DNA from: Candidatus Limnocylindrales bacterium | Lineage (GTDB): Bacteria; Chloroflexota; Limnocylindria; Limnocylindrales; CSP1-4 | Direction: 5' to 3' | NCBI GenBank assembly: GCA_035699725.1 | Contig: DASSPG010000218.1 | Span: 1 to 60,840 of the forward strand | Length of the DNA stretch: 60,840 nt | Part shown: positions 1-60,840 of the stretch, in pieces | How positions within the stretch are numbered: position 1 is the stretch's first letter | Layout: each line of letters starts with the position of its first letter | Program-made: the position numbers and the translations under genes | The notes under the pieces: generated by a model | The model's database searches: none | What the model saw: only the letters and a program-made list of their open reading frames with translations | Told to the model about the DNA's origin: nothing

Positions 1-1
1 A

Positions 2-2647
2 GTCGTCCGGCTCGTCGGCTTCGAGCCGATGCAGCAGGTCCCGCTCGGAGCCGCCGCCGACCTCCTGCGCGTCCTGGCCGATGCGCCGGGCGATGGCGTC
101 GCGCTCGACCGGCTCGTGTTCGGGAGCGGCGACGATCAGGCACCCGATCCGCTCCGGATCTTCGAGGCGGCCCATCGGGCCCTCGCCGCCTCGGGCGCGC
201 TCCTGATCGCGATCGACGACCTCCAGTGGGTCGACGAGCGCTCGGTCGCGCTCGTCCACTACCTGCTGCGATCTGCGAGCTCGGCGCGCCGGCCCCTGGT
301 CGTGATCTCGATGGCGCGCCCGGGTCCGGTGACGGCTGCCTTCCGGGCCGGACTCGAGGCCGACCTCGTCGCCGACCGTCGCGTCGTCGTCGACCTGGCG
401 CCCCTCGACCTGGCGGACGGCCTGTCACTCGTCCGGTCGATCGACGCGGCGGTGGATGAGCGGACCGGGGCCGACCTCTGGCGGCGCGCGTCCGGATCGC
501 CCTTCTGGCTGGAGGCCCTGGCCCGAAGCCGCGGAACGGCCGATCCTGCCGACCTCATTCTGTACCGGCTCATGGATCTCGGTCCGGATGGCGGCGCGCT
601 CATGTCCACCTTGGCCATCGCCGGTCGGCCCCTGACCGATGCCGAGCTGGCGACGATCCAGCGCTGGAGCGACGGGCGCATCCGCGGTGCCGCACGAGAG
701 CTCGTGGTTCGCGGGCTGGCGCTCGAGATCGCAGGCACGATCGCCCCGGCCCACGACCTCATCCGCGAGGCGACGGTCGCGGGGCTCCCGATCGCGACCC
801 GGAACGCGCTCCATGCCCGACTCGCCGACTGGATCGAGGCCGACGCGGGCGACGACCTCCCGTCCCTGCGCGAGGCACTGGGCCATCGCCTCGCCGCCGG
901 TCGACCGGCGGTCGCGCTCGCCCTGCGTCTCCTCGCCTCGCCACGGCGGCGCCTCCTGAACGGCGCCGACCTTCGCGTGCTCGCCTCGATCAGCGACGAT
1001 CTCGGACCCGGCTCGGCCGAGCGCGTCATCATCGATCGCGGCCTCGGCGAGCTCGGTGCCGTGGTCGGCGAGCTTGACCTCGCACTGGAACGCTGGGGCC
1101 GGGTCAGCGTGGAGGCGACCGACCCGACACAGGCGCGTGATGCGGAGATCGAAGCGGCACGGGCGGCGTACCAACTCGGTCGGAGCAGCGCCGCCCATGA
1201 CCATCTCGATCGGGCGCGCGCGCTGTCCTCGGAGAGCCTCGAGGCCGCGGTCCGGCTCGATGCCCTGCAGGCCGACGTCGAGCTCTGGCTCGACCACCAG
1301 ACCACGGTCGGCCGGACCACCGCCGAGCGCGCGGTCGCCGCGGCCGAGGAGCTGGCGTCAGCCGGCGCGGGCCCGGAAGCGCTGCCGCCCGCGACGCGGC
1401 GGGCGCACCTGGCGGCCGTCATGGCCGCCATCGACGGGGCGATGCAGGAGGACCGCGACGACGACATCATCCGTCTGGCCGACCACTGCCTCGAGATCGC
1501 CCGGGGAGTCGACGACGAGGCCCGGATCGTCGCCCAGATGCGGGTCGGGCAGGCCCTCCGGACCGTGGCCCGGCCGATCGACGGCGAGGCCCACAGTCGT
1601 CGGGCCTGGGAGAGCTCGAAGCATCTCGTCCTGCCCCTGCTGACCGTCGAAGCCGGGTACCGGCTCGCCAGGGCCGTTCGTGACCTGGGCCGTATGTCCG
1701 ACGCCCATGCCGTCGCCCTCGAGACGGGTGCGCTCGAGACACGCCTCACGAACGCCCCCCGGCTGTGGGGCGGTGGCGCATCCGTCCGGCACCTGATCGA
1801 GCTGTCGTTCGCGGATCCGGCGACCGCCCTGCGCGAGCTGAGCCGTGACGCGGAGGCCGAGCCGGACCCGCACTACCGCCAGGACATCCACCTGGCGATC
1901 GCGGTCTGGCAGGCGCGCACGGTCGGCCCGAAGGCCGGTCCCGAGGTGGAGAGCCGGCTCCTCGCCGCACAGGCCGATGCGGAGCTTGCGCGCTGTCCGC
2001 GCCACAGCAACGGCCTCGCCCTCTCCACCGCGGAGCTGCTCGCGCGGATCGGGCGCGTCGAGGAGGCACGCCGGGGGCTCGCCGAGTGGGATCTGCGGCC
2101 GGGAACGTCCCGCGTGAGCCGCGAGCTGTGGCGGCTGCGGGCGGTCGCCGCGATCGCCGCCGCCGACGGCGACATGGCAACAGCGGCCGAGGCGCTCGAG
2201 GCGTATGCAGCGACGCTCGAGCGGGCCGGCCTGAGGCTCGAGCTCATCTGGGCCCGGATCGACCTCGGACGCTGCCTTGCGACGCTGGATCGCAGTCGGG
2301 CGGTGGCTGCGCTCACGGCCGCCGCCGAGCTGGCCGAGGCGTGTGCAGCGGTGAGCGAAGGGCGCCTCGCGAGGCAGCTGCTTCGGCGGCTCGGCGTCCG
2401 CGAATGGCGCCGTGGGCGCGGCGAGGCACGCGACGGAATCACGGGCCTGAGCCACCGTGAGCGCGAGGTGGCCCGGCTGATCGCCGACGGCAGCAGCAAC
2501 CGGGAGATCGCCGAGCGGCTCGTCGTCTCGCCGAAGACCGTCGAACGGCACGTCACGAACATCCTGGCGAAGCTCGGCATGCGGAACCGCACGGAGCTGG
2601 CCTCGCACGTTCTGTCCGGCTCGGTACGGGGTTCACCCGATGAATGA
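2..2647 (+). CDS. LuxR-family regulator, large ATP-binding (LAL/MalT-like) type; 5' end cut by the window edge
   Basis: The frame is open from base 2 with no upstream stop in the window. [15 protein letters not shown] looks like the Walker-B region of an AAA_16-type NTPase whose P-loop would lie upstream. The middle is a long Ala/Leu/Arg helical-repeat region. The C-terminus carries a LuxR HTH: [44 protein letters not shown]. Confidence 0.85.
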
Positions 2648-2716
2648 GGGTCGCCCGCCCGCCTAGTCTCCGGCGCAGACCCACGAGGGTCGCCCAGCAA
2701 CGCAGGAGGCGCCCAG

Positions 2717-2992
2717 ATGCCCGTCGTCATGCTCGTGGCCGGGCCCGAGACGCCAGAGCCGGTCGTCGGACCCGAGGCCGCCGAGCGCCTCGCCCGACTC
2801 GGCATCGCGCGAATCTCGCTGCTGAGCGACCCGTCAGGGATCGGGGTCGTGCTGGAAGGCTGGGCCTTCAACCCGGCCGCTGTCGACGAGGCCGTTCGGG
2901 CCATGTTCCCGGGCGGCAAAGCCGGCCTGCGAGTCCTCCGCGAGATCGAGCACGTCGCGGTGGCCGTCGCGGCCGGCCAAGGGAGGACATGA
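2717..2992 (+). CDS. hypothetical small protein (91 aa)
   Basis: AGGAGG lies about 8 nt upstream of the ATG. Codon position 3 is strongly G/C biased. No recognisable domain. Confidence 0.5.
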   Translation: MPVVMLVAGPETPEPVVGPEAAERLARLGIARISLLSDPSGIGVVLEGWAFNPAAVDEAVRAMFPGGKAGLRVLREIEHVAVAVAAGQGRT

Positions 2993-2993
2993 C

Positions 2994-3356
2994 ATGTCAA
3001 GGCGAACCTTCGGCCGAGCCCTGGCGGGCGTCACCACGGCCGGCGCGCTGCTGCTGGTGACCGCGATCCCCGTGGCAGCCCACTCCCACTACGCGGAGAA
3101 CGGCCAGGCCGGCGCCGGCCAGGTCCTCGCCAACGGCCAGAACCACCCGCGCTTCATCGCCAACGGCGACGGCACCTTCTCGTCCTGCCTGAGCTATGGG
3201 CCGGTGCCCGGTGGATCCATCGGGCACGCGTGGTACGGGCTCGAGACCGCGCACCACGGTCCCGACTCGGGCGATCCCGGCAAGGGCGACGGCTGCTACA
3301 CGGCCGACGGCAGTCCCGGCGCCGGCCAGGACGACCAGAATCCCGCGATCCGCTGA
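2994..3356 (+). CDS. hypothetical secreted His/Gly/Asp-rich protein (120 aa)
   Basis: GGGAGGA lies upstream, and the ATG is 1 nt after the stop of the previous gene. The N-terminus MSRRTFGRALAGVTTAGALLLVTAIPVAA looks like a signal peptide. The mature part has two Cys and several His. GC3 is high. No family recognised. Confidence 0.55.
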   Translation: MSRRTFGRALAGVTTAGALLLVTAIPVAAHSHYAENGQAGAGQVLANGQNHPRFIANGDGTFSSCLSYGPVPGGSIGHAWYGLETAHHGPDSGDPGKGDGCYTADGSPGAGQDDQNPAIR

Positions 3357-3505
3357 TTCCGGGCCCGGGGCGAGTCGCGAGGCTCGTCCCGGGCCTCCTC
3401 ACCGGTGACTGATCGCCGGCAGGCGCCCTGGCCGCGGTTTTCCGCGGTCAGGGGACTCGGCTACAATTCGGCGCCGAACTCTGGGTGATCCCGGGTTCGC
3501 GGCAC

Positions 3506-3580
3506 TGGCGAGTGGCCAAGCGGTAAGGCGCCTGACTCTGGATCAGGAGACCGAAGGTTCGAATCCTTCCTCGCCAGCCA
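3506..3580 (+). tRNA. tRNA-Gln (anticodon CTG), CCA encoded
   Basis: The cloverleaf folds by hand. Acceptor TGGCGAG/CTCGCCA (U1-A72). D arm GCC-AAGCGGTAA-GGC. Anticodon stem CCTGA/TCAGG with loop CTCTGGA. T arm GAAGG-TTCGAAT-CCTTC. Discriminator G followed by CCA. The D arm matches E. coli tRNA-Gln as I recall it. Confidence 0.93.
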
Positions 3581-3585
3581 ACCTT

Positions 3586-3624
3586 CAACATCTCGGGCAC
3601 AGCGCCGCTGACGGCCAGATGTTG
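3586..3624 (+). terminator. possible tRNA-trailer hairpin (8-bp stem CAACATCT/AGATGTTG, about 23-nt loop)
   Basis: An inverted repeat read directly from the sequence 6 nt after the tRNA 3' end, in a locally less GC-rich patch. There is no U-tract, so terminator function is unproven. Confidence 0.2.
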
Positions 3625-3654
3625 GGGTTGCGGCCTCACTCGGGCACTGCGCCG
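3592..3654. repeat. 16-nt direct repeat CTCGGGCAC(A/T)GCGCCG, two copies (3592-3607 and 3639-3654)
   Basis: Read directly from the sequence, 15/16 identical, 47 nt start-to-start, in the non-coding tract after tRNA-Gln. Confidence 0.4.
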
Positions 3655-3857
3655 AGCGGATACCGCGCCGAGGAGGTCCGGTCGCGGCTTCCTCGCTGAC
3701 TCCGTCCCGCACTCTTCGCCCGGCTGGGAGCGCCCACCGACTGGCACGCAAGCGGCCCAGAGACGCCTCCGAGACCTTGGACGGCGGCCAGGAGGGTGGC
3801 GGGTCGCCGCGGTCGGTGAGGAGCCAGGCGACGATCTCCGCCCGCGCGAGCCCACCG

Positions 3858-4310
3858 CTACAGCCGACCGGACTCCATCATGACCTTCAGGTTGTCGAGG
3901 TCACGCTGGAACCGGCGGCCGAAGATCGCCATGAAGGGGCGACTGCCGAGTGGCTTCCAGAGCCCAGCCGGTTCGATCTCCCACGTCCAGTCGACCCTCG
4001 TGCCACCGTCGACCGGTGTGAACGTGTACCACGTGCGACCAGTCCCTCCCCAGGGCGCACTGACGAGCTTCAGCGCCACCTTGCGGTTGGGCTCGAGCTC
4101 GGTCACCTCCATCACGTTCTCCATGGTGCCGCCGAACGGACCCTTGGCCACGGCGCGGCGACGGCTCCCGACACCGGGTGGCCCAGGCGTGATGAGCTCG
4201 GCCTCGATGGCGTTGGCGGACCACTTCGTCGACTTCGTTGGATCGGTGAGCACTGCGAACACGTCTTCCACCGGTCGCGCGATGGTGACGCTGACGTCGG
4301 CTCTTCCCAT
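3858..4310 (-). CDS. SRPBCC (START/polyketide-cyclase-like) family protein
   Basis: An internal ATG was chosen because the ORF track extends to 4493. MGRADVSVTIARPVEDVFAVLTDPTKSTKWS is the typical SRPBCC N-terminus, and the size is about 150 aa. Confidence 0.7.
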   Translation of the reverse strand: MGRADVSVTIARPVEDVFAVLTDPTKSTKWSANAIEAELITPGPPGVGSRRRAVAKGPFGGTMENVMEVTELEPNRKVALKLVSAPWGGTGRTWYTFTPVDGGTRVDWTWEIEPAGLWKPLGSRPFMAIFGRRFQRDLDNLKVMMESGRL

Positions 4311-4517
4311 CTGTGATGACCTCCTGCGGGGCCCGCCGACGAGCGGGTGCGAGCGCTCCGCGTTCATCCTGCACGAGGCCGACCGGGTGCCGTCCCTGGC
4401 AGCCCTCGGGAGCGGTCGGCGCGCTGCTCCGGCCGGCTGCGCGCTGCGTGGCGCGGGGCCTCGGTTGGGCGGGATCCTCGTCCGACGTGACACGGGAGGC
4501 GTGTCGCGCCGAGGTGG

Positions 4518-5141
4518 TCAGCCAACGCCGAGCCGTGCCCGGAGCAGGAGCACGCCGGCCCACGCGTAGAAGCCGACGAGTCCGACGAGCGCCACCAGCC
4601 CGGCAACGGCGATGACAGGGTGCTCGCGACCCAGCAGCGGGAATCCCAGCGACGTGAGCGCCAGGCCGGCGCCACCGGCGATCCCCAGCCAGCCGAGAGC
4701 CGACGGCACCGCGGCTGCCGCCGCGAGCAGGGCGGCCGTCACCAACAGCCAGACCCCGATCAACCCGTTCCCCACCGTGATGAGCGTCAGCGTGGCGTCG
4801 AATGTCATCGCCTGCAGCACGAGCAGGGCGCTGAAGCCGGCGACCAGGGGCACGCCGCCGAGGTCTGCCGCCATGGCGACCCTTGCCAGCGAGACGGAGG
4901 TCCGAGACGCCACCGGGTAGAGCGCCAGCGCCAGCGGCACGGTCACGACGGCCATGGCGATCGTGTTGAGGTCGTTGAGCACGCCGAGCAATGCGGATCC
5001 GGTGCCGAAGAAGGCAAGCAGTGTCAGCAGCCCGGTCACCGTCAGGATCGCCGCGGCGATGGCCGACCAGCCTGCCAGCTTCTGCCACCCGCCCCTTGTC
5101 GGTGCGGCGGGACGTCCCCCCTGACCGAGCAGTGTGCTCAT
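4518..5141 (-). CDS. integral membrane protein, function unknown
   Basis: About six hydrophobic helices. Start taken at MSTLLGQ, 1 nt downstream of the stop of the preceding gene. Resembles the neighbouring 187-aa membrane protein in size and composition. Confidence 0.6.
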   Translation of the reverse strand: MSTLLGQGGRPAAPTRGGWQKLAGWSAIAAAILTVTGLLTLLAFFGTGSALLGVLNDLNTIAMAVVTVPLALALYPVASRTSVSLARVAMAADLGGVPLVAGFSALLVLQAMTFDATLTLITVGNGLIGVWLLVTAALLAAAAAVPSALGWLGIAGGAGLALTSLGFPLLGREHPVIAVAGLVALVGLVGFYAWAGVLLLRARLGVG

Positions 5142-5142
5142 C

Positions 5143-5706
5143 TCAATTCCGAAGCCAGAGCGCCAGGCCGATCCAGGCCAGGCCGGCGGCAAGCAGGATC
5201 CCGAATGAGGCCGAGCCGACCTGGCCGGCAGCCGGCGGAAGGAACTCGGCGATGAAGAAGACGAAGAAGAAGCCTGCGGTCGCCGCGAGCAGCAGAACGG
5301 CGGCTGCCCGCGGGAACACGTCCGCCTGGAGCGTCGCGATAGCCGTGAGCAGCAGGCCCAGCGTCAGGGCGATGCCCAGACCGAAGACCACGGCGTTCTC
5401 CCCGGACGCCTTCATGATGGACGGATGGAGCAGCGGCGTTGCCGCAATCACGACCGGCAACAGCAGGCCCGTCATCAAGAGCGCGTGCCCCACGAGCCCA
5501 AGAGTGCCCGTCGCATCCGCCTGGGCCGCGTACATGCCCGGCAGCGCCAGGAGCAGCAGTACCGCCGAACCGAACAGGAGCGCGGCGACGGCCGGCGAGA
5601 ATGGCTGGTTCACCACCGGCCGGAGCGAGATCAGGCTGATCGCCAGCCCGAGAGCGAGCGCGCCGCTCATCAGGACCGGGCCGCTCCAATGGATCGCGGC
5701 ATTCAC
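5143..5706 (-). CDS. integral membrane protein, function unknown
   Basis: Almost entirely hydrophobic Ala/Leu/Gly-rich helices. Adjoins the next gene with a 1-nt spacer. Confidence 0.6.
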   Translation of the reverse strand: MNAAIHWSGPVLMSGALALGLAISLISLRPVVNQPFSPAVAALLFGSAVLLLLALPGMYAAQADATGTLGLVGHALLMTGLLLPVVIAATPLLHPSIMKASGENAVVFGLGIALTLGLLLTAIATLQADVFPRAAAVLLLAATAGFFFVFFIAEFLPPAAGQVGSASFGILLAAGLAWIGLALWLRN

Positions 5707-5805
5707 TGACTGCCCCTCTGACCCTGAGCCGGAACACTGGTTCGCCCTCTCGAGGACCGGCGTCCTACCCGGAGCGGCACGCGTCGGCGGTGAGGGCCCA
5801 TGACC

Positions 5806-6303
5806 TTACAGACCAAAGCGCATGAGGATCATGCACGTGAAGATGACGAAGAATCCGAGGAGCTCAAGCGATACCAGCTTCTTCACCCGGTTCGTGGCGG
5901 CCTCCAGCTCCGGCGTCGGCGTCCCGTCCACGTTGAGCGGCACGCGATCCATCGCGCGCAGTGCGGGGATGATGACGAACAGTCCCCAGAGGTAGGTCAG
6001 GATCGCCACGACGAGCGCGACGAGCCAGGTCAGGCCATACGCGGTGCCCAGGAGGACATCGAGGCTCTTGATCGGCCCCAGGAGTGTCCCCCGGATGAAT
6101 CCGAGCGCGATGACGAGTGGCGCCACGACATGGAGGATCGGCGTCGCCCGCGACCCGATGAGCGAGGCGACCTCACGCTGGGCCACGATCGGCAGGCGGT
6201 TGATGGCCGGGATGACGATCACATCGAGGACGAGCGCGTTACCGAACCACAGGATGCCGAGCAGGACGTGGAGCCACTGCACACCGAACACGACCCAGTC
6301 CAT
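5806..6303 (-). CDS. integral membrane protein (four predicted helices; CopD/DUF4149-like N-terminal WLHVLLGILWFG motif)
   Basis: Hydrophobicity pattern. A His-x-Trp-x-Gly motif sits in helix 1. The family assignment is tentative. Confidence 0.55.
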   Translation of the reverse strand: MDWVVFGVQWLHVLLGILWFGNALVLDVIVIPAINRLPIVAQREVASLIGSRATPILHVVAPLVIALGFIRGTLLGPIKSLDVLLGTAYGLTWLVALVVAILTYLWGLFVIIPALRAMDRVPLNVDGTPTPELEAATNRVKKLVSLELLGFFVIFTCMILMRFGL

Positions 6304-6493
6304 GATCGTCTAGTCCCACCATATGCTTGGCAGAGGGGTGCCGCTCCGAGTTCGCACGACGTGCCGACGTCCCTGTCGGTCCATGCGCCGATGACCCTAC
6401 GCCGAGGTTCGGGCGGGGTCCATCCCACGAATCTGGTGCCATCCCTTGTCGCGGACGCCTGCGCGACGCCACAATCGGACGGTGGCTACCACG

Positions 6494-7633
6494 ATGAACG
6501 GCGGTCGCGCGCGCTTCGTGCGGCTGCTGCACCGCGGGCTGGACCTTGGCGCCTATTTCGACGCCGCCGATCGGACCCTGGCCGGCATCGTTCCGTTCGA
6601 CAGCTCGTGCTGGCTCAGCATCGATCCCGGCATGAGACTGCCGACGAGCCACTTCTCGCGGCAGTTCGGCACGGATCACCTCAGGGCGCTGGCTGCGAAT
6701 GAGTTCCTCGAGGATGACCTGAACAAGTTCGCCGACCTGTCGCGCGCCAGCCGACCCGTCGGCATCCTGAGCCAGGCGACAGGCGGCGACCTTCGCCGCA
6801 GTGCGCGCTTCGTGCAGGTGCTCGAGCCGCATGGGTACGGTGCCGGCGACGAGTTGCGAGCCGTGTTCCGCGACGGTCAGTCGGTGTGGGGTTGCGCAGC
6901 CTTCCATCGTCGGCGGGGCACATTCGATGACCGCGAGGCGCGGCTCGTCGACGACGTGGGCGGCTACGTCGCCGAGGGCATCCGCCGGGCGATCCTCCGG
7001 ACCGCCCTGGCCGTCGACAGCGAGCCGGATCCGCCGGGCCTCATCATCCTCCGCGGTGACGACTCGGTCGAGAGCCTCACGCCCGCGGCCAGGCGCTGGC
7101 TCGGCGAGATCTTCGACTCGTTCGGCGAATCAATGGACGTGCCGATGACCGTGCTGAGCGTCGCCCACCAGGCTCGGCGTGCGGCCGGCGGCGGTGCCGA
7201 GGACGTCGCCACCGTTCGCCTACCGAGGCGGGTGGGAGGATGGCTTCGCCTCGACGCCTCGCTGCTCGACGCAGAGACCCATGGTCGGGTGGCGGTCATC
7301 GTCCACCCTGCCCGCGAGCCAGAGGTCGCCAGCCTGATCGTCGAGGTCTACGGGCTGTCAGCGCGCGAGCGCGAGGTGACCCGCCTCGTGCTGCATGGCC
7401 GCTCGACGCAGGACATCGCGGGCCTCCTCCAGGTCTCTCCGTACACCGTCCAGGACCACCTGAAGTCGATCTTCGCGAAGGTCGGCGTGCGCAGCCGCCG
7501 AGAGCTCGTGGCACAGCTCTTCCTCCGGCAATGCGCGCCACGACTCGAGGCCGGCACAGGCGTGGCTGCTGATGGTTGGTTCGTGAGTGGGCCCGTCGCG
7601 GCGTTGCCTTCGGACGATGTCGCCGTCACGTGA
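6494..7633 (+). CDS. LuxR-family transcriptional regulator with GAF-like N-terminal sensor region
   Basis: C-terminal HTH: LSAREREVTRLVLHGRSTQDIAGLLQVSPYTVQDHLKSIFAKVGV. ATG at 6494 was chosen; the track uses a TTG at 6446. Confidence 0.85.
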   Translation: MNGGRARFVRLLHRGLDLGAYFDAADRTLAGIVPFDSSCWLSIDPGMRLPTSHFSRQFGTDHLRALAANEFLEDDLNKFADLSRASRPVGILSQATGGDLRRSARFVQVLEPHGYGAGDELRAVFRDGQSVWGCAAFHRRRGTFDDREARLVDDVGGYVAEGIRRAILRTALAVDSEPDPPGLIILRGDDSVESLTPAARRWLGEIFDSFGESMDVPMTVLSVAHQARRAAGGGAEDVATVRLPRRVGGWLRLDASLLDAETHGRVAVIVHPAREPEVASLIVEVYGLSAREREVTRLVLHGRSTQDIAGLLQVSPYTVQDHLKSIFAKVGVRSRRELVAQLFLRQCAPRLEAGTGVAADGWFVSGPVAALPSDDVAVT

Positions 7634-7839
7634 TCCGCTCGCGTGAGCCAGGTACGCCGCCCTGCGTCCTCGGGCGGGAGTCGGTCGCCTGCGGGTGGCG
7701 CGGGCGAAGGTCCGACGGGGAATGAGAGCTGCGTGCGCCCGCACGCGTCCGCTCTCTAACCTCGCCCTCATGTGCTCTTCAGCTCGGAGGTCGATCGTCG
7801 TGCGTGGCGCAATCGGCGCTGGACTGCGAGGTGATCGCG

Positions 7840-8082
7840 ATGATGGGCTGGAACGTGGATGGCGGGGCTTGGCTCGGCATGGGATTCGGGATGCTGGTGT
7901 GGCTCGTCCTTGCCGTCATGGTCGTCTGGCTGATCGTTCGGGGCCTGATCGAGCTCGAACGGACGCGGACCGGAGGCGACGTGGGCTCACGGCCGGACGA
8001 GATCCTGCGCGAACGATTCGCTCGCGGGGAGATCGACCCTGACGAGTTCGAGCGGCGGCTGGCGCTCCTCCAGGGCAAGTAG
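7840..8082 (+). CDS. SHOCT-domain membrane protein
   Basis: One TM helix ([21 protein letters not shown]) followed by the SHOCT signature [22 protein letters not shown]. The start is ambiguous (GTG 7804, ATG 7840 or ATG 7843). Confidence 0.75.
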
Positions 8083-8132
8083 CCGGCCAGGCGCCGGGCA
8101 AACCCGTGGTGCGCGACTCGTATGCTGCCGGC

Positions 8133-8813
8133 ATGAGCGACGCAACGCGCATCCTCGTCGTCGATGACGACCCCAAGCTACGGACCGTCGTCCGGCGTGG
8201 CCTCGCCTACGAGGGGTACCGCGTCGTCGAAGCCGCCAGCGGCGAGGAGGGCCTCGAGAAGGCTCGCGAACACCTCCCCGAGCTCGTCGTCCTCGACATC
8301 ATGCTGCCGGGCATCGATGGTCTCGAGGTGACGCGGCGGCTTCGAGCAGCCGGTGACGAGATCTCCATTCTGATGCTGACCGCGAGAGACGAGGTCAGGG
8401 ACCGGGTGGAGGGCCTGGAGACAGGCGCGGACGACTACCTCGTTAAGCCATTCAGCTTCGAGGAGCTGCTCGCGAGGGTCCACGCGCTCCTTCGACGGCG
8501 GCAGACGCCGGCTGGCGAGGTCCTTCGCTTCGCCGACCTCGAGCTCGATGTCGACGCCCGTGAGGCAACGCGCGGCGGCCGGACGATCGAGCTGACAACG
8601 ACCGAGTTCAATCTCCTGCTCCTGTTCATGCGACATCCTCGGAAGGTGCTCACGCGGGACGTGATCATGGAGCGCGTCTGGGCCTACGACTTCGAGGGAG
8701 AGTCAAACGTCCTCGAGGTGTACGTCCGATACCTACGCAGCAAGCTCGAGTCGAACGGCGAGTCGCGCCTGATCCACACGATCCGGGGCGCGGGCTACGT
8801 CCTCAAGGAGTGA
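8133..8813 (+). CDS. OmpR-family response regulator
   Basis: Receiver motifs [29 protein letters not shown] and DDYLVKPF. Winged-helix C-terminus ending [11 protein letters not shown]. Confidence 0.92.
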
Positions 8814-10216
8814 ACCGCCTTCCGCGCCGGCGATCGATTCGGACGCGACTGGCGCTCATCTACACCGGCCTGCTGGCGGTCGCACTGATCGCCTTCGGCG
8901 CAGGTCTTTTCTTCGTGCTCCGCGCGCAGCTCGAGGCCTCGTTCGATGTCGGCCTCCGTGCAAACGCGGAGCATGCCAGCGGCGCCTTCGCCCAGGACGT
9001 CGATGCCTCGGGTGCGCTCAGCCCATCGCAACGACTGGTCGACCAGTTCGCATCGACCGGCGGAAGGGTCGTCATCCTCGACCCGAGTGGGTCGGTCCTC
9101 GGCGATTCAGCGGGGTCGGGCGCCACGCCGCTGCCGGTCGCCGCTGAGGACCTCATCGCCGCCGATCGGCGTGACCACGTGACCCGCGATGTTCGATGGG
9201 CCGACGACGTGCTCCGCATCACCGTCGAACCGGTCATCGCCGCGGACGGCCGTCAGATGGGCTACGTGGCATGGGCGGAATCGACGCGGCGGCTCCGGGA
9301 TGTCCTGACGGATGTCGGCTCGTCACTCGTTCTGGGTGCATGTGTCGTCGTGCTCCTCGCTCTCGCGGGCGGTCTTGTTCTCGCCCGCGGTGCGCTCGCG
9401 CCGGTGGCCGAGGTGACGGACACCGCGCGGGCCATCGCCCTGTCTGGTGACTTCGCGGCACGCGTTGACGCCGGCCGGCCCGGCGACGAGGTCGGCGACC
9501 TGGCCGTCGCGTTCAACGAGATGTTGGCCGCCCTCGAGCACAACCACCAGACCCTCCAGCGATTCCTCGGCGACGCCTCTCACCAACTGCGCACCCCGCT
9601 GACGACCATCCGGGCGAACCTCGACCTTGCCAGGCGACAGGACGTGCCCGACGAGGACCGACGCGCGATCCTCGCGGACGCCCGCGACGAGGCCGAACGG
9701 ATGGCCCGCCTCGTGACGGACCTGCTTGCGCTCGCTCGGGCGGACTCAGGCGCACGGCTGGACGTCGCTCCGGTCGAGCTCGACGCCGTCGTGGTCGAAG
9801 CCGTTCGGCGCCAGGCACAGGCCGCGTCGCATGTGAAGATGACCGTCTCGGTCGCACCGGCCCTCGTGGATGGCGACCGGGACCGGCTCGCCGACCTCCT
9901 CGGCGTCCTCCTCGACAACGCCGCGCGCTACACGCCGGACGGCGGCTCGGTCGATACGGAGCTGTCCATCAACGATGGACTGGCCGTGCTGCGGGTCAGT
10001 GACACCGGGATCGGGCTGACCGACGAGGATCGCCGACGCGTCTTCGAGCGGCTGTACCGCGGAACGCGAGCGCGCGGGCTCCGTCCGTCGGGCACTGGTC
10101 TGGGGCTTGCCATCGCACGGTGGATCGTCGAGTCGCATGGCGGGACGATCGAGCTCACGAACCGTGACGGCGGCGGTGCTCGAGCGACGATCATGCTGCC
10201 TCTGCACGAGCCATGA
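8810..10216 (+). CDS. sensor histidine kinase (2 TM, extracytoplasmic loop, HAMP, HisKA, HATPase_c)
   Basis: 4-nt overlap with the response regulator gene. H-box [17 protein letters not shown]-box [10 protein letters not shown]-boxes SDTGIGL and [10 protein letters not shown]. Confidence 0.92.
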
Positions 10217-10401
10217 GAGCACTGGGACGAGCCGCACCGTCGTGAGGCCGTCAGCCGCCCCTGGCACCCGACCAGGGTCCGTCTCCGATGCCGTGGCGGC
10301 TGGATCCGACGAAGTCTCACTCCCGGTTCAGGTTCGCCTCAGCGTCGTCGATCACGCTCGGGGACAGATGCAGCCATGGAGCTGCGACAGAGGCTCTGAC
10401 G

Positions 10402-11496
10402 ATGCTCCTGGCCCGACGAAACCTGACTCACGACCGCGTCCGGCTCATCCTCAGCATCACCGGCGTCGCCCTTTCGGTGATGCTCATCCTCCTCCTCGCG
10501 GGGTACCTGGCCGGCATCTACCGGCAGGCCTCGGCGTACCTCGAGAACGCGCCGGGCTCCGTCGTGGTCGCCCAGAGGGGCGTCCGGACATTTGCCGGAT
10601 CGAGCTCATTCCTCTCGCCCGAGATCCTCGGGGCCGTGCGGGCGACGCCCGGCGTGGAGCGGGCCGTCCCGATCGTCATGCTTGCGGCGGTGCTGGAGCT
10701 CCATGACCGCAAGGAGATCGCGAGCCTCGTCGGCTACGACCCCAGCCAGGGGGGCGGGCCGTGGAAGCTCGCCGATGGCCAGGTTCCCGCGGCAGACGAC
10801 GAGGTGGTCGTGGATCGGGTGCTGGCAAACCAGCACGGCATCGCCGTGGGGACAGCGGTGCGGATCCTCGATCGGCAGTTCACGGTCGTCGGGCTGTCAG
10901 AGGGCACGTCGCTCTGGATCGGCTCCTATGCCTTCGCACGTGCGGCGGCTGTGCAGGGCCTGCTCCGTGCGCCCGGCGTCTGGAGCGCGATCTTCGTCAT
11001 GCCGGCCGCCGGTGTCAGCGAGGCTGACGTCGTCCAGGCCGTCTCCATCCCCGGGGTCGAGGCGTTCGCGAAGATCGAGAAGATCGAGGCCGACCGGAAG
11101 GGGATCGCCCGGATCTACGACGCGCCGCTCGGGCTGATGGTCGCGATCGCGTTCGTGGTCGGCGTGCTTGTCGTTGGGCTCGTGATCTACACGGCGACGA
11201 TCGAGCGACGCCGCGAGTACGGCGCGCTCAAGGCCATCGGGATGCGCAACAGGACGCTGTACCGGCTCGTGGCGAGCCAGGCACTGATCGCCGCGGTCGC
11301 GGGCGGGCTGCTCGGCGTGGCCCTGGCTGTTGGCGTCGGCGCACTGCTCAATGCGCTTCGTCCACAGTTCCCGGTCGTCATCGAGCTCGAGGCGATCGCG
11401 AAGGCGCTCGCCGCGAGCCTCGCGATGGCGGTCATCGCGGCACTCGCTCCGGCTCGCGCGATGGCCGGCCTGGCGCCGGCGGAGGTGTTCCGATGA
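10402..11496 (+). CDS. ABC transporter permease, FtsX/MacB type (large extracytoplasmic domain)
   Basis: N-terminus MLLARRNLTHDRVRLILSITGVALSVMLI, an extracytoplasmic loop of about 200 aa, and a C-terminal FtsX helix bundle (RRREYGALKAIGM). ATG at 10402 was chosen. Confidence 0.88.
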   Translation: MLLARRNLTHDRVRLILSITGVALSVMLILLLAGYLAGIYRQASAYLENAPGSVVVAQRGVRTFAGSSSFLSPEILGAVRATPGVERAVPIVMLAAVLELHDRKEIASLVGYDPSQGGGPWKLADGQVPAADDEVVVDRVLANQHGIAVGTAVRILDRQFTVVGLSEGTSLWIGSYAFARAAAVQGLLRAPGVWSAIFVMPAAGVSEADVVQAVSIPGVEAFAKIEKIEADRKGIARIYDAPLGLMVAIAFVVGVLVVGLVIYTATIERRREYGALKAIGMRNRTLYRLVASQALIAAVAGGLLGVALAVGVGALLNALRPQFPVVIELEAIAKALAASLAMAVIAALAPARAMAGLAPAEVFR

Positions 11497-12617
11497 GCGC
11501 GACATGGCTGCTGGCCAGACGCAACCTCCTCCGCAGTCGCGCCCGCCTGACCGTGTCGATCGGAGGGGTTGCCCTGGCCTTGACACTCGTCCTCGCCCTC
11601 GACGCGATCTTCGAGGGCGTTTCGCGCCAGCTGACCGCATACATCGACCGGTCGGGCGCCGACGTCTGGGTGGCCCAATCCGGCGTCCGCAACCTTCATA
11701 TGGTCGCCTCGTGGCTGCCGGCGACGACGACCGACGCCGTGGCCGATCTCGAAGGTGTCGCACTCGCCGAGCCGATCCTGTACACCACCGACTCCATGTC
11801 GGCCGGCGACGAGCGCGGCTGGGCGTATGTCATCGGCCTCACGCCCGACGCCACGATGGGCGGTCCGTGGGACGTCGTCGAAGGTGCCGGGCAAGCAGGT
11901 TCCGGCGAGGCCGTCATCGACCGGCGCTTCGCGCAGCGGGCCGGCGTCGGGATCGGCGACCGGGTGACCCTGCTCGGCCGCGAGTTTCGGATCGCGGGCC
12001 TCACCGACGGGACCGCGAGCCTCGTCAACTCGGTCGCCTTCGTATCGTTCGACGACTTCGCCGCGCGGCGCGGTGGCGAGCCGGCCGTCAGCTTCGTCCT
12101 CGTCAGGGCAGCCGACGGCGTCTCGCCCGACACGCTCGCGCAAGTCATCGGATCGAACGTCGACGGCGTGACCGCGCAGTCGAGGGTGGCGTTCGGCCTC
12201 GCCGAGAGGAAGCTGGCGCTGGACATGAGTGGCGACGTCATCTCGATCATGAACGTGATCGGGTTCGTCGTGGGCCTCGCCGTCGTCGCTCTCACGGTCT
12301 ACATCGCGACGCTGGCGCTGCGGCGGGAGTATGGCTCGCTCAAGGCCGTTGGCGCGTCCGGTGGGTACCTGTATCGCGTCGTCCTCGCCCAGGCGGGACT
12401 GAGCGTCGCCGCCGGCTTCCTCGCCGCGGTCGCCATCACGGCCGCGTTGAGCCTGATCGTCCCGCGCACCGGCGCGAACCTTGAGCTCGCGATCGCCGGC
12501 GCATCGCTCACCAAGGTCGGCATCGTCGCCGCCGTGATCGCCGCGCTCGCCGCGCTGCTCCCGATCCGCCAGATCGCGAATCTCGATCCCGCCCTCGTCG
12601 CCCGGGAAGGAGTCTGA
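11493..12617 (+). CDS. ABC transporter permease, FtsX/MacB type (paralog of the preceding gene)
   Basis: 4-nt overlap with the previous permease. Same architecture: LLARRNLLRSRARLTVSIGGVAL and LRREYGSLKAVGA. Confidence 0.88.
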   Translation: MSATWLLARRNLLRSRARLTVSIGGVALALTLVLALDAIFEGVSRQLTAYIDRSGADVWVAQSGVRNLHMVASWLPATTTDAVADLEGVALAEPILYTTDSMSAGDERGWAYVIGLTPDATMGGPWDVVEGAGQAGSGEAVIDRRFAQRAGVGIGDRVTLLGREFRIAGLTDGTASLVNSVAFVSFDDFAARRGGEPAVSFVLVRAADGVSPDTLAQVIGSNVDGVTAQSRVAFGLAERKLALDMSGDVISIMNVIGFVVGLAVVALTVYIATLALRREYGSLKAVGASGGYLYRVVLAQAGLSVAAGFLAAVAITAALSLIVPRTGANLELAIAGASLTKVGIVAAVIAALAALLPIRQIANLDPALVAREGV

Positions 12618-12620
12618 ACC

Positions 12621-13529
12621 GTGAGCGCCCTCACCCTTGACGTTCAACACGTCACGAAGCGCTACGGGGACGGCGATACCGCAGTCACAGCCGTCCGCGA
12701 CGTGTCGCTTGCGGTCCAGCCCGGCGAGGTCGTCCTCATCATGGGCCCCTCCGGCTCGGGCAAGACGACCCTCCTGTCGATGATGGGCGCCCTTCTGCGA
12801 CCCACCTCCGGCGCGATTCACCTCGACGGGTCGGCGCTCAGCGAGCTCTCCGAGGGCCGCCTGCCGGCGATCCGCCTCCACCAGTTCGGGTTCATCTTCC
12901 AGGACTTCAATCTCCTCTCGGCACTCACGATCCGGGAGAACGTCGCTCTGGTGGCCGAGCTCGCCGGGTCGAAGCGCAAGGCGGCCCGCGAGAAGGCGAC
13001 CGAGATCCTGACCGACCTCGGTCTCGGTGCGCGGCTCGACTTCCTCCCGGAGAAGCTGTCGGGCGGCGAGAAGCAGCGGGTGGCCATCGCGCGGGCGCTC
13101 ATCAACGATCCCGCGCTCATCCTGGCGGACGAGCCCACGGCCAACCTCGACTCCAAGATCGGCCACGAGATCATGCGGCTCCTGCGGAGCATCGCGAAGG
13201 AGCAGGGCCGGAGCGTGGTGATCGTCAGCCACGATCAGCGGATCCGCGACATCGCCGACCGCGTGCTCTGGCTCGAGGACGGCGAGTTCAAGGACGTCGT
13301 CAGGATGGCGACCGACCCGGTCTGTGGCATGACCGTCGAGCGGGATGACGCGGTCAGCGTCGAACGCGACGGAGAGACCTACTCCTTCTGCTCGAAGGGC
13401 TGTCGCGCGGAGTTCCTTGGCGGCGCCAAGAGCGACGGCCTGACGCACGGCCGGGCCATCGTCCGTCGAGCCCGTTCGGTGCTGGCTCAGCTGGCTTCCG
13501 GGACGGACGATCGCCAGTCCAGCGGCTGA
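12621..13529 (+). CDS. ABC transporter ATP-binding protein (MacB/LolD type) with C-terminal YHS/TRASH metal-binding domain
   Basis: Walker A GPSGSGKTT, signature LSGGEKQR, Walker B LILADEPT. The C-terminal DPVCGMTVERDDAVSVERDGETYSFCSKGCRAEF is the YHS pattern. GTG start 3 nt after the permease stop, with GGAAGGAG upstream. Confidence 0.9.
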   Translation: MSALTLDVQHVTKRYGDGDTAVTAVRDVSLAVQPGEVVLIMGPSGSGKTTLLSMMGALLRPTSGAIHLDGSALSELSEGRLPAIRLHQFGFIFQDFNLLSALTIRENVALVAELAGSKRKAAREKATEILTDLGLGARLDFLPEKLSGGEKQRVAIARALINDPALILADEPTANLDSKIGHEIMRLLRSIAKEQGRSVVIVSHDQRIRDIADRVLWLEDGEFKDVVRMATDPVCGMTVERDDAVSVERDGETYSFCSKGCRAEFLGGAKSDGLTHGRAIVRRARSVLAQLASGTDDRQSSG

Positions 13530-13821
13530 TGTCGTCGTCGAGGCGGCTCGCGCGGCTGTCGCGACGCGTGCATCGGGCGACGCGCCCGAACGAGGCAACG
13601 GGCGCCCGAGCTCGTCGGCCGGCTCCTCGACACCCGGCGCTGCCCCTCACGTCCAGGGCTGGGCCGCCGGCCGCCCTGGAGAGCCCCGGGTCGCTCCCTC
13701 CGCGAGGCAACGGCCGGGATGGCGAGCGCTGGAGTTCCACGTTCTAAGCCCGCTCTCAGGTGCGCCTCACTCGCGGCTCACGCCCGACCCCGAGCCTAGG
13801 ACCGATCAGGAGGGATCCTCC

Positions 13822-14196
13822 ATGAAGCCGGTCGCTCGAACTGCACTGCTGATGAGCCTCGTGATCGCACCCGTTGCCATTGGCGCGTGCCAGGCCTCGC
13901 CGCCCGGAGCGCCGACCGTCGTGTTCGAGGAGATGCGCTTTGTCCCGAACCGCCTCGACGCCATGGTGGGCGAGCCGCTTCGGGTGACGCTCATCAACAA
14001 GGGCCGGGAGCGCCACGACCTCAGCTTCCCGGCACTCCACATGCCCGGGCTCCAGGGTCTCGAGGCCATCCTCGAACCTGGTGAGACTCGGACCATCACG
14101 CTCACCTTCGACCGGCCCGGCACGCACACGTTCCAGTGCAGTGTTCCGGGCCACGCGATTTCCGGCATGACTGGAGCCGTGTTCGTCCGGCCGTGA
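13822..14196 (+). CDS. blue (type-1) copper protein, azurin/auracyanin-like, probable lipoprotein
   Basis: AGGAGGGA lies upstream. Signal plus lipobox: LLMSLVIAPVAIGAC. Copper ligand pattern: His in RERHDLSF, then FQCSVPGHAISGM (C-x4-H-x4-M). Confidence 0.85.
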   Translation: MKPVARTALLMSLVIAPVAIGACQASPPGAPTVVFEEMRFVPNRLDAMVGEPLRVTLINKGRERHDLSFPALHMPGLQGLEAILEPGETRTITLTFDRPGTHTFQCSVPGHAISGMTGAVFVRP

Positions 14197-14323
14197 CCGA
14201 GATGGAGACCGCGACCGATCGAGCCCCAGCCGTCCGGCACGCCGGCGACCGGCGTGAGCGGCTCGCACTCGGGCAGCACGACCGGCGGGGCGCGACGCCT
14301 CCATCGTCGGCGGGAGCACCCCG

Positions 14324-15388
14324 ATGAGCTCGACCCAACCGGTAGCCGCCCGGCCCGGTCCGCGCGGCGAGCAGGTCATCGAGATCGTCGCCGACCACGG
14401 GTACCGGCCGCAATCGATCGTCGCGAGAGCTGGGGTACCGCTGCGCCTCGTGTTCCGCCGGCGCGACGACGACGCCTGCATGGACCGAATCGTCTTCTCG
14501 TCTCCCCATCTCGACCGCCGCCTTGTGCGGGGCTCGGCGACCACGATCGTGCTGCCCGCGCAACCGGTGGGAGAGATCCGGTTCACCTGCGGCATGGGGC
14601 GCTACCACGGCGAGATCGAGCTCCGGGCCGAAGCCTCGTCGTCGATCGCGGCCGTGCGCGGCGCGGTGACGGACAGATTGAGGCACGGGTGGCGGCGCAT
14701 CCGCGGTCCGGTTCCACCAACCGTTGAGCAGGAGGCCATGGCCATTGTCCGATCCCGCCTCGAAGGACGAGATCAACGAGGGAGACTTCCGGCCCGAACG
14801 CGCGGGTCTGGACAACCACGGAACCATCCCATGGGAGGCACCGTCGTGAGGCACGAGCCCGAATCGACCCGCAGCGAACGTCGGGTCGCGGCGATCGCCG
14901 ACAGGCGAACGGAACGCCGTCGCAGACGCTCCGTCACCGTTCAGCACGAGCAGCGCAGGAATGCTCGGGTCCGGACTGCGGCGTTCGGCGTCGTCGCCGT
15001 CGTCGTCCTTGGCGCGGGTGTGTACCTCGCCGCCGGTGATCTGTTCGGCCAACGGGGCGCAGCGACGACCGCGGACACCATCCCCGTGCGGATGAGCATG
15101 GCCGGCTTCACGCCCGGCGAGGTCCGCATTCCCGCCGGCGAGACCGTCGCGCTCGAGCTCTGGACGACGGACGCAGCGCCCCACCTGGACAACGGCGTCC
15201 ACACGATGATCAGCGATGAACTCGGGATCTACGAGGAGCTGCCCGCGGCGGGCCCGACCGGCGAGAGCCGGCGGGTGGTCGAGTTCGAGGCGCCCGCGAC
15301 GCCGGGCACGTATGACATCTACTGCGACACGTGCTGCGGCGGGAAGGAAAGCCCGACCATGCACGGCAAGCTCATCGTCGAGGCATAG
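14324..15388 (+). CDS. bitopic protein with an N-terminal Cupredoxin_1-type domain, an Arg-rich linker, one TM helix and a C-terminal cupredoxin with a Cys-rich CuA-like motif
   Basis: The N-terminal domain (aa 16-100) carries DDDACMD and IRFTCGMGRYHG. The TM helix is AAFGVVAVVVLGAGVYLAAG (aa 219-238). The C-terminal domain carries NGVHTM and YCDTCCGGKESPTMHG. There is no in-frame stop between the two halves. Confidence 0.75.
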   Translation: MSSTQPVAARPGPRGEQVIEIVADHGYRPQSIVARAGVPLRLVFRRRDDDACMDRIVFSSPHLDRRLVRGSATTIVLPAQPVGEIRFTCGMGRYHGEIELRAEASSSIAAVRGAVTDRLRHGWRRIRGPVPPTVEQEAMAIVRSRLEGRDQRGRLPARTRGSGQPRNHPMGGTVVRHEPESTRSERRVAAIADRRTERRRRRSVTVQHEQRRNARVRTAAFGVVAVVVLGAGVYLAAGDLFGQRGAATTADTIPVRMSMAGFTPGEVRIPAGETVALELWTTDAAPHLDNGVHTMISDELGIYEELPAAGPTGESRRVVEFEAPATPGTYDIYCDTCCGGKESPTMHGKLIVEA

Positions 15389-15390
15389 GC

Positions 15391-16296
15391 GTGTCTCCCC
15401 GCCAGCCTGCGACCTGTCACGACTCGGCCCCCACCGGGTCACTCGCGGCGACGCCGGTTCTCCCCCCGCCGGCGTCGCCCCTCATCCTCGGCCTCCCCCG
15501 GCCGGCGTTCGTGCTGGCGACGGCACTCCTCGCCGTGGGGCTGGGCGCGTCGGCCTACGTCATCGCCGTCCCGTTCCAGGCGGCCTCCTTCGGCGGCCTG
15601 ACCGTGCCGGCGGTCCTCGCCGCAGGGATCGCCGACGGGTTCAACCCGTGTGCCTTCGCCCTGCTCGTCCTCTTCGCGACCTACACGCTCACACTCGTCA
15701 ACTCCGTCACCGCGGACGGCAGCCCGACGATCGAGGCGCGGCGCCGTCTGCTCGGGGCGGGCTCGCTCTACGTCGGCGCCGTCTGGGTGACCTACTTCGT
15801 CATCGGGCTCGGGCTGCTGTCGTTCCTGGGCTGGCTCGGCCAGGACCATCTGGTGACGCGCGTTGCGGCGGTCCTCGCGCTGGCGATGGCGCTGTGGATG
15901 CTCAAGGACGTCTTCCTTCCCGGTTGGGGGCCATCGATGATGGCGCCCGCCGGCACCCACGGCAGGATGCACAGGGCGATTGAACGCGGCGGCCTCGCGG
16001 GGATGCTTCTCGCCGGCGTCCTGGTCGGCATCTGCACCGTGCCCTGCTCGGGCGCGATCTATCTCGACATCGTCGCCGTCCTCAACGCCTCGGGCGGCGG
16101 CCCGACCGGTCTCGCCCTCCTGGCGCTCTACAACATCGCCTTCATCGTGCCGCTCGTGGCTCTCCTCGGCGCCGTCAGCAACCGGCGCGTGCTGGGTCGG
16201 CTCGGGCGCTGGAACCGGTCGAACAGCCCGTGGATCAAGGCAGGCCTCGCGCTTGCGGTCCTGGCGATGAGCTTCGGCTTGCTGGTGACCACGTGA
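15391..16296 (+). CDS. ccdA: CcdA/DsbD-family thiol:disulfide electron-transfer membrane protein
   Basis: GTG lies 2 nt after the previous stop. Conserved membrane Cys motifs: GFNPCAFALLVLF and GICTVPCSGAIY. Six predicted helices. Confidence 0.8.
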   Translation: MSPRQPATCHDSAPTGSLAATPVLPPPASPLILGLPRPAFVLATALLAVGLGASAYVIAVPFQAASFGGLTVPAVLAAGIADGFNPCAFALLVLFATYTLTLVNSVTADGSPTIEARRRLLGAGSLYVGAVWVTYFVIGLGLLSFLGWLGQDHLVTRVAAVLALAMALWMLKDVFLPGWGPSMMAPAGTHGRMHRAIERGGLAGMLLAGVLVGICTVPCSGAIYLDIVAVLNASGGGPTGLALLALYNIAFIVPLVALLGAVSNRRVLGRLGRWNRSNSPWIKAGLALAVLAMSFGLLVTT

Positions 16297-16430
16297 TGAC
16301 GGTTGCCGTCGATCCCGTGGCGTTCTGGCTCGGCGGGTTCGCGATCCGCTGGTACGGGCTGATCGCGGCGGCGGCGACAGCAGCGACGGCCATCGGTCGC
16401 TCGACGCGGCCAATGACCGGCCATCACTGA
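16296..16430 (+). pseudogene. lgt: probable remnant of prolipoprotein diacylglyceryl transferase (lgt), N-terminal 44 codons only
   Basis: MTVAVDPVAFWLGGFAIRWYGLI matches the conserved Lgt N-terminus (F-x-I-G-x-x-x-I-R/H-W-Y-G-L). The ATG overlaps the ccdA stop (TGATG). The ORF then degenerates and stops, and only about 90 nt remain before the convergent ackA. Confidence 0.4.
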
Positions 16431-16520
16431 CCGCCAGCGTCGCGTCCTGACCCGTTCGCCGCAACGCTGCGCCGGGCTCCCGCCCGGTCGGCCGCCGTTC
16501 GCGACGCCGCCGCCGGCGGG

Positions 16521-17645
16521 CTAGCGAGCGATCTTCGCGACGGCCTCGGCGATCACCACGTCCTCGCGCGACTCGATGCGGAGGATCGCCGGCGCCCCGG
16601 CCGCCGTCGAGATCGGCCCGTCCTGCTCGACGTCAGCGGGCACGATGGGCGCCACGCCGATGCCCCCGAGGCGGTCCACGATCCGCGCCCGGATGGTCCC
16701 GGAGTGCTCGCCGATGCCACCGGTGAAGACGACCGCGTCGACGCCGGTCAGGCACGTCGCAGCGGCGGCGATGCCGGCCGCCGCACGCCGCGTGAACATC
16801 GCCAGCGCGAGTCGCGCCCGCGCGTCGCCGGCAGCCTCGGCCGCGAGCAGGTCCCGCACGTCCGACGACAGGCCGGACACGCCCAGCAGGCCCGACCCAT
16901 GCTCGAGGGCCTCGGCCAGCTGCGCCGCGGTCGCATGGCCTTCGCGGATCAGCGCCAGCACGATCCCGGGGTCGATCGACCCCGACCGACTGCCCATCAT
17001 CAGGCCCTCGATCGGGGTCATGCCCATCGACGTGTCGACCGAACGACCGCCCTCGACGGCGGTGACGGAGCAGCCGCTGCCGAGGTGGGCGACGACGAGC
17101 CGGAGCGCTCCCGATGGCCGCCCGAGCAGCTCGGCGGCGCGGGTGACGGACCACGCGACCGACAGGCCATGGAATCCGTATCGGCGCACGCCCCAGGCCT
17201 CGGACCAGTGGGCCGGCACGGGATAGCGGTACGCGACCTCCGGCAGGCCGGCGTGGAAGGCCGTGTCGAAGGCTGCCACGTGGACGGCGTCGGGCAGCGC
17301 CGCCCGAGCCGCGCGGATCGTCTCGGCCGCGATCCGGTTGTGGAGCGGCGCATACGGCTCCAGGTCGTCGATCGCACCGAGGACGGCGTCGTCGACGCGG
17401 ACGGGACCCGTGTGGAGCGCTCCACCGTGCACGACCCGGTGACCCACCGCGGCGATCGACTCCCGGACGACCCCGGCTGCCGCGACGTCCCGCAGGACGG
17501 CATGGATGGCCGATGCGCGATCGGGCGAACGTGTCGCGTCGGCGCCCCATGCGATGGCCGTCGCGGCCAGCGCGTCCCGGCCGGGCGGCTCGATGACCGA
17601 CGCCTTCAGCGAGCTCGACCCCGGGTTCAGGACGAGAATCCGCAT
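16521..17645 (-). CDS. ackA: acetate kinase
   Basis: MRILVLNPGSSSLKASV N-terminus, VGHRVVHGG, FDTAFH, RRYGFHGLS and ends in VFTGGIGEHS. Start re-picked at 17645; the track extends to 17942. Confidence 0.95.
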   Translation of the reverse strand: MRILVLNPGSSSLKASVIEPPGRDALAATAIAWGADATRSPDRASAIHAVLRDVAAAGVVRESIAAVGHRVVHGGALHTGPVRVDDAVLGAIDDLEPYAPLHNRIAAETIRAARAALPDAVHVAAFDTAFHAGLPEVAYRYPVPAHWSEAWGVRRYGFHGLSVAWSVTRAAELLGRPSGALRLVVAHLGSGCSVTAVEGGRSVDTSMGMTPIEGLMMGSRSGSIDPGIVLALIREGHATAAQLAEALEHGSGLLGVSGLSSDVRDLLAAEAAGDARARLALAMFTRRAAAGIAAAATCLTGVDAVVFTGGIGEHSGTIRARIVDRLGGIGVAPIVPADVEQDGPISTAAGAPAILRIESREDVVIAEAVAKIAR

Positions 17646-17656
17646 CGGCCGCCGCC

Positions 17657-20041
17657 TCAGGACGGCCAGGCCCAGTCGCGGATCTCCGGCGCGTCCTCGC
17701 CGTGCTCGCGGGTGTACGCGCGGGCCTCGACCCGGCGATCGGCCATGAGCTGGCGGACATGGGCGGCGCGCGAGCCGAGCCCCGGGACACGGTCGATCAC
17801 GTCCATGACGAGGTGGAAGCGATCGAGGTCGTTGAGCATCACGATGTCGAACGGCGTCGTGACCGTGCCCTCCTCCTTGTAGCCGCGGACGTGCAGGTTG
17901 GCGTGGTTCGTCCGGCGGTACGTCAGCCGGTGGATCAGCCACGGATAGCCGTGATAGGCGAAGACGATCGGGCGATCGCGGGTGAAGATCGTGTCGAACT
18001 CCCGGTCGGCGAGACCATGGGGATGCTCGCTGTCGGGCTGGAGGCGCATCAGGTCGACCACGTTCACGACCCGGACCTTGACCTCAGGGAGGTGCTGCCG
18101 GATCAGGTCGACCGCCGCCAGGGTCTCGAGCGTCGGTACGTCGCCGCAGCAGGCCATGACGACATCCGGGTCGCCGTCGTCGTTGCTGGCCCAGTCCCAG
18201 ATCCCGAGGCCGCGGGTGGCATGCAGGATCGCCTCGTCCATCGAGAGGTAGTTCAGGGCGGGCTGCTTGCCGGCGACGATGACGTTGACGTAGTTGCGGC
18301 TGCGCAGGCAGTGGTCCGCCACCGACAGGAGCGTGTTCGCGTCAGGCGGCAGGTACACCCGGATCGCCTGGGCCTTCTTGTTGAGAACGTGGTCGATGAA
18401 GCCCGGGTCCTGGTGGCTGAAGCCGTTGTGGTCCTGGCGCCAGACGTGGCTCGTCAGGAGGTAGTTCAGCGAGGCGATCGGACGCCGCCACGGGATCTCG
18501 GAGGTCATCTTCAGCCACTTCGCGTGCTGGTTGAACATCGAGTCGACGATGTGGATGAACGCCTCGTAGCAGTTGAAGAGCCCATGGCGCCCGGTCAGCA
18601 GGTAGCCCTCGAGCCAGCCCTGGCACTGGTGCTCGGAGAGCACCTCCATGACGCGCCCGTCCGGCGCGAGGTGATCATCGGTCGGGAGCCGCTCCGCTGC
18701 CCACGCCCGGTCCGTGGCCTCGAAGACCGGCGACAGCCGGTTGGAGGCCGTCTCGTCCGGCCCGAAGATCCGGAACGTCTCGGGGTTGCGCCGGACGATG
18801 TCGCGCAGGAACCCACCGAGGACCCGGGTGGCCTCGCTGCTGCTGGCACCCGGACGCTCGACCGGCACGCCGTAGTCGCGGAAGTCCGGCAATGCGAGGT
18901 CACGCAGCAGGAGGCCTCCGTTGGCGTGCGGGTTCGCGCTCATCCGGCGCTCGCCCCGCGGGGGCAGTGCGGCGAGATCCGGTCGGAGGGCGCCGGCGGG
19001 ATCGAACAGCTCATCCGGCCGGTAGCTCCGGAGCCAGCGGTCCAGGATCGCCAGATGGTCCGGCTTCGCGCGGACATCCGACATCGGGACCTGGTGCGAG
19101 CGGAAGCTGCCCTCGGTCGGCTGGCCGTCGACCTCCGCCGGTCCGGTCCAGCCTTTCGGGGAGCGCAGGACGATCATCGGCCATCGCGGGCGGGTCCCGG
19201 CGTCGTCCTGCCGGGCGGCCCGCTGGATGGCGGCAACCTCGTCCAGGACCTCGTCCAGGGCGGACGCCATCCGCTGATGCATCGCGGCCGGATCGTCGCC
19301 CTCGACGAAGACCGCGCGGTAGCCGTAGCCCTCGACGAGCGCAGCCAGCTCCGCGCCGGGGATCCGGGCCAGGAAGGTGGGGCTGGCGATCTTGTACCCG
19401 TTGAGATGGAGGATCGGGACGACGGCGCCGTCCGTCCTCGGGTTCACGAACTTGTTGGAGTGCCAGCTGGTCGCGAGCGGCCCGGTCTCGGCCTCACCAT
19501 CGCCGACGACGCAGAACACGACGAGGTCCGGGTTGTCGAAGGTCGCCCCGAAGGCATGGCTGAGCGCGTACCCGAGCTCGCCGCCCTCGTGGATCGAGCC
19601 GGGGGTCTCGGGCGTCACGTGACTGCCGATTCCGCCGGGGAACGAGAACTGCCGGAACAGCCGCCGGATCCCCTCCTCGTCCGGCGTGATGTCCGGGTAG
19701 ACCTCCGAGTAGGTGCCCTCGAGATACGCGTTGGCGACGGTCGCGGGACCGCCATGTCCCGGACCGATGACGTAGATCGCATCGAGGTCGCGGGCGCGGA
19801 TCACCCGGTTCAGGTGGGCATAGACGAAGTTGAGCCCGGGCGTCGTCCCCCAGTGTCCGAGAAGGCGAGGCTTGATGTGCTCCGCCCGGAGGGGCTCGCG
19901 CAGGAGCGGGTTGTCGAGCAGGTAGATCTGGCCGACGGAGAGGTAGTTGGCGGCGCGCCAGTAGGCATCGATCCGCCCGAGCTCGTCCGGCGCAAGCGGT
20001 CCGGGGTGTTCGGGCGACATGGTCGAGGTTCGGTCGCTCAT
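17657..20041 (-). CDS. xfp: xylulose-5-phosphate/fructose-6-phosphate phosphoketolase
   Basis: [48 protein letters not shown] and [12 protein letters not shown], about 794 aa. An alternative ATG lies at 20053. The gap to ackA is 11 nt. Confidence 0.95.
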
Positions 20042-20172
20042 CGCATCCTCCATGAGCGAGCCTAGCCCCGCGGACGAATCACGGCAGGGAGCGCGTGCCA
20101 TGCAGGACGGCTCGATCCGAAACCTCGTCCACGGCGTGGCGTCGTGGGAGTAAGACCTGCGCCCGACACCGT

Positions 20173-20889
20173 CTAGCGCGGGCCGAACGGGAAGACCGGG
20201 TCGAGGCTGGCCGGAACGAGGGCTCGATCATCCAGCGTCCAGGACACCAGGACGTGGGAGTCGATGATCCCCGGAACCATCGCGACCGCGTGCGCGACCA
20301 TCTTGGCCGTCGAGCGCCGCTCGACCCGGCCGGCGATCGAGGCGACGCCGTCGCGCACCGAGACCGTGAACGACGCGGGATCGAGCCACAGGACCCTCCG
20401 GATGACGTCGTCGCGGATCGTGGCAGCGAGCTCGTCATCGGAACGGACGTAGGCGCGCACGAGGTCGGCGCGGCTGACGATGCCGACGAGCCTGCCATCA
20501 TCGACGACCGGCAACCGGTTCACCCGGCGCGCGGTCATGATCGCGGCGGCCTCGTGGATGGGTCGGTTCGAGGCGACCGTGATCGCCGGGGCTGTCATCG
20601 CCTCGGCGGCCGTGATGGCGCTGGCCTTGGCAAGCAGCTCGCGCGTCTGCCGCGACTCACCGAACAGGGCGGCCAGAGGCCGATGCGGGATCGCGTCGAT
20701 CCCCTGCTCCTTGACCAGCAGGTCGGCCTCCGAGACGACTCCCAGCACCGCGCCATCCGCTCCGACGACCGGGGCACCGCTGATCCCCTGCCGGGTCAGG
20801 ACGTGCGCGACGTCCCTCAGCGGCGTGTCCGGCTTGACCGTGCTCACCGAACGCGTCATCACATCGCGAACCGTCAACATGCACGTCAC
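20173..20889 (-). CDS. CBS-pair plus BON domain protein
   Basis: Two CBS repeats: [18 protein letters not shown]...GAPVV and [10 protein letters not shown]...[19 protein letters not shown]. The C-terminal BON-like segment is [42 protein letters not shown]. Confidence 0.85.
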
Positions 20890-21004
20890 CTTCCCTTCAG
20901 GTTCATGCTCGTCTTCGACGGTCGGTCGGCGACAGAGGCGAACGGCCCGTGTGACGGGGCCGAGTGGGGCATCAGCGCGGGCCCCACCGGTGGGCCACGC
21001 GACG

Positions 21005-22051
21005 CTAGAGTCCCGGCATCTCGTCGAGGGTGACCAGGTCGTAGCCGGCGCCGCGCAGCCCGGCGACGACCCGCGGCAGCGCCGCGAACGTCTCGTAACC
21101 GCCGAGGTGCATCAGGACGATCGAGCCGCCGCGGGCGTTGCCCAGCACCTTGGCCACGATCTGGTCGGCCGTCGGGCCCGGCGGGTCGTTCCGGATCGGG
21201 CGCCAGTCGATCGTGTCGACGTCCCACAGGATCGTGTCGCGGTAGCCGGCGGCGCCGACCGCTGCCAGGACGTCGGCGTCGACGCCGCCACTCGGCGGCC
21301 GGAAGAACGGCCGGAGGTCCTGCGAGCAGAAGGGGGCGATCGCGGCCTCCGTGCGCCGGAGCTCGTCGCGGATCTCTGCGGCGCTCAGCGATCGGAAGTC
21401 ACGATGGGTGTAGGAGTGGTTGCCGAGGGTGAGGAGTCGGGGGTGGTCCTCGATCACGGCCAGGACGCGGCGTCCGGCATCCGTGGCCTGGCTGTCGGCC
21501 ATCGCGCCGGTCATGAAGATGGTGGCGTGGACGCCGTTGGCCACCAGCCAGTCCACGATCGCCAGCGCGTCTCCCACGCGACCGCCCATGTCGAACGTCA
21601 ACGCGACGTCATCCGAGGCCCGCGAACCGGACCGGATCAGTCGGCTCGCCGGCGGGGGCGTCGGGGCCGCTGTCGGGCGCACCGTCGGACGGGGTGTCGG
21701 ACGGGGTGTCGGACGGGGTGTCGGGCGCAGCGTCGGGTGCGGGGTCGGGCGCGGCGTCGGGTGCGGGGTCGGGCGCAGCGTTGGGGCAGGCGTCGGCTTC
21801 AGCGTCGGACCCGGACTGGGGCAGATCGTCGGCGCCGGGGGTGGCGTGGCGGTGGGGCCCGGAATCGGAGAGTCGGTGGCCGACGGGCTGGGCGTGGGCG
21901 GCAACGGGCTGCATGACGGTGCAGCCGATGCCGCGGGCGTCACGCTTGATGTCGCTGAGCCGGACGACGGACCGGGGGTCGACGCGGTGGGCCCACATGC
22001 GGCCGTCACGAGCGCCAGCGCGAGGCCAACGCGCAGGAGTGTCCGCTTCAC
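21005..22051 (-). CDS. polysaccharide deacetylase (NodB/CE4) lipoprotein with a Pro/Thr-rich repeat linker
   Basis: A GTG start gives (M)KRTLLRVGLALALVTAACG, a lipobox. An alternative ATG lies at 22096 and the track start is 22177. NodB motifs: LTFDMGG, HSYTH, FRPPSGG and IVLMHL. Confidence 0.85.
   Translation of the reverse strand: MKRTLLRVGLALALVTAACGPTASTPGPSSGSATSSVTPAASAAPSCSPLPPTPSPSATDSPIPGPTATPPPAPTICPSPGPTLKPTPAPTLRPTPHPTPRPTPHPTLRPTPRPTPRPTPRPTVRPTAAPTPPPASRLIRSGSRASDDVALTFDMGGRVGDALAIVDWLVANGVHATIFMTGAMADSQATDAGRRVLAVIEDHPRLLTLGNHSYTHRDFRSLSAAEIRDELRRTEAAIAPFCSQDLRPFFRPPSGGVDADVLAAVGAAGYRDTILWDVDTIDWRPIRNDPPGPTADQIVAKVLGNARGGSIVLMHLGGYETFAALPRVVAGLRGAGYDLVTLDEMPGL
21672..21815. 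repeat. 12-nt periodic tandem repeat (about 12 units, GTCGG phase marker every 12 nt) inside the deacetylase gene
   Basis: GTCGG recurs at 21672, 21684, 21696 and so on to 21804, with one degenerate unit at 21780. It includes three perfect GTCGGACGGGGT units. On the minus strand it encodes PTPRPTPHPT-type tetrapeptide repeats. Confidence 0.85.
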
Positions 22052-22273
22052 GTGCCGCCTGGTCACCTCTGATCCCCGCTGCGAGGCATCCAGCATCGGG
22101 TCGCGAGCGGGGTCCCGGGAAGGGCCCTCCGTCACCGCGGCGACGGCCGGATGGCCTGACCGCCGGGCGCCGTTCACCGGCCCTCCCCGTCACGCGATCC
22201 GCGCGGTCCCGGGCAGGCAGTCAACGGCCCGCCGGTTGTGCCGGCGGGCCGTTGCCCCGAAGGGACGAGCGTG

Positions 22274-22588
22274 TCAGGCCGAAAGTGGTCGGCCGGAGTA
22301 CGTTCCGCCCGTCAGGTACCGGGTGGCCAATTCGACGACGAGCCCGAAGACGAGCCCCCCGACCAGCGCGGGGACGAGCGCGAGCCCGTCCCAGGTCGGC
22401 TCGAAGGTTCGCCACGCGACGATGAACTCGCTCGCGACGATCGCGCCGATGCCGGCGGCGATTGCGTCCACGAGCCATTCAAATCCCGTGCGGGTCTCCC
22501 CGATGAACTGGGCCACGGCACCGAAGATCAGGGCTCCGACGATCAGGACGATCCAGCCACCGAGCCCGAGAGAGATGGCAAAGTCCAC
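22274..22588 (-). CDS. small membrane protein, GlsB/YeaQ/YmgE-like
   Basis: A GTG start is preceded by GGAAAGGAGG, a strong SD. The GGWIVLIVGALIFGAVAQFI and AAGIGAIVASEFIV glycine-zipper helices are present. The track ORF is over-extended to 22858. Confidence 0.6.
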   Translation of the reverse strand: MDFAISLGLGGWIVLIVGALIFGAVAQFIGETRTGFEWLVDAIAAGIGAIVASEFIVAWRTFEPTWDGLALVPALVGGLVFGLVVELATRYLTGGTYSGRPLSA

Positions 22589-22854
22589 AGCCTGCCTCCT
22601 TTCCAGGACGTCATGACCGGCGTCCGCAGCAGCATGGTCGGTCAGGGTCGCTGCCCGTCGGAAGTGCCAGTCGGCGCCTTCTGATGGGTGGTCCGGCCCG
22701 TTCGCCGACCGTCTTCCGAGCGCCGACGGCCGGGTCCGCGGAGGTCGCCCGCGACAACGCCGGCACGGACCGGGTCGCCTCACCGCTCGCGTGGCGCCCT
22801 CACCGCGCCTCGGGCCCGGACGGACTTCCGCTCCGGTCCGGTCCCGAATCCGGG

Positions 22855-24066
22855 TCACCCCCTGGCGTAGCGACCGTAGTAGTCGGGTTCAGCATCGGCG
22901 GTCGAGGCCAGCGCGTCGAAGCGATCCGGGTCGAACATCGCAAGGTCGGCCGGCGTCGCGCCGGTCGCGATCCGGGTGGCGAGCAGCTCCGCAAGGTACG
23001 GTGCGAGGAGCATGCCGCGGCCGCTCCATCCGGTGGCCTGCCACCAGCCGTCGAGCTGGCGTGTCGGGCCGACGAGGGGCAGGTGGTCGGGGCTGATGTC
23101 GTACATCCCGGCCCACTGGCGGATGACGGTGACGTCGGCCAGGGCCGGCGCCTTGCGCGTGATGATCGACGCCGTCCGGCGCAGGAATGCGGCCGACGAC
23201 GTCTGATCGACCCCTTCGGGTTCGTCGGGATCGACGACGCCCATGACGACCTCGCCGCGCAGCGTCTGATTGAACCACCCTTCCGTCGGCCGGTAGAAGG
23301 TGACCGCGGCATCGATGGACCGGCGAATCGGCGCCGTCACGAGGACTTCCCGGCGACGGGGCCGGTTCGGCGCGACCACGCCGGCCAGGGCATTGAGGTC
23401 CGCGGACCATCCTCCCGCGGCGTTGACCACGAGCCCGGCGGCGATCCTTCCCCGATCGGTCTCGACACCGGTCACCTTGCCGTTACTGACGGCGACACGA
23501 CGGACCTCCGTCTCCGGCAGCAACCGGACGGCGCGGCCGGCCAGGTGCTCGAGATGGGCCCACACCACGGCGTCGTGATGGACGATCGCGTCGTCGTTGA
23601 GCACGGCCCCGGCAACCGGGTCGCCACCACGCAGGACCGGCAGGCGACGGAGCGTGTCCTCGGGCGACAGGAGCGCGCTGTGGACGCCGATCCGATGATG
23701 CATCGCCACGATCGCGCCCATCCGCTCGACCTCGTCGGGGTCGTACAGGACCCACGCATAGCCGAGCCGGTAGAAGAGGACGTTGAAGCCGAGCTCGTCG
23801 CCCATCCGGTCGTACTTGTCCTGGCAGGCGCGCGCGACGCGCGTGAGCTCCTCGGTCAGCTGCATGGCCCGGATCCGAGCGACGTTGCGGCCCGTCGCAC
23901 CGGATCCCGGGTACCCGCGCTCCACGATGACGATGTCGCGCAGCCCGCGGGCGAGGAGCTCGCGGGCGATAGCGAGGCCGCCGATCCCCGCCCCGACGAT
24001 CACGACCTCGGCGCTCGCCGGTGGGTCCGATCGAGCGAGGAACCCAGCCACCGGGCTGCGGCTCAC
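22855..24066 (-). CDS. FAD-dependent oxidoreductase, sarcosine oxidase beta / HcnC / OoxB-like
   Basis: Dinucleotide fold VVIVGAGIGGLAIARELLARG and ERGYPGSGATGRN, about 403 aa. The GTG start overlaps the upstream stop (GTGA). Confidence 0.85.
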   Translation of the reverse strand: MSRSPVAGFLARSDPPASAEVVIVGAGIGGLAIARELLARGLRDIVIVERGYPGSGATGRNVARIRAMQLTEELTRVARACQDKYDRMGDELGFNVLFYRLGYAWVLYDPDEVERMGAIVAMHHRIGVHSALLSPEDTLRRLPVLRGGDPVAGAVLNDDAIVHHDAVVWAHLEHLAGRAVRLLPETEVRRVAVSNGKVTGVETDRGRIAAGLVVNAAGGWSADLNALAGVVAPNRPRRREVLVTAPIRRSIDAAVTFYRPTEGWFNQTLRGEVVMGVVDPDEPEGVDQTSSAAFLRRTASIITRKAPALADVTVIRQWAGMYDISPDHLPLVGPTRQLDGWWQATGWSGRGMLLAPYLAELLATRIATGATPADLAMFDPDRFDALASTADAEPDYYGRYARG

Positions 24067-25772
24067 GGCGGGTCCTCGGCCGCCAGGTCGCCGAGCCTGA
24101 CCGGGCGCAGCGGCGGCCGAGCGGTGGGCACGTCGGCATTGTCCCCGCCCCACTCGGTCGCGCCGAGGTCCGAAGCGTCCGCGACGACCCGATCTGGGTG
24201 CCCGCTCATGGCGCACGTCACGGCCGACAGGCAGTACTTCCCCTGGCACGGGCCGGTCAGCGCCCCGGTTCGACGCTTCAGGAGCTCGGGGTGCCGATAG
24301 CCGGCGCCCCGCTCGGCGGCAACTTCCCAGGCTCGCACGTCCTCGCAGAAGCACAGGATGGCGTGTCCGGCGGGCGGTGCGGGCGGGTGGCCATGACGCC
24401 GGCTGCGCGGTGGATCGCCACGTTGTGCCGGGGGGTCGCTGGCGCTGACGGCGGCCCAGGCCGCGGTCGCCCGGGCAGCGCGGGACGCCGCGCGTCCGAC
24501 GCGATCCGGATCGGCTCCGCGGGCGTCGAGGCCGTCGGTTGCACCGGCAGCCGCACCGGCCACGAACAGTCCGGCCACCGTGGTTCGCCCGTCCCCATCC
24601 AGGAGCGGCGCGAGGCGACCGGCGCGCCAGCCAACCTCGGCACCCGCGGCCAGAACCAGATCGAGGTTCGGCGTGCGGTCCCCGAACGCGACGAGGTCCA
24701 CGGCTTCGCGCCGGGCTCCCGGGCCGACCCCGCCTGCTCGAATCCGGACCGACGCGACGCGCCCGCGGCCGGCGATGCCGAGTAGCGCCGACGTCGCGAT
24801 CGGCCCCACGACGGCGGCACCGGACGCCCGCAGGACCGCTGCCGCCGATTCCACCTCCTCGCCCTCGCCGACCAGCAGCGCGCGCTCCCCCGGCAGCACC
24901 CGGTGACGCGTGACGAGCGTGCTGACGAGCCGGGCGCTCATCACGCCCGGCCGGTCGGAGCCCGGCACGTTCGGAATGAGCTCGTACGTCCCGGTGGCGG
25001 CGACAACCGCCTTCGGGCTGAGCGACAGCAGGGCGTCGTGACCGATCGCGGTGACGGTGCCCCCGTACCAACCGATCGCCGTCGTCCCCAGCCGGACCTC
25101 CACGCCGAGCTGGCGAACCGCGGCAAGAAGGCCGCTGAGCGCGGGGCGGCGGGCTGCTCCCTCACGATCGAGGTCTGCCTCGGCCTCCAGGACGACGACC
25201 CGAGCCCCCGCGCGGGCGGCTGCCATCGCTGCGCCGAGCCCGCTCCGTCCGCCGCCCACGACCAGGACGTCGGGGTCATCGCGGTGGACCGTCCGCACCG
25301 GGCGATCGGAGCGCGGGCCGCTGGCGAGCCGACCCCGGCCACCAAGCGACCGGAGGACGTCGAGGTAGGCCTTGCGCAGGAAGCGCGGCCGGAGGAAGCG
25401 GTGGTGGTAGAAGGTCGGCGGAACGAAGCGCGAGCCCAGGTCCAGGACGGCGAGCAGGTCATGCTCGACAGACGGCCAGGCATGCTCGCCCCGGACGACC
25501 ATGCCGTCGCGCAACGGGATCCGGCAGGTCCGGACGCTGGGCCGGCCGTCGACCTCGCACTCGCACCAGCCGCACTGGCCGGTGCTGCACATGAGTCCGC
25601 GCGGGCGATGGAACCGGAAGCTCCGCGACAGGGTCCGCCGTCCGGCCGCGAGCAGGCTCACCGCCAGCGGCTCGCCCTCGTGCCCCTCGTACGACATGCC
25701 GTCGAAGCGGAACGTGGCGGACGCGGGCGGTCGGTCGCCGGGTGCGGCGGCCGGCAGACGTCGGGGCGGCAC
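24063..25772 (-). CDS. fused [2Fe-2S] / FAD-NAD(P) oxidoreductase / BFD-like [2Fe-2S] protein (HcnA+HcnB / OoxA-like)
   Basis: The N-terminus is FRFDGMSYEGHEGEPLAVSLL...FHRPRGLMCSTGQCGWCECEVDG...RTC. The Rossmann fold is DVLVVGGGRSGLGAAMAAARAGARVVVLE. The C-terminus is ILCFCEDV...LTGPCQGKYC. GTG start at 25772, 2 nt after the ALDH stop. Confidence 0.8.
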   Translation of the reverse strand: MPPRRLPAAAPGDRPPASATFRFDGMSYEGHEGEPLAVSLLAAGRRTLSRSFRFHRPRGLMCSTGQCGWCECEVDGRPSVRTCRIPLRDGMVVRGEHAWPSVEHDLLAVLDLGSRFVPPTFYHHRFLRPRFLRKAYLDVLRSLGGRGRLASGPRSDRPVRTVHRDDPDVLVVGGGRSGLGAAMAAARAGARVVVLEAEADLDREGAARRPALSGLLAAVRQLGVEVRLGTTAIGWYGGTVTAIGHDALLSLSPKAVVAATGTYELIPNVPGSDRPGVMSARLVSTLVTRHRVLPGERALLVGEGEEVESAAAVLRASGAAVVGPIATSALLGIAGRGRVASVRIRAGGVGPGARREAVDLVAFGDRTPNLDLVLAAGAEVGWRAGRLAPLLDGDGRTTVAGLFVAGAAAGATDGLDARGADPDRVGRAASRAARATAAWAAVSASDPPAQRGDPPRSRRHGHPPAPPAGHAILCFCEDVRAWEVAAERGAGYRHPELLKRRTGALTGPCQGKYCLSAVTCAMSGHPDRVVADASDLGATEWGGDNADVPTARPPLRPVRLGDLAAEDPP

Positions 25773-25773
25773 C

Positions 25774-27261
25774 TCAGCGGATGTGGAAGGTCGGCGAGCT
25801 GTCGATGCAGACCCGCTTCGACTCGAGATAGGCGTCGAGGCCCTCCATCCCGAGCTCACGCCCGATCCCGCTCTGCTTGACGCCTCCGAACGGGGTCTCG
25901 GCCAGGCGGACGTAGTGGGTGTTCACCCAGACGTCGCCCACCCGCAGGCGACGGGCCAGGCGGATGGCACGATCGAGGTCGGTCGTCCAGACGGCGCTGC
26001 CGAGGCCGTACTCGCTGTCGTTCGCGACCGCGAGCGCCTCCTCCTCCCGAGCGAACGGGATGACGGACAGCACCGGTCCGAAGATCTCCTCGCGCGCGAT
26101 CGTCATGCCCGGGTCGACATCGTCGAACAGCGTGGGGGCCATGTAGTGCCCGGCCGCCCACTGCTCGCCGAGGCGCTCGCCGCCGAGCACCAGTCGAGCT
26201 CCCTCCGCCCGGCCCCGCGCCACGTAGCCCAGGACCCGGTCGAGCTGGCGCTGCGAGACCATCGGGCCGACCTGCGTGTCCTCGTCCAGCGGCGACCCGA
26301 CGCGGAGGGCCTGGGCCCGCTCGACGAGCCCTTCGAGGAACCGATCGTGGATCGAGCGCTCGACGAGGAGCCGGGAGCCGGCCGTGCAGGACTGCCCCGC
26401 GTAGAGGAAGATCCCGACCGCCACGGCATCCATCGCCTTCTCGAGGTTCGCATCGGGGAAGACGAGGACGGGTGCCTTGCCGCCGCCTTCGAGCGAGAGG
26501 CGCTTGAAGTTCCTCGATCCCAGCTCCATCAGCCGCCGGCCGACCTCGCTGCTGCCGGTGAAGCTGAGCTTGTCGACGCGCGGATCGAGCGCCAGTCCCT
26601 CGCCGAGGACCTCGCCGGCGCCCACCACGCCGTTCGCGACTCCTGTCGGCAGCGCGGGAATGCGCTCGAGGAGCTTGAAGATCTCCATCGATGACGCGGG
26701 TGCGTCGCTCGCCGGCTTGAGGACGAACGTGCAACCGGTGGCGATCGCCGCCCCGATCTTGCGGAGTGGCAGGTCCACGGGGTCGTTCCAGGGCGTGATC
26801 AGTCCGCACACACCGACCGGCTCCTTGATCACGATGTTGAGGAGGTGGCTGGGTGCGGCCGACGTCACCTCGCCGCGGATCAGGCGGGCGGCCCCGGCGT
26901 AGAACTGGATCCGATCGATCGCGGGCTCGATCTCGCGCTCACGGACGTAGCGGATCGGCTTGCCCATCTCGGTCGCCACGAGTCGCGCGATGGGCTCCGC
27001 CTCAGCACGCAGCAGTCGGGCCAGCTCGAGGAGGATCGCGGCTCGCTCGCGCCCGGACGACTGTGGCCAGCCGCCGTCATCGAAGGCGGATCGGGCCGCG
27101 CCGACGGCCCGATCGAGATCCTCGATCCCCGATTGTGGTGCCGTCGCAACGAGCTCGCCGGTCGCCGGGTTGCGACTCTCGATCGTGGCTCCGGACGCGG
27201 CCGGCGACCACGAGCCCGCGATGTAGTTCTCGACGTTGATGGGCGGCGCGGTCGACGTCAT
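25774..27261 (-). CDS. NAD(P)-dependent aldehyde dehydrogenase
   Basis: MTSTAPPINVENYIAGSW N-terminus, LSLEGGGKAP (catalytic Glu motif) and YAGQSCTAGSR (catalytic Cys). The ATG overlaps the upstream stop (ATGA). Confidence 0.92.
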   Translation of the reverse strand: MTSTAPPINVENYIAGSWSPAASGATIESRNPATGELVATAPQSGIEDLDRAVGAARSAFDDGGWPQSSGRERAAILLELARLLRAEAEPIARLVATEMGKPIRYVREREIEPAIDRIQFYAGAARLIRGEVTSAAPSHLLNIVIKEPVGVCGLITPWNDPVDLPLRKIGAAIATGCTFVLKPASDAPASSMEIFKLLERIPALPTGVANGVVGAGEVLGEGLALDPRVDKLSFTGSSEVGRRLMELGSRNFKRLSLEGGGKAPVLVFPDANLEKAMDAVAVGIFLYAGQSCTAGSRLLVERSIHDRFLEGLVERAQALRVGSPLDEDTQVGPMVSQRQLDRVLGYVARGRAEGARLVLGGERLGEQWAAGHYMAPTLFDDVDPGMTIAREEIFGPVLSVIPFAREEEALAVANDSEYGLGSAVWTTDLDRAIRLARRLRVGDVWVNTHYVRLAETPFGGVKQSGIGRELGMEGLDAYLESKRVCIDSSPTFHIR

Positions 27262-28601
27262 CGAACTCCCTTGATCGACTGGATGAGGGTTCCGACCGCG
27301 ACGTCGAGCAGGGGCTCCTCGATCGTCAGGGGCGGGCAGATCTTCAGGACGCTCTCGGCGCGGCCGCCGAGTCCTGCGACGACGCCGTGGTGGAAGGCGT
27401 CCTGGCGGATCGCCGCGGCGCGCCCGGGATCCGGCGCGGGAGCGTCGCGTCCGGTCACGATCTCGATGCCGATGAACAGGCCGAGGCCCCGGATCGCGCC
27501 GACCGACGCGACGTCGGCGAGCTCGGATCGCAGAACATCGATGATCCGTGCTCCGAGTCGCTCGGACCGTTCCCACAGGCGATCGCGGCGCATCACCCCG
27601 ATCGCCGCCCGGCCGGCCGCGAGGCTGACGGCGTTGCCCATGAAGGTCGAGGTGTGCGTCCCAGGCGTCCAGTGGCCCATGATCTCGCGCCGGCCGACGA
27701 CTGCGGACACCGCCATGCCGCCGCCGACGCCCTTGCCAACCGTCATGAGATCGGGCACGACGTCCCAGTGCTCGGCCGCCCAGAGTCGGCCGGTCCGCCC
27801 GAACCCGCTCTGGATCTCGTCGAACACGAGCACGATGCCATGGCGATCACACAGCGCGCGGAGGCCCCTCAGGAATCCTGCCGGTGGGATGATGACGCCG
27901 CCGTTGCCCTGGACCGGCTCGAGCACGATCGCCGCCACCGGCCCGATCCCCGACGCCGGATCCTCCAGGGCGTTCCGCACGAGCGCGAGGGCCGCCTCGC
28001 CGGCGTGCTCGGGCGGCCCGATCGTCCAGCCATCCGGGTCGGGATAGGGAAGGAACTGGGCGTCCCCGTCGCGCGCCACGCGAAGCCGATGGGCGGACTT
28101 GCCGTTGAGCCCGATCACGCCGCCGGCGCGGCCGAAATAGCCGCCCGAGAACGCGATCACCTCGCGCCGGCCGGTCAGGGACCGGGCCAACTTGAGGGCG
28201 GTGTCGTTGGCGTCGGCGCCGCTCAGGCCGAGCAGCACGCGATCGAGGCCGGCGGGCGCGATGGCGACGAGGGCCTCCTCGAATGCCACCCGTACCTCGC
28301 TCGTGGCCGCCGACGAGACGTGGCTCGCCCGTCCGGCCTGATCCCGGATCGCGGCCACGACGTCGGGGTGCGAGTGCCCCACGTTGGCGGCGGCGAAGCT
28401 CCCGGCGAGATCGACGAACTCGTTTCCGTCCGGGTCCACGAGCGTGGCGCCGTGGGCCTCGGCGACGACGAGCGGATCGTCGCTGCCGCCGGTGCGGGGC
28501 CCGGCACCTTCGACCGCGCGCATCCGCTCGATGACCCGACGGGCCTCCGGGCCCGGATAGGCGGTGACGACCCGTGGAGCTGCCGACGACTTGGACGTCA
28601 A
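27258..28601 (-). CDS. class-III (omega) aminotransferase
   Basis: LLGLSGADANDTALKLAR, FDEIQSGFGRTG and DLMTVGKGVGGGMAV (PLP lysine). The putative TTG start overlaps the upstream stop (TTGA). Confidence 0.85.
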   Translation of the reverse strand: MTSKSSAAPRVVTAYPGPEARRVIERMRAVEGAGPRTGGSDDPLVVAEAHGATLVDPDGNEFVDLAGSFAAANVGHSHPDVVAAIRDQAGRASHVSSAATSEVRVAFEEALVAIAPAGLDRVLLGLSGADANDTALKLARSLTGRREVIAFSGGYFGRAGGVIGLNGKSAHRLRVARDGDAQFLPYPDPDGWTIGPPEHAGEAALALVRNALEDPASGIGPVAAIVLEPVQGNGGVIIPPAGFLRGLRALCDRHGIVLVFDEIQSGFGRTGRLWAAEHWDVVPDLMTVGKGVGGGMAVSAVVGRREIMGHWTPGTHTSTFMGNAVSLAAGRAAIGVMRRDRLWERSERLGARIIDVLRSELADVASVGAIRGLGLFIGIEIVTGRDAPAPDPGRAAAIRQDAFHHGVVAGLGGRAESVLKICPPLTIEEPLLDVAVGTLIQSIKGVR

Positions 28602-29581
28602 GGCACGAAGTCGTAGACGTGACGGCCGGCCACCACCACCGGAACGCCGTCGAATTCGACCGTCGGCTCCATGACGAGCCCGTCGAGGTGCACATCGCAC
28701 TCGACCAGGCCACCGTATTCATTCGCCGAGTCGCCGAGCGCGATGTGGACCGTCCCGAACGCCTTCTTCGCCTCCGTGATCTCGTCGCCGATCCGGGCCT
28801 CGGGGTTCAGCCCGATGCCAATCTCGCCGATGTTGTCGGCATCACGGACATCCGCGACGATCCGCCGCAGCCGGTCGGCCGACGGACCGCCCTCGAACGC
28901 CACCGCCCGACCGTCTCGGACGGTGATGGTGAGGGGCCCGGACAACGTCCCGAGGTCCGATGCGACGCGCTCCCAGACGACCACGCCCGCCGCACTTCCC
29001 TCAATCGGTGGCAGCGAGACCTCACCGCCGGGCAGTGCCGAGACCTCGCCCGGACGGCGACAGATGCCGGTCAGCCAGGCCATCGGCTCCCGCCCTGCCA
29101 CGGTCGCGGTGAGGTCCGTTCCGGCGGGTGAGGTGACGCGCACCGTCGTCGTGCCGCGCCAGAGCTCGGCCAACCGTTCCGCCCGACGACGGATCGCGAG
29201 GAAGTCGGCGGTCATCGCGCCATGGCGCCAGGCATCCGCGCGGTACGGAGCGTTGAAGTCGCCCCGGGCCCCGGCGCGCTGGGCAGCTGCCTTGGCGGCC
29301 GTGTGGTAGAGCGACGTGCTGGCCGCGCACAGGACGACGTCCGCCGCCGCCATCGCGGCAGCCGCCGGAGCCGGCGGCTCGGCTCCACTCCGGGGGCGTG
29401 GCGCGATCGTGATGACGACCGGCTCGGCCCGCAGGGCGAGCGCCACCCGAGCCAGCTCGCGCGGGATCTCCGCGTCGGTCGTGGTGTCGACCACGATCGC
29501 GAACCGCTCGCCGGGGCTGATGCCGAGATAGTCGCGAACCACCCGCTCGGCGGTGCTGCCGACCGTGGCGGCCTCGGCCAT
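28598..29581 (-). CDS. M29 aminopeptidase-like / NicX-like metalloenzyme family protein
   Basis: GEIGIGLNPEARIGDEITEAKKAFGTVHIALGDS is the typical M29 C-terminal signature. The MAEAATV start overlaps the upstream stop (ATGA). Confidence 0.7.
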   Translation of the reverse strand: MAEAATVGSTAERVVRDYLGISPGERFAIVVDTTTDAEIPRELARVALALRAEPVVITIAPRPRSGAEPPAPAAAAMAAADVVLCAASTSLYHTAAKAAAQRAGARGDFNAPYRADAWRHGAMTADFLAIRRRAERLAELWRGTTTVRVTSPAGTDLTATVAGREPMAWLTGICRRPGEVSALPGGEVSLPPIEGSAAGVVVWERVASDLGTLSGPLTITVRDGRAVAFEGGPSADRLRRIVADVRDADNIGEIGIGLNPEARIGDEITEAKKAFGTVHIALGDSANEYGGLVECDVHLDGLVMEPTVEFDGVPVVVAGRHVYDFVP

Positions 29582-30396
29582 CACCGGGCCTCCTCCCCTG
29601 CCCCGGCGTCCGCGAGGCTCCATCGCCGACGGACCTCGGCGGCCTCGTCGGGGTCGTGCTGCTCGTGGCGCTGGTAGAAGCCGACGCGGCTGATCTGGTA
29701 CTTGCCCATCCGGTGAAGATCGGCCAGCGACTCCGCGGCCTTGAGCGCGAGGAGGTTCGGATTCAGGATCGGCAGGTCGCGGTGGCGACCAGTCGTCATG
29801 ATCTCGCGCTCGAGGCACCCACCGATGATCGTGCAGCCGAGGATGACGACCTCGGAGGTGTCCTCGCGGAGCGCGTCCACGCAGGCAGCCGCGGCGTCGT
29901 TCGCCACCGCGGTCGAGTCCTTGATCATGTCCGTGACGAACCAGTCGATGCAGCGGACCCCACGGCAGTTCGCGGCCCCGTGGAGGCGGACCTGGTCCTC
30001 CAGCCAGGGGAGCGCCTTGCGATGATCGGTGATGACCGTGAACCGGTGGCCGACGTACGAGGCGTGGTTCATCGCCGCCTCGAGCGGCCCGATGACCGGG
30101 ATGTCGACCAGCTCGCGGGCGACCCGGACGCCCGGGTCGTAGCAGCAGCCCACGACGACCGCGTGGTAGCCGGCCTCCTCCAGCCGACGGACCTTGTCGA
30201 AGATCGCCAGCTCCATGAGGTGCTTGGGGTAGTAGTAGTCGATGTTCGCGGGCACCCCCTCGAGGTGGATCACGTCCACCGCGCTCCCGCTCGCCGCGTA
30301 CGGGACGAGGGTCTCGCGGATGATCGCGTCGAACGCGGCGGTCCCGAACGGGTTGATGAACGCGATCCTGCGTTCCGCGCTTTCGATCGTCACCAC
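29581..30396 (-). CDS. Asp/Glu/hydantoin racemase family protein (hydantoin-racemase-like)
   Basis: RIAFINPFGT. The two catalytic-Cys contexts are VVVGCCYDPG and VVILGCTIIGG. PVIGPLEAAM is also present. Tandem GTG starts (30396 and 30393) overlap the upstream stop. Confidence 0.8.
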   Translation of the reverse strand: MVTIESAERRIAFINPFGTAAFDAIIRETLVPYAASGSAVDVIHLEGVPANIDYYYPKHLMELAIFDKVRRLEEAGYHAVVVGCCYDPGVRVARELVDIPVIGPLEAAMNHASYVGHRFTVITDHRKALPWLEDQVRLHGAANCRGVRCIDWFVTDMIKDSTAVANDAAAACVDALREDTSEVVILGCTIIGGCLEREIMTTGRHRDLPILNPNLLALKAAESLADLHRMGKYQISRVGFYQRHEQHDPDEAAEVRRRWSLADAGAGEEAR

Positions 30397-31667
30397 ATGC
30401 TCCGCTCATCGGTGGTCTCGAGGCCGGCGCGATCCGGCCGGAACGGGGCGGGGTCCAGCACGGGCTCGCCGCCGCAGATGACGCTGGCGACGAGGCGACC
30501 CGTCGTCGGGCCGGCCCCGTTGCCGAAGACATGGCCCGCAGCGACGATCAGGTCGTCGTATCCCGGCGGGCGCCCAATCAGCGGCAGGCTGTCCGACGTG
30601 AACGGGAGGATCCCGGCCCATGCCCGTGCAAATCTTGCCGCCCGCAGCTCCGGCAGGGCACCGAGCATGCCCTCGGTGACGAGGCCGATTCCCGCCAGGT
30701 TGGGACGCCAGTCGAAGCCCGGGTAGTCCATCGCGATCCCCAGGAGATAGGAACCGTCGGCCGTCTGGCACGCCGACTCGAGCAACGCCAGGCCGAGACG
30801 TTCCTCGATGGCCGTCGAGAACGGTTCAGGGGAGAAGCTGTCCAGTTCGCGGAAGATCGCGTACTGCTTGACGGCAGCCGGCCCGTAGAGGAGGTGCTCG
30901 AGGCGCGGCGGCATCGGCTCCGTCTGGACGACCTGGAGGCGCATGGGATGGATCGCGAGGTCGAGCCCGAGCTGCCGGGCGATCGCCGGGCTCCAGGCGC
31001 CCGCCGCGAGGACGACCTGTCCGGGCGAGATCGGCCCCAGGTCGGTGTCGACCCGGCTGATCCGCGACCCGTCGCGGACGATGGCCCGCGCTGCCGTCCC
31101 CTCGCGGACGATGGCGCCGTGGCGCTGGGCGGCAAGAGCGAACGCGCGCACGAAGCGGCGCGAGTCGATCTGGGCGTCGAGCGGGCAGAACGTCGCACCG
31201 ATCACGCTCTCAGGCAGGATCGGTGCCAGCTCGCGCGCTTCGGCACCGTCGAGCAGCTGCATCGGCACGCCATCGGCCGTCCGCCGCTCCACGAACTCGC
31301 GCATCACCACCGCCTGGGCCTCGGTCGTGAAGTAGGTCAATCCGCCTCGGCAGCGCAGCCCGAAGTCGACGCCGAGCTCGTCGGGCAGCTCCTCGAGCGT
31401 GGAGCGGGTAGCCATCACGAGCTCCAGCTCCGGGCCGGCGCGCCTGGTGTGGACCCAGATGTACCCGAGATTCCTGCCCGTTGCCCCGAACGCCAGCTCC
31501 TCCGCCTCGAGCAGCAGCACGCTCGCCCCGCTCCGGGCGAGGTGATAGGCACAGGCAGCACCAACGATGCCGCCGCCGATGACGAGGACGTCGGGGGACG
31601 GGTTCAACGACTCTCCGGATGTGCGGGGGCTGTCCCGGGACGCTAGCAGCGCGTGCGTGCTCGCCAT
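30390..31667 (-). CDS. FAD-dependent oxidoreductase (DAO family)
   Basis: DVLVIGGGIVGAACAYHLARSGASVLLLEAE and FGATGRNLG. The start is uncertain: ATG 31667 abuts the divergent regulator ATG, while TTG 31607 with GGAGAG upstream is an alternative. Confidence 0.85.
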   Translation of the reverse strand: MASTHALLASRDSPRTSGESLNPSPDVLVIGGGIVGAACAYHLARSGASVLLLEAEELAFGATGRNLGYIWVHTRRAGPELELVMATRSTLEELPDELGVDFGLRCRGGLTYFTTEAQAVVMREFVERRTADGVPMQLLDGAEARELAPILPESVIGATFCPLDAQIDSRRFVRAFALAAQRHGAIVREGTAARAIVRDGSRISRVDTDLGPISPGQVVLAAGAWSPAIARQLGLDLAIHPMRLQVVQTEPMPPRLEHLLYGPAAVKQYAIFRELDSFSPEPFSTAIEERLGLALLESACQTADGSYLLGIAMDYPGFDWRPNLAGIGLVTEGMLGALPELRAARFARAWAGILPFTSDSLPLIGRPPGYDDLIVAAGHVFGNGAGPTTGRLVASVICGGEPVLDPAPFRPDRAGLETTDERSMW

Positions 31668-33533
31668 ATGTCGTCAACCGACGAATCCGACCGTGGATCG
31701 TTGGTTGTAGGGCACCGTCCCGCGACGATCGGGCGGACTATCATCGGGTGCGCCGGAACCGCGGGCCGGCGGCCATGTGGGAGGTTGGACACGGACGCCA
31801 CAGCGGACCAGGCCGCGAACGCCCTGCGCGACCAGCTGGACCAGCTCCTGGTCACGGCACGACGCGTCGCCGAGTCTCTGGATCTCGAGACGGTCCTGAG
31901 CGCGATCGTCGATGACGCCACCACGCTCCTCGGAGCCGACAGCGGTGACATCCTGCTCTGGGACCGCGATCGGGGCGTGCTCCGGGTCGTCGCTGTCGCC
32001 AACTTTCCGCCGGGGATGCTCGGGTTCGAGATGCCGTTCGGAGAGGGCGTATCGTCACGCGCCATCATCGATCAGCAGGCGATCGAGGTCGGCGACTACG
32101 CCACCTACGAGCACCGGGTCCGGGCGTTGGACCGATACACCTTCGGATCCGTGCTGTGCGCGCCGCTCCTCTTCCGTGGCCACGCGATCGGCGCGATCAA
32201 CGTCCACGCGCGCGGTCGTCGCCTTCACTTTCCGGCGGGCTCCACCGACCTCCTCGCGGCATTCGCCGGGCATGCGGCGATCGCCATCGATCATGCGCGT
32301 CGGTACGAGAACGAGGTGAAGCTGGGTCGCGATCTGGCCGACACGAACCGCGCCCTGACCCGTCTCCTGACGGTCCAGCGGCGCCTCGCCGAGCACGTCC
32401 TGCTCGACGAGGGTCCCGGCGGCATCGCCGCGGTGCTGGCGGACGACCTCGGCCGTGCGGTCGTGATCCAGGACCATCTGCGGCGCCCGATCGCGGGAGC
32501 GGCGCCGGGTGGCGGCGATGGCTGGCGGCAGCTCCTGGGCGAGTCCGCCAGGGAGGCCTCCGGCTCGCCGCGCGAACCATTCACGGTTTCGGTGCGGATC
32601 GGCCGCGAGGTCGCCGGGCACCTGTTGCTGTCGTCGGACGACGACCTCGGCCCGATCGACCGGGCCCTCGTCGATGCCGCCACCACCGGTGTGGCGCTGG
32701 CGTTCGCGAAGGTCCATGCCGCCCTGGAGGTCGAGGAGCGACTGCGCGGGGAGGCGGTGGCCGACCTGCTCAGCGGGACCTACCCGAACGAGGATGCGAT
32801 CGCAGCCCGCGCCGCGCGCCTGGGGTACGACCTCCACGAGCCGCGCGACCTCGTGGTCATCGATGTCGCAGGCGACGTCCGCACCGCGCCTGCGACGGGT
32901 CCCCACGAGCACCAGCGGCAGTCTCTCGATGTCACTCGCGAGCGACTCGCGATCCGTGCCCCCCGGAGCCTGGCGGTCCTGCATGCCGGCTCGATCGTCG
33001 TGCTGGCCGGCGCGAGCCACCCGAACGAGCTCGATCTCCGGGACCTGGCCGAGGACCTCCAGGCCGCGATTGCCGGTGTGGCTGGCGCAGGCGAGACCAC
33101 GGTGGCGATCTCCGGGCGCTGCCGGCGCCCGGATGACCACGCTCCGGCGTATCAGCTGGCCCGGGATGCGATCGAGCTGATGGTCAAGCTCGGGCGGCAG
33201 GGCGCGGTGATCGCCGTGAGCGAGCTGGGACCGTACGGCCTGCTCCTCCACGCGAGCTCGCGCGAGGATCTCGAGGCGTACGCTCGGCGGACCCTGCGGC
33301 CGCTCATCGAGCACGACCGCCGCCATGGCACGGAGCTGCTGGCCACCCTCCGGGCATTCCTCGAGGAGGATCGCGGCCGGCGTCGGACGGCGGCGCGTTG
33401 CTTCGTCCATGTCAACACGGTCGTCTACCGGGTGCGGCGGATCGAGGAACTGCTCGGCGTGGACCTGGGTGATCCGTCCGTCGTGTTCGACGTCACCCTG
33501 GCGCTGCGCGTCCTCGACCTGCTCGGCGCCTGA
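31668..33533 (+). CDS. PucR/CdaR-family transcriptional regulator with N-terminal GAF domain
   Basis: The GAF-like region is LDLETVLSAIVDDATTLLGADSGDILLWD...GVSSRAI. The C-terminal PucR HTH is LLATLRAFLEEDRGRRRTAARCFVHVNTVVYRVRRIEELLGVDL. The start is uncertain (31668, or 31701 TTG). Confidence 0.85.
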   Translation: MSSTDESDRGSLVVGHRPATIGRTIIGCAGTAGRRPCGRLDTDATADQAANALRDQLDQLLVTARRVAESLDLETVLSAIVDDATTLLGADSGDILLWDRDRGVLRVVAVANFPPGMLGFEMPFGEGVSSRAIIDQQAIEVGDYATYEHRVRALDRYTFGSVLCAPLLFRGHAIGAINVHARGRRLHFPAGSTDLLAAFAGHAAIAIDHARRYENEVKLGRDLADTNRALTRLLTVQRRLAEHVLLDEGPGGIAAVLADDLGRAVVIQDHLRRPIAGAAPGGGDGWRQLLGESAREASGSPREPFTVSVRIGREVAGHLLLSSDDDLGPIDRALVDAATTGVALAFAKVHAALEVEERLRGEAVADLLSGTYPNEDAIAARAARLGYDLHEPRDLVVIDVAGDVRTAPATGPHEHQRQSLDVTRERLAIRAPRSLAVLHAGSIVVLAGASHPNELDLRDLAEDLQAAIAGVAGAGETTVAISGRCRRPDDHAPAYQLARDAIELMVKLGRQGAVIAVSELGPYGLLLHASSREDLEAYARRTLRPLIEHDRRHGTELLATLRAFLEEDRGRRRTAARCFVHVNTVVYRVRRIEELLGVDLGDPSVVFDVTLALRVLDLLGA

Positions 33534-34295
33534 TCAGCGCACCTCCTCCGGGATCTCGTACCAGCGGACCCGCGGACCGACCGCGGCCCGGAGCCGCCAG
33601 GCGAGCGACCTGGGGCAGGTCGCGAGCACCGTGCGCAGGGCCGCGGCGCGATCGATCGCCGTGAATCGGGCAGCGTCGGGCACGGCCCGCAACGGGTCCG
33701 CGGAGTCCGTCCAGCGAGCGATGAGCCGCGCCAGGTTGTCGTCGACCGTGCGCCACCAGCCCCAGTCCCTGCCGCAGACGTCGCGGACCCGCTCGAGCTC
33801 GATCCCCTCCCAGTCGATCTCCGTGAGGGCGTGGTCGGCCAGGAGAGCGAGCGCGTCCTGCGCGTCGCGATCGGTCAGCTCGACGATCTGGAGCTTCGAC
33901 AGAAGGAGATCGACCGGCGCGAGCGTCAGCGGCCACCCGGCAACCGGGACTCGATCGTCGAGCCGAAGCTCGTGGCACATCCGGATGGTCCCGACGAAGA
34001 TGTCGACCCGCCGTCCCGTGACGTCGTGGAACAGCAGCCGCTCGGAGCCGTTGAGGGTGTTGAACGGGAGCGCCGGCCCGTAGCCGAGGGATGTGAGGAC
34101 GCGCGTGATCGCAGGCGCACCGGTCCGCGCGACGAGGTCGATGTCGTGATAGGTCCGCCGTGGCTCGACCAGCTGGACCGTCGGCGCCACCAGCGCCACC
34201 GCCACGCCGCCCACGGCTCGCATCGCGAGCCCGACCTCCGCTGCGGCACCGATGATCCGACGCGCCTCCTCGATCGGGTCCGCGAGCGACGTCAT
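33534..34295 (-). CDS. nucleotidyltransferase-fold protein, function unknown
   Basis: MRAVGGVAVAL...RRTYHDIDLV resembles the GG...h-D-x-D motif of minimal nucleotidyltransferases. The ATG overlaps the upstream stop (ATGA). The track ORF is over-extended to 35207. Confidence 0.55.
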   Translation of the reverse strand: MTSLADPIEEARRIIGAAAEVGLAMRAVGGVAVALVAPTVQLVEPRRTYHDIDLVARTGAPAITRVLTSLGYGPALPFNTLNGSERLLFHDVTGRRVDIFVGTIRMCHELRLDDRVPVAGWPLTLAPVDLLLSKLQIVELTDRDAQDALALLADHALTEIDWEGIELERVRDVCGRDWGWWRTVDDNLARLIARWTDSADPLRAVPDAARFTAIDRAAALRTVLATCPRSLAWRLRAAVGPRVRWYEIPEEVR

Positions 34296-35257
34296 CCGGC
34301 CGTGAACGTGAAGTCGCGCAGGCCCTTGCGAGCGGAGACGCGGAGCAGCACGCCCTGGAGGACCCCGTCCTGGTACTGGCTGCCCGGGTTGAAGCCGGTC
34401 GTCGGCCCGATGCGGTATCGACCGCGACCCTCGTGGATGTGGCCGTGCAGCGCGATGGCAGGCTGGCGTTCCGTCACGAGCGCCCGGATGGCCGCGCTCC
34501 CGACCGGAACCATCACCGGCTCGCCGGAGCCGTCGTACTGGATGCGCAGGGCGTCGTCCAGGCGAGGAGCCCGGTCGACGCCGGTGTCGAGCGGCGGCAT
34601 GTGCAGGTTCCAGATGGCGGTGGCACCGCTGGGCAGGTCGTCGGTGACGGCGCGAACGAGGTCTCCGAGGTCCGCATCGGGCACTTCGCGCGGCGTGTTC
34701 CACGGCGTCGGGGTCGACTCTCCACGCGACGCCATCCAGAGGCCCGGTGCGAGCTCCGTCGCGACGCCCTGCACGTTGACGAGGCAGCGAGCGCTGGCGA
34801 GGGGCCCGTCGATCTCGGGGGGATCGTCGTTGCCGGGCATGACGAAGGCTCGCGTCCGCCGATCGGCCAGCCGTTCGTCGGCGAGCGCCAGCCATCCCTC
34901 GAGCGCTTCCAGCTTGAGTCTGGTGAAGACTGCGCGCTCCAGGTCGATCGAGCGCCGGATCTCGGCCATCTCGTCGACGGTCGTCACCATCCCGTAGGCC
35001 CCGTCCCGGCGGGCGGTACGGATCAGCTCCGCCACCTCGGCGCGGGTCTCGAGCCGGTGAACGCGATCCTTCCAGGTCGCGGTCCAGGCCTCTGCGACGC
35101 CGCCCGCCGGATAGATCGGGAGGAGGACCTTCCCGGTCAGGTCCCCGCCGATCACCAGGATGTCGGCGCCGTAGAACCCGGCGGCATTCAGCCACTTCCG
35201 GAAGCACAGGTCCGACCCGTGGATGTCGGCGACGTAGAAGATCGTGAGATCAGTCAC
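34292..35257 (-). CDS. metallophosphoesterase (calcineurin-like) family protein
   Basis: Motifs FYVADIHGS, LVIGGDLTG, VMPGNDD, NLHMPP and ALHGHIHEG. Confidence 0.8.
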   Translation of the reverse strand: MTDLTIFYVADIHGSDLCFRKWLNAAGFYGADILVIGGDLTGKVLLPIYPAGGVAEAWTATWKDRVHRLETRAEVAELIRTARRDGAYGMVTTVDEMAEIRRSIDLERAVFTRLKLEALEGWLALADERLADRRTRAFVMPGNDDPPEIDGPLASARCLVNVQGVATELAPGLWMASRGESTPTPWNTPREVPDADLGDLVRAVTDDLPSGATAIWNLHMPPLDTGVDRAPRLDDALRIQYDGSGEPVMVPVGSAAIRALVTERQPAIALHGHIHEGRGRYRIGPTTGFNPGSQYQDGVLQGVLLRVSARKGLRDFTFTAG

Positions 35258-35284
35258 CCGGCGGACGGATGCAGCGGGACCACG

Positions 35285-36907
35285 TCACTCCGGCGGGATC
35301 TCTCGGAAGGCGGCGTCGATCGGCATTCCCTGCCGCTGCCGGTAGGCGCGGGCAGCGACGTAGATCCCGAGCGGGATGGCGAACTGCAGGCCGGTCGTGA
35401 GGAGCTGCTCCGGGGTGTTGAGGAACAGCAGCTCGTTGGTCAGCATGAAGGAGAGGCCGACGCTGAAGTACACGAGCCCGACGGCACCGCAGATCGACAT
35501 GACCGGAATGCCGGCGATCCGCCAGTTCACCGCGCTCGCCTCGAACAGCGGCCTGGTCCGCGCCAGGTACGGGAACACCACGCCGCACAGCGCCACCATC
35601 CAGAACACGACGTAATAGGCGAGAGCCGGCGTCAGGAACTTCACGATCCCGGTGTGGTACAGGATCAGGAACGACTCGGCGATGACCGCGACGACGATCA
35701 CCGCCACCCATGGCGAGTTGTAGCGCGGGTGGACCTCGGACAGCTTCTGCGGGACCAGCCGATCGAACGACCACGCGAACATGGATCGGGTCGCGATGAT
35801 CATCGCCGACGGCAACCAGAAGTAGCTCCACAGGACCAGGCCCGCGGCCACGACCAGGAACACCGGAAGGCTGTCGATCAGGATCCCGGCATACAGCATG
35901 AATACCGGGTACGCCTCGACGGATCCGCCGTCCTCGGGCACCACGTTGTAGCTCACCCACGTGAGCGCCTGGTTGAAGTCGACCGAGACCGCCGAGGCGA
36001 TCGCCACGAACAGGACGAGCGCGATGCCGGCGTAGAGGAGCATTCCGCCGACGGTCGCGCGGAGCTGGGTCTTCGTGGGGGTCCGGACCTCGCCGCCGAT
36101 GTAGGTCGACGCCCAGGCAATGAGCCAGATGATCGGGATGATCCCCAGGGTGTCGACGAGGCTGAAGCCGGTCGGCATCCCGCTGCTGGCTGCCAGGTCC
36201 AGCGTGGCCTGGTAGCCCGGGACCCCGGCCGCCGCCGCGTATCGGTCGAAGCCCGCCTGGAACGCGGTTGCCGACGCCGTGAAGAAGATCACGAGGAGCA
36301 CGATGCCGCTGATCGCACCCACGATCCAGTTGATGTCCTGGAACCTCAGGTAGGCGCGCAGACCCCGGATGTTGAGCGCGGCCATGACGATGATGAACAC
36401 CGTTCCGAAGAGGAAATAGGTGTTGGGTTCGCTCGCCCACGCACCGATCGAGGCAATCGTCTCGTTGCCGCTGACGGCGCCGTACGAGCTGAACAACGGA
36501 CCGAGCACGAACTGGGCGATCCAGTAGCCGCCGATGCCGACCCAGAACGACTGGCTCATGGCCGCGGCGAAGCTCGCCATGAAGCCGATCGCCGGGTGGA
36601 ACGTCCGCGACAGGAAGACGTACTCGCTTCCCGTCCTGGGCATGATCGAGGAGAGCATCCCGTAGAGGAGGTTGAAGGGAAGGGCGAGCGCCGCGGCGAT
36701 CGGAATCGCCAGCAACAGGTTGCTCTGCGGGAACACCGCGGGGTGGGCCCAGTAGGTGAACATGATGTACACGACGCCGACGTTGGCGACGTTCAGCAGC
36801 AGCATCCGGCCAGGCGACCCGACCCGGACGAACCCCGACGATTCCCGACTGAAGACCTGGCCGGGCGCCGACGCCGTCGCGCCGGATCCGATGACCGCCT
36901 CGCTCAC
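35285..36907 (-). CDS. APC-superfamily amino acid/amine permease
   Basis: 540 aa with about 12-13 hydrophobic helices. SSIMPRTGSEYVFLSR is the typical APC signature region. Confidence 0.85.
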   Translation of the reverse strand: MSEAVIGSGATASAPGQVFSRESSGFVRVGSPGRMLLLNVANVGVVYIMFTYWAHPAVFPQSNLLLAIPIAAALALPFNLLYGMLSSIMPRTGSEYVFLSRTFHPAIGFMASFAAAMSQSFWVGIGGYWIAQFVLGPLFSSYGAVSGNETIASIGAWASEPNTYFLFGTVFIIVMAALNIRGLRAYLRFQDINWIVGAISGIVLLVIFFTASATAFQAGFDRYAAAAGVPGYQATLDLAASSGMPTGFSLVDTLGIIPIIWLIAWASTYIGGEVRTPTKTQLRATVGGMLLYAGIALVLFVAIASAVSVDFNQALTWVSYNVVPEDGGSVEAYPVFMLYAGILIDSLPVFLVVAAGLVLWSYFWLPSAMIIATRSMFAWSFDRLVPQKLSEVHPRYNSPWVAVIVVAVIAESFLILYHTGIVKFLTPALAYYVVFWMVALCGVVFPYLARTRPLFEASAVNWRIAGIPVMSICGAVGLVYFSVGLSFMLTNELLFLNTPEQLLTTGLQFAIPLGIYVAARAYRQRQGMPIDAAFREIPPE

Positions 36908-37149
36908 GCCGCCCTCCTCGTGTCGGATGTGACCCCGCCGGAGGCTACGCGCCGTCGCGCGGCTCGAACAATGTGAGCCGCCGACAGATCGCGTGGCTCC
37001 CGGTTGTGGACGGCGTCGGCTCCCGGGCGGCTTCGAAGGCCGGGACGAGGCCCGGGCGACCGGTCCGGGGTAGCCGGGCCCGGCTAGTATTCGAGTGCGG
37101 CGCCCTGGGCTCCTGTCGGCCGCGCCGAATGTTCGAGGACCGTCACCCG

Positions 37150-39654
37150 ATGAGCTCGTTCCCCACCCAGGCCCGCGTGGTCGTCGTCGGCGCCGGGATC
37201 GTCGGCAACAGCGTCGCCTACCACCTGGCCCGGCTCGGCTGGCGAGACATCGTCCAGATCGACAAGGGGCCGCTCCCGAATCCGGGCGGCTCCACCGGCC
37301 ACGCCTCGAACTTCCTCTTCCTCGTCGACCACAACAAGGAGATGGCCGCGCTCACGGTCGAGAGTGCCCGCCAGTACCGCGACTGGGACGTCTACACCGA
37401 GTGCGGCGGGATCGAGGTCGCCCGGTCCGAGACGCGCATGGCCGAGCTCCGGCGACGGATGGACTCGAGCAAGAACTGGGGCATCGAGTCGCGCCTGGTC
37501 ACCCCGGCCGAGATCAAGGAGCTCGTCCCGTACATCGACGAATCGATCCTCGTCGGCGGGTTCTACACGCCCGGGGTGGGCGTCTGCGACTCGCTCCGGT
37601 TCGGGACGATCTGCCGCGAGAAGGCCCAGGAGATGGGCGCGCTCGCGGTCTTCGCCAACACGGAGGTCGGCGGCTTCGGCGTGGAGGACGGCCGGATCCG
37701 CTCGGTCGAGACGAGCCGCGGATCGATTGCGGCCGAGTACGTGGTCATCGCCTGCGGCGTGTGGTCGCCCAAGGTCGCCGAGCTCGCCGGGGCCCGGATC
37801 CCGCTCACCCCGGCCGTCCACCAGATGATCGACGTCGGCCCGGTGCCCCGCTTCGAGCGCTCGTCGCGCGCGATCGAGTTCCCGATCGTCCGCGACATGG
37901 ACGTCCTGATGTACGAGCGCCAGGATGGGATCGGGCTCGAGATCGGCTCGTACGCCCATCGCTCGATCCTCCACGACCCCGAGGAGATCCCGTCGCTCGA
38001 GGAAGCCGCCCTCTCCCCGACCGAGTTCCCGTTCACCCAGGACGACTTCGACCCCCAGATGGAGCACGCCCTCGAGCTCATGCCCGAGATCGTCGGCGAC
38101 GAGTCGGTCGGGGTGAAATACGCGATCAACGGACTGATCGCCCTCACCCCGGACGGGATGCCGCTCCTCGGCGAGACGCCCGAGGTCAAGGGGCTCTGGT
38201 CGGCCGCCGCGGTGTGGGTCAAGGAGGGCCCCGCGGTCGGCCAGTCGATCGCCGAATGGATGGTCCACGGCGAGCCGACGATCGACGTCGGCCAGTCCGA
38301 CATCTCGCGCTTCCACGCTCACCAGAAGACCCGCCGGCACACCAAGGCCCGCGCCTTCGAGGCGTTCCCCAAGACCTACGGGATCGTCCACCCGGCGGAG
38401 CAGTACCTCTCGGACCGCCCGCTCCGGATGTCGCCGATGCACGGCTGGCACGCCGCTCACGAGGGCGAGTTCTTCGAGGTCGCCGGCTGGGAGCGTCCGC
38501 AGTGGTTCCGCTCCAACGCCGCCCTCGTGGAGCGCTACGGCGTGGCCGGCCGCCCGAATGAATGGGATGCCCGCTGGTGGTCGCCGATCATCAACGCCGA
38601 GCACCTCGCGATGCGCGAGGGGGCCGGGATCTTCGATCTGTCGGCGTTCGCGATCTTCGATGTCGTCGGGCCGGGCGCGCTGGCGGCGGTCCAGGGCGTC
38701 GCGCTCCGCCAGATGGACGTCCCGCTCGGGCGCGTCGTGTACACCCCGGTCCTGAACCAGGAGGGCGGGTTCAAGAGCGACCTCACGATCATGCGGCTCG
38801 CCGGAGACGTGTTCCGCGTGGTGACCGGCGGCGCCCACGGCATGAGCGATCTCAAGTGGTTCCGCGACCACCTGCCGGCCGATGCCGCCATCGTCGACCA
38901 GACGTCGGCGTTCACGACGATCGGCGTCTGGGGGCCGCGCGCGCGCGACATCGTCCAGGGCGTGACGCGGGACGACCTGTCCCACGAGGGCTTCAGGTTC
39001 GGGACGTGTCGCACGATCGAGATCGGCTCGCAGCTCGTGCTGGCGTCACGGATCTCGTACGTGGGCGATCTCGGCTGGGAGCTGTACGTCCCGATGGAGC
39101 AGGGTCTCCGGCTGTGGGAGACGCTCTGGGAGGCGGGCCGGCCGCACGGCCTGACCGCCTGCGGGATGGGTGTCTACGGCACGACCGGGCGGATCGAGAA
39201 GAGCTACCGGGCCTATGGCGCCGAGCTCGACGGCGACTACGACATCGTCGAGGCCGACATGGCGCCGCCGCGGCTCAAGGCCCAGGACTTCGTCGGGAAG
39301 GCGGCAGTGGAGCGCCAGCTGGCCGGCGAGCCCGTCGCCCGTCTCTGCACCCTGACCGTCGACGACCACACCTCGGCCAGCGGCGAGAAGCGCTACATGC
39401 TGGGCCGCCAGCCGATCGTCCTCGCCGATGGCTCGCCGATCGTCGATGCCAAGGGTCGTCGCTCCTACGCGACGTCGGCCGGGGCGAGCCCGTCGACCGG
39501 CCTGCACGCGCTCCTCGCGTACCTGCCTCCCGAGCAGGCGGTCGAGGGCAACCACCTGTTCGTCGAGTACTTCGCGGAGCGCTATCCGGTCACCGTCGCC
39601 GTGGTGGGGTCCCGCCCGCTGTTCGATCCCGAGAACCTTCGGGTCCGGGCCTGA
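37150..39654 (+). CDS. dimethylglycine/sarcosine dehydrogenase(oxidase)-like: FAD (DAO) domain fused to a GcvT-type folate-binding aminomethyltransferase domain
   Basis: VVVVGAGIVGNSVAYHLARLG and NPGGSTGHASNF (candidate covalent-FAD His). The C-terminal GcvT-like half carries GIFDLSAFAIFDVVGPGA and ISYVGDLGWELYVP. About 834 aa. ATG at 37150 was chosen. Confidence 0.88.
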   Translation: MSSFPTQARVVVVGAGIVGNSVAYHLARLGWRDIVQIDKGPLPNPGGSTGHASNFLFLVDHNKEMAALTVESARQYRDWDVYTECGGIEVARSETRMAELRRRMDSSKNWGIESRLVTPAEIKELVPYIDESILVGGFYTPGVGVCDSLRFGTICREKAQEMGALAVFANTEVGGFGVEDGRIRSVETSRGSIAAEYVVIACGVWSPKVAELAGARIPLTPAVHQMIDVGPVPRFERSSRAIEFPIVRDMDVLMYERQDGIGLEIGSYAHRSILHDPEEIPSLEEAALSPTEFPFTQDDFDPQMEHALELMPEIVGDESVGVKYAINGLIALTPDGMPLLGETPEVKGLWSAAAVWVKEGPAVGQSIAEWMVHGEPTIDVGQSDISRFHAHQKTRRHTKARAFEAFPKTYGIVHPAEQYLSDRPLRMSPMHGWHAAHEGEFFEVAGWERPQWFRSNAALVERYGVAGRPNEWDARWWSPIINAEHLAMREGAGIFDLSAFAIFDVVGPGALAAVQGVALRQMDVPLGRVVYTPVLNQEGGFKSDLTIMRLAGDVFRVVTGGAHGMSDLKWFRDHLPADAAIVDQTSAFTTIGVWGPRARDIVQGVTRDDLSHEGFRFGTCRTIEIGSQLVLASRISYVGDLGWELYVPMEQGLRLWETLWEAGRPHGLTACGMGVYGTTGRIEKSYRAYGAELDGDYDIVEADMAPPRLKAQDFVGKAAVERQLAGEPVARLCTLTVDDHTSASGEKRYMLGRQPIVLADGSPIVDAKGRRSYATSAGASPSTGLHALLAYLPPEQAVEGNHLFVEYFAERYPVTVAVVGSRPLFDPENLRVRA

Positions 39655-39656
39655 CG

Positions 39657-40424
39657 ATGCGCGTCCTCGCCTGCATCAAGCGCGTTCCCGCGGTCGCCGG
39701 GCGGATGGTCCTGACCCCCGACGCCCGGGCGCTCGACACCCGCCATCTCGGCTTCACGATCTCGCCACACGAGGAGTGCGCCGTGGAGGAGGCGGTCCGG
39801 CTGATCGAGGCGCACGGCGGCGAGTCGGTCGTGCTGACGCTCGGTCCGGCGGCGGCGGTCGAGCAGCTCCGCGACGCGATGGCGATCGGCATCGGGCGGG
39901 CGATCCACCTCGAGACCGGCGACGAGGACTGGGACGCCGAATCCACCGCGGCCGCCCTCGCCGACGCGATCCGGGCCGACGAAGCGGCCGCCGGTCCGTT
40001 CGATCTCATCCTGCTCGGCAACGAATCGGCCGACGCCGGCGGCTACCAGGTGGCGGTCCGCCTCGGGCGGGCGCTCGGTCGGCCGACGGTGGCCGGCATC
40101 AAGGGGATCGCGGTCGCTGACGGCGCGGTGCGCTGCGAGCAGGAGGTGACGGGCGGTCGCGACGTGTACCGGCTGCCGCTGCCGGCGCTGGTCGCCGTGC
40201 TCGAGGGGCTCAACACGCCACGCTTCCCATCCGTGCCGGGCCGCCTCCGGGCGAAGAGCAAGCCTGTCAGCGCGTCGAGCCCGGCCCGGGCCGCCCAGCG
40301 CCTCGAGCTCGTCCGGCTCGTCGTCCCGCAGGGCAAGGCGAAGCAGGCCGAAGTCCTGGGCCATGGTCCCGAGAGCGCGCCCGCGGTGGTGGCGATGCTC
40401 GACGGCCTGGGGCTGGTCCGATGA
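39657..40424 (+). CDS. etfB: electron transfer flavoprotein, beta subunit
   Basis: MRVLACIKRVP N-terminus, ISPHEECAVEEAVRL and DLILLGNESADAGGYQV. The ATG lies 2 nt after the dehydrogenase stop. Confidence 0.92.
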   Translation: MRVLACIKRVPAVAGRMVLTPDARALDTRHLGFTISPHEECAVEEAVRLIEAHGGESVVLTLGPAAAVEQLRDAMAIGIGRAIHLETGDEDWDAESTAAALADAIRADEAAAGPFDLILLGNESADAGGYQVAVRLGRALGRPTVAGIKGIAVADGAVRCEQEVTGGRDVYRLPLPALVAVLEGLNTPRFPSVPGRLRAKSKPVSASSPARAAQRLELVRLVVPQGKAKQAEVLGHGPESAPAVVAMLDGLGLVR

Positions 40425-41398
40425 CGACGGTCCTCGTGCTCGTGACCTCCTCCGACGGCGCGCCCGACGACGTCGCGCTCCAGGGTCTGTCCCTGGCCCG
40501 CGAGGTCGCGGCCGGCGAGCCGCTCCACGCCCTCGTGCTGGGCGACGAGGCGGCGGCGGCGGGCCTCGGCGCGTGGGGTGCGACGCAGGTCCACGTCGCG
40601 CGGCACCCGGCGCTTGCCGACATCGCCCCGGGCGCCGCGCCCGATGCCGCGGCCCGGATCCTCGGCGATCTGGCGGACCGTCTGGGCGCCGATGTCGTCG
40701 TCGGTCCGGGCACGGAGCCCGGCAACACGATCCTGGCGCGGACCGCCGCCCGCGCCGGGCTCCCGTTCGCCGCCAACTGCACGGTCGTCGTGCCGGGCGC
40801 CCCGCTCACCGTGACCCGCCAGCGCTGGGGCGGAAGCCTCCTCGAGGAGGCCGTGATCCACGCCGATCGGGCGATCCTGACCGTCGCCGCGCACACCGTC
40901 GCCGCGACTCCGGTCCCCGGCGGCGCCGCGCCGGTGACGACGTTCGAGCCGGCGCTCGACGACGCCGATCTCGTCGTCCGGGTCGTGGAGCGGATCCCGG
41001 CCGCAGCCGGCGGCGTGTCGCTCGCCGACGCCAAGGTCGTCGTGAGCGGCGGCCGCGGCGCGGGCTCCGTGGAGGGCTTCGCGCCGATCGAGGAGCTGGC
41101 GGGCCTCCTCAAGGCAGCGATCGGGTGCTCGCGCGCGGTCACGATCTCGGGCTGGCGCCCGCACACCGACCAGGTCGGCCAGACCGGAACCAAGATCGTA
41201 CCGAGCCTGTACATCGCCGCCGGGATCAGCGGCGCGACGCAGCACATGGCGGGCTGCAAGGGAGCCAAGAAGATCCTGGCCATCAACAAGGATCCCGACG
41301 CGCCGATCATGTCGATCGCCGACTACGCGGTCATCGGCGACCTCCACCAGATCCTGCCCGCGATCAGCGCCGAGCTCCGCCGCGTCCGAGGCGGATAG
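40421..41398 (+). CDS. etfA: electron transfer flavoprotein, alpha subunit
   Basis: ATGA overlap with etfB. VVVSGGRGAG, DQVGQTGTKIVPSLYIAAGISGATQHMAG and ILAINKDPDAPI. Confidence 0.92.
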   Translation: MTTVLVLVTSSDGAPDDVALQGLSLAREVAAGEPLHALVLGDEAAAAGLGAWGATQVHVARHPALADIAPGAAPDAAARILGDLADRLGADVVVGPGTEPGNTILARTAARAGLPFAANCTVVVPGAPLTVTRQRWGGSLLEEAVIHADRAILTVAAHTVAATPVPGGAAPVTTFEPALDDADLVVRVVERIPAAAGGVSLADAKVVVSGGRGAGSVEGFAPIEELAGLLKAAIGCSRAVTISGWRPHTDQVGQTGTKIVPSLYIAAGISGATQHMAGCKGAKKILAINKDPDAPIMSIADYAVIGDLHQILPAISAELRRVRGG

Positions 41399-41407
41399 GC
41401 TTCGACG

Positions 41408-43477
41408 ATGAGCGCGGAGACGGTCGTCGGGGTCGTGGCCTTCGGCCTGGTCCTGTACGTCCTCGTCGGGCTGTTCGCGCTCCGGGCGACGTACCTGCTG
41501 CGCCTGGTGCTGAACGGCCGGGCGTCGGATCGGACGGGCGACCTGGGCCGGCGCTCGGTCCGCGAGGTCGTCGGCGTCCTCTTCCAGTCGAAGCTGTTCC
41601 TCCGGCCGATCCCGGGAGTCATGCACCTGCTCCTGTTCTGGGGCTTCCTCGTCCTGCTGCCGACGATCGCGATGTCGTTCCTCGGGGCGATGAACGCGCA
41701 CTGGTCGATCCCGTGGCTGAGCGAGCAGGGCTGGTTCGCCCTGATGGTCGACCTGTTCGCCATCGGCGTCCTCGTCGGGGTGGGGATCGCCTTCACGATC
41801 CGGCTCGGCCTCCGCCCGCGGCGGTTCGTCGGCAGCTACCTCCAGGTCGCGTACAACATCCTGCTGTTCGAGGCCTCGATCACGATCACGCTCCTGCTCT
41901 GGCACGCCTCCCAGATCGCGCTCGGGATCAACGAGTACCCGGCCGAATGGGCGCCGGTCTCCAATGCGATTGCGTCGCTCATGAGCGCCGGCCCGGCCCT
42001 CGAGGTCTTCGAGCGCGTGATCGTCTGGGTCCACGCCCTCCTGATCCTGGCGTTCCTCGTCTACATCCCGTACACGAAGCATCTCCACACCTTCGTCGTC
42101 TGGTTCAACGTGTTCTTCGAGCGGACGCGCGCTCGCGGCCGGCTCGAGCCGCTCGTGTTCGACGACCCGGCCGTCCCGGAGGATGAGATCCGCTTCGGGA
42201 TGGGCACGATCAAGGACATGACCTGGAAGCAGATGGTCGATGGCATGACCTGCACCGAGTGCGGCCGCTGCCAGGACGCCTGCCCGGCCTTCGCGACCGG
42301 CAAGAGCCTCAATCCCAAGCTCGTCGTGATGGGCCTCCGCGACCAGCTCTACCGCGAGGGCCATGCCCTGCTCGCGGCCGCCGAGGGCGGCGCAGCCTTC
42401 GCCGGGAGCCCGCTCGTGCCCAACGCCGTGTCGGACGAGTCGGTCTGGGACTGCGTGACCTGCGGTGCGTGCGTCCAGGAGTGCCCGGTCGGGATCGAGC
42501 ACGTCGACCACATCGTGGACCTCCGCCGGAACCTCGTCATGGTCGAGTCGCGCTTCCCCGCCCCGGGCTCCGCGATGCTTCGCGACCTGGAGCGGACCGC
42601 CAACCCGTGGGGCAACTCACCGACCGACCGCGTGGACTGGACGGCCGGCCTGGACGTCCGCGTGCTCCAGCCCGGTGACCCGCCGCCGGAGTACCTGTTC
42701 TGGGTCGGCTGCGCTCCCGCATTCGACGAGCGCGCCCGGGTCGGCGCGATCTCGACCGCGAAGCTGCTCACCGAGGCCGGCGTGGACTTCGCGATCCTCG
42801 GCGCCCGCGAGAGCTGCACCGGCGACCCGGCCCGCCGGCTCGGCGACGAGTACACCTATCAGGCCCTGGCCGGCCAGAACGTCGCGACCCTGACCGAGGC
42901 CAGGGTGACGAAGATCGTGACGACCTGCCCTCACTGCTTCAACACGATCGGCAGCGAGTATCCCGACTTCGGCGGACGCTACGAGGTGATCCACCACACC
43001 CAGCTCCTGGCCGAGCTGGTCCGTGACGGTCGCCTCGCGCCCGCGGTGGGCGGCGAGTCCATCACCTACCACGACTCGTGCTACCTGGCCCGCCACAACG
43101 ACGTCCTGGCCGAGCCGCGCGAGCTCGTCGCGGCGGTCGGGCGCCCGGTCGAGATGGCGCGCAGCCAGAAGCGGACCTTCTGCTGCGGCGCCGGCGGGGC
43201 CCACATGTGGCTCGAGGAGCGCGAGAGCCAGATCAACGAGGAGCGGGCCCGGGAGGCCGCGGCGACCGGCGCGACGACCCTCGCGGTGGCCTGCCCATTC
43301 TGCACCGTGATGCTCGACGACGGGATGCAGGCGACCGGCGGCGGGCTCGCGGTCCGCGACGTGGCGACGTTGCTCGTCGAGGCCGTGGAGCGCGGCCGGT
43401 CCGCGGGTCGCGAGCTGCCCGTCCTGGCGGGTGGCCCTGGCGGCGCGCAGGCCGAGCGCCCGTCGCAACACCGCTGA
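41408..43477 (+). CDS. membrane-anchored (Fe-S) oxidoreductase, HdrD/GlpC-like with N-terminal helix bundle; EtfD-like candidate ETF:quinone reductase
   Basis: About 5-6 N-terminal TM helices. Two 4Fe-4S motifs: CTECGRCQDACPA and CVTCGACVQECPVG. Two CCG-type Cys-rich domains: WVGCAPAFD and CPHC, then YHDSCYL and FCCGAGG. Confidence 0.82.
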   Translation: MSAETVVGVVAFGLVLYVLVGLFALRATYLLRLVLNGRASDRTGDLGRRSVREVVGVLFQSKLFLRPIPGVMHLLLFWGFLVLLPTIAMSFLGAMNAHWSIPWLSEQGWFALMVDLFAIGVLVGVGIAFTIRLGLRPRRFVGSYLQVAYNILLFEASITITLLLWHASQIALGINEYPAEWAPVSNAIASLMSAGPALEVFERVIVWVHALLILAFLVYIPYTKHLHTFVVWFNVFFERTRARGRLEPLVFDDPAVPEDEIRFGMGTIKDMTWKQMVDGMTCTECGRCQDACPAFATGKSLNPKLVVMGLRDQLYREGHALLAAAEGGAAFAGSPLVPNAVSDESVWDCVTCGACVQECPVGIEHVDHIVDLRRNLVMVESRFPAPGSAMLRDLERTANPWGNSPTDRVDWTAGLDVRVLQPGDPPPEYLFWVGCAPAFDERARVGAISTAKLLTEAGVDFAILGARESCTGDPARRLGDEYTYQALAGQNVATLTEARVTKIVTTCPHCFNTIGSEYPDFGGRYEVIHHTQLLAELVRDGRLAPAVGGESITYHDSCYLARHNDVLAEPRELVAAVGRPVEMARSQKRTFCCGAGGAHMWLEERESQINEERAREAAATGATTLAVACPFCTVMLDDGMQATGGGLAVRDVATLLVEAVERGRSAGRELPVLAGGPGGAQAERPSQHR

Positions 43478-43604
43478 AAGCGCACCGCCGCCCGACGGTG
43501 GCGGGGCGCAGCGCCTGGCGCGCCACGATGGGGACCGCTCGACCGCGCGCCGGATCGGAAGCCCGGCGAAGCGGTCACGTCGCGTCAGCGAACCGAGGAG
43601 ACCC

Positions 43605-44069
43605 ATGGACGCCATCGCGCTGCTCAAGGCCGACCACGACAAGGTCAAGAAGCTGCTCACCGAGCTCGAGACGACGACCGAGCGCGGGGTCAAGACCCGC
43701 GAGGAGCTGTTCGCCACGATCAAGGGCGAGCTGATGGTCCACGAGGCGATCGAAGAAGAGATCTTCTACCCCGCCCTCAAGGGCCACCCGAAGGCGAAGG
43801 ACATCGTCCTCGAGGGGTACGAGGAGCACCACGTCGTGGACCTCCTCATGGGCGAGCTCGAGCGGCTCGACGTCAGCGACGAGACGTGGGGCGCCAAGGC
43901 CCTCGTCATGAAGGAGAACATCGAGCACCACATCGAGGAAGAGGAAGGCGACATGTTCAAGCAGGCTCGCCAGGTCTTCGACCGAGATGAGCTCGAGGAG
44001 CTCGGAGCGCGCATGGAGCAGCGCAAGACGAGCGCCCAGCGTGAGCTCGGGGTCCCCGTCAGCCGCTGA
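43605..44069 (+). CDS. hemerythrin-domain protein
   Basis: GAGGAG lies upstream. LLKADHDKVKKLL, HEAIEEEIFYPAL, EEHHVVD and IEHHIEEEEGDMF give the His/Glu diiron ligand pattern. Confidence 0.85.
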   Translation: MDAIALLKADHDKVKKLLTELETTTERGVKTREELFATIKGELMVHEAIEEEIFYPALKGHPKAKDIVLEGYEEHHVVDLLMGELERLDVSDETWGAKALVMKENIEHHIEEEEGDMFKQARQVFDRDELEELGARMEQRKTSAQRELGVPVSR

Positions 44070-44250
44070 CGGCGCGGGTGACGGCGACCCGGCCCGGAAT
44101 CACCGCCGGGGGAACGATGCCTCGGGGGCCAGGTCGCCAGCCTCCACGATCGCTCGCCTCGGCGATCGTCGCTGCTCCACACGCGACGACGCCGGTGTCG
44201 CAGGCGCGACACCGGCGTCCTGCTGAGCAGGCCCGTCCCCAGCGACCGGC

Positions 44251-44772
44251 TCAGCTGATCGCGGCCGGCTCAGCGGCCTGCCGCACCTCCTCCAGGGCCC
44301 GCACGATCTCGCCGGCCCATGCGTCCACCACGCGCCAGTTCCGGAAGTCGCCATATGGCGCACGGACGGCCCGGGTCATCAGCTTCTCGGCGATCCCGAG
44401 CTCCTCGTCCACGAGCCGGCCGGCGAAGACCCCATGGCCGCGCGGCTGGATCAGGCGGATCAACGGCGCGATCCCTGCCGGGTCGCCGATCGGCTTGGGT
44501 GGGTCGCCGATCGGGCCGCTCGAGAACAGCCACACCGGCCGCTCGCGCAGCTCGATCGCGAACCGCTCCACGAGCTCGCGCGCCGGCGCCAGCCAGCTGC
44601 CACCATAGACGGCGCTGCCGATGACGACCGCGGCGTACGGCGTCATCTGCGTGACCTCCGCCGGTCGGAGCACGTCGACCGGCCAGCCGGCGTCGGTCAG
44701 GATGCGCGCCACGCGCAGGCCGATCTGCTCGGTCGCGCCGTGGCGGGATTCAACACTCACCAGGACCGTCAT
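44251..44772 (-). CDS. flavodoxin-domain protein, HemG-like
   Basis: MTVLVSVESRHGATEQIG, AVVIGSAVYGGSW, PVWLFSSGP and GDFRNWRVVDAWAGEI follow the layout of long-chain HemG-type flavodoxins. Confidence 0.75.
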   Translation of the reverse strand: MTVLVSVESRHGATEQIGLRVARILTDAGWPVDVLRPAEVTQMTPYAAVVIGSAVYGGSWLAPARELVERFAIELRERPVWLFSSGPIGDPPKPIGDPAGIAPLIRLIQPRGHGVFAGRLVDEELGIAEKLMTRAVRAPYGDFRNWRVVDAWAGEIVRALEEVRQAAEPAAIS

Positions 44773-44833
44773 CGTGTCTCCTCATGGGGACCGGCCGAAC
44801 CGGCCGGTCATACCGTGGTGGGGCCAGGGCCGG

Positions 44834-45760
44834 TCAGCTCGCCATGGGCGCCGCCGAGACGTGGAGCGCCGCGCGCTCCACGGGTCCGCCGCGGAATGTC
44901 CGCCAGGCGGCAAGGACGACCGCACCGAGGCCGAGGAGCGACAGGACGGCCGTCAGGAGCGGGACGATCCCGACGACGAACATGACCACCATGCCGACGA
45001 TCGTCGCGAGGTACGGCCGCTCCGGCTCCTCCGAGCGCCCGCGGAACCGCTCGAGGACCCACTCGCCGACCCAGACGGCAGCGACGATGTAGCCCACGAA
45101 TGCGAGCGTCGGCCAGGCGACGAGCAGGACGCCCAGCGCCATCGGGATCCCGATGATCGTCGCGGCCAGCGCGGCGGCCACGAGCGGAGGCAGGATCAGG
45201 CCCAGCAGCCCGGCACCCGCGGAGCGAAGCGGCTCGCGCCGGATGATCGCGGCCGTGGCGCGGATCTGGCGACCGGCGAGGGCGGCCACGAGCAGGCCCG
45301 ACACGAGGGCCGACAACCCGACCCCGAGCCAGATCAGGAGCGCCCCGATCCCGATCACCCAGCCCAGGGCGATCAGGTCGGTCTCGAGGCCACGCTGGCT
45401 GCCGTCGAGCGTCACGCCGACCTGGCTCACCTGGGCATCGAACGTCCGGATGTCGCCGAGCACGTGGCTGTCGGTGACGGTCGCCGATCCGCGGATCACG
45501 AGCAGGCTCTCGATCGTGGTCGACCGGACCGCCGCGGTGCCATCGAGCACGACGACCGCGTCCACTCGGCCCAGGATCTCGGCGTGGCCGTCGACGACGA
45601 TGACGGTGTCGGCCACCTCGCCCGCGGGTACGGTGAGCTCACCGCCGGAGGCGAACAGGACCCGCCCGGTGGGAGTTACGTCGCCGTCCGCAGCCAGGAC
45701 CGGGAGCGCCAGGCCCAGCGCGAGCGCGAGCGCGGCGACGAGAGCAAGCAGTCGCGTCAC
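44834..45760 (-). CDS. membrane protein with a secreted beta-rich N-terminal domain, function unknown
   Basis: GTG start. Signal peptide LLALVAALALALGLALPVLAA, then a repetitive V/D/G-rich domain (bactofilin-like look), then four hydrophobic helices. Confidence 0.65.
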   Translation of the reverse strand: MTRLLALVAALALALGLALPVLAADGDVTPTGRVLFASGGELTVPAGEVADTVIVVDGHAEILGRVDAVVVLDGTAAVRSTTIESLLVIRGSATVTDSHVLGDIRTFDAQVSQVGVTLDGSQRGLETDLIALGWVIGIGALLIWLGVGLSALVSGLLVAALAGRQIRATAAIIRREPLRSAGAGLLGLILPPLVAAALAATIIGIPMALGVLLVAWPTLAFVGYIVAAVWVGEWVLERFRGRSEEPERPYLATIVGMVVMFVVGIVPLLTAVLSLLGLGAVVLAAWRTFRGGPVERAALHVSAAPMAS

Positions 45761-46113
45761 AGGTTGCCTCCTTCGGCCACCGGGCGTGGTTCGTCGTCGC
45801 CGCGGCGGGCCGCGGGCCCATGCTGCGGACCGGGCGAGGGATGGTGAAGTGCCGGACGACCTGTCACGCCCCCGACGAATGGCACGACGGCCGAGATGAC
45901 GGGCCGGTCAGCCCGACCGCTTCCGGTCAGACGGCACGTGACGAACTCCCCGACCCGGCTGACGATGGGCCCGACCGCCGGGTGCTTGCTGCCGGGCGAG
46001 GCGCGCGCTCCCGGAGTGGCGTCGCCATCGACCGGTTCGTGATCAGGAGCGTGACCGCCCCAGGCTGGCGACCCGAGTCGCTGTAGACCGAGCGACCCCG
46101 AGAGGAGGAACCG

Positions 46114-46635
46114 ATGCGGATCCTGGTGGTCCATGCCAGCGCCCTCGGATCGACCGCGGGCATCGCCGAGGCCATGGGCCGGACGTTCGGCGAGCACGGC
46201 CTGACGCCGGTGATCCGGCCCGCCGAGCGCGCCCCGAGCCCGATCGGCTTCGATGCCGCCGTGATCGGGTCCGCCGTCCACGCCGGCCACTGGCTGCACA
46301 GCGGCACCGACTATGTCCGGCGTCATCGGGTGGAGCTGGCCGCGCTTCCCGTCTGGCTGTTCAGCGTCGGGCCGCTCGGTGGAACCGATCCCGACTCCTG
46401 CGCCGACCCGGACGAGATCAGCGAGTTCCGACGCGATATCGGTCCGCGAGGCCATCGCATCCTGTCGGGCGCCCACGATCGGTCCAGTCCGCGGATCGAG
46501 CAGCTTCCGCGCCTGGAGCGGTTCGTGGCCCGCCGCTTCATCCCCGAGGGCGACTTCCGGGACTGGCCGCTCATCGCCGACTGGGCGGCCTCCATCGCCG
46601 ACGCCCTCGCGGAGCCCGTGCCGGCCGGCCGCTGA
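46114..46635 (+). CDS. flavodoxin-domain protein, HemG-like (paralog of 44251-44772)
   Basis: GAGAGGAGGA lies upstream. MRILVVHASALGSTAGIAE, AVIGSAVHAGHW, PVWLFSVGP and GDFRDWPLIADWAASI. Confidence 0.78.
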   Translation: MRILVVHASALGSTAGIAEAMGRTFGEHGLTPVIRPAERAPSPIGFDAAVIGSAVHAGHWLHSGTDYVRRHRVELAALPVWLFSVGPLGGTDPDSCADPDEISEFRRDIGPRGHRILSGAHDRSSPRIEQLPRLERFVARRFIPEGDFRDWPLIADWAASIADALAEPVPAGR

Positions 46636-46738
46636 CGATCCGGCGACCGACCCGCCGAGCGGCCCGGGCTGGTCGGCCCCCTCGCCGCGGACCAACGGCC
46701 CTCGCGGCGGAACGGGCGCCGTCACTAGGCTCGGGGCC

Positions 46739-47218
46739 ATGGAGACGCGGAGCATCGTTGATGCGCTCGCCGAGTCACCCGTGACCCGTGACATGGGACG
46801 AGCCGAACGACGCCGTCTCGCGGCCCTCGCGGCGATCACGAACGCGGCCACCGGAGACGTCCTGCTTCGGGAGGGCACCGAGACGTCGCACCTCGGGATC
46901 GTTCTCAGTGGGCGAGTGGCACTCCGCCTCAACGTCCTTGGGCGCGGCCCGATCACGATCCTGACCGTCGAGCCCGGCGACCTGTTCGGTTGGTCGGCGG
47001 TCGTGCCGCCGTATCGCTCGACGTCGACGGCCGTGGCCATCGTCCCGACCGAGGCGATCACGTTCGAGGCCGGTCCGCTTCGGGAGGCCCTCGCCGCCGA
47101 CGATGATCTGGCCGCCGCCCTGAACCCACGTCTCATGCAGGCCCTCGCCCGGCGTCTGAGCGCGACCCGCGACCAGCTCCTCGACCTGTTCGGGCGGGCC
47201 GAGGGGCAGGCATGGTGA
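46739..47218 (+). CDS. stand-alone cyclic-nucleotide-binding (cNMP) domain protein, no DNA-binding domain
   Basis: GDVLLREGTETSHLGIVLSGRVALRL, then EPGDLFGWSAVV and RSTSTAVAIVPTEAITF (phosphate-binding-cassette-like). Only 159 aa. Its stop overlaps the next gene start (ATGGTGA). Confidence 0.75.
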   Translation: METRSIVDALAESPVTRDMGRAERRRLAALAAITNAATGDVLLREGTETSHLGIVLSGRVALRLNVLGRGPITILTVEPGDLFGWSAVVPPYRSTSTAVAIVPTEAITFEAGPLREALAADDDLAAALNPRLMQALARRLSATRDQLLDLFGRAEGQAW

Positions 47219-49194
47219 CGGCTGGGCAGATCGCGCCGGCCGGTTCGGGCTTCCTGCCTCGAGCCGGCCTCGACGCGCTCATTGCGCTCCTCGAGGATGA
47301 CGGCCGGCGGGTGATCGGCCCCACGATCGCGGACGGCGCGATCGTGTACGACGAGATCCACGCCGCCACGGACCTGCCGCTGGGCTACGGCGACGAGCAG
47401 GCACCCGGTCGCTACCGGCTCCACGATACGGGCGGGGAGCGGGCGTTCGGCTACGCCGTCGGACCGACGAGCTGGAAGGCGTGGACGTTCCCGGCCCGGG
47501 TGCCGATCGGCACCGCCGAGCGCGATCAGGACGGGCACCTGCGCTTCGCGCCCGTCGTGGCCGATCCGCCTCCGGTCGCGTTTCTCGGCGTCCGCGGCTG
47601 CGAGCTCGCGGCGCTGCGGATCCAGGACCGCGTCCTGGCCGAGGGCCCCGCCGTCGACCCGGACTTCGTCGCGCGTCGCCGATCCGCGCTGATCATCGCG
47701 GTCGAGTGCACCGTGGCCGCTTCGACCTGCTTCTGCACCTCGATGCGGACCGGCCCCGAGATCGCCGACGACGCCGCGGATCTCGTGCTCACCGAGATCG
47801 CGGAGGGGTTCCTGGTCCGGGCCGGGACCGACGCCGGGAGGACCGTCGCGGAGCGCCTGCCGCTGGTCGCCGCCGGCGACGAGCAGACGTCACGCGGGCG
47901 GGCCGCGGTGGCGGCCGTTCGCGAGGCCATCGGGGATCCGGTCGCGCTCGACGGGCTCGCCGGCCGGCTCGCCGATCGGCTGGACGACCCGAAGTGGGCC
48001 GAGATCGCCGAGCGCTGCCTCGCGTGCGCGAACTGCACGCTCGTCTGCCCCACCTGCTTCTGCACCTCGGTGGGGCAGCGCTCCGACCTCGACGGGCGGG
48101 CGTCCGTGACCGAGCGAACCTGGGACTCCTGCTTCTCGGGCGACTTCGCGAAGGTCGCCGGGGGGACGTTCCGGGGACGCCGCGAGGACCGCTACCGGCA
48201 ATGGCTGACGCACAAGTTCTCGACCTGGGTCGACCAGTTCGGGACGTCCGGGTGCGTCGGCTGCGGCCGCTGCATCGCGTGGTGCCCGGTCGGGATCGAC
48301 GTCCGTGCAGAGCTCGCAGCGATCGCCCCGCCGCCGACCCGCCGGAGCATCCGGAGCGCGCCGGTGGCGGCCGGCGGCCCGGGTGAGTTCATCACGGCGC
48401 GGATCGACAGCCTGCATCCCGAGACCCCGGACACGACGACACTGGTCCTTGCCGATGTCCATCCCGCGATCGCGGAGGGCGCACCGGGGCAGTTCGTCAT
48501 GGTCACCCGGCCGGGCCTGCCGGCCGTGCCGATCTCGATCTCGCGCTACCACCCGGCCGCCGCCTCGATCGAGCTATCGATCCGGGCGGCCGGTCCGGCG
48601 ACCGCGACGATCTCGGGGCTCGCCGCGGGCGACGAGGTCGGCCTGCGCGGACCGCTGGGCCGCGGGTGGCCGATCGATCAGGCCGACGGACGTGACGTCA
48701 TCGTCGTGTCCGGCGGGATCGGGCTCTCGCCGGTTCGACCCCTGGTCGACGCGCTCCTCGACGAGCGTGACCGGTATGGCGTCATCCGGATCTTCCACGG
48801 CGCGCGGACACCGGCCGATCGACCCCACGCCGACGATCTCGCGACGTGGGCCGACCGACCCGATGTCGAGCTGGCCACGACCGTCGACCGCGCCGACGAG
48901 GCCTGGCCGGGAGCGGTCGGCGTGGTCACCCACCTGTTCGACCAGGCGCGCTGGGCGGGTCGTGAGGCGATCGCGTTCGTGTGCGGACCCGAACGGATGA
49001 TGCAGGCGACCGCCGCCGTGCTCCTGGATCGGGGGCTCCGGCCGGAGCGGGTCTTCGTGTCGCTCGAGCGGCACATGGACTGCGGGATCGGGCTGTGCGG
49101 CCACTGTCAGATGGGCAAGGCGTTCGTGTGCCGCGACGGGCCGGTGTTCTCGCTGGCCGAGCTCGGCTCGAACTTCGGACGGGAGGGCGTGTGA
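47212..49194 (+). CDS. fused hydrogenase diaphorase subunits: AsrA/HydB-like 4Fe-4S protein plus PyrK/HydG-like FAD/NAD(P) and [2Fe-2S] protein
   Basis: The N-terminal half carries CLACANCTLVCPTCFCTS and GCVGCGRCIAWCPVGID. The C-terminal half carries FITARIDSLHPETPD (FAD barrel), VVSGGIGLSPVRPL (NAD) and CGIGLCGHCQMG. It is a single uninterrupted frame of 660 aa. Confidence 0.82.
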   Translation: MVTAGQIAPAGSGFLPRAGLDALIALLEDDGRRVIGPTIADGAIVYDEIHAATDLPLGYGDEQAPGRYRLHDTGGERAFGYAVGPTSWKAWTFPARVPIGTAERDQDGHLRFAPVVADPPPVAFLGVRGCELAALRIQDRVLAEGPAVDPDFVARRRSALIIAVECTVAASTCFCTSMRTGPEIADDAADLVLTEIAEGFLVRAGTDAGRTVAERLPLVAAGDEQTSRGRAAVAAVREAIGDPVALDGLAGRLADRLDDPKWAEIAERCLACANCTLVCPTCFCTSVGQRSDLDGRASVTERTWDSCFSGDFAKVAGGTFRGRREDRYRQWLTHKFSTWVDQFGTSGCVGCGRCIAWCPVGIDVRAELAAIAPPPTRRSIRSAPVAAGGPGEFITARIDSLHPETPDTTTLVLADVHPAIAEGAPGQFVMVTRPGLPAVPISISRYHPAAASIELSIRAAGPATATISGLAAGDEVGLRGPLGRGWPIDQADGRDVIVVSGGIGLSPVRPLVDALLDERDRYGVIRIFHGARTPADRPHADDLATWADRPDVELATTVDRADEAWPGAVGVVTHLFDQARWAGREAIAFVCGPERMMQATAAVLLDRGLRPERVFVSLERHMDCGIGLCGHCQMGKAFVCRDGPVFSLAELGSNFGREGV

Positions 49195-50012
49195 TGGTCA
49201 CGCCCGGGACGCGGCCGACGGTCGGCGTGGTCAAGCTCACCTCGTGCGACGGCTGCCAGCTCACCCTCCTCGACCTGGAGGAGGAGCTCCTCGCGATCGC
49301 CGACCGGTTCGACCTGGTCGACTTCCCGGAGGCGAGCTCGAGCCGCTCGGCCGGGCCCTACGACCTCCTCCTCGTCGAGGGCTCGATCAGCGACCCGCAG
49401 CAGCTCGAGCGCATCGTCGAGCTGCGGGCCCGGACGACGACGCTGGTCGCGATCGGCGCGTGCGCCACGTCGGGCGGCATCCAGGCCCTCCGAAACTGGG
49501 GCGAGGTCGGCGACTGGTCGGCCGCGGTGTATCCGCAACCGGAGCTGCTGGCCGTCCTGGACCGCGTGACACCGGTCGGCGACCACGTGCAGGTGGACGC
49601 CGAACTGCGTGGCTGCCCGATCTCGCCGACCCAGCTCCGCGAGTTCCTCGCCGCGCTCCTCGTCGGGCGACGGCCGCGCCTGCCGGACGAGGCGGTCTGC
49701 CTCGAGTGCAAGCGGCGCGGGATCCCGTGCCTCCTCGTGACCGGCGACGGGACGTGCCTCGGACCGGTCACGCGGACCGGCTGCGGTGCGATCTGCCCGA
49801 GCTTCGGACGTGGCTGCTACGGCTGCTTCGGCCCGCGCGAGCAGCCGAACGTGGCCTCCCTGGCGAGCCGCTTCGTCGCGGGCGGCCTCGGCCCAGATGA
49901 GGCAGGAAGGCGGTTCGGGTTCTTCACGCCACTCGCCGAGCCGTTCCGTGCCGCGATCCCCGACAGCCCCGTCCGACCCCCGGAGGAGGCGCCCCATGCA
50001 CGGAACGCATGA
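49194..50012 (+). CDS. [NiFe]-hydrogenase small subunit (group 3 type, NuoB-like)
   Basis: VVKLTSCDGCQLTLLD, VAIGACATSGGIQ, LRGCPIS and the C-terminal Cys cluster CLECKRRGIPC...GCGAICP...GCYGC. The ATG overlaps the upstream TGA by 1 nt. Confidence 0.85.
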   Translation: MVTPGTRPTVGVVKLTSCDGCQLTLLDLEEELLAIADRFDLVDFPEASSSRSAGPYDLLLVEGSISDPQQLERIVELRARTTTLVAIGACATSGGIQALRNWGEVGDWSAAVYPQPELLAVLDRVTPVGDHVQVDAELRGCPISPTQLREFLAALLVGRRPRLPDEAVCLECKRRGIPCLLVTGDGTCLGPVTRTGCGAICPSFGRGCYGCFGPREQPNVASLASRFVAGGLGPDEAGRRFGFFTPLAEPFRAAIPDSPVRPPEEAPHARNA

Positions 50013-51345
50013 GCGGCCTCGCGGCGGCGACATCGGCGGCGGCGTCCCCGGCGAGATCCTCTTCGCCGTCGACGAGCTGACCCGGGTCGAAGGCGAGGGC
50101 AGTCTCCGGATCCGGGTGCGAGACGGCGAGGTGGTCGACGCCCGCCTGAGGATCTTCGAGGCGCCCCGGTTCTTCGAGCGGCTCGTCGTCGGGCGGACGC
50201 CGGACGAGGTCCTCGACATCGTGGCGCGGATCTGCGGCATCTGCCCGATCGCCTACCAGCTCACCGCGGTCCACGCGTTCGAATCCCTGTTCGAGGTCGC
50301 GGTCGACCCGGCGGTCCGGCTCCTGCGGCGCCTCCTCTACTGCGGCGAGTGGATCGAGAGCCACGCCCTTCACGTCTACCTGCTCCACGCCCCGGACTTC
50401 CTCGGCCTCCCGAGCGCGATCGAGCTGGCCCGCCTCGACCGGGCGATCGTCGAGCGTGGCCTCCGGCTCAAGCGGATCGGCAACGACATCCTGCGGATCG
50501 TGGGTGGCCGCCCGATCCACCCGGTCAGCCTCCGCGTTGGCGGCCTGTACCGGGCGCCGCGGCGGGCGGAGCTGGCGGGCCTGCGGGCCGACCTGGACGA
50601 GGCCGTCGAGCTGGCCGAGGCGACCGTCCGGCTGGTCGCGACCTTCGAGCCTCCTGACTTCGCGGCGCGACGCCTGCTCGTGAGCCTGCGCCACCCGGTC
50701 GACTACCCGATGAACGAGGGTCGGATCGTCTCGAGCGACGGGCTGGACCTGGCCGTGCCGGACTGGGAGCGAGCCTTCCGCGAGGAGCAGGTCGAGGGGA
50801 CGACGGCGCTCCACGCCCGGACCACCGGCGGCGAGGCCTACCTCCTGGGCCCGACGGCACGGGTCGCCCTGGCCGGAGATCGCCTCCACCCGCGCGCCCG
50901 CGCGGCGCTCGATGCCACGGGCCAGGAAGTGGAGCTCGCGACGAACGTCTTCCGGAGCATCCTCGCCCGCGCAGTGGAGCTGGTGCACGCCACCGCCGAG
51001 GCCCGTGACCTGGTCGACGCCTACGTCCCCCCCGATCGTGCCTCCGTCCCGTGGACTCCCTCCGCGGGCAGCGCAGCGTGGGCCACCGAGGCCCCCCGCG
51101 GCCTCCTCTTCCACCGCTACGACGTCGACGCGACCGGGATCGTCCGGTTCGCCCGGATCGTCCCGCCGACCTCGCAGAACCAGGCCGCGATCGAGGCCGA
51201 CCTGGCGCGCTTCGCTCCGACGGTCCTCGCCCTCCCGCATGCCGAGGCGACGCGCCGCTTCGAGCAGTTGATCCGGAGCTATGACCCATGCATCTCCTGT
51301 GCGGCCCACTTCCTCCAGCTCGACATCGACGGGGGATCCTCATGA
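49996..51345 (+). CDS. [NiFe]-hydrogenase large subunit (group 3b-like)
   Basis: GGAGGAGG lies upstream. The N-terminal Ni-Fe motif is RICGICP. The C-terminal motif is DPCISCAAH, followed by an 11-residue tail (FLQLDIDGGSS) of the kind removed by the maturation protease. Confidence 0.9.
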   Translation: MHGTHERPRGGDIGGGVPGEILFAVDELTRVEGEGSLRIRVRDGEVVDARLRIFEAPRFFERLVVGRTPDEVLDIVARICGICPIAYQLTAVHAFESLFEVAVDPAVRLLRRLLYCGEWIESHALHVYLLHAPDFLGLPSAIELARLDRAIVERGLRLKRIGNDILRIVGGRPIHPVSLRVGGLYRAPRRAELAGLRADLDEAVELAEATVRLVATFEPPDFAARRLLVSLRHPVDYPMNEGRIVSSDGLDLAVPDWERAFREEQVEGTTALHARTTGGEAYLLGPTARVALAGDRLHPRARAALDATGQEVELATNVFRSILARAVELVHATAEARDLVDAYVPPDRASVPWTPSAGSAAWATEAPRGLLFHRYDVDATGIVRFARIVPPTSQNQAAIEADLARFAPTVLALPHAEATRRFEQLIRSYDPCISCAAHFLQLDIDGGSS

Positions 51346-51815
51346 CCGAGGCCTGGACCGTGCTGGTCTGCGGCGATCCTGCCCGCGGCGACGACGGCGC
51401 GGCGCTCGCGGCCGTCGAGCGCCTGCCGCGCCGCATCCCGGCCAGCATCCAGGTCCGGGCATGCGGCCAGCTCGAGCCCGATGAGCTCGTCGCGGCCCTC
51501 CTCAGCGGACCGTGCCTGGTCCTCGACACCGTCCACGGCGTCGAGCCCGGCAGCCTCGTGGAGCTGCCGCTCGCGCGCCTCCTGTCCGGCGACGGACCCA
51601 TCCCCGCGTCGTCGCACGCGCTGCCGATGCCGATCATCGTCGGCCTCGCCGAAGCGCTGGGGGCGCCGCTCGGCCGCGGCTCGTTCCTGGGCATCGGGGG
51701 CGCTTCGTTCGGGCTCGGCCAGCCGCTGAGCCCGGCCGTCGAGGCGGGCCTGACGGCCTACGCCCAGGCGATCGTGGACCACCTGCCGCGGATCCGGCGC
51801 GCGCGATGTGCCTGA
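51342..51815 (+). CDS. hydrogenase maturation endopeptidase (HycI/HoxW-like)
   Basis: ATGA overlap with the large subunit. VLVCGDPARGDDGAALAAVERL, LVLDTVHG and ASSHALP. Confidence 0.75.
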   Translation: MTEAWTVLVCGDPARGDDGAALAAVERLPRRIPASIQVRACGQLEPDELVAALLSGPCLVLDTVHGVEPGSLVELPLARLLSGDGPIPASSHALPMPIIVGLAEALGAPLGRGSFLGIGGASFGLGQPLSPAVEAGLTAYAQAIVDHLPRIRRARCA

Positions 51816-52024
51816 CCGAGGCGGTCCGGGTGATCGAGGCGCTGCCCGAGGAGGCGGTCGTCGACCGCGGCGGCCGCGTGCTGACGTTCCCGAACCTGCT
51901 CGCACCGGACGTGCGTCCGGGCGACTGGGTCCTCGTCGGACTGGGGTTGGTCCTCGCCCGGCTCAGCCCGCAGGAGGCGGCCGAGCTGACGCAGCCGGCG
52001 AGCGAGCCCTCCTGCCCCGAGTGA
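51806..52024 (+). CDS. hypC: hydrogenase assembly chaperone HypC/HupF family
   Basis: N-terminal MCL (the essential Cys2). About 72 aa. GDWVLVGLGLVLARLSPQEA matches the HypC pattern GD-x-VLVH-x-G-x-A. Confidence 0.75.
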   Translation: MCLTEAVRVIEALPEEAVVDRGGRVLTFPNLLAPDVRPGDWVLVGLGLVLARLSPQEAAELTQPASEPSCPE

Positions 52025-52063
52025 GCGCCCGCCCAGCGTGAGCGCCCCCCGCCCCCGGCGTTG

Positions 52064-53533
52064 TCAGATACCGGCCGGCGCCGGCTCGATGTTCTGATTG
52101 CGCCGGAACAGGTTCGTCGGGTCGTACCGGCCCTTGATCGCGCGGAGGCGTTCCCAGGTCGGTCCGGGGTAGGCCGCGCGAACGCGCTCCGGTCCCTCGT
52201 CGCTCAGGAAGTTGACGTACGCGCCGCCATCCCCCTGTCGGAGCGCGGTCGTGAGGTCGTCGGTCCAGGCCACGTGGGACGGAAGCTCCTCGCGGCTCCC
52301 GACCACGGTGGCAACGATGAGCATGATCCGGCTGGACCGGTGGGCGAACGCGGTGGCATCGGCAGGGACGCGGGCCATCGCTCCGCCGAGGACGCGGAGC
52401 TGGGCGGCGACCATCAGCGCGCCGGACGACCGCTGGTGTTCCGCGACGCGGTCCACGATCGTGGCGGCGACGGTCCGGTCCACGTGGTCGAGGAACATCG
52501 TTCGCAGGGCGTAGGCCCCGCCGCCCGCCTGCTCGTCGGCCGGGCCAGCCGGATCGCTTGCGGGGCCCGTCGGCTCGGCCGCCGGGCCCTCCTCCGCCTC
52601 GCCCGTCGGCGGGAACATCTCGGCGTAGCGCATCGGCCCGAGGACATCGCCGAGCGGGGTGGCAAGCGCCCGGAACGGCGCCATCGCGGCGTCGCCCGCC
52701 GCCGGATCGCCGGAGTGCACGACCTGCGCGAAGATCACGAGCGAACCGTGATGCTCCTCGGCGACGAACGGCAGGGGCGGACACGGCATCACGTTGGCGA
52801 TCGTCGAGACATCCTCGGGCGCGGCGTCGGCGGCGGCGATGAAGCCGGCGACCGTGTCCGCGGTGGCCGGCAGGACGAGCATCCCGCCGACGATCGAGGG
52901 CAACTCCAGCAGCCGGAACCGGAACCGGGTCACGACCCCGAAGTTGCCGCCGCCGCCGCGGATCGCCCAGAACAGGTCCGGCTCATGCTCGGCGTCGGTC
53001 CGGACCAGGCGTCCGTCGGCCAGGACGACGTCGGCCGCCAGGAGGTTGTCGATCGTGAGTCCGGCCTTGCGGACGAGGAAGCCGATCCCGCCGCCGACGG
53101 TGATCCCGCCGATGCCGACCGAGCCGGTATCGCCGAACCCGACCGCCAGCCCGTGCTCGGACAGCGCCGCGGTGAGATCGCCGGCCGTCATGCCGCTGCC
53201 GACCCACACGGAGCGTCCGGCAACGTCGAGCTCGAGGTCCTTGAGGCCGGCGACGTCGAGGAGGATCCCGCCCTCGGTCGAGCCGTGGCCGGCACTGCTG
53301 TGGCCGCCGCTCCGGACGGCCAGCTCCAGGCCGGTCTCGCGGGCAAGGTTCACGGTGGCGACCACATCGCTCGCGTTCGCGGCGCGGACGATGATCGCCG
53401 GATGCAGGTCGTCGCCGGATGCGACCGCGCGCGAGGTGTCGTAGTCGGCGCCATCGGGATCGATCACGGTGCCGCCGAGGCGCGCGCGGAGCGCATCGAG
53501 GTCGAGACGGACGGACGGGGACGGGACGGCCAT
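52064..53533 (-). CDS. FAD-linked oxidase, BBE/vanillyl-alcohol-oxidase family
   Basis: GAGGAGG lies upstream. AVRSGGHSSAGH (covalent-FAD His context), FWAIRGGGGNFGVVT and the C-terminal BBE-like YVNFLSDEG...IKGRYDPTNLFRRNQNI. The track ORF is over-extended to 54271. Confidence 0.85.
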   Translation of the reverse strand: MAVPSPSVRLDLDALRARLGGTVIDPDGADYDTSRAVASGDDLHPAIIVRAANASDVVATVNLARETGLELAVRSGGHSSAGHGSTEGGILLDVAGLKDLELDVAGRSVWVGSGMTAGDLTAALSEHGLAVGFGDTGSVGIGGITVGGGIGFLVRKAGLTIDNLLAADVVLADGRLVRTDAEHEPDLFWAIRGGGGNFGVVTRFRFRLLELPSIVGGMLVLPATADTVAGFIAAADAAPEDVSTIANVMPCPPLPFVAEEHHGSLVIFAQVVHSGDPAAGDAAMAPFRALATPLGDVLGPMRYAEMFPPTGEAEEGPAAEPTGPASDPAGPADEQAGGGAYALRTMFLDHVDRTVAATIVDRVAEHQRSSGALMVAAQLRVLGGAMARVPADATAFAHRSSRIMLIVATVVGSREELPSHVAWTDDLTTALRQGDGGAYVNFLSDEGPERVRAAYPGPTWERLRAIKGRYDPTNLFRRNQNIEPAPAGI

Positions 53534-53800
53534 CTGGGTTCCTCCTCGACACCAGTCTGACGTCTCCGGGCGGGCGCGGGGGCGCGGCGCGGACGTCGCG
53601 ACCGTCCGACCCCACGGCGGCGTGGCCCGGTCCGCGACGTGGCACCCGCAACTCGGCCGAGCCGATGCGCCGCCCGGCACGGCCCTGCTCCGATCGAGAC
53701 CCGCAGGGGCGCGCCAACCCGTCGGCGCCGGCGGGCTGCAGCGTGGGCGCGGAAGGGGGACCATGGGCCGGACGAGCCACGCCGTCCGCCGGAGGCACCG

Positions 53801-54307
53801 ATGAGCTACCCCGATCCCAGCGATCTCGGCGACACCGGCGAGGTCAGCGCGACCTATCGCCCCGCCGGCCAGGCCCCCGATGTCGTCTACGCCAACGGCG
53901 CCAGCGCCCACTACCTCGCCACCGCCGCCTCGACCGGTGGCCTGTTCGGGTTGTACCGATGGGAGATGGGACCCGAGCCGTCCGGACCCGGCCGCCACTT
54001 CCATCGCACGATCACCGAGTCGTTCTACGTCCTCGCCGGACGCGTCCGGATCCACGACGGCCGCGAGTGGCGCGAGACGGGACCCGGTGATTTCGTGCAT
54101 GTCCCGATCGGCGGGATCCACGGCTTCCGGAACGAGTCCGGCGAGCCCGCCGCGATGCTCATCCATTTCGCGCCCGGCGTTCCGCGCGAGGGCTACTTCG
54201 AGGGTCTCGCGGAGTGGCTCCGCAGCGGCCGGCCGAGCGAGGAGGAGGCAGCCGCGTTCTACCTCCGCCACGACAACATCTGGCTGCCCGAGGAGCCTGA
54301 CCGATGA
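53801..54307 (+). CDS. cupin-domain protein
   Basis: GGAGG lies upstream. The cupin motifs are GRHFHRTITESFYVLAG and GDFVHVPIGGIHGFRN. Confidence 0.75.
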   Translation: MSYPDPSDLGDTGEVSATYRPAGQAPDVVYANGASAHYLATAASTGGLFGLYRWEMGPEPSGPGRHFHRTITESFYVLAGRVRIHDGREWRETGPGDFVHVPIGGIHGFRNESGEPAAMLIHFAPGVPREGYFEGLAEWLRSGRPSEEEAAAFYLRHDNIWLPEEPDR

Positions 54308-54753
54308 GGATCCGTGTCCTGCTCGAACAGACCGGCACGACCGCCGTCGGGTTCGCGGTCCCCGACGACGTGGTCATCGCCCTCGGCAGAGGCCGGCGTC
54401 CGCCGGTCCGGGTCACGATCAACGGCTACACCTACCGCAACACCGTTGCCGTGATGGGCGGGCGCAACCTGATCGGCGTCAGCGCCGCGCACCGGGCCGC
54501 GGCGGGCGTCGCGGGCGGCCAGACGGTGGACGTGGACCTGGATCTCGACACGGAGCCGCGGGTCGTCTCCCTGCCCCCGGACTTCGCCGCGGCGCTCGGC
54601 CGGGAGCCGGCCGCCCGTCGGACGTTCGATGCGCTCTCCCCGAGCAACCAGGGTTGGCACGTGTCCTCGATCGAGGGCGCCAGGACCGAGGAGACGCGGC
54701 TGCGCCGGATCGAGAAGTCCGTCGCCGCGCTGCGCGAGGGTCGCCCGCGCTGA
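54304..54753 (+). CDS. DUF1905 plus YdeI/OmpD-associated domain protein
   Basis: ATGA overlap with the cupin gene. RPPVRVTINGYTYRNTVAVMGG (DUF1905 pattern) and SIEGARTEETRLRRIEKSVAAL (YdeI pattern). Confidence 0.7.
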   Translation: MRIRVLLEQTGTTAVGFAVPDDVVIALGRGRRPPVRVTINGYTYRNTVAVMGGRNLIGVSAAHRAAAGVAGGQTVDVDLDLDTEPRVVSLPPDFAAALGREPAARRTFDALSPSNQGWHVSSIEGARTEETRLRRIEKSVAALREGRPR

Positions 54754-54783
54754 GACCGGCCGAGGTGCGGTGGGCGGCGGCCC

Positions 54784-56670
54784 TCAGCTCAGCGAGAGGC
54801 GGACGAACGCGTCGACGTCGACCCGCGGGTGGCCGGCCGTGCCGACCACCACGACCTTGAGCGTGTGGGATGCGTTGACCCGCCAGTTCCGGGCGAAGAC
54901 GATCGCGCGCGACTGGCCGGTGGACGCCGCGAGGTTGACCGTCGCGGCGTGGACGCCGTCCACGTACACGCGCGCCTGACCGCGCCCCGGGCCACGCGCC
55001 GCGACCCAGGCGACGCTCGAGCCCGTGAACCGATAGGTGGCCGAGGCCCCTGATGCCGTGGCGTAGCGGAGGCTGCCGCCTGAGGCCGAGGACGCGCTGA
55101 CCGTGCGCCACGTCCCGCTGTACGTGATCGACGTTGCCGACTGCTGGATGAGCGTCGTCCGGACGGTCGGGCCGGGCTGCCAGGCGCTGGTGTTCGCGAG
55201 GCGATCCGTGGCGCGCGACCGCTGCTGGCTGGCGGTGCCGATCGCCAGCGTCTGCGCCGAGGAGGTCGCGGTGGGGCTGGCGAGCTGCACGCCTGACCAG
55301 GGGCCCCCGTTCAGGCTCCGCTGGAGCGCCCCGGAGGTCACGCCACTCGGGTCGCTCGCCGTCCAGGTGACCTTGACCGGGACGCCGGCGGCACCGAGGA
55401 CGGACGTGGACTGGATGGCGGTGAAGGGGGCGGTGACGGCCGGCGCGATGCCGTCGACGACCACGAGGTCGACCGCGAGGGTCGAGGTGATGCCGCTCGC
55501 CGTTCCTGTCACGGTGAGCGGGTGGATCCCGAGCGCGGCGGCGGTCGGCTCCTCGGGGGCGGTGATGGTCAGTGACGCGCCGGCTGCGGGCGTCGGGTTG
55601 TCACCGAACGTCGCGCTGAACCCGTCGGGCAGGCCGCTGACCTCGAGGGTGACCGGGTCGCTGAAGTTGGTGCGCCGGATGGGGATCGACGAGGTCGAGG
55701 CCGCGCCCTGCTTCACCGTGTGACTGATCGGCGTGGGTCCGAGCTGGAAGATCGAGTAGGCCTGGGTCCGCAGGTCCAGGCCATTGAACCGGTCGAGATC
55801 CACGTCGCCGGCGATGCCAGGCACGCTGCCGGTGCTCGAGTACTGCCAGAACGTCCAGCCGTTCCCGCCCCAATTCGAGGCGGGCACGGTCGGGCTCGCG
55901 TTCGTGGTCCAGTGGGCGACCCACAGCGTCCGGTACCCGGCATCGGCGAGGGCCTGGGTGTTGCCCATCGAGGTCGACCAGAACGACGGGCTCGTGTAGA
56001 TCATCGGGCGGGCGCCGATCCGCGCCGTCACGCGATCGAGGAACGCGATGACCCAGGCAGTGAGAGCCGACGGTGTCAGGCCGCCGTTCGTCTCGATGTC
56101 GAGGGCCGGGTTGAGGTCGCCACTGCCCAGGTTCATGACGTCGGCGAAATGGTCGGCTTCGCGGACGGCGTCGCCGGGAGTCGGGTCGGGGCGGGCGAAG
56201 TGGTATGCACCGGTCCACAGGCCGTTCGCCTTGGCCGCCGCGTGGTTCGTGGCGTAGGTCGGGTCGACGAACAGGCCGGTGCCGTTCGTGGCGGGCTTGC
56301 CGTCGGTTGCCTTGAGGATCGCGAAGGCCTTGCCGGCAGCGGCCACCGCTGCCCAGTCGATCGCGCCCTGCCACTGGCTGACGTCGATCCCCTCGAGGAC
56401 CGCCGTCGCGGCATCGAACCGGGCCGCATCGGCCGGGCCGCCGCCCGGGCGGGATGCAGCGGCCGCGGCCGGGCCGACCGACGCGAGCGCAACGAGGAGG
56501 CCGAGGCCCAGGGCCAGGACCGGCCGGGCGGCTCCGCGGCGGACACCGGCTCGGCGGGAACCTGGGGCGGCGCGGGACGTGGCCGTGGTGACCGACACGA
56601 TGAGAACGGGCTCCGGGTGACGGACGGAGGGGACCCCCCAACGATGCCCTGCTTCCGGCGTCGGAACCAT
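54784..56670 (-). CDS. secreted GH25 muramidase (lysozyme) with a long C-terminal Ig-like / carbohydrate-binding-like extension
   Basis: Signal-like ARPVLALGLGLLVALASVGPAAAAA. GH25 core: GIDVSQWQGAIDW, AFAILKATDG and WTGAYHFARP. About 330 further residues are rich in T/S/A/G beta-strand repeats. The start is uncertain (ATG 56670 or GTG 56598). Confidence 0.82.
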   Translation of the reverse strand: MVPTPEAGHRWGVPSVRHPEPVLIVSVTTATSRAAPGSRRAGVRRGAARPVLALGLGLLVALASVGPAAAAASRPGGGPADAARFDAATAVLEGIDVSQWQGAIDWAAVAAAGKAFAILKATDGKPATNGTGLFVDPTYATNHAAAKANGLWTGAYHFARPDPTPGDAVREADHFADVMNLGSGDLNPALDIETNGGLTPSALTAWVIAFLDRVTARIGARPMIYTSPSFWSTSMGNTQALADAGYRTLWVAHWTTNASPTVPASNWGGNGWTFWQYSSTGSVPGIAGDVDLDRFNGLDLRTQAYSIFQLGPTPISHTVKQGAASTSSIPIRRTNFSDPVTLEVSGLPDGFSATFGDNPTPAAGASLTITAPEEPTAAALGIHPLTVTGTASGITSTLAVDLVVVDGIAPAVTAPFTAIQSTSVLGAAGVPVKVTWTASDPSGVTSGALQRSLNGGPWSGVQLASPTATSSAQTLAIGTASQQRSRATDRLANTSAWQPGPTVRTTLIQQSATSITYSGTWRTVSASSASGGSLRYATASGASATYRFTGSSVAWVAARGPGRGQARVYVDGVHAATVNLAASTGQSRAIVFARNWRVNASHTLKVVVVGTAGHPRVDVDAFVRLSLS

Positions 56671-56756
56671 AGGCCGAAGGGACGGTCATTGTGGACCCGG
56701 CGGCGGTACGTTCGGACGGCACATCCGCTGCCGATGCGGGAGGCGGGGACGGTACG

Positions 56757-58019
56757 ATGCGGAATGTGGACGCCCCCGATCGGTCCGCCGAGTCGCTCGC
56801 GCGCGCCGCCCGATCCGAGGCATCGTCCCGGCTCATCATCGAGATCGCCGCGGCCGCCTCCGGCGAGCTGAGCCTCGACCAGATCCTCCACGCCGCCCTC
56901 GACCGGCTGCGGACCGTGATCCGGCTGACCGGCGGGTCGATCGCCCTGGTCGACGGCGACCAGCTGATCGTTCGCGCGGCGATCGGCCCGTTCGCCGAGG
57001 AAGCGCTCGGCCAGCGCCTCGGGCGAGGGCCCAGCCGGAGCTGGGGCGTGGTCGACCGCCTCGAGCCGTACCTGACCGGCGACCTGTTCCGGGAGGGCGA
57101 CCGGATCGTCGGCAAGGCCGCCTCCGACGCCGTCCGCTCGTGGCTCGCGGTCCCGATCATCCGGCACGGCGCCGGGATCGGCCTCGTGGAGGTGGACTCC
57201 ACGGAGATCGATGCGTTCGGCGCGGGCGACCTGGAGCTGCTCGAGGTGGTCGTCCGTGTCCTCGCCGGGCCCGTCGAGCTGGCCGCCCACCATGCGGAGG
57301 AGCAGCGCGTCGGCGCGCTGCGCGAGGCGTTCATCGGCGTGATCAGCCACGAGCTTCGGACCCCGATCACGACGATCTACGGCCTCGCCCGGGTCCTGCG
57401 CCAGCGGGCAGACACGATCCCGAGGGAGACGCTCCACCAGTCGATCCGTGACATCGAGGAGGAGTCCGACCGGCTGTATCGGCTGGTCGAGGACCTGCTC
57501 GTGCTGTCGCGGGCCGAGGGCGGGCGGGTCGAGATCGACGTGGAGCCGGTCAACCTCGGCCGGCTCGTCCGGCGGATCGTGGATGGCGAGGCGCAGCGCC
57601 GACCGGAGCGCGCGCTCGTGATCGAGGTGGACGACGGGCTGCCCCTCACGGAGGCGGAGCCGACGTACGTCGAGCAGGTTGTCCGCAACCTCATCGCGAA
57701 CGCGGCCAAGTACAGCCAGCCGCCCGCCCCGATCGAGGTCGCCGTCGGGCTCGATGGCGACGCGATCACGGTCCGCATCCTCGATCGCGGGATCGGCGTG
57801 GACGAGGAGACGAGCCAGCGCGCGTTCGAGCTGTTCTATCGGACGCGTGCTGCGACCCGGTTCGCGGCCGGCGCCGGGATCGGGCTGTTCGTGTGCCGCC
57901 AGCTCGTGGAGGCAATGGGCGGCGAGGTGTGGATGCGCCCGCGCGACGGCGGCGGCACGGAGGCCGGCTTCCGCCTGCCGATCGTCGAGGTCGAGGACGA
58001 GCTGATCGCCGGCGACTGA
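56757..58019 (+). CDS. cytoplasmic GAF-domain sensor histidine kinase (no adjacent cognate regulator)
   Basis: The GAF-like region is LDQILHAALDRLRTVIRLTGGSIALVDGDQL. H-box SHELRTPITTIYG, N-box VVRNLIANAAKYS, G-box GAGIGLFVCRQLV. There are no TM helices. ATG at 56757 was chosen. Confidence 0.88.
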   Translation: MRNVDAPDRSAESLARAARSEASSRLIIEIAAAASGELSLDQILHAALDRLRTVIRLTGGSIALVDGDQLIVRAAIGPFAEEALGQRLGRGPSRSWGVVDRLEPYLTGDLFREGDRIVGKAASDAVRSWLAVPIIRHGAGIGLVEVDSTEIDAFGAGDLELLEVVVRVLAGPVELAAHHAEEQRVGALREAFIGVISHELRTPITTIYGLARVLRQRADTIPRETLHQSIRDIEEESDRLYRLVEDLLVLSRAEGGRVEIDVEPVNLGRLVRRIVDGEAQRRPERALVIEVDDGLPLTEAEPTYVEQVVRNLIANAAKYSQPPAPIEVAVGLDGDAITVRILDRGIGVDEETSQRAFELFYRTRAATRFAAGAGIGLFVCRQLVEAMGGEVWMRPRDGGGTEAGFRLPIVEVEDELIAGD

Positions 58020-58078
58020 GGGCCGGCGCGTCACCGCGCCGTCATCGCACCACCGCCCACGGGGCGTAGGATCAAGCC

Positions 58079-58744
58079 ATGCAGTTCCTCTTCCGCTCCC
58101 CGTCCATGCCCACCCCCGCCGACGCCCTCCCCGGCCGGGACGCTCCGCTCCCCCTGACGAATCGCCACTTCGTCAACGGTGCCTCGCTCACGGGACCGTG
58201 GCCGGACGGCACCCGCACCGCGATCTTCGCGATGGGCTGCTTCTGGGGCGCCGAGAAGGACTTCTGGCAGACCCCCGGCGTCGTGAGCACCGCGGTCGGC
58301 TATGCGGGCGGCTACACCCCCAACGCCGACTACCGCGAGGTCTGCTCCGGCAGGACCGGCCACGCCGAGGTGGTTCTCGTCGCCTACGACCCCGACAGGA
58401 TCTCGTATGCGCAGCTCCTGAAGATCTTCTGGGAGCACCACGACCCGACCCAGGGCATGCGCCAGGGCAACGACATGGGCACCCAGTACCGCTCGGCGAT
58501 CTTCACGACCGATGCCGAGCAGCAGGCCGCCGCCGAGGCGTCGCGCGATGCCTACCAGGAGCGCCTGACCGCCGCCGGCTACGGCGAGATCACGACCGAG
58601 ATCGGACCGGCGCCGGCGTTCTACTACGCCGAGGACGACCACCAGCAGTACCTCGCCAAGAACCCCGGCGGCTACTGCCCGAACCACGCGACCGGCGTGA
58701 AGCTGCCGGACGTGGTGGTCACGCCGCTCCAGTACGTGGACTGA
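58079..58744 (+). CDS. msrA: peptide-methionine (S)-S-oxide reductase
   Basis: [25 protein letters not shown] (catalytic Cys), [26 protein letters not shown] and YHQQYL-type [15 protein letters not shown]. Confidence 0.95.
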
Positions 58745-59003
58745 ACTCCTGCCTTGTCGGAGACGGTGGAGTTCGACTCTGACCCCAAGCCGACATTCCT
58801 GAGTTGTACGGCGGCTGGGATCGGAGCGTGACCGGACCACGACTCCACATCACGGATTGCAGTTGCGTCCGCCCTGCCGGTTGGGGCCCGACGGCCTGCC
58901 ACGCCCATGCCGTTCGTCCCTCGCCATTGGTTCCGGTCACGCTCACCCTATCGCGATCGCGGGCGATCCCGACCGCGAACCGGCATCGCACGGGAGGTGC
59001 GAG

Positions 59004-59408
59004 ATGACGCGCGTACTCGTCGTTCATCACGATCTGGATCTCGCCGGTCAGGAGACCGACTCGCTGCGGCGTCTCGGCTACCAGGTGACCGAATGCAGCG
59101 GACCGTCGCGCAATGTCTGCCCCGTCCTGGCCGGACGGACGTGCGACCTGGCCGACGCCGCCGACGTCCTCGTCTACGACGTCTGGGCGAGCGGCGACAG
59201 CGACGGGTCCCGGGCCCTGATCGAGAACATCCGCGACCTCCATCCCGACACGCCGGTCGTCCTGACGACGCCCGGTCTCGCGCTCAGCTGGGAGGAATCG
59301 TCCGGTCGACACGGCGTGACGATGCTCAGCGGCCAGCCGACCGGAGCCCGCCTCCACGAGGCGATCCAGGAGGCCCTGGCGAGCTCGGCCGCCGCCGCCG
59401 AGGCCTGA
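59004..59408 (+). CDS. receiver-like single-domain protein with a degenerate acidic pocket and a three-Cys insert
   Basis: GGGAGG lies upstream and GC3 is high. MTRVLVVHHDLD, DVLVYDVWASGDSDG and PVVLTTPG follow the beta1/beta3/beta4 layout of CheY-like receivers. The DD pair is HHD and no conserved Lys is evident. Cys31, Cys39 and Cys47 are present. Confidence 0.55.
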   Translation: MTRVLVVHHDLDLAGQETDSLRRLGYQVTECSGPSRNVCPVLAGRTCDLADAADVLVYDVWASGDSDGSRALIENIRDLHPDTPVVLTTPGLALSWEESSGRHGVTMLSGQPTGARLHEAIQEALASSAAAAEA

Positions 59409-59465
59409 ACCGGGGCCTGGGCCTGGACGGGCCCGATCTCGGCCGGGCGAGCCCAGACGGCATTG

Positions 59466-59552
59466 TGACCAGGTCGTCGGGTCAAGGTAGCGATCGAACA
59501 CCGCCTCCGGCCGCACGTCTGCGTCGCGTTCCGTCTTGATCGTCCAGCTCAT
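59466..59552 (-). pseudogene. possible N-terminal remnant of an SRPBCC-family gene
   Basis: MSWTIKTERDADVRPEAVFDRYLDPTTWS matches the SRPBCC N-terminal pattern, with good GC3 over about 29 codons. The frame then loses codon bias and runs antisense into the receiver-like gene. Confidence 0.3.
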
Positions 59553-59713
59553 CGCGAGATGACCCTCGTACGGCGATCGATCGCAACACGATATCGACGT
59601 GGTTGAGGTATGACCCTGACCTGTGCCTTCGATCCGATCCGGCAGATCGGGACAGGCCGACGACAGCCCGCTCCTGCTCAAGCTGCAGGGCAGCCGAACA
59701 GCGAGGTGACTCC

Positions 59714-60313
59714 ATGACCGACCCGATCGCGGACATCATCGGTGACTACCGGGCGTTCACGGCCCAACAGCGCGACCGCCTGCTGGCGCGCGGCATCGAC
59801 ATCGCGCCGTACGCGCTGAGCCACCTGGCGGTCCGCGTCCCGGAGTGGGACCAGTACGTCCACGTCCGGACGCTCCTCGAGCGCCACGCGGTCGCCAATC
59901 GCGAGAACGTCTGGAACGGACGGCCGATCTCCCTGATCATCCCCGCTCAGCCGCTCGAGGTCCTCGATGGCAAGGTCGTCCCCCTGATCGAGCTCATCCC
60001 GCCGGTCCACCAGCGCGTGTACAGGATGGGGTTGGAGCACCTCGGCGTCGTGGTCGGCGCCGACGCGTTCGACGCGTTCGTCGAGACCCACATGCCCGTC
60101 CTGACGGGACAGCAGTTCCAGGGCCCGACCAGCACGCCCGACCCGGTCTACATCCTGTTCGAGGACTTCACCCACGTGAAGTTCTACCGGCTCTCGCTCC
60201 AGGCATCGGTCGAGCTCTTCGAGGGCCCGATCAAGGCCGGCTTCCGGCACGTCGACGGCTGGGAGCCGCAGCGGCTCGTGACCGCGACCGGCCCGAACCC
60301 GCTGCCGCGCTGA
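59714..60313 (+). CDS. VOC-superfamily protein, YecM-like
   Basis: LSHLAVRVPEWDQY, NGRPISLI and GLEHLGVVVG parallel the E. coli YecM layout as I recall it. ATG at 59714 was chosen. Confidence 0.55.
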   Translation: MTDPIADIIGDYRAFTAQQRDRLLARGIDIAPYALSHLAVRVPEWDQYVHVRTLLERHAVANRENVWNGRPISLIIPAQPLEVLDGKVVPLIELIPPVHQRVYRMGLEHLGVVVGADAFDAFVETHMPVLTGQQFQGPTSTPDPVYILFEDFTHVKFYRLSLQASVELFEGPIKAGFRHVDGWEPQRLVTATGPNPLPR

Positions 60314-60356
60314 CGAGCACCGCACGCTCCGGAGGCGCTCGGCGATACTTGGCTCG

Positions 60357-60785
60357 ATGAAGCTGTACCTCGCCGGGCCGCTCTTCACGTCGGCCGAGCA
60401 GCGTTGGAACGCGGAGCTCACGGCCTCCCTCCGCGACGCGGGCCACGAGGTCTTCCTGCCGCAGGAGCAGGAGCCGGGCAAGGATTCCGCCGGCATCTTC
60501 GCCGTCGACGTGGGCGGCATCGACTGGGCCGACGCCCTTGTCGCGATCATGGATGGTCCCGACCCGGACTCCGGCACGGCCTGGGAGGTCGGCTACGCCT
60601 ACGGCAAGAAGCCGGTCGTCCTCGTCCGCACCGACTTCCGCGTCCAGGCCGGCCGCAGCGGCCCCTATAACCCGATGCTCACGCAGGCCGCTACGATCCA
60701 GCTGGACCTGCCCCTCGCGCCGATGGCCCGCGTGGTCGCCAAGGTCCTCGACGCCCTCGCGCGCCTGGAGGCCACGGGGGGCTGA
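60357..60785 (+). CDS. nucleoside 2-deoxyribosyltransferase family protein
   Basis: MKLYLAGPLFTSAEQRWN N-terminus, DSGTAWEVGYAYGKKPVV (catalytic Glu context), about 142 aa. Confidence 0.78.
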   Translation: MKLYLAGPLFTSAEQRWNAELTASLRDAGHEVFLPQEQEPGKDSAGIFAVDVGGIDWADALVAIMDGPDPDSGTAWEVGYAYGKKPVVLVRTDFRVQAGRSGPYNPMLTQAATIQLDLPLAPMARVVAKVLDALARLEATGG

Positions 60786-60840
60786 CCCCGATCCCCGCTA
60801 CCGCATGAGGCCGAGCTCGAACAGGAGCGCACCGGGATGG

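Follow-up and report, generated by a model that had tools for sequence, protein, structure and literature searches.

ABC transporters of the type VII fold, such as MacB, LolCDE and HrtBA, have to our knowledge no transmembrane channel for their substrate. FetBCD, which supports FetMP/P19, and NosDFY, which supports NosZ, are the analogues for an ABC system that serves exported metalloproteins. In C. jejuni, the fetMP-fetABCDEF genes encode the metal-binding protein FetP and, besides it, a protein with a YHS domain, an ATPase with two permeases, and proteins of thiol redox chemistry, all jointly needed (PMC10783030). The TRASH domain in archaeal CopR is a documented copper sensor (PMC7830388).

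The locus described here lies in a 60.8 kb window, the whole stretch of DNA that was analysed, from a Limnocylindrales MAG (Chloroflexota). It was first singled out by a first-pass annotation of the sequence, which described nine tightly spaced genes on one strand as an undescribed copper-handling system built on a MacB-type ABC engine. The coordinates, overlaps and gaps were re-derived and agree with that description, as do the domains: the Pfam searches it proposed matched SHOCT, FtsX, MacB_PCD, YHS, Cupredoxin_1 and Copper-bind. Its interpretation holds only in part, and its proposal to look for relatives in Actinobacteria was misdirected; the host is one of the Chloroflexota, not an actinobacterium. 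All features below are on the + strand.

The window contains a partly eroded copy of a copper-defence gene island that is widespread in soil Chloroflexota. The conserved, still uncharacterised centre of this island appears to be a MacB/HrtB-type ABC machine, with an ATPase that has a cysteine-rich, probably metal-binding tail. The intact genes have dN/dS values of 0.08-0.26, which indicates that they are maintained.

The comparison set consists of 58 related loci, none shorter than 12 kb, with neighbours counted within 10 kb. The permease-permease-ATPase trio is present in 58/58, which is beyond chance. Neighbours include a P-type ATPase (30/58), an HMA gene (26/58) and CsoR (5/58). Of the 43 ORFs for P-type ATPases in these neighbourhoods, 28 have Cu(I) P1B-1 signatures and four have CPH. 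Two plasmids carry distant relatives, with permeases 27-32% identical, in islands of this kind. The island from Rhodococcus has a YHS-tailed ATPase, a pair of lgt genes, CcdA and a CopY-like protein; the one from Thermococcus has P-type ATPases, a CopR-like TRASH regulator, a CcdA-like protein and SHOCT. Because the ABC genes of the relatives adjoin P1B ATPases, CsoR and HMA proteins, the best reading is that the ABC system works alongside canonical copper homeostasis and does not substitute for it.

Canonical copper parts seemed to be lacking only because this genome has lost genes. Three large spacers, earlier taken as plain gaps, are not empty; they contain deletion scars and a common operator. 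One scar, at 13546..13643 (about 100 nt), is a YHS-EAL remnant with 77% blastn identity to positions 11074-11175 of the closest relative, L007, which has a YHS-EAL fusion gene 3' of its ATPase. Another, at 14197..14323, is a csoR remnant that retains its 5' and 3' ends around a deleted core of about 174 nt. Alignment and tblastn against the L007 csoR give 50% identity over the 5' 36 aa (E 3.7e-4), and the 3' end reads RLALGQ...GAPR*. The last gene, at 16296..16430, is an lgt stub (Pfam LGT 0.003) that overlaps the preceding CcdA-like gene by 1 nt (TGATG). Over its first 21 codons, after which the gene is cut, it shares 95% identity with the complete lgt of L007; the similarity stops near 16367. 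In L007, lgt is followed by genes for a small membrane protein rich in His and for a CopA that has an HMA domain at its N-terminus. Compared with this relative, csoR, lgt and the downstream copA have been lost here.

The spacers also point to common regulation. A CTCA direct repeat with an 11-bp period occurs at only three sites in the window, where 100 shuffles give 0.00 expected, and each of the three units, SHOCT-regulator-kinase, ABC and cupredoxin, has one of them at its upstream side. Predicted operator 1 (7756..7781; three direct repeats CTAA-N7-CTCA-N7-TTCA at the 11-bp period) lies 58 nt 5' of the SHOCT gene start, and has equivalents upstream of the response regulator gene in L018, L024, L032 and L040. 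Predicted operator 2 (10316..10341; CTCA-N7-TTCA-N7-CTCA) lies 60 nt 5' of permease 1. In relatives, its repeat is found upstream of the ABC operon in 25 loci: 21-39 nt 5' of an HMA-like gene in 19, and 49-100 nt 5' of permease 1 in six. Predicted operator 3 (13744..13780; CTAA, CTCA, CTCA, CTCA at the 11-bp period) lies 41 nt 5' of the cupredoxin lipoprotein gene, and is kept ahead of the orthologous cupredoxin in L003, L006, L007, L014 and L019. Cupredoxin, regulator, P1B and CsoR genes of relatives are also preceded by the repeat. This supports treating the three transcription units as one probable regulon. Together with the copper islands around the relatives, an operator unique to these three units within the window upholds the earlier idea of a single copper-linked unit.

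The first of the units starts with a small membrane protein (7840..8082), with one TM helix (residues 15-33) and a C-terminal SHOCT domain (Pfam 4.5e-8), which has a relative in 8/58 loci. It is followed by an OmpR/PhoB-family response regulator (8106..8813; Response_reg and Trans_reg_C) that scores 243 bits against NCBIfam cztR_silR_copR, under the 279 cut-off, and has orthologues of 85-93% identity in nine other loci. From its adjacency and the repeat geometry, this regulator presumably binds the CTCA repeats. The sensor histidine kinase (8810..10216; HAMP, HisKA, HATPase_c) overlaps it by 4 nt and has two TM helices and an external loop of some 135 aa. Its top match is the heavy-metal sensor kinase family cztS_silS_copS (220 bits, under the 292 cut-off), and its dN/dS against L007 is 0.14.

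The MacB-type engine is upheld as a type VII system of MacB/HrtB/LolCE fold, by Pfam, by the fold match of permease 2 and by the LolD/MacB-type nucleotide-binding domain. Permease 1 (10402..11496; MacB_PCD 5.8e-14, FtsX 8.5e-16), found in every locus as is the rest of the trio, has four TM helices, an extracytoplasmic domain of about 200 aa and a dN/dS of 0.22. Permease 2 (11493..12617; MacB_PCD 2.3e-19, FtsX), its heterodimer partner, overlaps it by 4 nt. The AF2 model of permease 2 (pLDDT 81) matches HrtB best (7w78_B, E 3.7e-19, TM 0.67/0.72), followed by MacB, LolE and Spr0695. Extracytoplasmic His69 of permease 2 is specific to this branch: H69-M70 is invariant in 72 sequences and His69 is retained in the relatives from the metal islands of Rhodococcus and Thermococcus, whereas DevC-like relatives lack it.

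These permeases bear on whether the machine genuinely exports Cu(I) across the membrane, passing copper from an HMA-like protein to the YHS tail and on through the permeases, parallel to CopZ and CopA. The copper-island context fits, and a cytoplasmic HMA-like protein together with the cytoplasmic three-cysteine tail of the ATPase would mirror the logic by which CopZ serves the metal-binding domain of CopA. However, the type VII fold counts against export, and neither permease in the window has a cysteine, so neither has a CPC-type site in its TM helices. One Met is conserved where TM2 reaches its outer end, but the Rhodococcus relative does not have it. Such an exporter is unlikely.

Three nucleotides after permease 2 comes the LolD/MacB-type ATPase (12621..13529; ABC_tran 6.9e-35), with a nucleotide-binding domain nearest to MJ0796, MacB, Spr0694 and LolD. 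Its C-terminal YHS/TRASH tail (residues 231-266, nt 13311-13418; YHS 4.8e-9, 36.5 bits, cut-off 30.3) is borne out as a conserved three-cysteine element, C235-x21-C257-x3-C261. Among 82 sequences, 96-99% keep C235, M237, C257 and C261, and the tail is found in 57/58 loci. No solved chain that matches the ATPase spans the tail, and AF2 gives a poor model of the ATPase (pLDDT 54), so that tail docking is not readable from it. No description of a YHS-tailed MacB-type ATPase was found in the literature searched, in line with the claim of novelty. An HMA-like partner with GLGCGG is encoded directly 5' of the ABC genes in about 20 loci, and is absent from the copy in the window, within an eroding island. 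Together with the conserved residues, the TRASH precedent of archaeal CopR and the YHS-EAL fusion of L007, this partner speaks for a sensor role of the tail.

The tail could also be a structural zinc ribbon, which counts against a copper sensor. In one alternative, the tail would be such a ribbon on a generic exporter of lipids or peptides, of DevCA type, that travels with metal islands. DevA and DevC are indeed the top NCBIfam matches, and the permeases have their more distant relatives in DevBCA-like pumps that adjoin polyketide synthases, with an MFP and TolC. Here an MFP gene is absent, though, relatives have the dedicated HMA-like gene upstream, and the operator is common to cupredoxin, CsoR and P1B genes. 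The 32%-identical Rhodococcus relative moreover retains both YHS tail and copper context. This makes a generic exporter very improbable.

A LolCDE-like role is rather unlikely as well. The machine would take (pre)lipoproteins that copper has blocked out of the outer leaflet, or clear them from it, aided by the Lgt and the CcdA-like protein of the island. The latter, as a reductant shuttle, would protect lipobox cysteines from oxidation. Two different permeases with a LolD-like ATPase suit this, as do LolE and LolC among the top fold matches. On the other hand, HrtB outscores the Lol proteins, the lolCE family model gives 20.9 bits against a cut-off of 362, and we know of no LolA-like acceptor in these lineages. 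An lgt gene is nearby in 22/58 loci, although most neighbourhoods thus lack one; two adjoin the Rhodococcus relative, and CcdA-like and lgt genes are adjacent in the window, L007, L073, L074 and L081. Additional support comes from copper elements of Firmicutes, in which a second lgt is described, and from diacylated lipoproteins that bind copper (PMC8689077).

The motifs read from the sequence are C-x21-C-x3-C (ATPase tail), the AIGAC lipobox, FQCSVPGHAISGM, FTCGMG and YCDTCCGGKESPTMHG. The lipobox belongs to a type 1 (blue copper) cupredoxin lipoprotein (13822..14196; Cupredoxin_1 4e-10, Copper-bind 2.9e-6) that also reads C-x4-H-x4-M. Only its last 41 residues match the CopI family model (46.7 bits against a cut-off of 280), and its dN/dS is 0.17.

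The next gene (14324..15388) encodes a 354 aa two-domain fusion, matched twice by Cupredoxin_1: an FTCGMG domain (residues 14-98), a linker, a TM helix (219-237) and a cupredoxin with YCDTCCGGKESPTM. The FTCGMG domain matches CupA in the PDB (2mry/4f2e, E 1.4e-12) with both copper cysteines aligned, and the CopA N-terminal domain 4f2f at E 1.4e-5. It is a CupA-type Cu(I) chaperone, itself a canonical copper part. With no signal peptide ahead of it, and lying N-terminal to the sole TM helix, it should be cytoplasmic, while the C-terminal CxxCC cupredoxin is predicted to be membrane-anchored and extracytoplasmic. In the linker, a SHOCT domain has been destroyed by a frameshift, with a GC3 dip and a SHOCT-like motif in the +1 frame; the L007 orthologue has it intact. 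The dN/dS values are 0.26 for the N-terminal domain, 0.37 for the linker and 0.15 for the C-terminal domain.

After a 2 nt gap comes a CcdA/DsbD-like membrane protein (15391..16296; dN/dS 0.08). It has the two conserved TM cysteines (NPC, VPC). The first-pass call of CcdA is weaker than stated: the full ORF has no Pfam match, and its trimmed core reaches DsbD_TM at 5.8e-6 and 26.2 bits, just below the 27.1 cut-off. Of eight homologues, six match DsbD_TM. The motifs NPC and T-x-PC are invariant. The gene always lies 3' of a CxxCC cupredoxin (16/16), so the partnership proposed earlier is an obligate one, and the pair is a module independent of the ABC genes.

The explanation preferred here is given about an even chance: a copper-defence island of Chloroflexota, modular and spread horizontally, of which the window has a trimmed copy, with a Cu(I)-gated type VII ABC machine acting on the outer side of the membrane. 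Three operons would be activated via the tandem CTCA repeats, by a CopS-like kinase paired with an OmpR-type regulator. The machine would consist of two different FtsX/MacB-type permeases and an ATPase dimer with its YHS/TRASH tails facing the cytoplasm. These tails would bind Cu(I), which in many relatives may be delivered by the dedicated single-cysteine HMA-like protein encoded just upstream. The loaded tail would then license ATP hydrolysis, and the permease pair would expel from the outer leaflet either copper itself or lipid or lipoprotein species loaded with it. Blue-copper lipoprotein, CupA-type chaperone and anchored CxxCC cupredoxin would be accessory modules, the CcdA/DsbD-like shuttle keeping the cysteines of the last reduced. 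Counting against this explanation, the copy in the window is without the HMA-like partner and its island is eroding, no gene for an MFP or outer-membrane partner is present with the ABC genes, and in monoderm Chloroflexota we know of no obvious compartment to receive what is expelled.

The system of C. jejuni invites another comparison. Its component list is matched by that of the island, its FetP is a periplasmic metal-binding protein, and in the island the cupredoxins share an operator with the ABC genes. This would fit cuproprotein maturation or metal acquisition, where the ABC machine loads, unloads or supports exported cupredoxins, similar to the earlier suggestion that it metallates or remodels them. 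But cupredoxins are found in just 14/58 neighbourhoods and the CxxCC/CcdA-like pair in 16/58; they are not constant partners of the ABC genes, so that suggestion finds little support. The neighbours are moreover efflux-type P1B ATPases and CsoR, and a role in maturation is quite improbable. The likeness to fetMP-fetABCDEF is one of component lists. In the preferred Cu(I)-gated machine, energy would be used at the outer face of the membrane, in the manner of HrtBA or LolCDE, and not for pumping ions through the bilayer.

A three-gene ABC transporter forms the conserved core of the cluster at 7840-16430. It consists of permease 1 (10402-11496), permease 2 (11493-12617) and an ATPase with a YHS tail (12621-13529). 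A scan of 185,579 species genomes led to 80 related loci, referred to by L numbers, and gene company within 10 kb was counted in the 58 that are 12 kb or longer. The relatives are MAG contigs apart from a few, and their gene calls come from tblastn and ORFs. Conservation of the neighbourhood elsewhere had been proposed as a check, and all 58 loci have the two permeases and the ATPase together, 57 of them with the YHS tail. Most of the 80 loci are from Chloroflexota (Limnocylindria, Anaerolineae, Ktedonobacteria, Dehalococcoidia); other carriers are Rubrobacteraceae, other Actinomycetota, and the cultured Thermaceae Meiothermus hypogaeus and Calidithermus chliarophilus. The first-pass annotation had looked towards Actinobacteria. 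Carriers do exist there, but the loci are mostly from Chloroflexota, which is also where the host order itself belongs. Among 8000 scored candidates, nearly all were past E 1e-20; the best 120 of the 8000 are 74-100% identical, and almost all of these 120 have the YHS tail and are from public genomes and metagenomes.

Gene calls place nine + strand genes exactly where they had been read from the sequence. Regulator and kinase overlap by 4 nt, as do the two permeases. The gap from permease 2 to the ATPase is 3 nt, that from the two-domain cupredoxin to the CcdA-like gene is 2 nt, and the stop of the latter shares one base with an lgt stub (TGATG). Pfam bears out the domains that had been assigned: SHOCT, an OmpR-type regulator with a HAMP/HisKA kinase, MacB_PCD and FtsX in both permeases, ABC_tran and YHS in the ATPase, Cupredoxin_1/Copper-bind in a lipoprotein, and two Cupredoxin_1 stretches in a 354-aa protein (14324-15388). 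The stub has a weak LGT match. Scans for sigma-70 promoters and terminators over 7500-16700 gave nothing above shuffles, and Rfam found no RNA family in the cluster.

Some features around the cluster deserve a mention of their own. Just upstream of the island lies a gene for a 165-aa membrane protein (5806-6303, - strand) with a faint DUF2214 match (E 0.044). It adjoins a LuxR-type regulator (6446-7633) and has no CTCA operator near. The tRNA-Gln at 3506-3580 is the only tRNA in the window backed by both ARAGORN and Rfam. ARAGORN also makes three over-long tRNA-like calls (91-93 nt) with odd anticodons, at 48648-48740, 53581-53673 and 56397-56487, which are unconfirmed by Rfam.

Both permeases have four TM helices, with an outside domain of about 200 aa between TM1 and TM2. 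Their sequences are far from every solved member of the superfamily. An AF2 model of permease 2 (pLDDT 81, pTM 0.69) has HrtB as its best fold match (PDB 7w78; E 3.7e-19, TM 0.67/0.72), followed by MacB, LolE/LolC, Spr0695 and YbbP, and then by BceB and FtsX. The nucleotide-binding domain (NBD; residues 1-224) is LolD/MacB-like, and its best PDB sequence matches are MJ0796, the MacB NBD, Spr0694, YtrE and LolD (E 1e-53 to 1e-46). Sequence and predicted fold together place the transporter in type VII, the MacB/FtsX superfamily, through its permeases as well as its NBD. Neither the nine genes of the cluster nor the neighbourhoods of close relatives, as labelled by Pfam, encode a membrane-fusion partner (HlyD/DevB) or an outer-membrane channel.

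The cytoplasmic tail of the ATPase scores 36.5 bits against a Pfam gathering score of 30.3 for YHS. Its three cysteines, C235-x21-C257-x3-C261, fit the YHS/TRASH pattern C-x19-22-C-x3-C and are 96-99% conserved in 82 sequences; the stretch D232-P233-V234-C235-x-M237 ... C257-x2-G260-C261 is essentially invariant. In an AF2 model of the ATPase from a 38-sequence alignment, which is of low confidence overall (pLDDT 54), the only part that looks folded is the tail, residues 231-270, with beta strands and a short helix and a block pLDDT of 67-84. No solved type VII ATPase in the PDB has such a tail.

A rival and unlikely explanation of the transporter is that it is a true transmembrane Cu(I) pump. 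The window permeases have no cysteines. Permease 2 has an invariant histidine, His69, which is kept in metal-island relatives from Rhodococcus and Thermococcus and is found neither in permease 1 nor in DevC-like relatives. Separately, a conserved methionine at the outer end of TM2 was considered as a Cu(I) site; since the YHS-type relative from Rhodococcus does not have this residue, the idea was dropped.

The company of the transporter is that of copper islands. P-type ATPases are found in 30 of the 58 loci, an HMA gene in 26, a two-component pair in 25-26, lgt in 22, a CcdA-like gene in 16, a blue-copper lipoprotein in 14, a CupA-like gene in 11, cytochrome b in 11 and CsoR in five, where the baselines for enrichment are reasoned, not computed. 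Of 43 neighbouring P-type ATPase ORFs, 28 have Cu(I) P1B-1 signatures (NX6YNX4P, MxxSS, and CPC wherever the fragment includes TM6) and four have CPH. Pfam-labelled neighbourhoods of relatives give the same picture.

Copper or metal islands are again the setting for permease relatives at just 27-32% identity, on plasmids of Rhodococcus and Thermococcus. On pRWAY03 of Rhodococcus sp. WAY2, one permease and a YHS-tailed ATPase adjoin two lgt genes, CcdA/TlpA/ResB/CcsB, DUF305 and a CopY-like repressor. On a plasmid of Thermococcus peptonophilus, genes for a methyltransferase, a SHOCT protein, a CcdA-like protein, two P-type ATPases and a CopR-like regulator of HTH-TRASH type surround the ABC pair. 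Still remoter relatives are DevBCA-like pumps with a membrane-fusion protein (MFP) and TolC, beside polyketide synthases, which makes the copper-island ABC a distinct branch of the DevCA-like group. A rival and very unlikely reading is that the ABC is a hitch-hiking exporter.

A 77-aa protein of HMA fold is encoded directly ahead of permease 1 in about 20 loci (for example L003 7543-7776). Its motif is GLGCGGxG, which has a single cysteine, instead of GMTCxxC. It looks like a dedicated partner of the ABC. The window has no such gene.

Other genes recur in these islands as well. Cytochrome b comes with two small uncharacterised genes in 11 of the 58 (such as L003 11063-12868 and L088 18874-20894), sometimes with Rieske and multihaem proteins, and once with a CTCA operator upstream (L014 10954). 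These genes may be a copper-tied extracytoplasmic electron-transfer module. Between the ABC and the cupredoxin/CcdA-like pair that comes after it, Meiothermus hypogaeus (L069 12075-13418) encodes a DoxX protein and a lactonase-like protein of beta-propeller type that has a Cu_amine_oxidN1 domain. L010 shares its MAG with L016, L053 with L056, and L079 with L084, so some genomes have two YHS-tailed ABC modules.

The closest relative of the cluster is L007, from a Chloroflexi MAG. It is collinear with 8117-16367 of the window at about 80% nucleotide identity, and its additional genes fall exactly at the three large spacers that had been pointed out in the window. Where L007 has a lipoprotein and a small membrane protein, the spacer at 10217-10401 has nothing recognisable left. 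At 13530-13821, about 100 nt of a YHS-EAL gene survive (13546-13643) of the YHS-EAL and methyltransferase genes in L007. At 14197-14323, both ends of csoR are present and about 174 nt of its core are deleted. The lgt stub has 21 codons that are 95% identical to L007 before similarity ends near 16367; beyond that point L007 has the whole of lgt, followed by genes for a small membrane protein rich in His and for CopA with an N-terminal HMA domain. There is no CopA, CopZ or intact CsoR anywhere in the 60.8-kb window. The lack of canonical copper parts in the cluster, which the first-pass annotation had pointed out, is secondary loss and not a design feature, since the window keeps remnants of csoR, YHS-EAL and lgt that are whole genes in L007.

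Purifying selection acts on the intact genes, whose dN/dS against L007 is 0.08-0.26; in the broken linker of the 354-aa protein it is 0.37. A SHOCT segment that is intact inside the L007 orthologue of that protein is out of frame in the window. At 14684-14860, within the 354-aa ORF, GC3 drops to 0.6 from about 0.9, and the +1 frame contains a SHOCT-like motif (KDEINEGDFRPER). This frame break has two readings, a pair of frameshifts that compensate each other or an error in the assembly.

L007 also has features that stand on their own. Directly after its ABC ATPase, at 10812-11900, an N-terminal YHS is fused to an EAL (c-di-GMP phosphodiesterase) domain, and this fusion suggests that YHS serves as a metal-sensing input domain. 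The two genes between its kinase and permease 1 (6598-7185 and 7029-7682), both absent from the window, encode a lipoprotein that matches nothing in Pfam and a small membrane protein, which has the motif CCAHH and a weak Cation_efflux match (5.9e-5). There is an operator site at 6678-6703.

The window regulator is 93% identical to that of L007 (tblastn). In loci with a regulator that is 85-93% identical, the upstream regions share three or four CTCA boxes at 11-bp spacing. In the window the pattern YTMA-N7-YTCA-N7-YTCA has three sites only, all on the + strand, where shuffles give an expectation of 0.00. They lie at 7756-7781, before the SHOCT, regulator and kinase genes; at 10316-10341, before permease 1; and at 13744-13780, before the cupredoxin lipoprotein. 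Across loci the repeat is found 21-39 nt before the HMA-like gene (n=19) and 49-100 nt before permease 1 (n=6), and it also precedes cupredoxin, regulator, P1B ATPase, CsoR and cytochrome b genes. Sites for the OmpR/PhoB family are usually laid out as tandem 11-bp repeats. The window regulator is the putative binder of the CTCA repeats.

Among NCBIfam models the kinase is best matched by the heavy-metal model cztS_silS_copS, at 220.5 bits against a cut-off of 292.55. The regulator scores slightly higher with NblR (250 bits) than with cztR_silR_copR (243.2, cut-off 279.2). Flux sensing of the Bce type was considered as well and rejected, because these permeases have four TM helices, not ten as in BceB, and some 135 aa of the kinase form an outside loop. 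No sign of a phage or defence role came up.

Among the accessory proteins, the cupredoxin lipoprotein combines a lipobox with a type 1 copper site of the classic kind (Copper-bind 2.9e-6), whose ligands, as read from the sequence, are H65 or H73 and C106-x4-H111-x4-M116. The CopI equivalog NF051440 matches only its last 41 residues, at 46.7 bits against 280. The 354-aa protein is a fusion. Its residues 14-98 are homologous over 85 residues to the Cu(I) chaperone CupA (E 1.4e-12), and both copper cysteines of CupA are kept, with DACMD and FTCGM aligned to SPCLD and FACGM. With its predicted cupredoxin-like fold and these two cysteines, this N-terminal domain is of the CupA type. Beyond a single TM helix follows an outer cupredoxin with YCDTCCGGKESPTM, of a CxxCC type that is marked by an invariant YCDxCCGG[KR]xxPxM.

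This CxxCC cupredoxin directly precedes all 16 CcdA-like genes in the loci, and a CcdA-like gene follows 16 of 17 such cupredoxins, including that of Meiothermus. The pair, found at 15086-16296 in the window, at L069 14088-15375 and in 14 other loci from Chloroflexota to Thermaceae, is obligate and makes up a module of two genes. Just 16 of 58 loci have it alongside the ABC, and it seems to be a separate module that is as yet uncharacterised. The CcdA call itself is the weakest of the earlier assignments. The whole ORF has no Pfam match, and a trimmed core reaches 26.2 bits (5.8e-6) against a DsbD_TM cut-off of 27.1; six of eight homologues do match DsbD_TM (best 3.9e-7). In its favour, N16-P17-C18 and P149-C150 are invariant in eight homologues at 35-79% identity, which puts one cysteine in each of two TM helices. 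A family profile gave only chance kinase matches among PDB sequences. The obligate pairing supports the earlier idea that the shuttle serves that cupredoxin.

How the transporter might work can be put as follows. Cu(I) on the ATPase tails would license ATP hydrolysis. Such gating is suggested by two precedents, the TRASH domain with which archaeal CopR senses copper (PMC7830388) and the fusion of YHS to EAL in L007. On the model of HrtBA and LolCDE, the permease pair would act at the outer face, to take away copper itself or a lipid or lipoprotein loaded with copper.

Bacterial copper export, as far as known to us, is ascribed to P-type ATPases and RND pumps. It is conceivable, if rather unlikely, that the YHS-tailed type VII ABC and its single-Cys HMA-like partner are a bacterial copper-defence engine of a third kind, next to RND/Cus pumps and P1B ATPases. 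Such an engine would be an extractor, gated by Cu(I), that rids the outer leaflet of copper or of lipoprotein precursors poisoned by it; it would work with an island Lgt and a CcdA-like reductant and would occur across Chloroflexota, Actinomycetota, Deinococcota and even Thermococcales. If true, an ATP-driven MacB/HrtB-type machine in copper islands would add a new mechanism, on the envelope rather than the cytoplasm. We know of no earlier ABC motor regulated by a TRASH/YHS metal tail, and this would then be the first. The recurrent lgt and CcdA-like shuttle could tie copper toxicity to lipoprotein maturation, and a phylum that has had little study gains a copper regulon, defined by the CTCA-repeat operator. 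The YHS-tailed ABC is abundant and found in cultured strains, which makes it directly testable.

The component parts come from known superfamilies; the combination of tail, HMA-like partner, CTCA regulon and copper-island setting matches no paper found. Literature searchable without subscription gave no description of a YHS-tailed type VII ABC or a copper-linked FtsX-like permease, and the sole ftsX mentioned in the C. glutamicum CopRS paper is the cell-division gene. No curated NCBIfam equivalog is matched by the YHS-tailed heterodimeric system.

Of the known type VII systems, the Gram-positive heme exporter HrtBA takes a toxic metal-containing ligand out of the outer leaflet, and like the ABC here it has no MFP or outer-membrane partner. 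HrtB pairs with itself, in contrast to the two different permeases here; sequence identity is about 17%, and HrtA has no YHS tail. LolCDE shares the heterodimer of paralogous permeases with one LolD-like ATPase gene, LolE and LolC are among the top fold matches, and the window-type system is linked to lipoprotein genes (lgt, the lipoprotein cupredoxin). However, the lolCE model TIGR02212 gives 20.9 bits against 362 and LolD 215.6 against 307.75, short of an equivalog match, and a metal-binding tail is absent from LolD. The hosts belong to largely monoderm lineages, in which we know of no LolA or LolB. MacAB-TolC and DevBCA belong to the same permease and ATPase superfamily, and DevA and DevC are the best NCBIfam matches, but at 245.8 bits against a cut-off of 295.8 for DevA, and 43 and 36 against 290 for DevC. 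Here there is no MFP or TolC gene, permease and ATPase genes are separate, the permeases form a heterodimer and there is a YHS tail.

For regulation, CopRS/CusRS is similar in its OmpR-type regulator and in the tandem direct-repeat operators ahead of target operons in the window. It differs in that the window kinase and regulator are both under the curated subfamily cut-offs, and no described CopR/CusR box of the CTCA-N7 form is known to us. CcdA/DsbD-family reductant shuttles are known in copper tolerance through ScsB of the Scs system. The window protein is like them in its two conserved TM cysteines, its copper context and its pairing with an exported Cys-rich protein; it differs in falling just under the DsbD_TM cut-off, and its constant partner is a cupredoxin, with no thioredoxin-fold partner. 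CupA of the S. pneumoniae CupA/CopA system (PDB 4f2e, 2mry, 4f2f) aligns with the N-terminal domain of the 354-aa protein. In the window that domain is fused to a TM helix and the outer CxxCC cupredoxin, the second Met of the CupA CGMNM stretch is Arg, and the partner CopA is absent.

Another rival explanation, also unlikely, is a lipoprotein-directed role of the ABC. It is favoured by the enrichment of lgt and by a Firmicute copper-resistance mobile element, which has a second lgt and lit2 (PMC8689077). That element is likewise a copper island with its own lipoprotein diacylglyceryl transferase, but no type VII ABC is described there (PMC8689077), and the window lgt is a stub.

Lastly, and with low probability, the ABC could serve cuproprotein maturation, in analogy to FetBCD in fetMP-fetABCDEF of C. 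jejuni (PMC10783030). That system has the periplasmic metal-binding FetP together with an ATPase, a protein with a YHS domain, thiol-redox proteins and a pair of paralogous permeases, neither of which is dispensable (PMC10783030). The likeness to the island system is by component list only. The cluster fetMP-fetABCDEF is linked to the uptake of iron when iron is limiting, and its YHS is on a separate membrane protein and predicted to be periplasmic (PMC10783030); it has thioredoxins where there is a CcdA-like protein here.

Follow-up and report, generated by a model that had tools for sequence, protein, structure and literature searches.

Type VII ABC systems such as MacB, LolCDE, FtsEX and BceAB transmit motion powered by ATP across the membrane to its outer side. 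Each protomer of MacB, LolCDE and FtsEX has four transmembrane (TM) helices, and the solved structures contain no substrate channel. To our knowledge, the signal that makes a type VII system run is known in few cases only. C-terminal ligand-binding domains regulate the nucleotide-binding domains (NBDs) of MetNI, ModBC and MalFGK2, and the metal-binding domains of P1B-type ATPases have been proposed to deliver metal for export. CcdA-type membrane proteins send reductant to the outer side of the membrane.

The YHS/TRASH domain has been described in a few settings. The class IIIc adenylyl cyclase of Mycobacterium phlei carries it at the C-terminus behind an 8-residue linker, with the residues D178, C181, C204 and C208; 1–10 µM Cu increased the activity sixfold and switched on the Mg-dependent activity, and this effect depended on the YHS domain (PMC4626032). 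As cited in the same paper, the YHS domain of toluene-4-monooxygenase was crystallised metal-free and has no known copper role, and Cd is given there as the metal bound by L24e (PMC4626032). For the YHS domains of P1B-type ATPases, no metal binding has been demonstrated either (PMC4626032). The fetABCDEF cluster of Campylobacter jejuni encodes a YHS membrane protein (FetA) together with a two-permease, one-ATPase system (FetBCD) and the thiol-redox proteins FetEF (PMC10783030).

We analysed a window of 60,840 nucleotides, the whole stretch of DNA presented above, from a Candidatus Limnocylindrales bacterium. In this window, an ABC ATPase with a C-terminal YHS/TRASH domain is encoded within the following gene cluster.

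8106 to 8813, + strand: OmpR-type response regulator, CopR/CusR-like (Pfam Response_reg and Trans_reg_C)
8810 to 10216, + strand: sensor histidine kinase, CopS/CusS-like (Pfam HAMP, HisKA and HATPase_c)
10288 to 11496, + strand: permease 1, with MacB_PCD and FtsX (Pfam, hydropathy, synteny)
11493 to 12617, + strand: permease 2, with MacB_PCD and FtsX (Pfam, hydropathy, synteny)
12621 to 13529, + strand: ABC ATPase–YHS fusion gene, 302 aa plus stop codon (open reading frame list, GC3, Pfam and homologues alike)
13822 to 14196, + strand: small cupredoxin (Pfam Cupredoxin_1 and Copper-bind; type-1 Cu site motif)
14324 to 15388, + strand: 354-aa protein with two cupredoxin-like domains (Pfam Cupredoxin_1 in two stretches)
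15331 to 16296, + strand: polytopic membrane protein, putatively CcdA/DsbD-like, last gene of the cluster (paired Cys motifs starting NPC and VPC)

The open reading frame of the fusion showed a GC3 of 0.90, which is of the coding type in the frame analysis. Its product was divided into four parts.

12621 to 13292, + strand: NBD of the MacB/LolD/FtsE type, residues 1-224 (motifs, NCBIfam, PDB, AF2)
13293 to 13313, + strand: linker, residues 225-231, the KDVVRMAT region of about 8 residues (spacing in relatives, pLDDT)
13314 to 13421, + strand: YHS/TRASH domain, residues 232-267 (Pfam PF04945, ligand conservation, pLDDT)
13422 to 13526, + strand: C-terminal tail after the YHS domain, residues 268-302, 35 residues, non-conserved (alignment, pLDDT)

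The 302-aa protein matched ABC_tran (PF00005) at residues 26-174 with 121 bits, and all five motifs of an ABC transporter ATPase occur in order: Walker A (GPSGSGKT, 42), Q-loop (Q94), signature (LSGGE, 146), Walker B (ILADE, 167) and H-loop (H204). The top NCBIfam matches were DevA, LolD, MacB and FtsE, every one under its cut-off. PDB sequences matching the NBD were MJ0796, MacB, LolD, YtrE, YbbA, BceA and FtsE. For structural comparison we used an AF2 model (pLDDT 88; NBD above 90) whose input alignment combined bacterial with archaeal sequences, which superseded an earlier model built from near-identical sequences (mean pLDDT 56, NBD unusable). The best Foldseek match was the NBD of E. coli MacB, with an rmsd of 1.3 Å over 222 columns and a TMt of 0.94. 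PDB sequence matches and Foldseek thus both place the NBD in the MacB/LolD/FtsE clade of type VII systems; MetN was likewise among its closest sequences and structures.

Pfam YHS (PF04945) was matched at residues 231-266 with 36.5 bits, above the curated gathering score of 30.3 (E = 4.8e-9), and weaker Pfam matches were TRASH_HVO_1752_C and zf-FCS. The peptide DPVCGMTVERDDAVSVERDGETYSFCSKGCRAEF (residues 232-265, nucleotides 13314-13415) contains the putative ligands D232, C235 (nucleotide 13323), C257 (13389) and C261 (13401). Their spacing, D232-x2-C235-x21-C257-x3-C261, is the TRASH pattern and falls within D/C-x2-C-x19-22-C-x3-C. In the AF2 model, the segment forms three short strands and one helix at a pLDDT of 82-93, preceded by a linker of pLDDT about 81. 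When the tail alone was compared with PDB sequences, only marginal matches to the ribosomal TRASH protein L24e were obtained (E = 0.1-1). No ACT-like or TOBE regulatory fold follows the NBD, the domain in this position being YHS/TRASH; Foldseek alignments to MetN and MalK ended at about 222-231 columns and covered the NBD only.

The initial annotation had described a complete MacB/LolD-type NBD with a C-terminal YHS/TRASH domain, and the motifs, the Pfam score above cut-off and the homologues confirm this description. It had placed the domain at 13311-13421 (residues 231-267), which is right to within one codon. The 35-residue tail that it reported after the domain is present in the open reading frame as residues 268-302 and is not a conserved feature: 10-61 residues follow the last Cys among relatives, in variable sequence, and with a pLDDT below 50 this part of the model is probably disordered. 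Before the domain, 10-14 residues separate the conserved EDG motif from the D of DPVC in 66 relatives.

Database searching with the window protein showed the ABC–YHS fusion in 120 of the 120 closest clusters listed, and 99 of the 120 listed relatives of a distant archaeal member also carry it. Precomputed Pfam annotation already records the fusion for no fewer than 200 different clusters at 90% identity, spread over many bacterial and archaeal phyla. Chloroflexota, Actinomycetota, one gammaproteobacterial MAG, Patescibacteria, Asgard archaea, Hadarchaeia and Thermoplasmata were found among the carriers. At least about 12 of the 150 representatives listed in a search with the full protein reach through the YHS region; double-NBD ABC proteins dominate these representatives, and the number of 50%-identity fusion clusters is a lower bound. 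A reference-genome census used back-translated patterns and returned mostly generic ABC motifs; among the matches listed, only L001-L006 span the junction, and these serve as examples and not as counts. As the junction is kept in more than 200 clusters, a gene-calling or frameshift artefact was ruled out.

Among the aligned sequences, D232 is conserved in 71 of 71 and each Cys in 70 of 71, with the spacing C-x20-22-C-x3-C; together with the retention of the fusion in the listed clusters, this speaks for selection on the domain. The ligand residues are unchanged in relatives down to 45% identity, and the YHS motif is therefore far beyond chance. The fusion is common in sequence databases and has apparently never been studied. 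The initial annotation had called a YHS domain on a type VII ATPase unfamiliar and had named, as one refutation, an architecture search showing the fusion to be both common and functionally described. The domain combination proved to be widespread, whereas neither a functional description nor any publication or PDB entry with a YHS tail on an ABC ATPase was found in our literature and PDB searches. Literature queries combining YHS/TRASH with ABC, MacB, FtsX and CsoR returned results that describe the fusion nowhere.

The ATPase gene is the last of a module containing two FtsX/MacB permeases. The permease genes overlap by 4 nucleotides and a gap of 3 nucleotides separates the second from the ATPase gene; the true start of permease 1 is probably downstream of 10288. 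Both permeases have four hydrophobic segments, matches to FtsX and an extracytoplasmic loop of about 200 aa between TM1 and TM2, as in type VII permeases. Permeases adjoin the fusion also in L002-L006, L081, L083, L084 and L087. On reading the sequences of the extracytoplasmic domains of both permeases, we found no obvious Met/His-rich metal motifs.

Assignment to a described system was considered and rejected in each case. A MacAB-TolC tripartite pump does not agree with an NBD that is a separate polypeptide and not fused to the permease, the MacB equivalog of NCBIfam scored 214 (cut-off 966), and by Pfam neither the window cluster nor L006 has an HlyD/MFP adaptor gene. For the lipoprotein release system LolCDE, the LolD model TIGR02211 scored 215.6 (cut-off 307.75) and lolCE scored 20.9 (cut-off 362). 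DevA was the best NCBIfam match, but its score of 245.8 lies under the 295.8 of a DevBCA-type exporter, DevC reached 36-43 (cut-off 290), and a DevB-type adaptor gene was not found in the window cluster.

Genes of copper-related type flank the module. Upstream is a CopRS-like two-component system: TIGR01387 was the second-best NCBIfam match of the response regulator (243 bits, under the cut-off of 279), and TIGR01386 was the best match of the histidine kinase over its full length (220 bits, under the cut-off of 292). A paper on the CopRS regulon of C. glutamicum names ftsX only as a cell-division gene. Downstream, the small cupredoxin is a probable lipoprotein, judged by an N-terminal hydrophobic segment and the motif AIGAC, and its C-terminus is CopI-like (partial NCBIfam match). 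The 354-aa cupredoxin protein has one TM segment (residues 219-237) between its domains. The last product gave no Pfam match and a weak ArsG-family match, and shows seven hydrophobic segments; the paired Cys motifs suggest the CcdA/DsbD family. A scan found no terminator-like site between the ATPase and cupredoxin genes, and promoter/terminator, Rfam and tRNA scans gave nothing bearing on the fusion.

Copper or heavy-metal genes surround the fusion in all nine close-clade loci. In L002 it is accompanied by CsoR and a P-type ATPase that bears a YHS domain, and a cupredoxin and a P-type ATPase with both cupredoxin and YHS domains are encoded near it in L003; the remaining loci have HMA proteins, cupredoxins, CsoR, MerR, stand-alone YHS proteins or P-type ATPases. 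Outside the window's clade this context weakens. It is absent from L089, L088 lies near a NiFe hydrogenase, L006 is accompanied by signalling genes and an M48 peptidase, and a P-type ATPase lies upstream in just one of the distant loci, L090. Lineages may therefore sense different ligands, and copper may not be the ligand in any of them. Near the closest YHS-less ATPases (L007 and L009), separate YHS genes are found, which is a Rosetta-stone pattern; in L009 the YHS domain is on an ArsP_1-type permease. The Campylobacter fet cluster, where a YHS membrane protein accompanies a two-permease ABC system, belongs to this pattern as well (PMC10783030).

Taken as a whole, a cytoplasmic, Cu-sensing YHS tail that gates a type VII ABC system is the likeliest reading and stands in even balance in our judgement, and of the roles for the tail, regulation by cytoplasmic metal is the most plausible. 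The architecture and its conservation, the kept ligand residues, the confident fold and the copper-gene surroundings are observed, whereas metal binding, the kind of metal, the direction of control and the transporter's substrate are inferred. The ATPase subunit would work with two different permeases, presumably with two ATPase copies in each type VII, mechanotransmission system, and the YHS/TRASH domain would lie in the cytoplasm under the NBD on its short linker. We infer that a soft metal, most likely Cu(I) in the window's clade, is held by Asp232, Cys235, Cys257 and Cys261. The domain would act as an allosteric sensor whose metal loading alters the closure of the two NBDs, and in this way the tail may control NBD dimerisation, as the initial annotation proposed. 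The metal-loaded domain would most likely turn ATP hydrolysis on; activation rather than inhibition by metal is argued by analogy only. Either copper or the cupredoxin lipoproteins encoded nearby may be the target of the permeases, whose extracytoplasmic work would thus be coupled to the cytoplasmic copper status. The CopRS-like two-component system would add transcriptional control.

If the domain were a structural zinc ribbon, with permanently bound Zn or no metal, it would be a dimerisation or docking module, keeping the two ATPase copies together or recruiting a partner protein, and not a sensor of metal levels. This is unlikely, and it is the best surviving of the other explanations. TRASH is a treble-clef or zinc-ribbon-like fold, the tail weakly matches L24e and zf-FCS, and the distant fusion members without copper context would suit such a role; according to PMC4626032, L24e binds its metal structurally and the toluene-4-monooxygenase YHS has no bound metal. 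On the other hand, Asp stands at the first ligand position, a feature shared with the Cu-responsive cyclase and with YHS domains of Cu-ATPases, whereas the site of L24e consists of four Cys, and the close-clade loci all lie among copper genes. Many close NBD homologues function without YHS, and the domain is therefore not required for assembly.

Substrate hand-off is improbable. According to this explanation, the system is a copper exporter in which YHS gathers Cu(I), possibly from nearby small HMA or YHS proteins, and passes it to the membrane domain. Type VII transporters lack a transmembrane substrate channel in solved structures and handle their substrates outside the membrane, which argues against it, while YHS domains at the termini of the neighbouring P-type ATPases (L002 and L003) and on the ArsP_1-type permease (L009) are consistent with it. 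Small HMA and YHS proteins are also encoded beside the module in relatives, and in four of them an HMA gene lies 4 nucleotides upstream. These HMA proteins contain one Cys and no CxxC, so a classical hand-off from CopZ to YHS is unsupported; loading of the tail by a CopZ chaperone was rejected on this ground and because the window has no such HMA gene.

A thiol-redox switch is very improbable. Here the three Cys would respond to oxidative or disulfide stress, or be controlled by the CcdA-like or thioredoxin-type systems nearby, and a disulfide would lock or free the ATPase: the three Cys are invariant, a CcdA/DsbD-like protein is encoded in the cluster and thioredoxins occur in the analogous fet cluster (PMC10783030), but a metal site is what the geometry indicates, with its invariant Asp and its constant C-x20-22-C-x3-C spacing, and CcdA-type proteins supply reductant outside the membrane and not to the cytoplasm.

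Metal gating of the ABC system can be extended to the whole family, which we put forward tentatively and as doubtful. In this extension, Cu(I), or another soft metal elsewhere, on two YHS tails would license mechanotransmission, and the internal metal status would drive work on extracytoplasmic copper proteins (cupredoxin lipoproteins) or envelope copper. It would be the first metal-gated type VII machine to be recognised, an ancient module common to Asgard and other archaea, Chloroflexota, Actinomycetota and Patescibacteria, and a new, large class of metal-homeostasis transporters. If true, the motor domain would carry, in its invariant metal site, a simple on/off switch, and the poorly understood YHS domain would gain a functional setting other than that of the one adenylyl cyclase. 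One biochemical study could then annotate a large family that is now labelled 'ABC transporter ATP-binding protein', with carriers ranging from soil bacteria to Asgard archaea. A possible unrecognised branch of copper handling would stand alongside CopA, CsoR and cupredoxins.

Compared with known systems, the window module shares its NBD sequence and fold, the FtsX TM bundle and the MacB periplasmic core domain with MacB, LolCDE, FtsEX, YbbAP, BceAB, HrtBA and DevCA. Two different permeases are also found in LolC/LolE, a likeness that is only analogous. Unlike these relatives, the window system has no MacA-like adaptor gene and all its NCBIfam equivalog scores are below cut-off; the solved type VII members among the Foldseek matches have no domain after the NBD, where the window ATPase has YHS.

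MetN (C2/ACT-like) and ModC and MalK (TOBE-like) also have an extra ligand-binding domain after and below the NBD dimer, which controls closure by trans-inhibition. Their extra domain differs in fold, its ligand is an amino acid or an oxyanion and not the putative metal, and they serve type I importers instead of a type VII system; their domains inhibit, whereas activation is proposed for ABC–YHS. P1B-type copper ATPases, which are likewise ATP-driven membrane machines linked to metal, carry an N- or C-terminal YHS that faces the cytoplasm and are co-located with the fusion in L002 and L003, but they are P-type and not ABC proteins. By gene layout, FetABCDEF is similar in combining a YHS protein, a two-permease ABC system and thiol-redox proteins, with a copper-dependent periplasmic system adjoining; its YHS domain belongs to a polytopic membrane protein encoded apart from the ABC subunits, with a predicted periplasmic position, and the role of the cluster is iron acquisition (PMC10783030). 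Leishmania LmABCB3 is an ABC transporter with a TRASH-family domain of unassigned role, but as a mitochondrial ABCB half-transporter of a eukaryote it has TRASH in an N-terminal extension and not on the NBD (PMC4700571).

The principle of a C-terminal sensor is not new, given the YHS sensor of the M. phlei cyclase (PMC4626032) and the C-terminal domains of MetN, ModC and MalK. By analogy, we regard this cyclase as the best precedent for a C-terminal YHS sensor. Both proteins have a YHS domain at the extreme C-terminus, behind an obligate-dimer catalytic domain and a linker of about 8 residues, with the arrangement D-x2-C, about 22 residues and C-x3-C, and the YHS domain of the cyclase was proposed to be a cytoplasmic copper sensor that turns the enzyme on (PMC4626032), as is proposed here for the window protein. 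In the M. phlei enzyme, the catalytic domain is a cyclase and not an ABC NBD, and it delivers cAMP instead of acting mechanically on a membrane complex. The cyclase family comprises about 26 sequences (PMC4626032), compared with at least 200 clusters for the ABC–YHS fusion.

The following gene was identified in the 60,840-nt window (G+C 71%).

12621..13529, + strand: ABC ATPase-YHS fusion gene, 302-aa product with ABC_tran and YHS

Third-position G+C in this ORF reaches 0.90, as is typical for real genes of the window DNA. Pfam detected ABC_tran (121 bits) and YHS (PF04945; residues 231-266, E = 4.8e-9, 36.5 bits vs a gathering score of 30.3) in its product, together with weaker tail matches to TRASH_HVO_1752_C and zf-FCS. 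The ABC motifs are complete and correctly ordered, with Walker A (residue 42), Q94, LSGGE (146), Walker B (167), and H204. The initial annotation had proposed a YHS domain following a complete nucleotide-binding domain (NBD), and the motif order and the PF04945 score confirmed this; its quoted peptide corresponds to residues 232-265 (nt 13314-13415), and its coordinates were right within one codon. The ligand motif D232-x2-C235-x21-C257-x3-C261 fits the TRASH pattern and the YHS ligand set of PMC4626032. We regard the ABC-YHS architecture as nearly certain.

An AlphaFold2 model, whose input alignment mixed bacterial and archaeal sequences, had a mean pLDDT of 88. The NBD exceeded 90; its superposition on the MacB NBD of E. 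coli gave 1.3 Å over 222 columns. The YHS segment was confidently folded (pLDDT 82-93) into three short strands and one helix. As good structural matches all end by ~225 columns, no solved type VII NBD carries an equivalent domain; the YHS tail searched alone matched nothing but the ribosomal TRASH protein L24e, and that marginally. The last 32 residues fell below a pLDDT of 50. The 35-residue extension first described after the YHS pattern is not a family feature, as the stretch after the last Cys is unconserved and ranges from 10 to 61 residues among relatives. One close homologue, P0040 (368 aa, 78-82% identity), has two tandem YHS domains after the NBD.

The fusion was present in 120/120 best database clusters (74-100% identity). 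PF04945 and PF00005 were flagged in 115 of them, and the five unflagged clusters still carry DP[VI]CGM...FCSxGC. These clusters originate from Chloroflexota/Limnocylindria and Thermoleophilia MAGs and farmland-soil metagenomes, under the source names 'putative ABC transport system ATP-binding protein' or 'ATP-binding cassette domain-containing protein' only. Approximately 12 of the best 150 representatives (50% identity) reach through the YHS region, and the most divergent of these, P0175 from a Hodarchaeales MAG (48% identical), was used as a second query. The ABC and YHS pair occurred in 99 of the 120 matches listed, with taxa including Thorarchaeota, Promethearchaeota, Candidatus Lokiarchaeum ossiferum, Harpocratesius, Hadarchaeaceae, Thermoplasmata, Chloroflexi, and Patescibacteria. 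Species-representative genomes with the junction include members of Thermoflexaceae, Actinomycetes, Acidimicrobiales/Acidimicrobiia, and one Oceanospirillales MAG.

When 71 bacterial and archaeal fusions were aligned, Asp232 was kept in 71/71, the three Cys in 70/71 each. The Cys spacing was 20-22 residues, and the Asp lay 10-14 residues from the NBD end (EDG motif). The cluster counts, the taxa and the Asp/Cys conservation indicate that the fusion is widespread and either old or repeatedly selected, and that, judged from the alignment, strong constraint falls exactly on the presumed metal ligands. Conservation also excludes a gene-calling artefact as the source of the fusion. In L005, a locus of a relative, a short stretch (3061-3138; IDRVLWIEDATFRELDAMAYDPVGGM) resembles the NBD-YHS junction without its first Cys and looks like the decayed remnant of a second copy.

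The top-ranked NCBIfam models for the fusion protein were DevA, LolD, MacB, and FtsE, all under curated cut-offs, and the nearest solved sequences were MJ0796, MacB, LolD, YtrE, YbbA, BceA, and FtsE. Two permease genes precede the ATPase gene.

10288-11496, + strand: permease 1, MacB periplasmic core domain and FtsX (Pfam), 4 hydrophobic segments
11493-12617, + strand: permease 2, MacB periplasmic core domain and FtsX (Pfam), 4 hydrophobic segments

A loop of ~200 residues follows the first hydrophobic segment in both permeases. The permease genes overlap by 4 nt, and a gap of 3 nt separates permease 2 from the ATPase gene. Based on the family and fold match of the NBD and on the MacB core/FtsX permeases with four hydrophobic segments, the module is a type VII ABC system whose two permeases differ and whose ATPase is separate. 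MacB proper was ruled out, as the NBD is unfused, an adaptor gene is missing, and the score lies far under the cut-off; the NCBIfam thresholds for LolCDE and DevBCA were not reached.

The genes flanking this triad are as follows.

7804-8082, + strand: small SHOCT-domain membrane protein, just upstream of a CopRS-like two-component system
8106-8813, + strand: OmpR-type regulator, with the CopR/CusR subfamily as second-best NCBIfam match, below cut-off
8810-10216, + strand: histidine kinase, with the heavy-metal CopS/CusS subfamily as best NCBIfam match, below cut-off
13822-14196, + strand: small cupredoxin, with lipoprotein-like signal (lipobox-like AIGAC), type-1 copper motif CSVPGHAISGM, and a C-terminus matching the copper-resistance protein CopI
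14324-15388, + strand: 354-aa protein, two cupredoxin-like domains with one TM segment (residues 219-237) between
15331-16296, + strand: membrane protein of 7 hydrophobic segments, with NPC and VPC motifs resembling those of CcdA/DsbD thiol-reductant transporters

No terminator-like site was found between the ATPase and cupredoxin genes in a terminator scan. The N-terminal domain of the 354-aa protein has no signal peptide and contains the motif FTCGMGRYHG; an Arg-rich stretch and the TM segment follow, and the second domain (YCDTCCGGKESPTMHG) weakly matches the NosZ CuA region. Cupredoxin domains may thus lie on both sides of the membrane. The seven-segment protein had no Pfam match and a weak match to the ArsG family. 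Its gene ends the copper cluster and probably starts later than annotated, as the annotated start overlaps the preceding gene by 58 nt. Elsewhere in the window the genes are those of ordinary metabolism, and no others relate to copper. Directly behind the copper cluster, on the opposite strand (16521-20101, -), lie genes for acetate kinase and phosphoketolase (XFP); the real start of acetate kinase is probably further in, because its ~100-residue N-terminal extension overlaps the phosphoketolase ORF.

Among two-permease-clade relatives (below: L002, L003, L005, L081, L083, L084/85, L086, and L087), the triad was intact in every locus, and copper or heavy-metal genes were located within 8 kb in every case. 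More distant lineages (L090, L089, L088, and L006) have a single permease in the module and no consistent metal context.

Genes near the module in loci of relatives
L002: P-type ATPase with N-terminal YHS; CsoR-family repressor directly downstream
L003: cupredoxin lipoprotein, Lgt, and P-type ATPase (12426-15509, - strand, 1027 aa) with internal Cupredoxin_1 and C-terminal YHS
L005: nearby cupredoxin-like match and further YHS-like ORF (tblastn only)
L081, L083, L084/85, L087: HMA-fold gene 4 nt upstream; cupredoxins, CsoR, MerR, P-type ATPases; stand-alone YHS proteins of 53-66 aa
L086: YHS-EAL protein (3601-4680), two genes downstream of the ABC-YHS gene
L007: YHS-less ATPase; small YHS protein with His-rich end nearby
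L009: YHS-less ABC module flanked by ArsP_1-type permeases with C-terminal YHS (4240-5646, -; 11887-12531, -)
L090: PadR and P-type ATPase directly upstream
L089: no metal-related neighbours
L088: adjoins NiFe hydrogenase
L006 (gammaproteobacterial): signalling genes and M48 peptidase; no adaptor

SHOCT genes recur near the module (L087 2155-2376, L001 4963-5163), as do cupredoxin lipoproteins with an Lgt gene (L003, L081, L083). The L086 protein, with a weak YHS match and an EAL c-di-GMP phosphodiesterase domain, is another YHS attached to a signalling enzyme. The nearest ATPases without a YHS tail have separate YHS genes close by (L007, L009), a pattern of fusion and fission from which we argue that this ABC family and YHS act together. 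The L009 'predicted permease' proteins match YHS at ~60 bits; a second transporter family, unrelated to the first, thus uses the same tail.

In the explanation best supported here, the YHS tail would be a cytoplasmic metal sensor regulating the ATPase; metal binding by the tail is rather probable. It is established that NBD closure can be controlled by a ligand-binding domain placed behind the NBD, as in MetN, ModC, and MalK. In the proposed scheme, where metal binding, the metal's identity, the transporter substrate and the sign of regulation are all inferred, cytoplasmic Cu(I) would activate the ATPase via the tail. This would couple envelope copper handling to the cytoplasmic copper load, and the CopRS-like system would add transcriptional control. 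We give this statement as a whole, sensor and scheme together, an even chance. That the tail is purely structural, as a zinc ribbon or docking module, is unlikely. Still less likely is that it hands off Cu in a genuine exporter. Type VII systems act on substrates outside the membrane, and a metal site on the cytoplasmic side therefore makes a more natural switch than a point for substrate loading. Hand-off is further weakened by the conserved 77-aa HMA-fold protein whose gene, absent from the window, precedes permease 1 by 4 nt in relatives (L081 5543-5776, L083 5543-5776, L084 332-565, L087 5542-5775), as this atypical HMA variant has a single Cys in its metal loop (GLGCGGAG) and no CxxC. A thiol-redox switch is improbable.

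No paper in the library searched connects a prokaryotic ABC ATPase, of the MacB/FtsX type or any other, with YHS or TRASH. Automatic annotations of hundreds of database entries already show the architecture. The fusion is therefore a large uncharacterised family, not a rare object. The literature comes closest with Campylobacter fetABCDEF (PMC10783030), in which a YHS membrane protein and a two-permease ABC system with no assigned role are encoded side by side, and with Leishmania LmABCB3, which has TRASH at its N-terminus (PMC4700571). The principle itself would come as no great surprise to a specialist; the hypothesis is sharp and cheap to test, and testing it would annotate a very widespread family.

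Each of the two components has known counterparts: ABC NBDs regulated by a ligand, and YHS serving as a sensor module. The strongest outside evidence for the sensor reading is the M. phlei adenylyl cyclase, which carries a C-terminal YHS after an 8-residue linker, with ligands D178/C181/C204/C208 (PMC4626032). Copper at 1-10 µM stimulated this enzyme sixfold and turned on Mg-dependent activity, and the isolated catalytic domain, without YHS, did not respond to copper (PMC4626032). The cyclase and ABC NBDs are alike in being active only as dimers.

Follow-up and report, generated by a model that had tools for sequence, protein, structure and literature searches.

A conserved seven-gene operon with a divergent PucR-type regulator in uncultured soil Chloroflexota (Limnocylindria), most likely for the breakdown of an amino-acid-derived compound

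The window analyzed here is the whole stretch of 60,840 nucleotides of contig DASSPG010000218.1, which stems from an uncultured soil bacterium of the Chloroflexota (Limnocylindria). Seven genes are located on its minus strand between positions 22855 and 31607, with stops and starts that overlap or abut throughout (Table 1). They are predicted to form a tightly packed operon under the control of a divergently encoded regulator. The junctions in the window read GTGA, GTGA, TTGA, ATGA, TGA-G-GTG, and GTGA, and the median predicted gaps between the genes of related loci are -4, -4, -4, -1, +1, and -7 nt. Pfam domains and third-position GC (the DNA has 72% GC) back the reading frames of the operon and the regulator, and gene content, order, and strand proved to be as described in an earlier note on this DNA. 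The cut-off of an NCBIfam model was reached by none of the seven genes.

Table 1. Features of the operon and its surroundings in the window.
Feature	Position	Strand	Size and domain matches
Gene 1, FAD amine oxidoreductase of the DAO family (glycine oxidase / D-amino-acid dehydrogenase-like)	30390..31607	-	405 aa; Pfam DAO 3e-68
Gene 2, putative cofactor-independent two-thiol racemase/epimerase, Asp/Glu/hydantoin racemase superfamily	29581..30396	-	271 aa; Pfam Asp_Glu_race 5e-31
Gene 3, short M29/NicX-fold metalloenzyme, probable amidohydrolase	28598..29584	-	328 aa; Pfam Peptidase_M29
Gene 4, class-III-fold PLP enzyme (GabT/PuuE-like), atypical active site	27258..28601	-	447 aa; Aminotran_3 1e-99
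Gene 5, NAD(P)-dependent ALDH (ALDH1/2 - PuuC - KauB - BADH group)	25774..27261	-	495 aa; Aldedh 1e-165
Gene 6, heteromeric amine dehydrogenase alpha subunit, 2Fe-2S/FAD fusion	24063..25772	-	569 aa; Fer2_4, Pyr_redox_2, SO_alpha_A3
Gene 7, catalytic beta subunit, SoxB/HcnC/PDH-beta-like DAO flavoprotein	22855..24066	-	403 aa; Pfam DAO 8e-58
Divergent promoter spacer	31608..31784	.	177 nt; alignment of 19 spacers
GAF - GGDEF-like - PucR HTH transcriptional regulator	31785..33533	+	582 aa; Pfam GAF_2/GAF_3/GAF, GGDEF_2, HTH_30
Protein without assigned family, adjoining the regulator	33534-34295	-	253 aa
Weak metallophosphoesterase-like protein	34292-35257	-	321 aa; weak Metallophos matches at best
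APC-type permease beside the regulator	35285-36907	-	Pfam AA_permease_2

The ORF of the regulator opens at position 31653, and its likely start, which was set from RBS candidates and the spacer alignment, is a TTG codon at 31785 preceded by GGGAGG. For gene 1, the ORF covers 30390-31667, with a likely start at TTG 31607. These shorter starts are the most likely ones, since promoter-like motifs and a dyad at 31640-31707 would otherwise fall within the longer ORFs. On the minus strand, the alignment of the 19 spacers revealed a conserved CATATG/CATACG box at 31664-31670 and a -10-like box, GCTG(G/C)TAGCGT, at 31640-31650. The dyad, CAACCGACGA (31675-31684) N13 TCGTTGGTTG (31698-31707), is a candidate operator. 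Its half-sites vary among sub-clades while its position is constant, and in one related spacer (L007) the same dyad was found with 12-nt arms and a 13-nt gap.

The identical seven-gene order was found in 27 distinct loci, with every gene at a coverage of at least 60%. About 25 further loci contain partial runs in unchanged order, which break off where the contig ends or where a long-read MAG has a frameshift, and one locus (L048) has a rearranged order. About 41 related loci also have the GAF-PucR regulator, divergent from the operon. About 50 Limnocylindria MAGs at species level share the gene order, which is almost restricted to uncultured members of this class and is patchy there (20 of 401 genomes). 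The flanks of the related loci represent at least two unrelated contexts. Shared by 27 complete loci and about 25 partial ones whose flanks differ, the arrangement exceeds chance. The seven-gene operon with a divergent GAF-PucR regulator that the earlier note put forward is supported as a co-conserved, tightly coupled unit.

On the other side of the regulator, the permease and the 321-aa gene adjoin it in 22 related loci, and the 253-aa gene was recovered in 9. The three-gene unit at 33534..36907 (-) may possibly be tied functionally to the operon. In the other genomic context, an MFS protein is present instead of the APC-type permease. Furthermore, a convergent lysine-2,3-aminomutase gene lies downstream of the operon in 25 loci.

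Gene 2 codes for a putative racemase or epimerase of the Asp/Glu/hydantoin racemase superfamily. Its PDB matches are hydantoin and allantoin racemases (2e-19 and 1e-17), to which it has only about 30% identity, and no NCBIfam model matched. Both catalytic cysteines, one per lobe, align with cysteines of 3qvj and 5lfd, and VVGCCYDPG occurs as a motif in 55 of the 56 orthologues and ILGCTII in all 56. Neither a hydantoinase nor a carbamoylase is present in the unit.

Gene 3 belongs to a large, uncharacterized family of short proteins (330 representative clusters at E<=1e-30) and is the most conserved gene of the operon (75-86% identity). It matches PF02073 (Peptidase_M29) with 33.3 bits at a cut-off of 27, spanning only model positions 203-352 of 406, while the precomputed Pfam match of its orthologues is PF26233 (NicX). 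NicX is also its best sequence match in the PDB and, with 350 residues, is similar in size. For the AF2 model (pLDDT 88.8), Foldseek returned NicX 7cn3 (TM 0.84, E 6.5e-25) ahead of PepS (4e-18, TM 0.69), AmpS (2e-14), and AmpT (5e-14), the three peptidases covering TM 0.61-0.69. The metal and catalytic set of M29 peptidases is E-E-H-Y-H-D (PMC7023490), and the iron(II) of NicX is bound by His265, Ser302, His318, and Asp320 (PMC7910607). In a profile alignment to PepS and NicX, the M29 ligands E187, E253, H279, H298, and D300 of gene 3 align with those of PepS; they are invariant in the orthologues and present in 119-129 of 131 family representatives. Of the NicX iron ligands, only the equivalents of His318 and Asp320 are kept, both of which are common to M29, whereas His265 aligns with Glu253 and Ser302 with Ala281. 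A tyrosine, Tyr289, occurs in this subfamily, but only 14 of 131 family representatives have one in that column; it is not general in the short family and is at most a tentative counterpart of the M29 tyrosine. Because M29 metal ligands are placed on a NicX scaffold, gene 3 probably encodes a hydrolase, more precisely an amidohydrolase. The earlier assignment to the M29 and not the M24 fold agrees with Pfam, the profile alignment, and Foldseek, with the correction that the nearest structure is NicX. In unrelated taxa, short-M29 homologues adjoin AroM or Asp/Glu racemase genes, which are non-orthologous to gene 2, and an enolase-type epimerase-like gene, as well as genes for amidases or D-aminoacylase-like amidohydrolases and peptide transporters.

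The product of gene 4 is 37% identical to E. coli PuuE and keeps the PLP lysine (MTVGKG) in all orthologues; the equivalent of Arg141, the residue binding the GABA carboxylate, is also retained. In E. coli GabT, the pair Glu211/Arg398 gates the binding of 2-oxoglutarate/glutamate. All orthologues of gene 4 have Asn or Ser and Lys at these positions (QGNGG replaces QGEGG and VLK replaces VIR), whereas PuuE and the haloarchaeal homologues retain Glu and Arg. The top PDB match is BAR, a class-III-fold racemase. Racemases of this fold (ILEP, BAR, ASR, ACL racemase) use an Asp as second catalytic base (D222 in ILEP, D234 in ASR; PMC6047364), a position that is Asn or Ser in gene 4. Since both the carboxylate switch and the racemase Asp are missing, a plain 2-oxoglutarate-dependent transamination is not assured. 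The class-III aminotransferase named in the earlier note stands with regard to fold and PLP lysine and is less certain with regard to its reaction. The ALDH encoded by gene 5 is 42% identical to E. coli PuuC, retains the motifs LEGGGK and SCTAG, has an aminobutyraldehyde dehydrogenase model among its top matches, and lies outside the P5C dehydrogenase family.

The remaining three genes encode flavoenzymes. The best PDB match of gene 1 is glycine oxidase (4ysh, 2e-36). Gene 6 combines an N-terminal 2Fe-2S module (HcnA/gamma-like), an FAD/ADP-binding body, a second cysteine cluster, and an SO_alpha_A3 domain. It matches the alpha subunit of L-proline dehydrogenase (PH1363, 1y56_A) at 4e-12, and Cys62/67/70/72/83 and Cys474/476/509/514 are invariant in the orthologues apart from one exchange of Cys514 to Leu. 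No full-length match of gene 6 was found among plasmid records, Ti plasmids included. Gene 7 matches 1y56_B (2e-55) and the sarcosine oxidase beta subunit (1e-30) and is closest to archaeal L-proline dehydrogenase. Side by side, genes 6 and 7 provide a DAO-type beta subunit, an FAD/ADP-binding alpha subunit, and the 2Fe-2S module(s), with the gamma-like module fused to alpha. L-proline is an unlikely substrate of this heteromeric enzyme, because a canonical Pro_dh is encoded elsewhere in the operon-bearing genomes.

This combination of enzymes most likely breaks down an amino-acid-derived compound. With somewhat better than even confidence, the locus can be read as a substrate-inducible catabolic operon in which the products of an epimerase and an amidohydrolase pass to two flavin amine dehydrogenases and to a PLP enzyme/ALDH pair. 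The substrate would be a chiral amino-acid derivative that has an amide-type bond and, in addition, one or more secondary or alpha-amino groups. From the anatomy we infer the following steps and their order. As in the earlier note, which proposed an N-substituted or cyclic amino acid, both the class of the substrate and the sequence of reactions are hypothetical. Uptake would be mediated by a single-component permease, either the APC-type protein seen here or the MFS protein of the other context. The substrate or a product would be bound by the GAF domain of the PucR-type regulator, which, placed at the dyad just upstream of the gene 1 promoter, would turn on a single seven-gene mRNA; the overlapping stops and starts may couple translation along it. 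The two-cysteine racemase would invert the alpha-carbon and so provide the form that a stereospecific partner accepts, and the short M29-type two-metal enzyme would cut an amide bond adjoining a free amino group, giving two fragments. Fragments with an alpha- or N-alkyl-amino group would be oxidized at the C-N bond by the DAO enzyme and the heteromeric Fe-S flavoenzyme (PDH1/opine-dehydrogenase type), with electrons passing to ETF or quinone. A fragment with a distal amino group would be converted to an aldehyde by the atypical class-III PLP enzyme and to an acid by the ALDH, and would then enter central metabolism.

The front end of epimerase and amidohydrolase is supported by the neighborhoods of the short-M29 homologues, which include racemase-superfamily, amidase, and peptide-transporter genes. 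A catabolic role is supported because a divergent PucR-type regulator facing class-III and ALDH genes is an established design (GabR-gabTDP; PMC7652997), because oxidase, ALDH, amide hydrolase, and class-III enzyme together follow the logic of the Puu pathway, and because the unit contains no biosynthetic enzyme. Some observations speak against this reading. A single-component permease would rather be expected for a small amino acid than for a peptide, gene 3 is structurally nearest to a dioxygenase, so that hydrolysis rests on the ligand pattern and the context of homologues, the racemase-type neighbors of other short-M29 genes are no orthologues of gene 2, the class-III enzyme may not transaminate, and the simplest scheme does not need two separate amine dehydrogenases.

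The likeliest of the competing readings, though itself unlikely, is the degradation of a basic or cyclic amino acid via its D-form, as in lysine/pipecolate or ornithine/hydroxyproline routes, with the M29-like protein as an accessory only. The racemase would form the D-amino acid, the DAO enzyme would convert it to a cyclic imino acid, and after reduction the heteromeric enzyme would oxidize the L-imino acid, the ALDH the semialdehyde, and the class-III enzyme would act on the remaining amino group. A racemase is commonly paired with a D-specific DAO-type dehydrogenase (Alr/DadA, HypE/D-Hyp dehydrogenase, lysine racemase/AmaD), and genes 1 and 2 overlap. The relationship of the beta subunit to L-proline dehydrogenase, a permease of the APC amino-acid permease families, and the downstream aminomutase gene also fit. 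However, this last gene is convergent and missing from the window's context, the ALDH is no P5C dehydrogenase, the genomes have their canonical Pro_dh, and the unit contains no imine reductase (DpkA or OCD type), Pyr4H2C deaminase, or proline-racemase-family gene. Moreover, the best-conserved gene is left without a role. Quite improbable is a Puu-like breakdown of a di- or polyamine with a blocked nitrogen (conjugated, for instance, to a gamma-glutamyl, acetyl, or different acyl group), in which the DAO enzyme would oxidize the free amino end, the ALDH would yield the N-blocked amino acid, the M29-like hydrolase would unblock it, the class-III enzyme would deaminate the omega-amino acid, and the heteromeric enzyme would cleave spermidine-type secondary amines. 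The identities to PuuC and PuuE, the retained Arg141 equivalent, and the aminobutyraldehyde dehydrogenase match are in line with it, and APC permeases such as PuuP carry polyamines. As polyamines have no stereocentre, though, the invariant two-Cys racemase would be idle unless the blocking group is chiral; a PuuA-like ligase and a second ALDH for succinate semialdehyde are absent from the unit, and PuuB and the DAO enzyme share only 25% identity.

The likeness of gene 3 to NicX in structure, sequence, and Pfam match would suit a ring cleavage of a pyridine-type N-heterocycle, with gene 3 as NicX-like Fe(II) dioxygenase and gene 2 as NicE-like cis-trans isomerase. Maleate isomerase belongs to the superfamily of gene 2 and likewise uses two cysteines, and the regulator weakly matches PmfR of the nicotine plasmid. 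This route is nevertheless very improbable: two of the four NicX iron ligands are replaced and the M29-specific Glu and His are present (PMC7910607), the unit lacks a deformylase, amidase, or hydroxylase of the Nic/Pic/Hpo pathways, and gene 2 matches hydantoin and allantoin racemases but no maleate isomerase at E<=0.01. Slightly less credible still is that the cluster makes or modifies a non-proteinogenic amino acid or an opine-like metallophore. [quoted passage not shown]

Homology searches also confirmed the partial likenesses to known systems that had been pointed out before, i.e., to HcnABC, opine, and D-hydroxyproline dehydrogenases, ectoine degradation, and hydantoin utilization. The operon is collinear with none of the characterized pathways tested, in agreement with the earlier note. 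Genes that define the pathways for ectoine, putrescine (Puu), hydroxyproline, and nicotinate are missing in each case. With ectoine/hydroxyectoine degradation (DoeABCD, EutABC) it shares a racemase-superfamily protein (EutA), a peptidase-fold hydrolase, a class-III PLP enzyme (DoeD), and an ALDH (DoeC). The domains of DoeA (M24 ectoine hydrolase) and the deacetylase DoeB occur in the unit neither here nor in any related locus, no DABA transaminase model of NCBIfam reaches its cut-off with the operon genes, the EutB dehydratase and EutC are lacking, and the two flavin dehydrogenases have no Doe/Eut counterpart. From the hydroxyproline pathway (LhpA-G), the proline-racemase-family epimerase and the Pyr4H2C deaminase (DapA family) are absent from the unit, and so are the deformylase NicD and the amidase NicF of the nicotinate/2,5-DHP pathway.

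The Puu pathway of E. coli shares four kinds of steps with the operon, namely a DAO-family amine oxidase, an ALDH, an amide hydrolase, and a class-III PLP enzyme. However, the hydrolase is of the M29/NicX fold and not of the PuuD type, the regulator is of the PucR type and not PuuR, the Glu/Arg pair of PuuE is missing in gene 4, and the operon additionally has a racemase and a second, heteromeric dehydrogenase; no glutamine-synthetase-like (PuuA, glutamate-putrescine ligase) or GATase-type (PuuD) gene is present in the unit. In C. glutamicum, the PucR-type activator GabR is divergent from class-III aminotransferase and ALDH genes (gabTDP; PMC7652997). The same arrangement is seen here, but with five extra enzymes, a GAF domain at the N-terminus of the regulator, an atypical PLP enzyme, and the permease outside the operon.

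The heteromeric flavin amine dehydrogenases PDH1 (archaeal L-proline dehydrogenase, PDB 1y56), OdhABC/Oox/Nox (bacterial opine dehydrogenase), LhpBEF (D-hydroxyproline dehydrogenase), and HcnABC (PMC4575208) share with genes 6 and 7 the DAO-type beta subunit, the FAD/ADP-binding alpha subunit, and the 2Fe-2S cysteine clusters, and differ in that the small Fe-S subunit is fused to alpha in the operon. The specificity of such enzymes cannot be read from relatedness, since BjOpnDH2 is near archaeal L-ProDH, yet inactive with proline (PMC4575208). With the M29 aminopeptidases AmpS, AmpT, and PepS and with NicX, gene 3 shares its fold (Foldseek E 1e-14 to 1e-25); it is about 80 residues shorter than the M29 peptidases and keeps their five metal ligands, while size and scaffold are those of NicX. 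These M29 ligands on a NicX scaffold, the class-III gene without the Glu/Arg switch, and the Pro_dh elsewhere in the genomes are details added by the present analysis. The combination of enzymes found in these uncultured soil Chloroflexota (Limnocylindria) corresponds to none of the characterized pathways tested.

The window has a GC content of 72%, and third-position GC singles out one reading frame in each stretch. Seven genes, numbered here in transcription order, occupy positions 22855-31607 of the minus strand, and the six gene junctions read GTGA, GTGA, TTGA, ATGA, TGA-G-GTG and GTGA. Because frames, domains and junctions can be read in this way, the genes, their order and their coordinates in an earlier note, which had proposed a GAF-PucR-controlled operon for an N-substituted or cyclic amino acid, proved to be correct. 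None of the eight proteins (seven genes and regulator) scored above the cut-off of any NCBIfam model, and genes 2 and 3 had no match there at all.

Genes of the operon and its divergent regulator, with domains assigned by Pfam
Feature	Position	Strand	Domains or family
gene 1	30390-31607	-	DAO flavoenzyme
gene 2	29581-30396	-	Asp/Glu/hydantoin-racemase family
gene 3	28598-29584	-	short Peptidase_M29-like
gene 4	27258-28601	-	class-III PLP enzyme
gene 5	25774-27261	-	ALDH
gene 6	24063-25772	-	569 aa; Fer2_4, FAD/Pyr_redox body and sarcosine-oxidase A3 domain
gene 7	22855-24066	-	SoxB-like DAO protein
regulator	ends 33533	opposite to operon	GAF-GGDEF_2-HTH_30, PucR-type

The start codon of gene 1 is most likely the TTG at 31607, behind GGAGAG, and that of the regulator most likely the TTG at 31785, behind GGGAGG. 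Both starts were shifted because conserved promoter-like boxes and a dyad (31640-31707) fall within the longest ORF of either divergent gene. The spacer between the revised starts is 177 nt long. At the other end, an ORF (22274-22858) overlaps the last operon stop codon with its GTG. Its N-terminal half resembles non-coding sequence and only the C-terminal ~100 residues look real, in which three hydrophobic helices suggest a small membrane protein. It was rejected as a member of the operon, as its conservation with the operon is absent across related loci.

Gene 3 has numerous relatives: more than 1000 of the candidates scored reach E ≤ 1e-10, and identity to it is 79-94% in the best 120 clusters. 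Species-representative genomes were scanned with two peptide patterns of gene 3, which led to 65 loci; such a scan may have passed over more distant forms of the operon. All relatives of the operon are MAGs, and the close loci are labelled Limnocylindria/Limnocylindrales or 'Chloroflexia', save three bins that carry other labels and may result from mis-binning. Conservation of the gene order, named beforehand as a check, was analyzed by tblastn of the window's proteins against the 65 loci. All seven genes are present in identical order and strand at 27 distinct loci, and about 25 further loci keep the order but are truncated by contig ends or have one gene that falls short of the required coverage; frameshifted long-read MAGs account for many of them. 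The predicted gaps between successive genes have medians of -4, -4, -4, -1, +1 and -7 nt across the loci, so that the tight packing is also conserved. About 41 loci have the regulator in divergent orientation, and protein identity across species is 75-90%. The sole rearranged locus, L048, carries gene 1 and the regulator inverted and downstream of gene 7 instead of upstream of gene 2.

The operon was found in 20 of 401 sampled genomes of the class (14 of 209 high-quality genomes). Sixteen of the 20 belong to one genus, and in the window's own genus only one other genome carries it. The operon is accessory within the class and patchily inherited. Two MAGs have two copies each (L009/L012 and L028/L054), ~80% identical to the window's proteins, which may be paralogous operons of differing specificity. 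The combination was seen neither in any cultured organism of the plasmid collection nor at any locus outside Limnocylindria. In that collection, a Rhodococcus homologue of gene 3 (49.5%) and homologues of gene 2 from Rhizobium (50-53%) and Rhodococcus (43%) stand in unrelated contexts, and a full-length match to the gene 6 product is absent. The nearest gene 3 representatives outside Limnocylindria (55% and 46%) lie on contigs of less than 2 kb, with neighbors unlike genes 2 or 4. Thermomicrobium as a cultured comparison yielded nothing useful.

The surroundings of the operon differ. Beyond the regulator, 22 of ~55 loci have, like the window, an APC permease and a 321-aa gene; a 253-aa third gene was recovered in 9 of these 22. 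In the other context, one flank carries an S41 peptidase with a rhodanese, and the opposite flank an MFS transporter with a lysine-2,3-aminomutase. As the inside of the module is constant and the outside variable, it forms a functional unit. In the window, the permease, the 321-aa protein, which is weakly metallophosphoesterase-like, and the 253-aa protein abut the regulator's 3' end (33534-36907) and may be an uptake system. In locus L004 (19068-20987) and 25 others, the MFS transporter and lysine-2,3-aminomutase (Radical_SAM + LAM_C) genes are convergent to the operon's end, which could hint at lysine/beta-lysine metabolism or be mere synteny. The region 36973-43477 of the window also includes a DMGDH-like enzyme (DAO + FAO_M + GCV_T). 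The DMGDH-ETF genes there could provide the flavoenzymes of the operon with an outlet for electrons; with one weak match in 65 loci, they were rejected as part of the conserved unit.

An alignment of 19 spacers contains a conserved -10-like box, GCTG(G/C)TAGCGT, preceded ~20 nt upstream by a CATA(T/C)G box and, directly beyond the latter, by a dyad. The dyad reads CAACCGACGA-N13-TCGTTGGTTG in the window, and in locus L007 it has 12-nt arms with a gap of likewise 13 nt. The half-sites vary by sub-clade while the position is fixed, which is the behavior expected of an operator co-evolving with its cognate regulator, and the dyad is a candidate for such an operator. Scans for consensus promoters and terminators found nothing in this 72% GC window. 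A PucR-type gene divergent from class-III and ALDH genes is also the layout of GabR-gabTDP, in which the regulator is an activator (PMC7652997). In about half of the loci (L012, L015, L016, L019, L022 and others) the regulator has an N-terminal extension of ~130-150 residues, and its conserved part lies ~600 nt away from gene 1; no additional gene was found in this stretch.

Gene 2 matches hydantoin and allantoin racemases (2e-19 and 1e-17) with both catalytic cysteines aligned, and the two Cys motifs are present in 55/56 and 56/56 orthologues. OpaE, which is fungal and biosynthetic, was rejected as its counterpart.

Gene 3 is better conserved than any other gene of the operon and also the most informative. 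Its only solved sequence relatives are NicX (2.6e-6, profile) and, weakly, PepS. The AlphaFold2 model used was built from a more diverse alignment (pLDDT 88.8; a shallow alignment gave 47). Foldseek placed NicX at the top (TM 0.84), followed by PepS, AmpS and AmpT (TM 0.61-0.69), and beyond these four no match was significant. NicX holds one Fe(II) by His265, Ser302, His318 and Asp320; in gene 3, His265 is replaced by Glu253 and Ser302 by Ala281 (PMC7910607). The additional Glu187 and His279 of the two-metal M29 site, which are not among the NicX iron ligands, are present in gene 3. Its five M29 ligand residues are invariant in the orthologues. In the short M29 family, a large group of ~320-aa proteins with hundreds of representative clusters, 119-129 of 131 representatives retain them. 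The M29 set 'EEHYHD' also includes a Tyr (PMC7023490), whose equivalent in gene 3 is uncertain. The M29 fold named in the earlier note is borne out by the model. Since the M29 ligands are kept and His265 and Ser302 of NicX replaced, gene 3 probably encodes an amidohydrolase that binds two metals and has a scaffold of NicX size, and not a dioxygenase.

Homologues of gene 3 adjoin an amidase or D-aminoacylase-type amidohydrolase gene in Gemmatimonadota, AroM, Asp/Glu racemase, AstE/aspartoacylase-family and peptide-type ABC transporter genes in Salinigranum, an enolase-superfamily gene in Halorussus, and peptide or OPT transporters in Deinococcus and Streptomyces. Amide hydrolysis coupled to stereo-inversion is therefore a recurring theme, with racemase partners that are not orthologous to gene 2. 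On the Salinigranum rubrum plasmid (L080, 5976-12941) the run comprises the transporter, DUF917, DUF1177, AroM, M29-like, Asp/Glu racemase, AstE/aspartoacylase-family and Lrp/AsnC genes; the racemase, AstE-family and Lrp/AsnC genes recall EutA-DoeB-DoeX of ectoine degradation.

Gene 4 is 37% identical to Escherichia coli PuuE, and its best solved relatives are GABA transaminases mixed with class-III-fold racemases. The PLP lysine and the Arg141 equivalent are retained. Every one of the ~50 orthologues has Asn/Ser at the position of GabT Glu211 (QGN(G/A)G vs QGEGG) and Lys at that of the transaminase Arg398 (V-x-K-x-x-PP vs V-I-R in GabT/PuuE). Class-III-fold racemases carry a catalytic Asp at the Glu211 position (PMC6047364). 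The orthologues thus have neither the carboxylate switch of transaminases nor the Asp base of racemases. The Glu/Arg pair is canonical in PuuE and in the nearest cultured homologues, which are haloarchaeal proteins of 35-38% identity. Conversion of an amine to an aldehyde would be the most economical role, and it was kept because the next gene, overlapping by ATGA, encodes the ALDH. This gene 5 product shares 42% identity with PuuC and falls into the broad ALDH1/2-KauB-BADH group, outside the P5C and methylmalonate-semialdehyde dehydrogenases.

Genes 6 and 7 have their closest relatives in the alpha and beta subunits of PDH1, an archaeal L-proline dehydrogenase (4e-12 and 2e-55), with sarcosine oxidase next; in this family of heteromeric amine dehydrogenases the substrate is not predictable from relatedness (PMC4575208). 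The two cysteine clusters of gene 6 are invariant except for one Cys514 substitution. L-proline is an unlikely substrate, because all five operon-bearing genomes examined have a canonical Pro_dh. Gene 1 is glycine-oxidase-like (2e-36), with just 25% identity to PuuB. At the position of Arg302, which binds the carboxylate in glycine oxidase, gene 1 has Leu; this is uninformative, because PDH-beta also lacks that Arg.

The operon is very probably inducible and catabolic, with the regulator presumably acting on it. We lean towards a route in which an epimerase and an amidohydrolase would supply products to two C-N-oxidising flavoenzymes, and the class-III PLP enzyme would convert an amine to an aldehyde for the ALDH. 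Limnocylindria are widespread, uncultured soil Chloroflexota, and to our knowledge their diet is largely unknown. The strong conservation and patchy inheritance indicate a specific, valuable substrate. It is a more tentative idea that the pathway is a previously undescribed one, directed at a nitrogen compound common in soil organic matter, with two new enzyme functions; a peptidoglycan fragment containing D-amino acids, an opine- or Maillard-type N-alkyl amino acid or an amino-acid amide would be candidate substrates. The new functions would be an amidohydrolase on the NicX scaffold, representing the large short M29 family, and a class-III PLP enzyme working without the Glu/Arg switch. With the substrate known, the soil nitrogen cycle would gain a route, the short M29/NicX-fold family and the unusual class-III PLP enzyme would be assigned a function, and a GAF-PucR sensor for a new ligand would be available. 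If it turned out to be an ordinary amino acid, the operon would be of modest interest only, as a variant of known catabolism with non-orthologous genes.

Other readings of the same genes appear less probable. Racemase and DAO-type genes would also suit a route through the D-form of a basic or cyclic amino acid, which is unlikely but the most serious of the alternatives. A Puu-like route for N-blocked polyamines is considerably less probable: it would fit the identities of genes 4 and 5 to PuuE and PuuC, but not the distant PuuB. Ring cleavage as by NicX agrees with the best structural match of gene 3 and is very improbable given its metal ligands, and biosynthesis is still harder to credit.

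Compared with known systems, the operon shares a four-step logic with the Puu pathway, but it has no Puu-type ligase, its hydrolase is of another family, and the racemase and second dehydrogenase of the operon are not part of Puu. The ectoine, hydroxyproline and nicotinate pathways each have defining genes that are absent from the operon, and the homarine (hom) operon was rejected for its different enzyme set. The combination matches no pathway tested, as had been supposed from the sequence. The operon is best classed as one of a catabolic amine/amino-acid type, built from known families in an undescribed combination.
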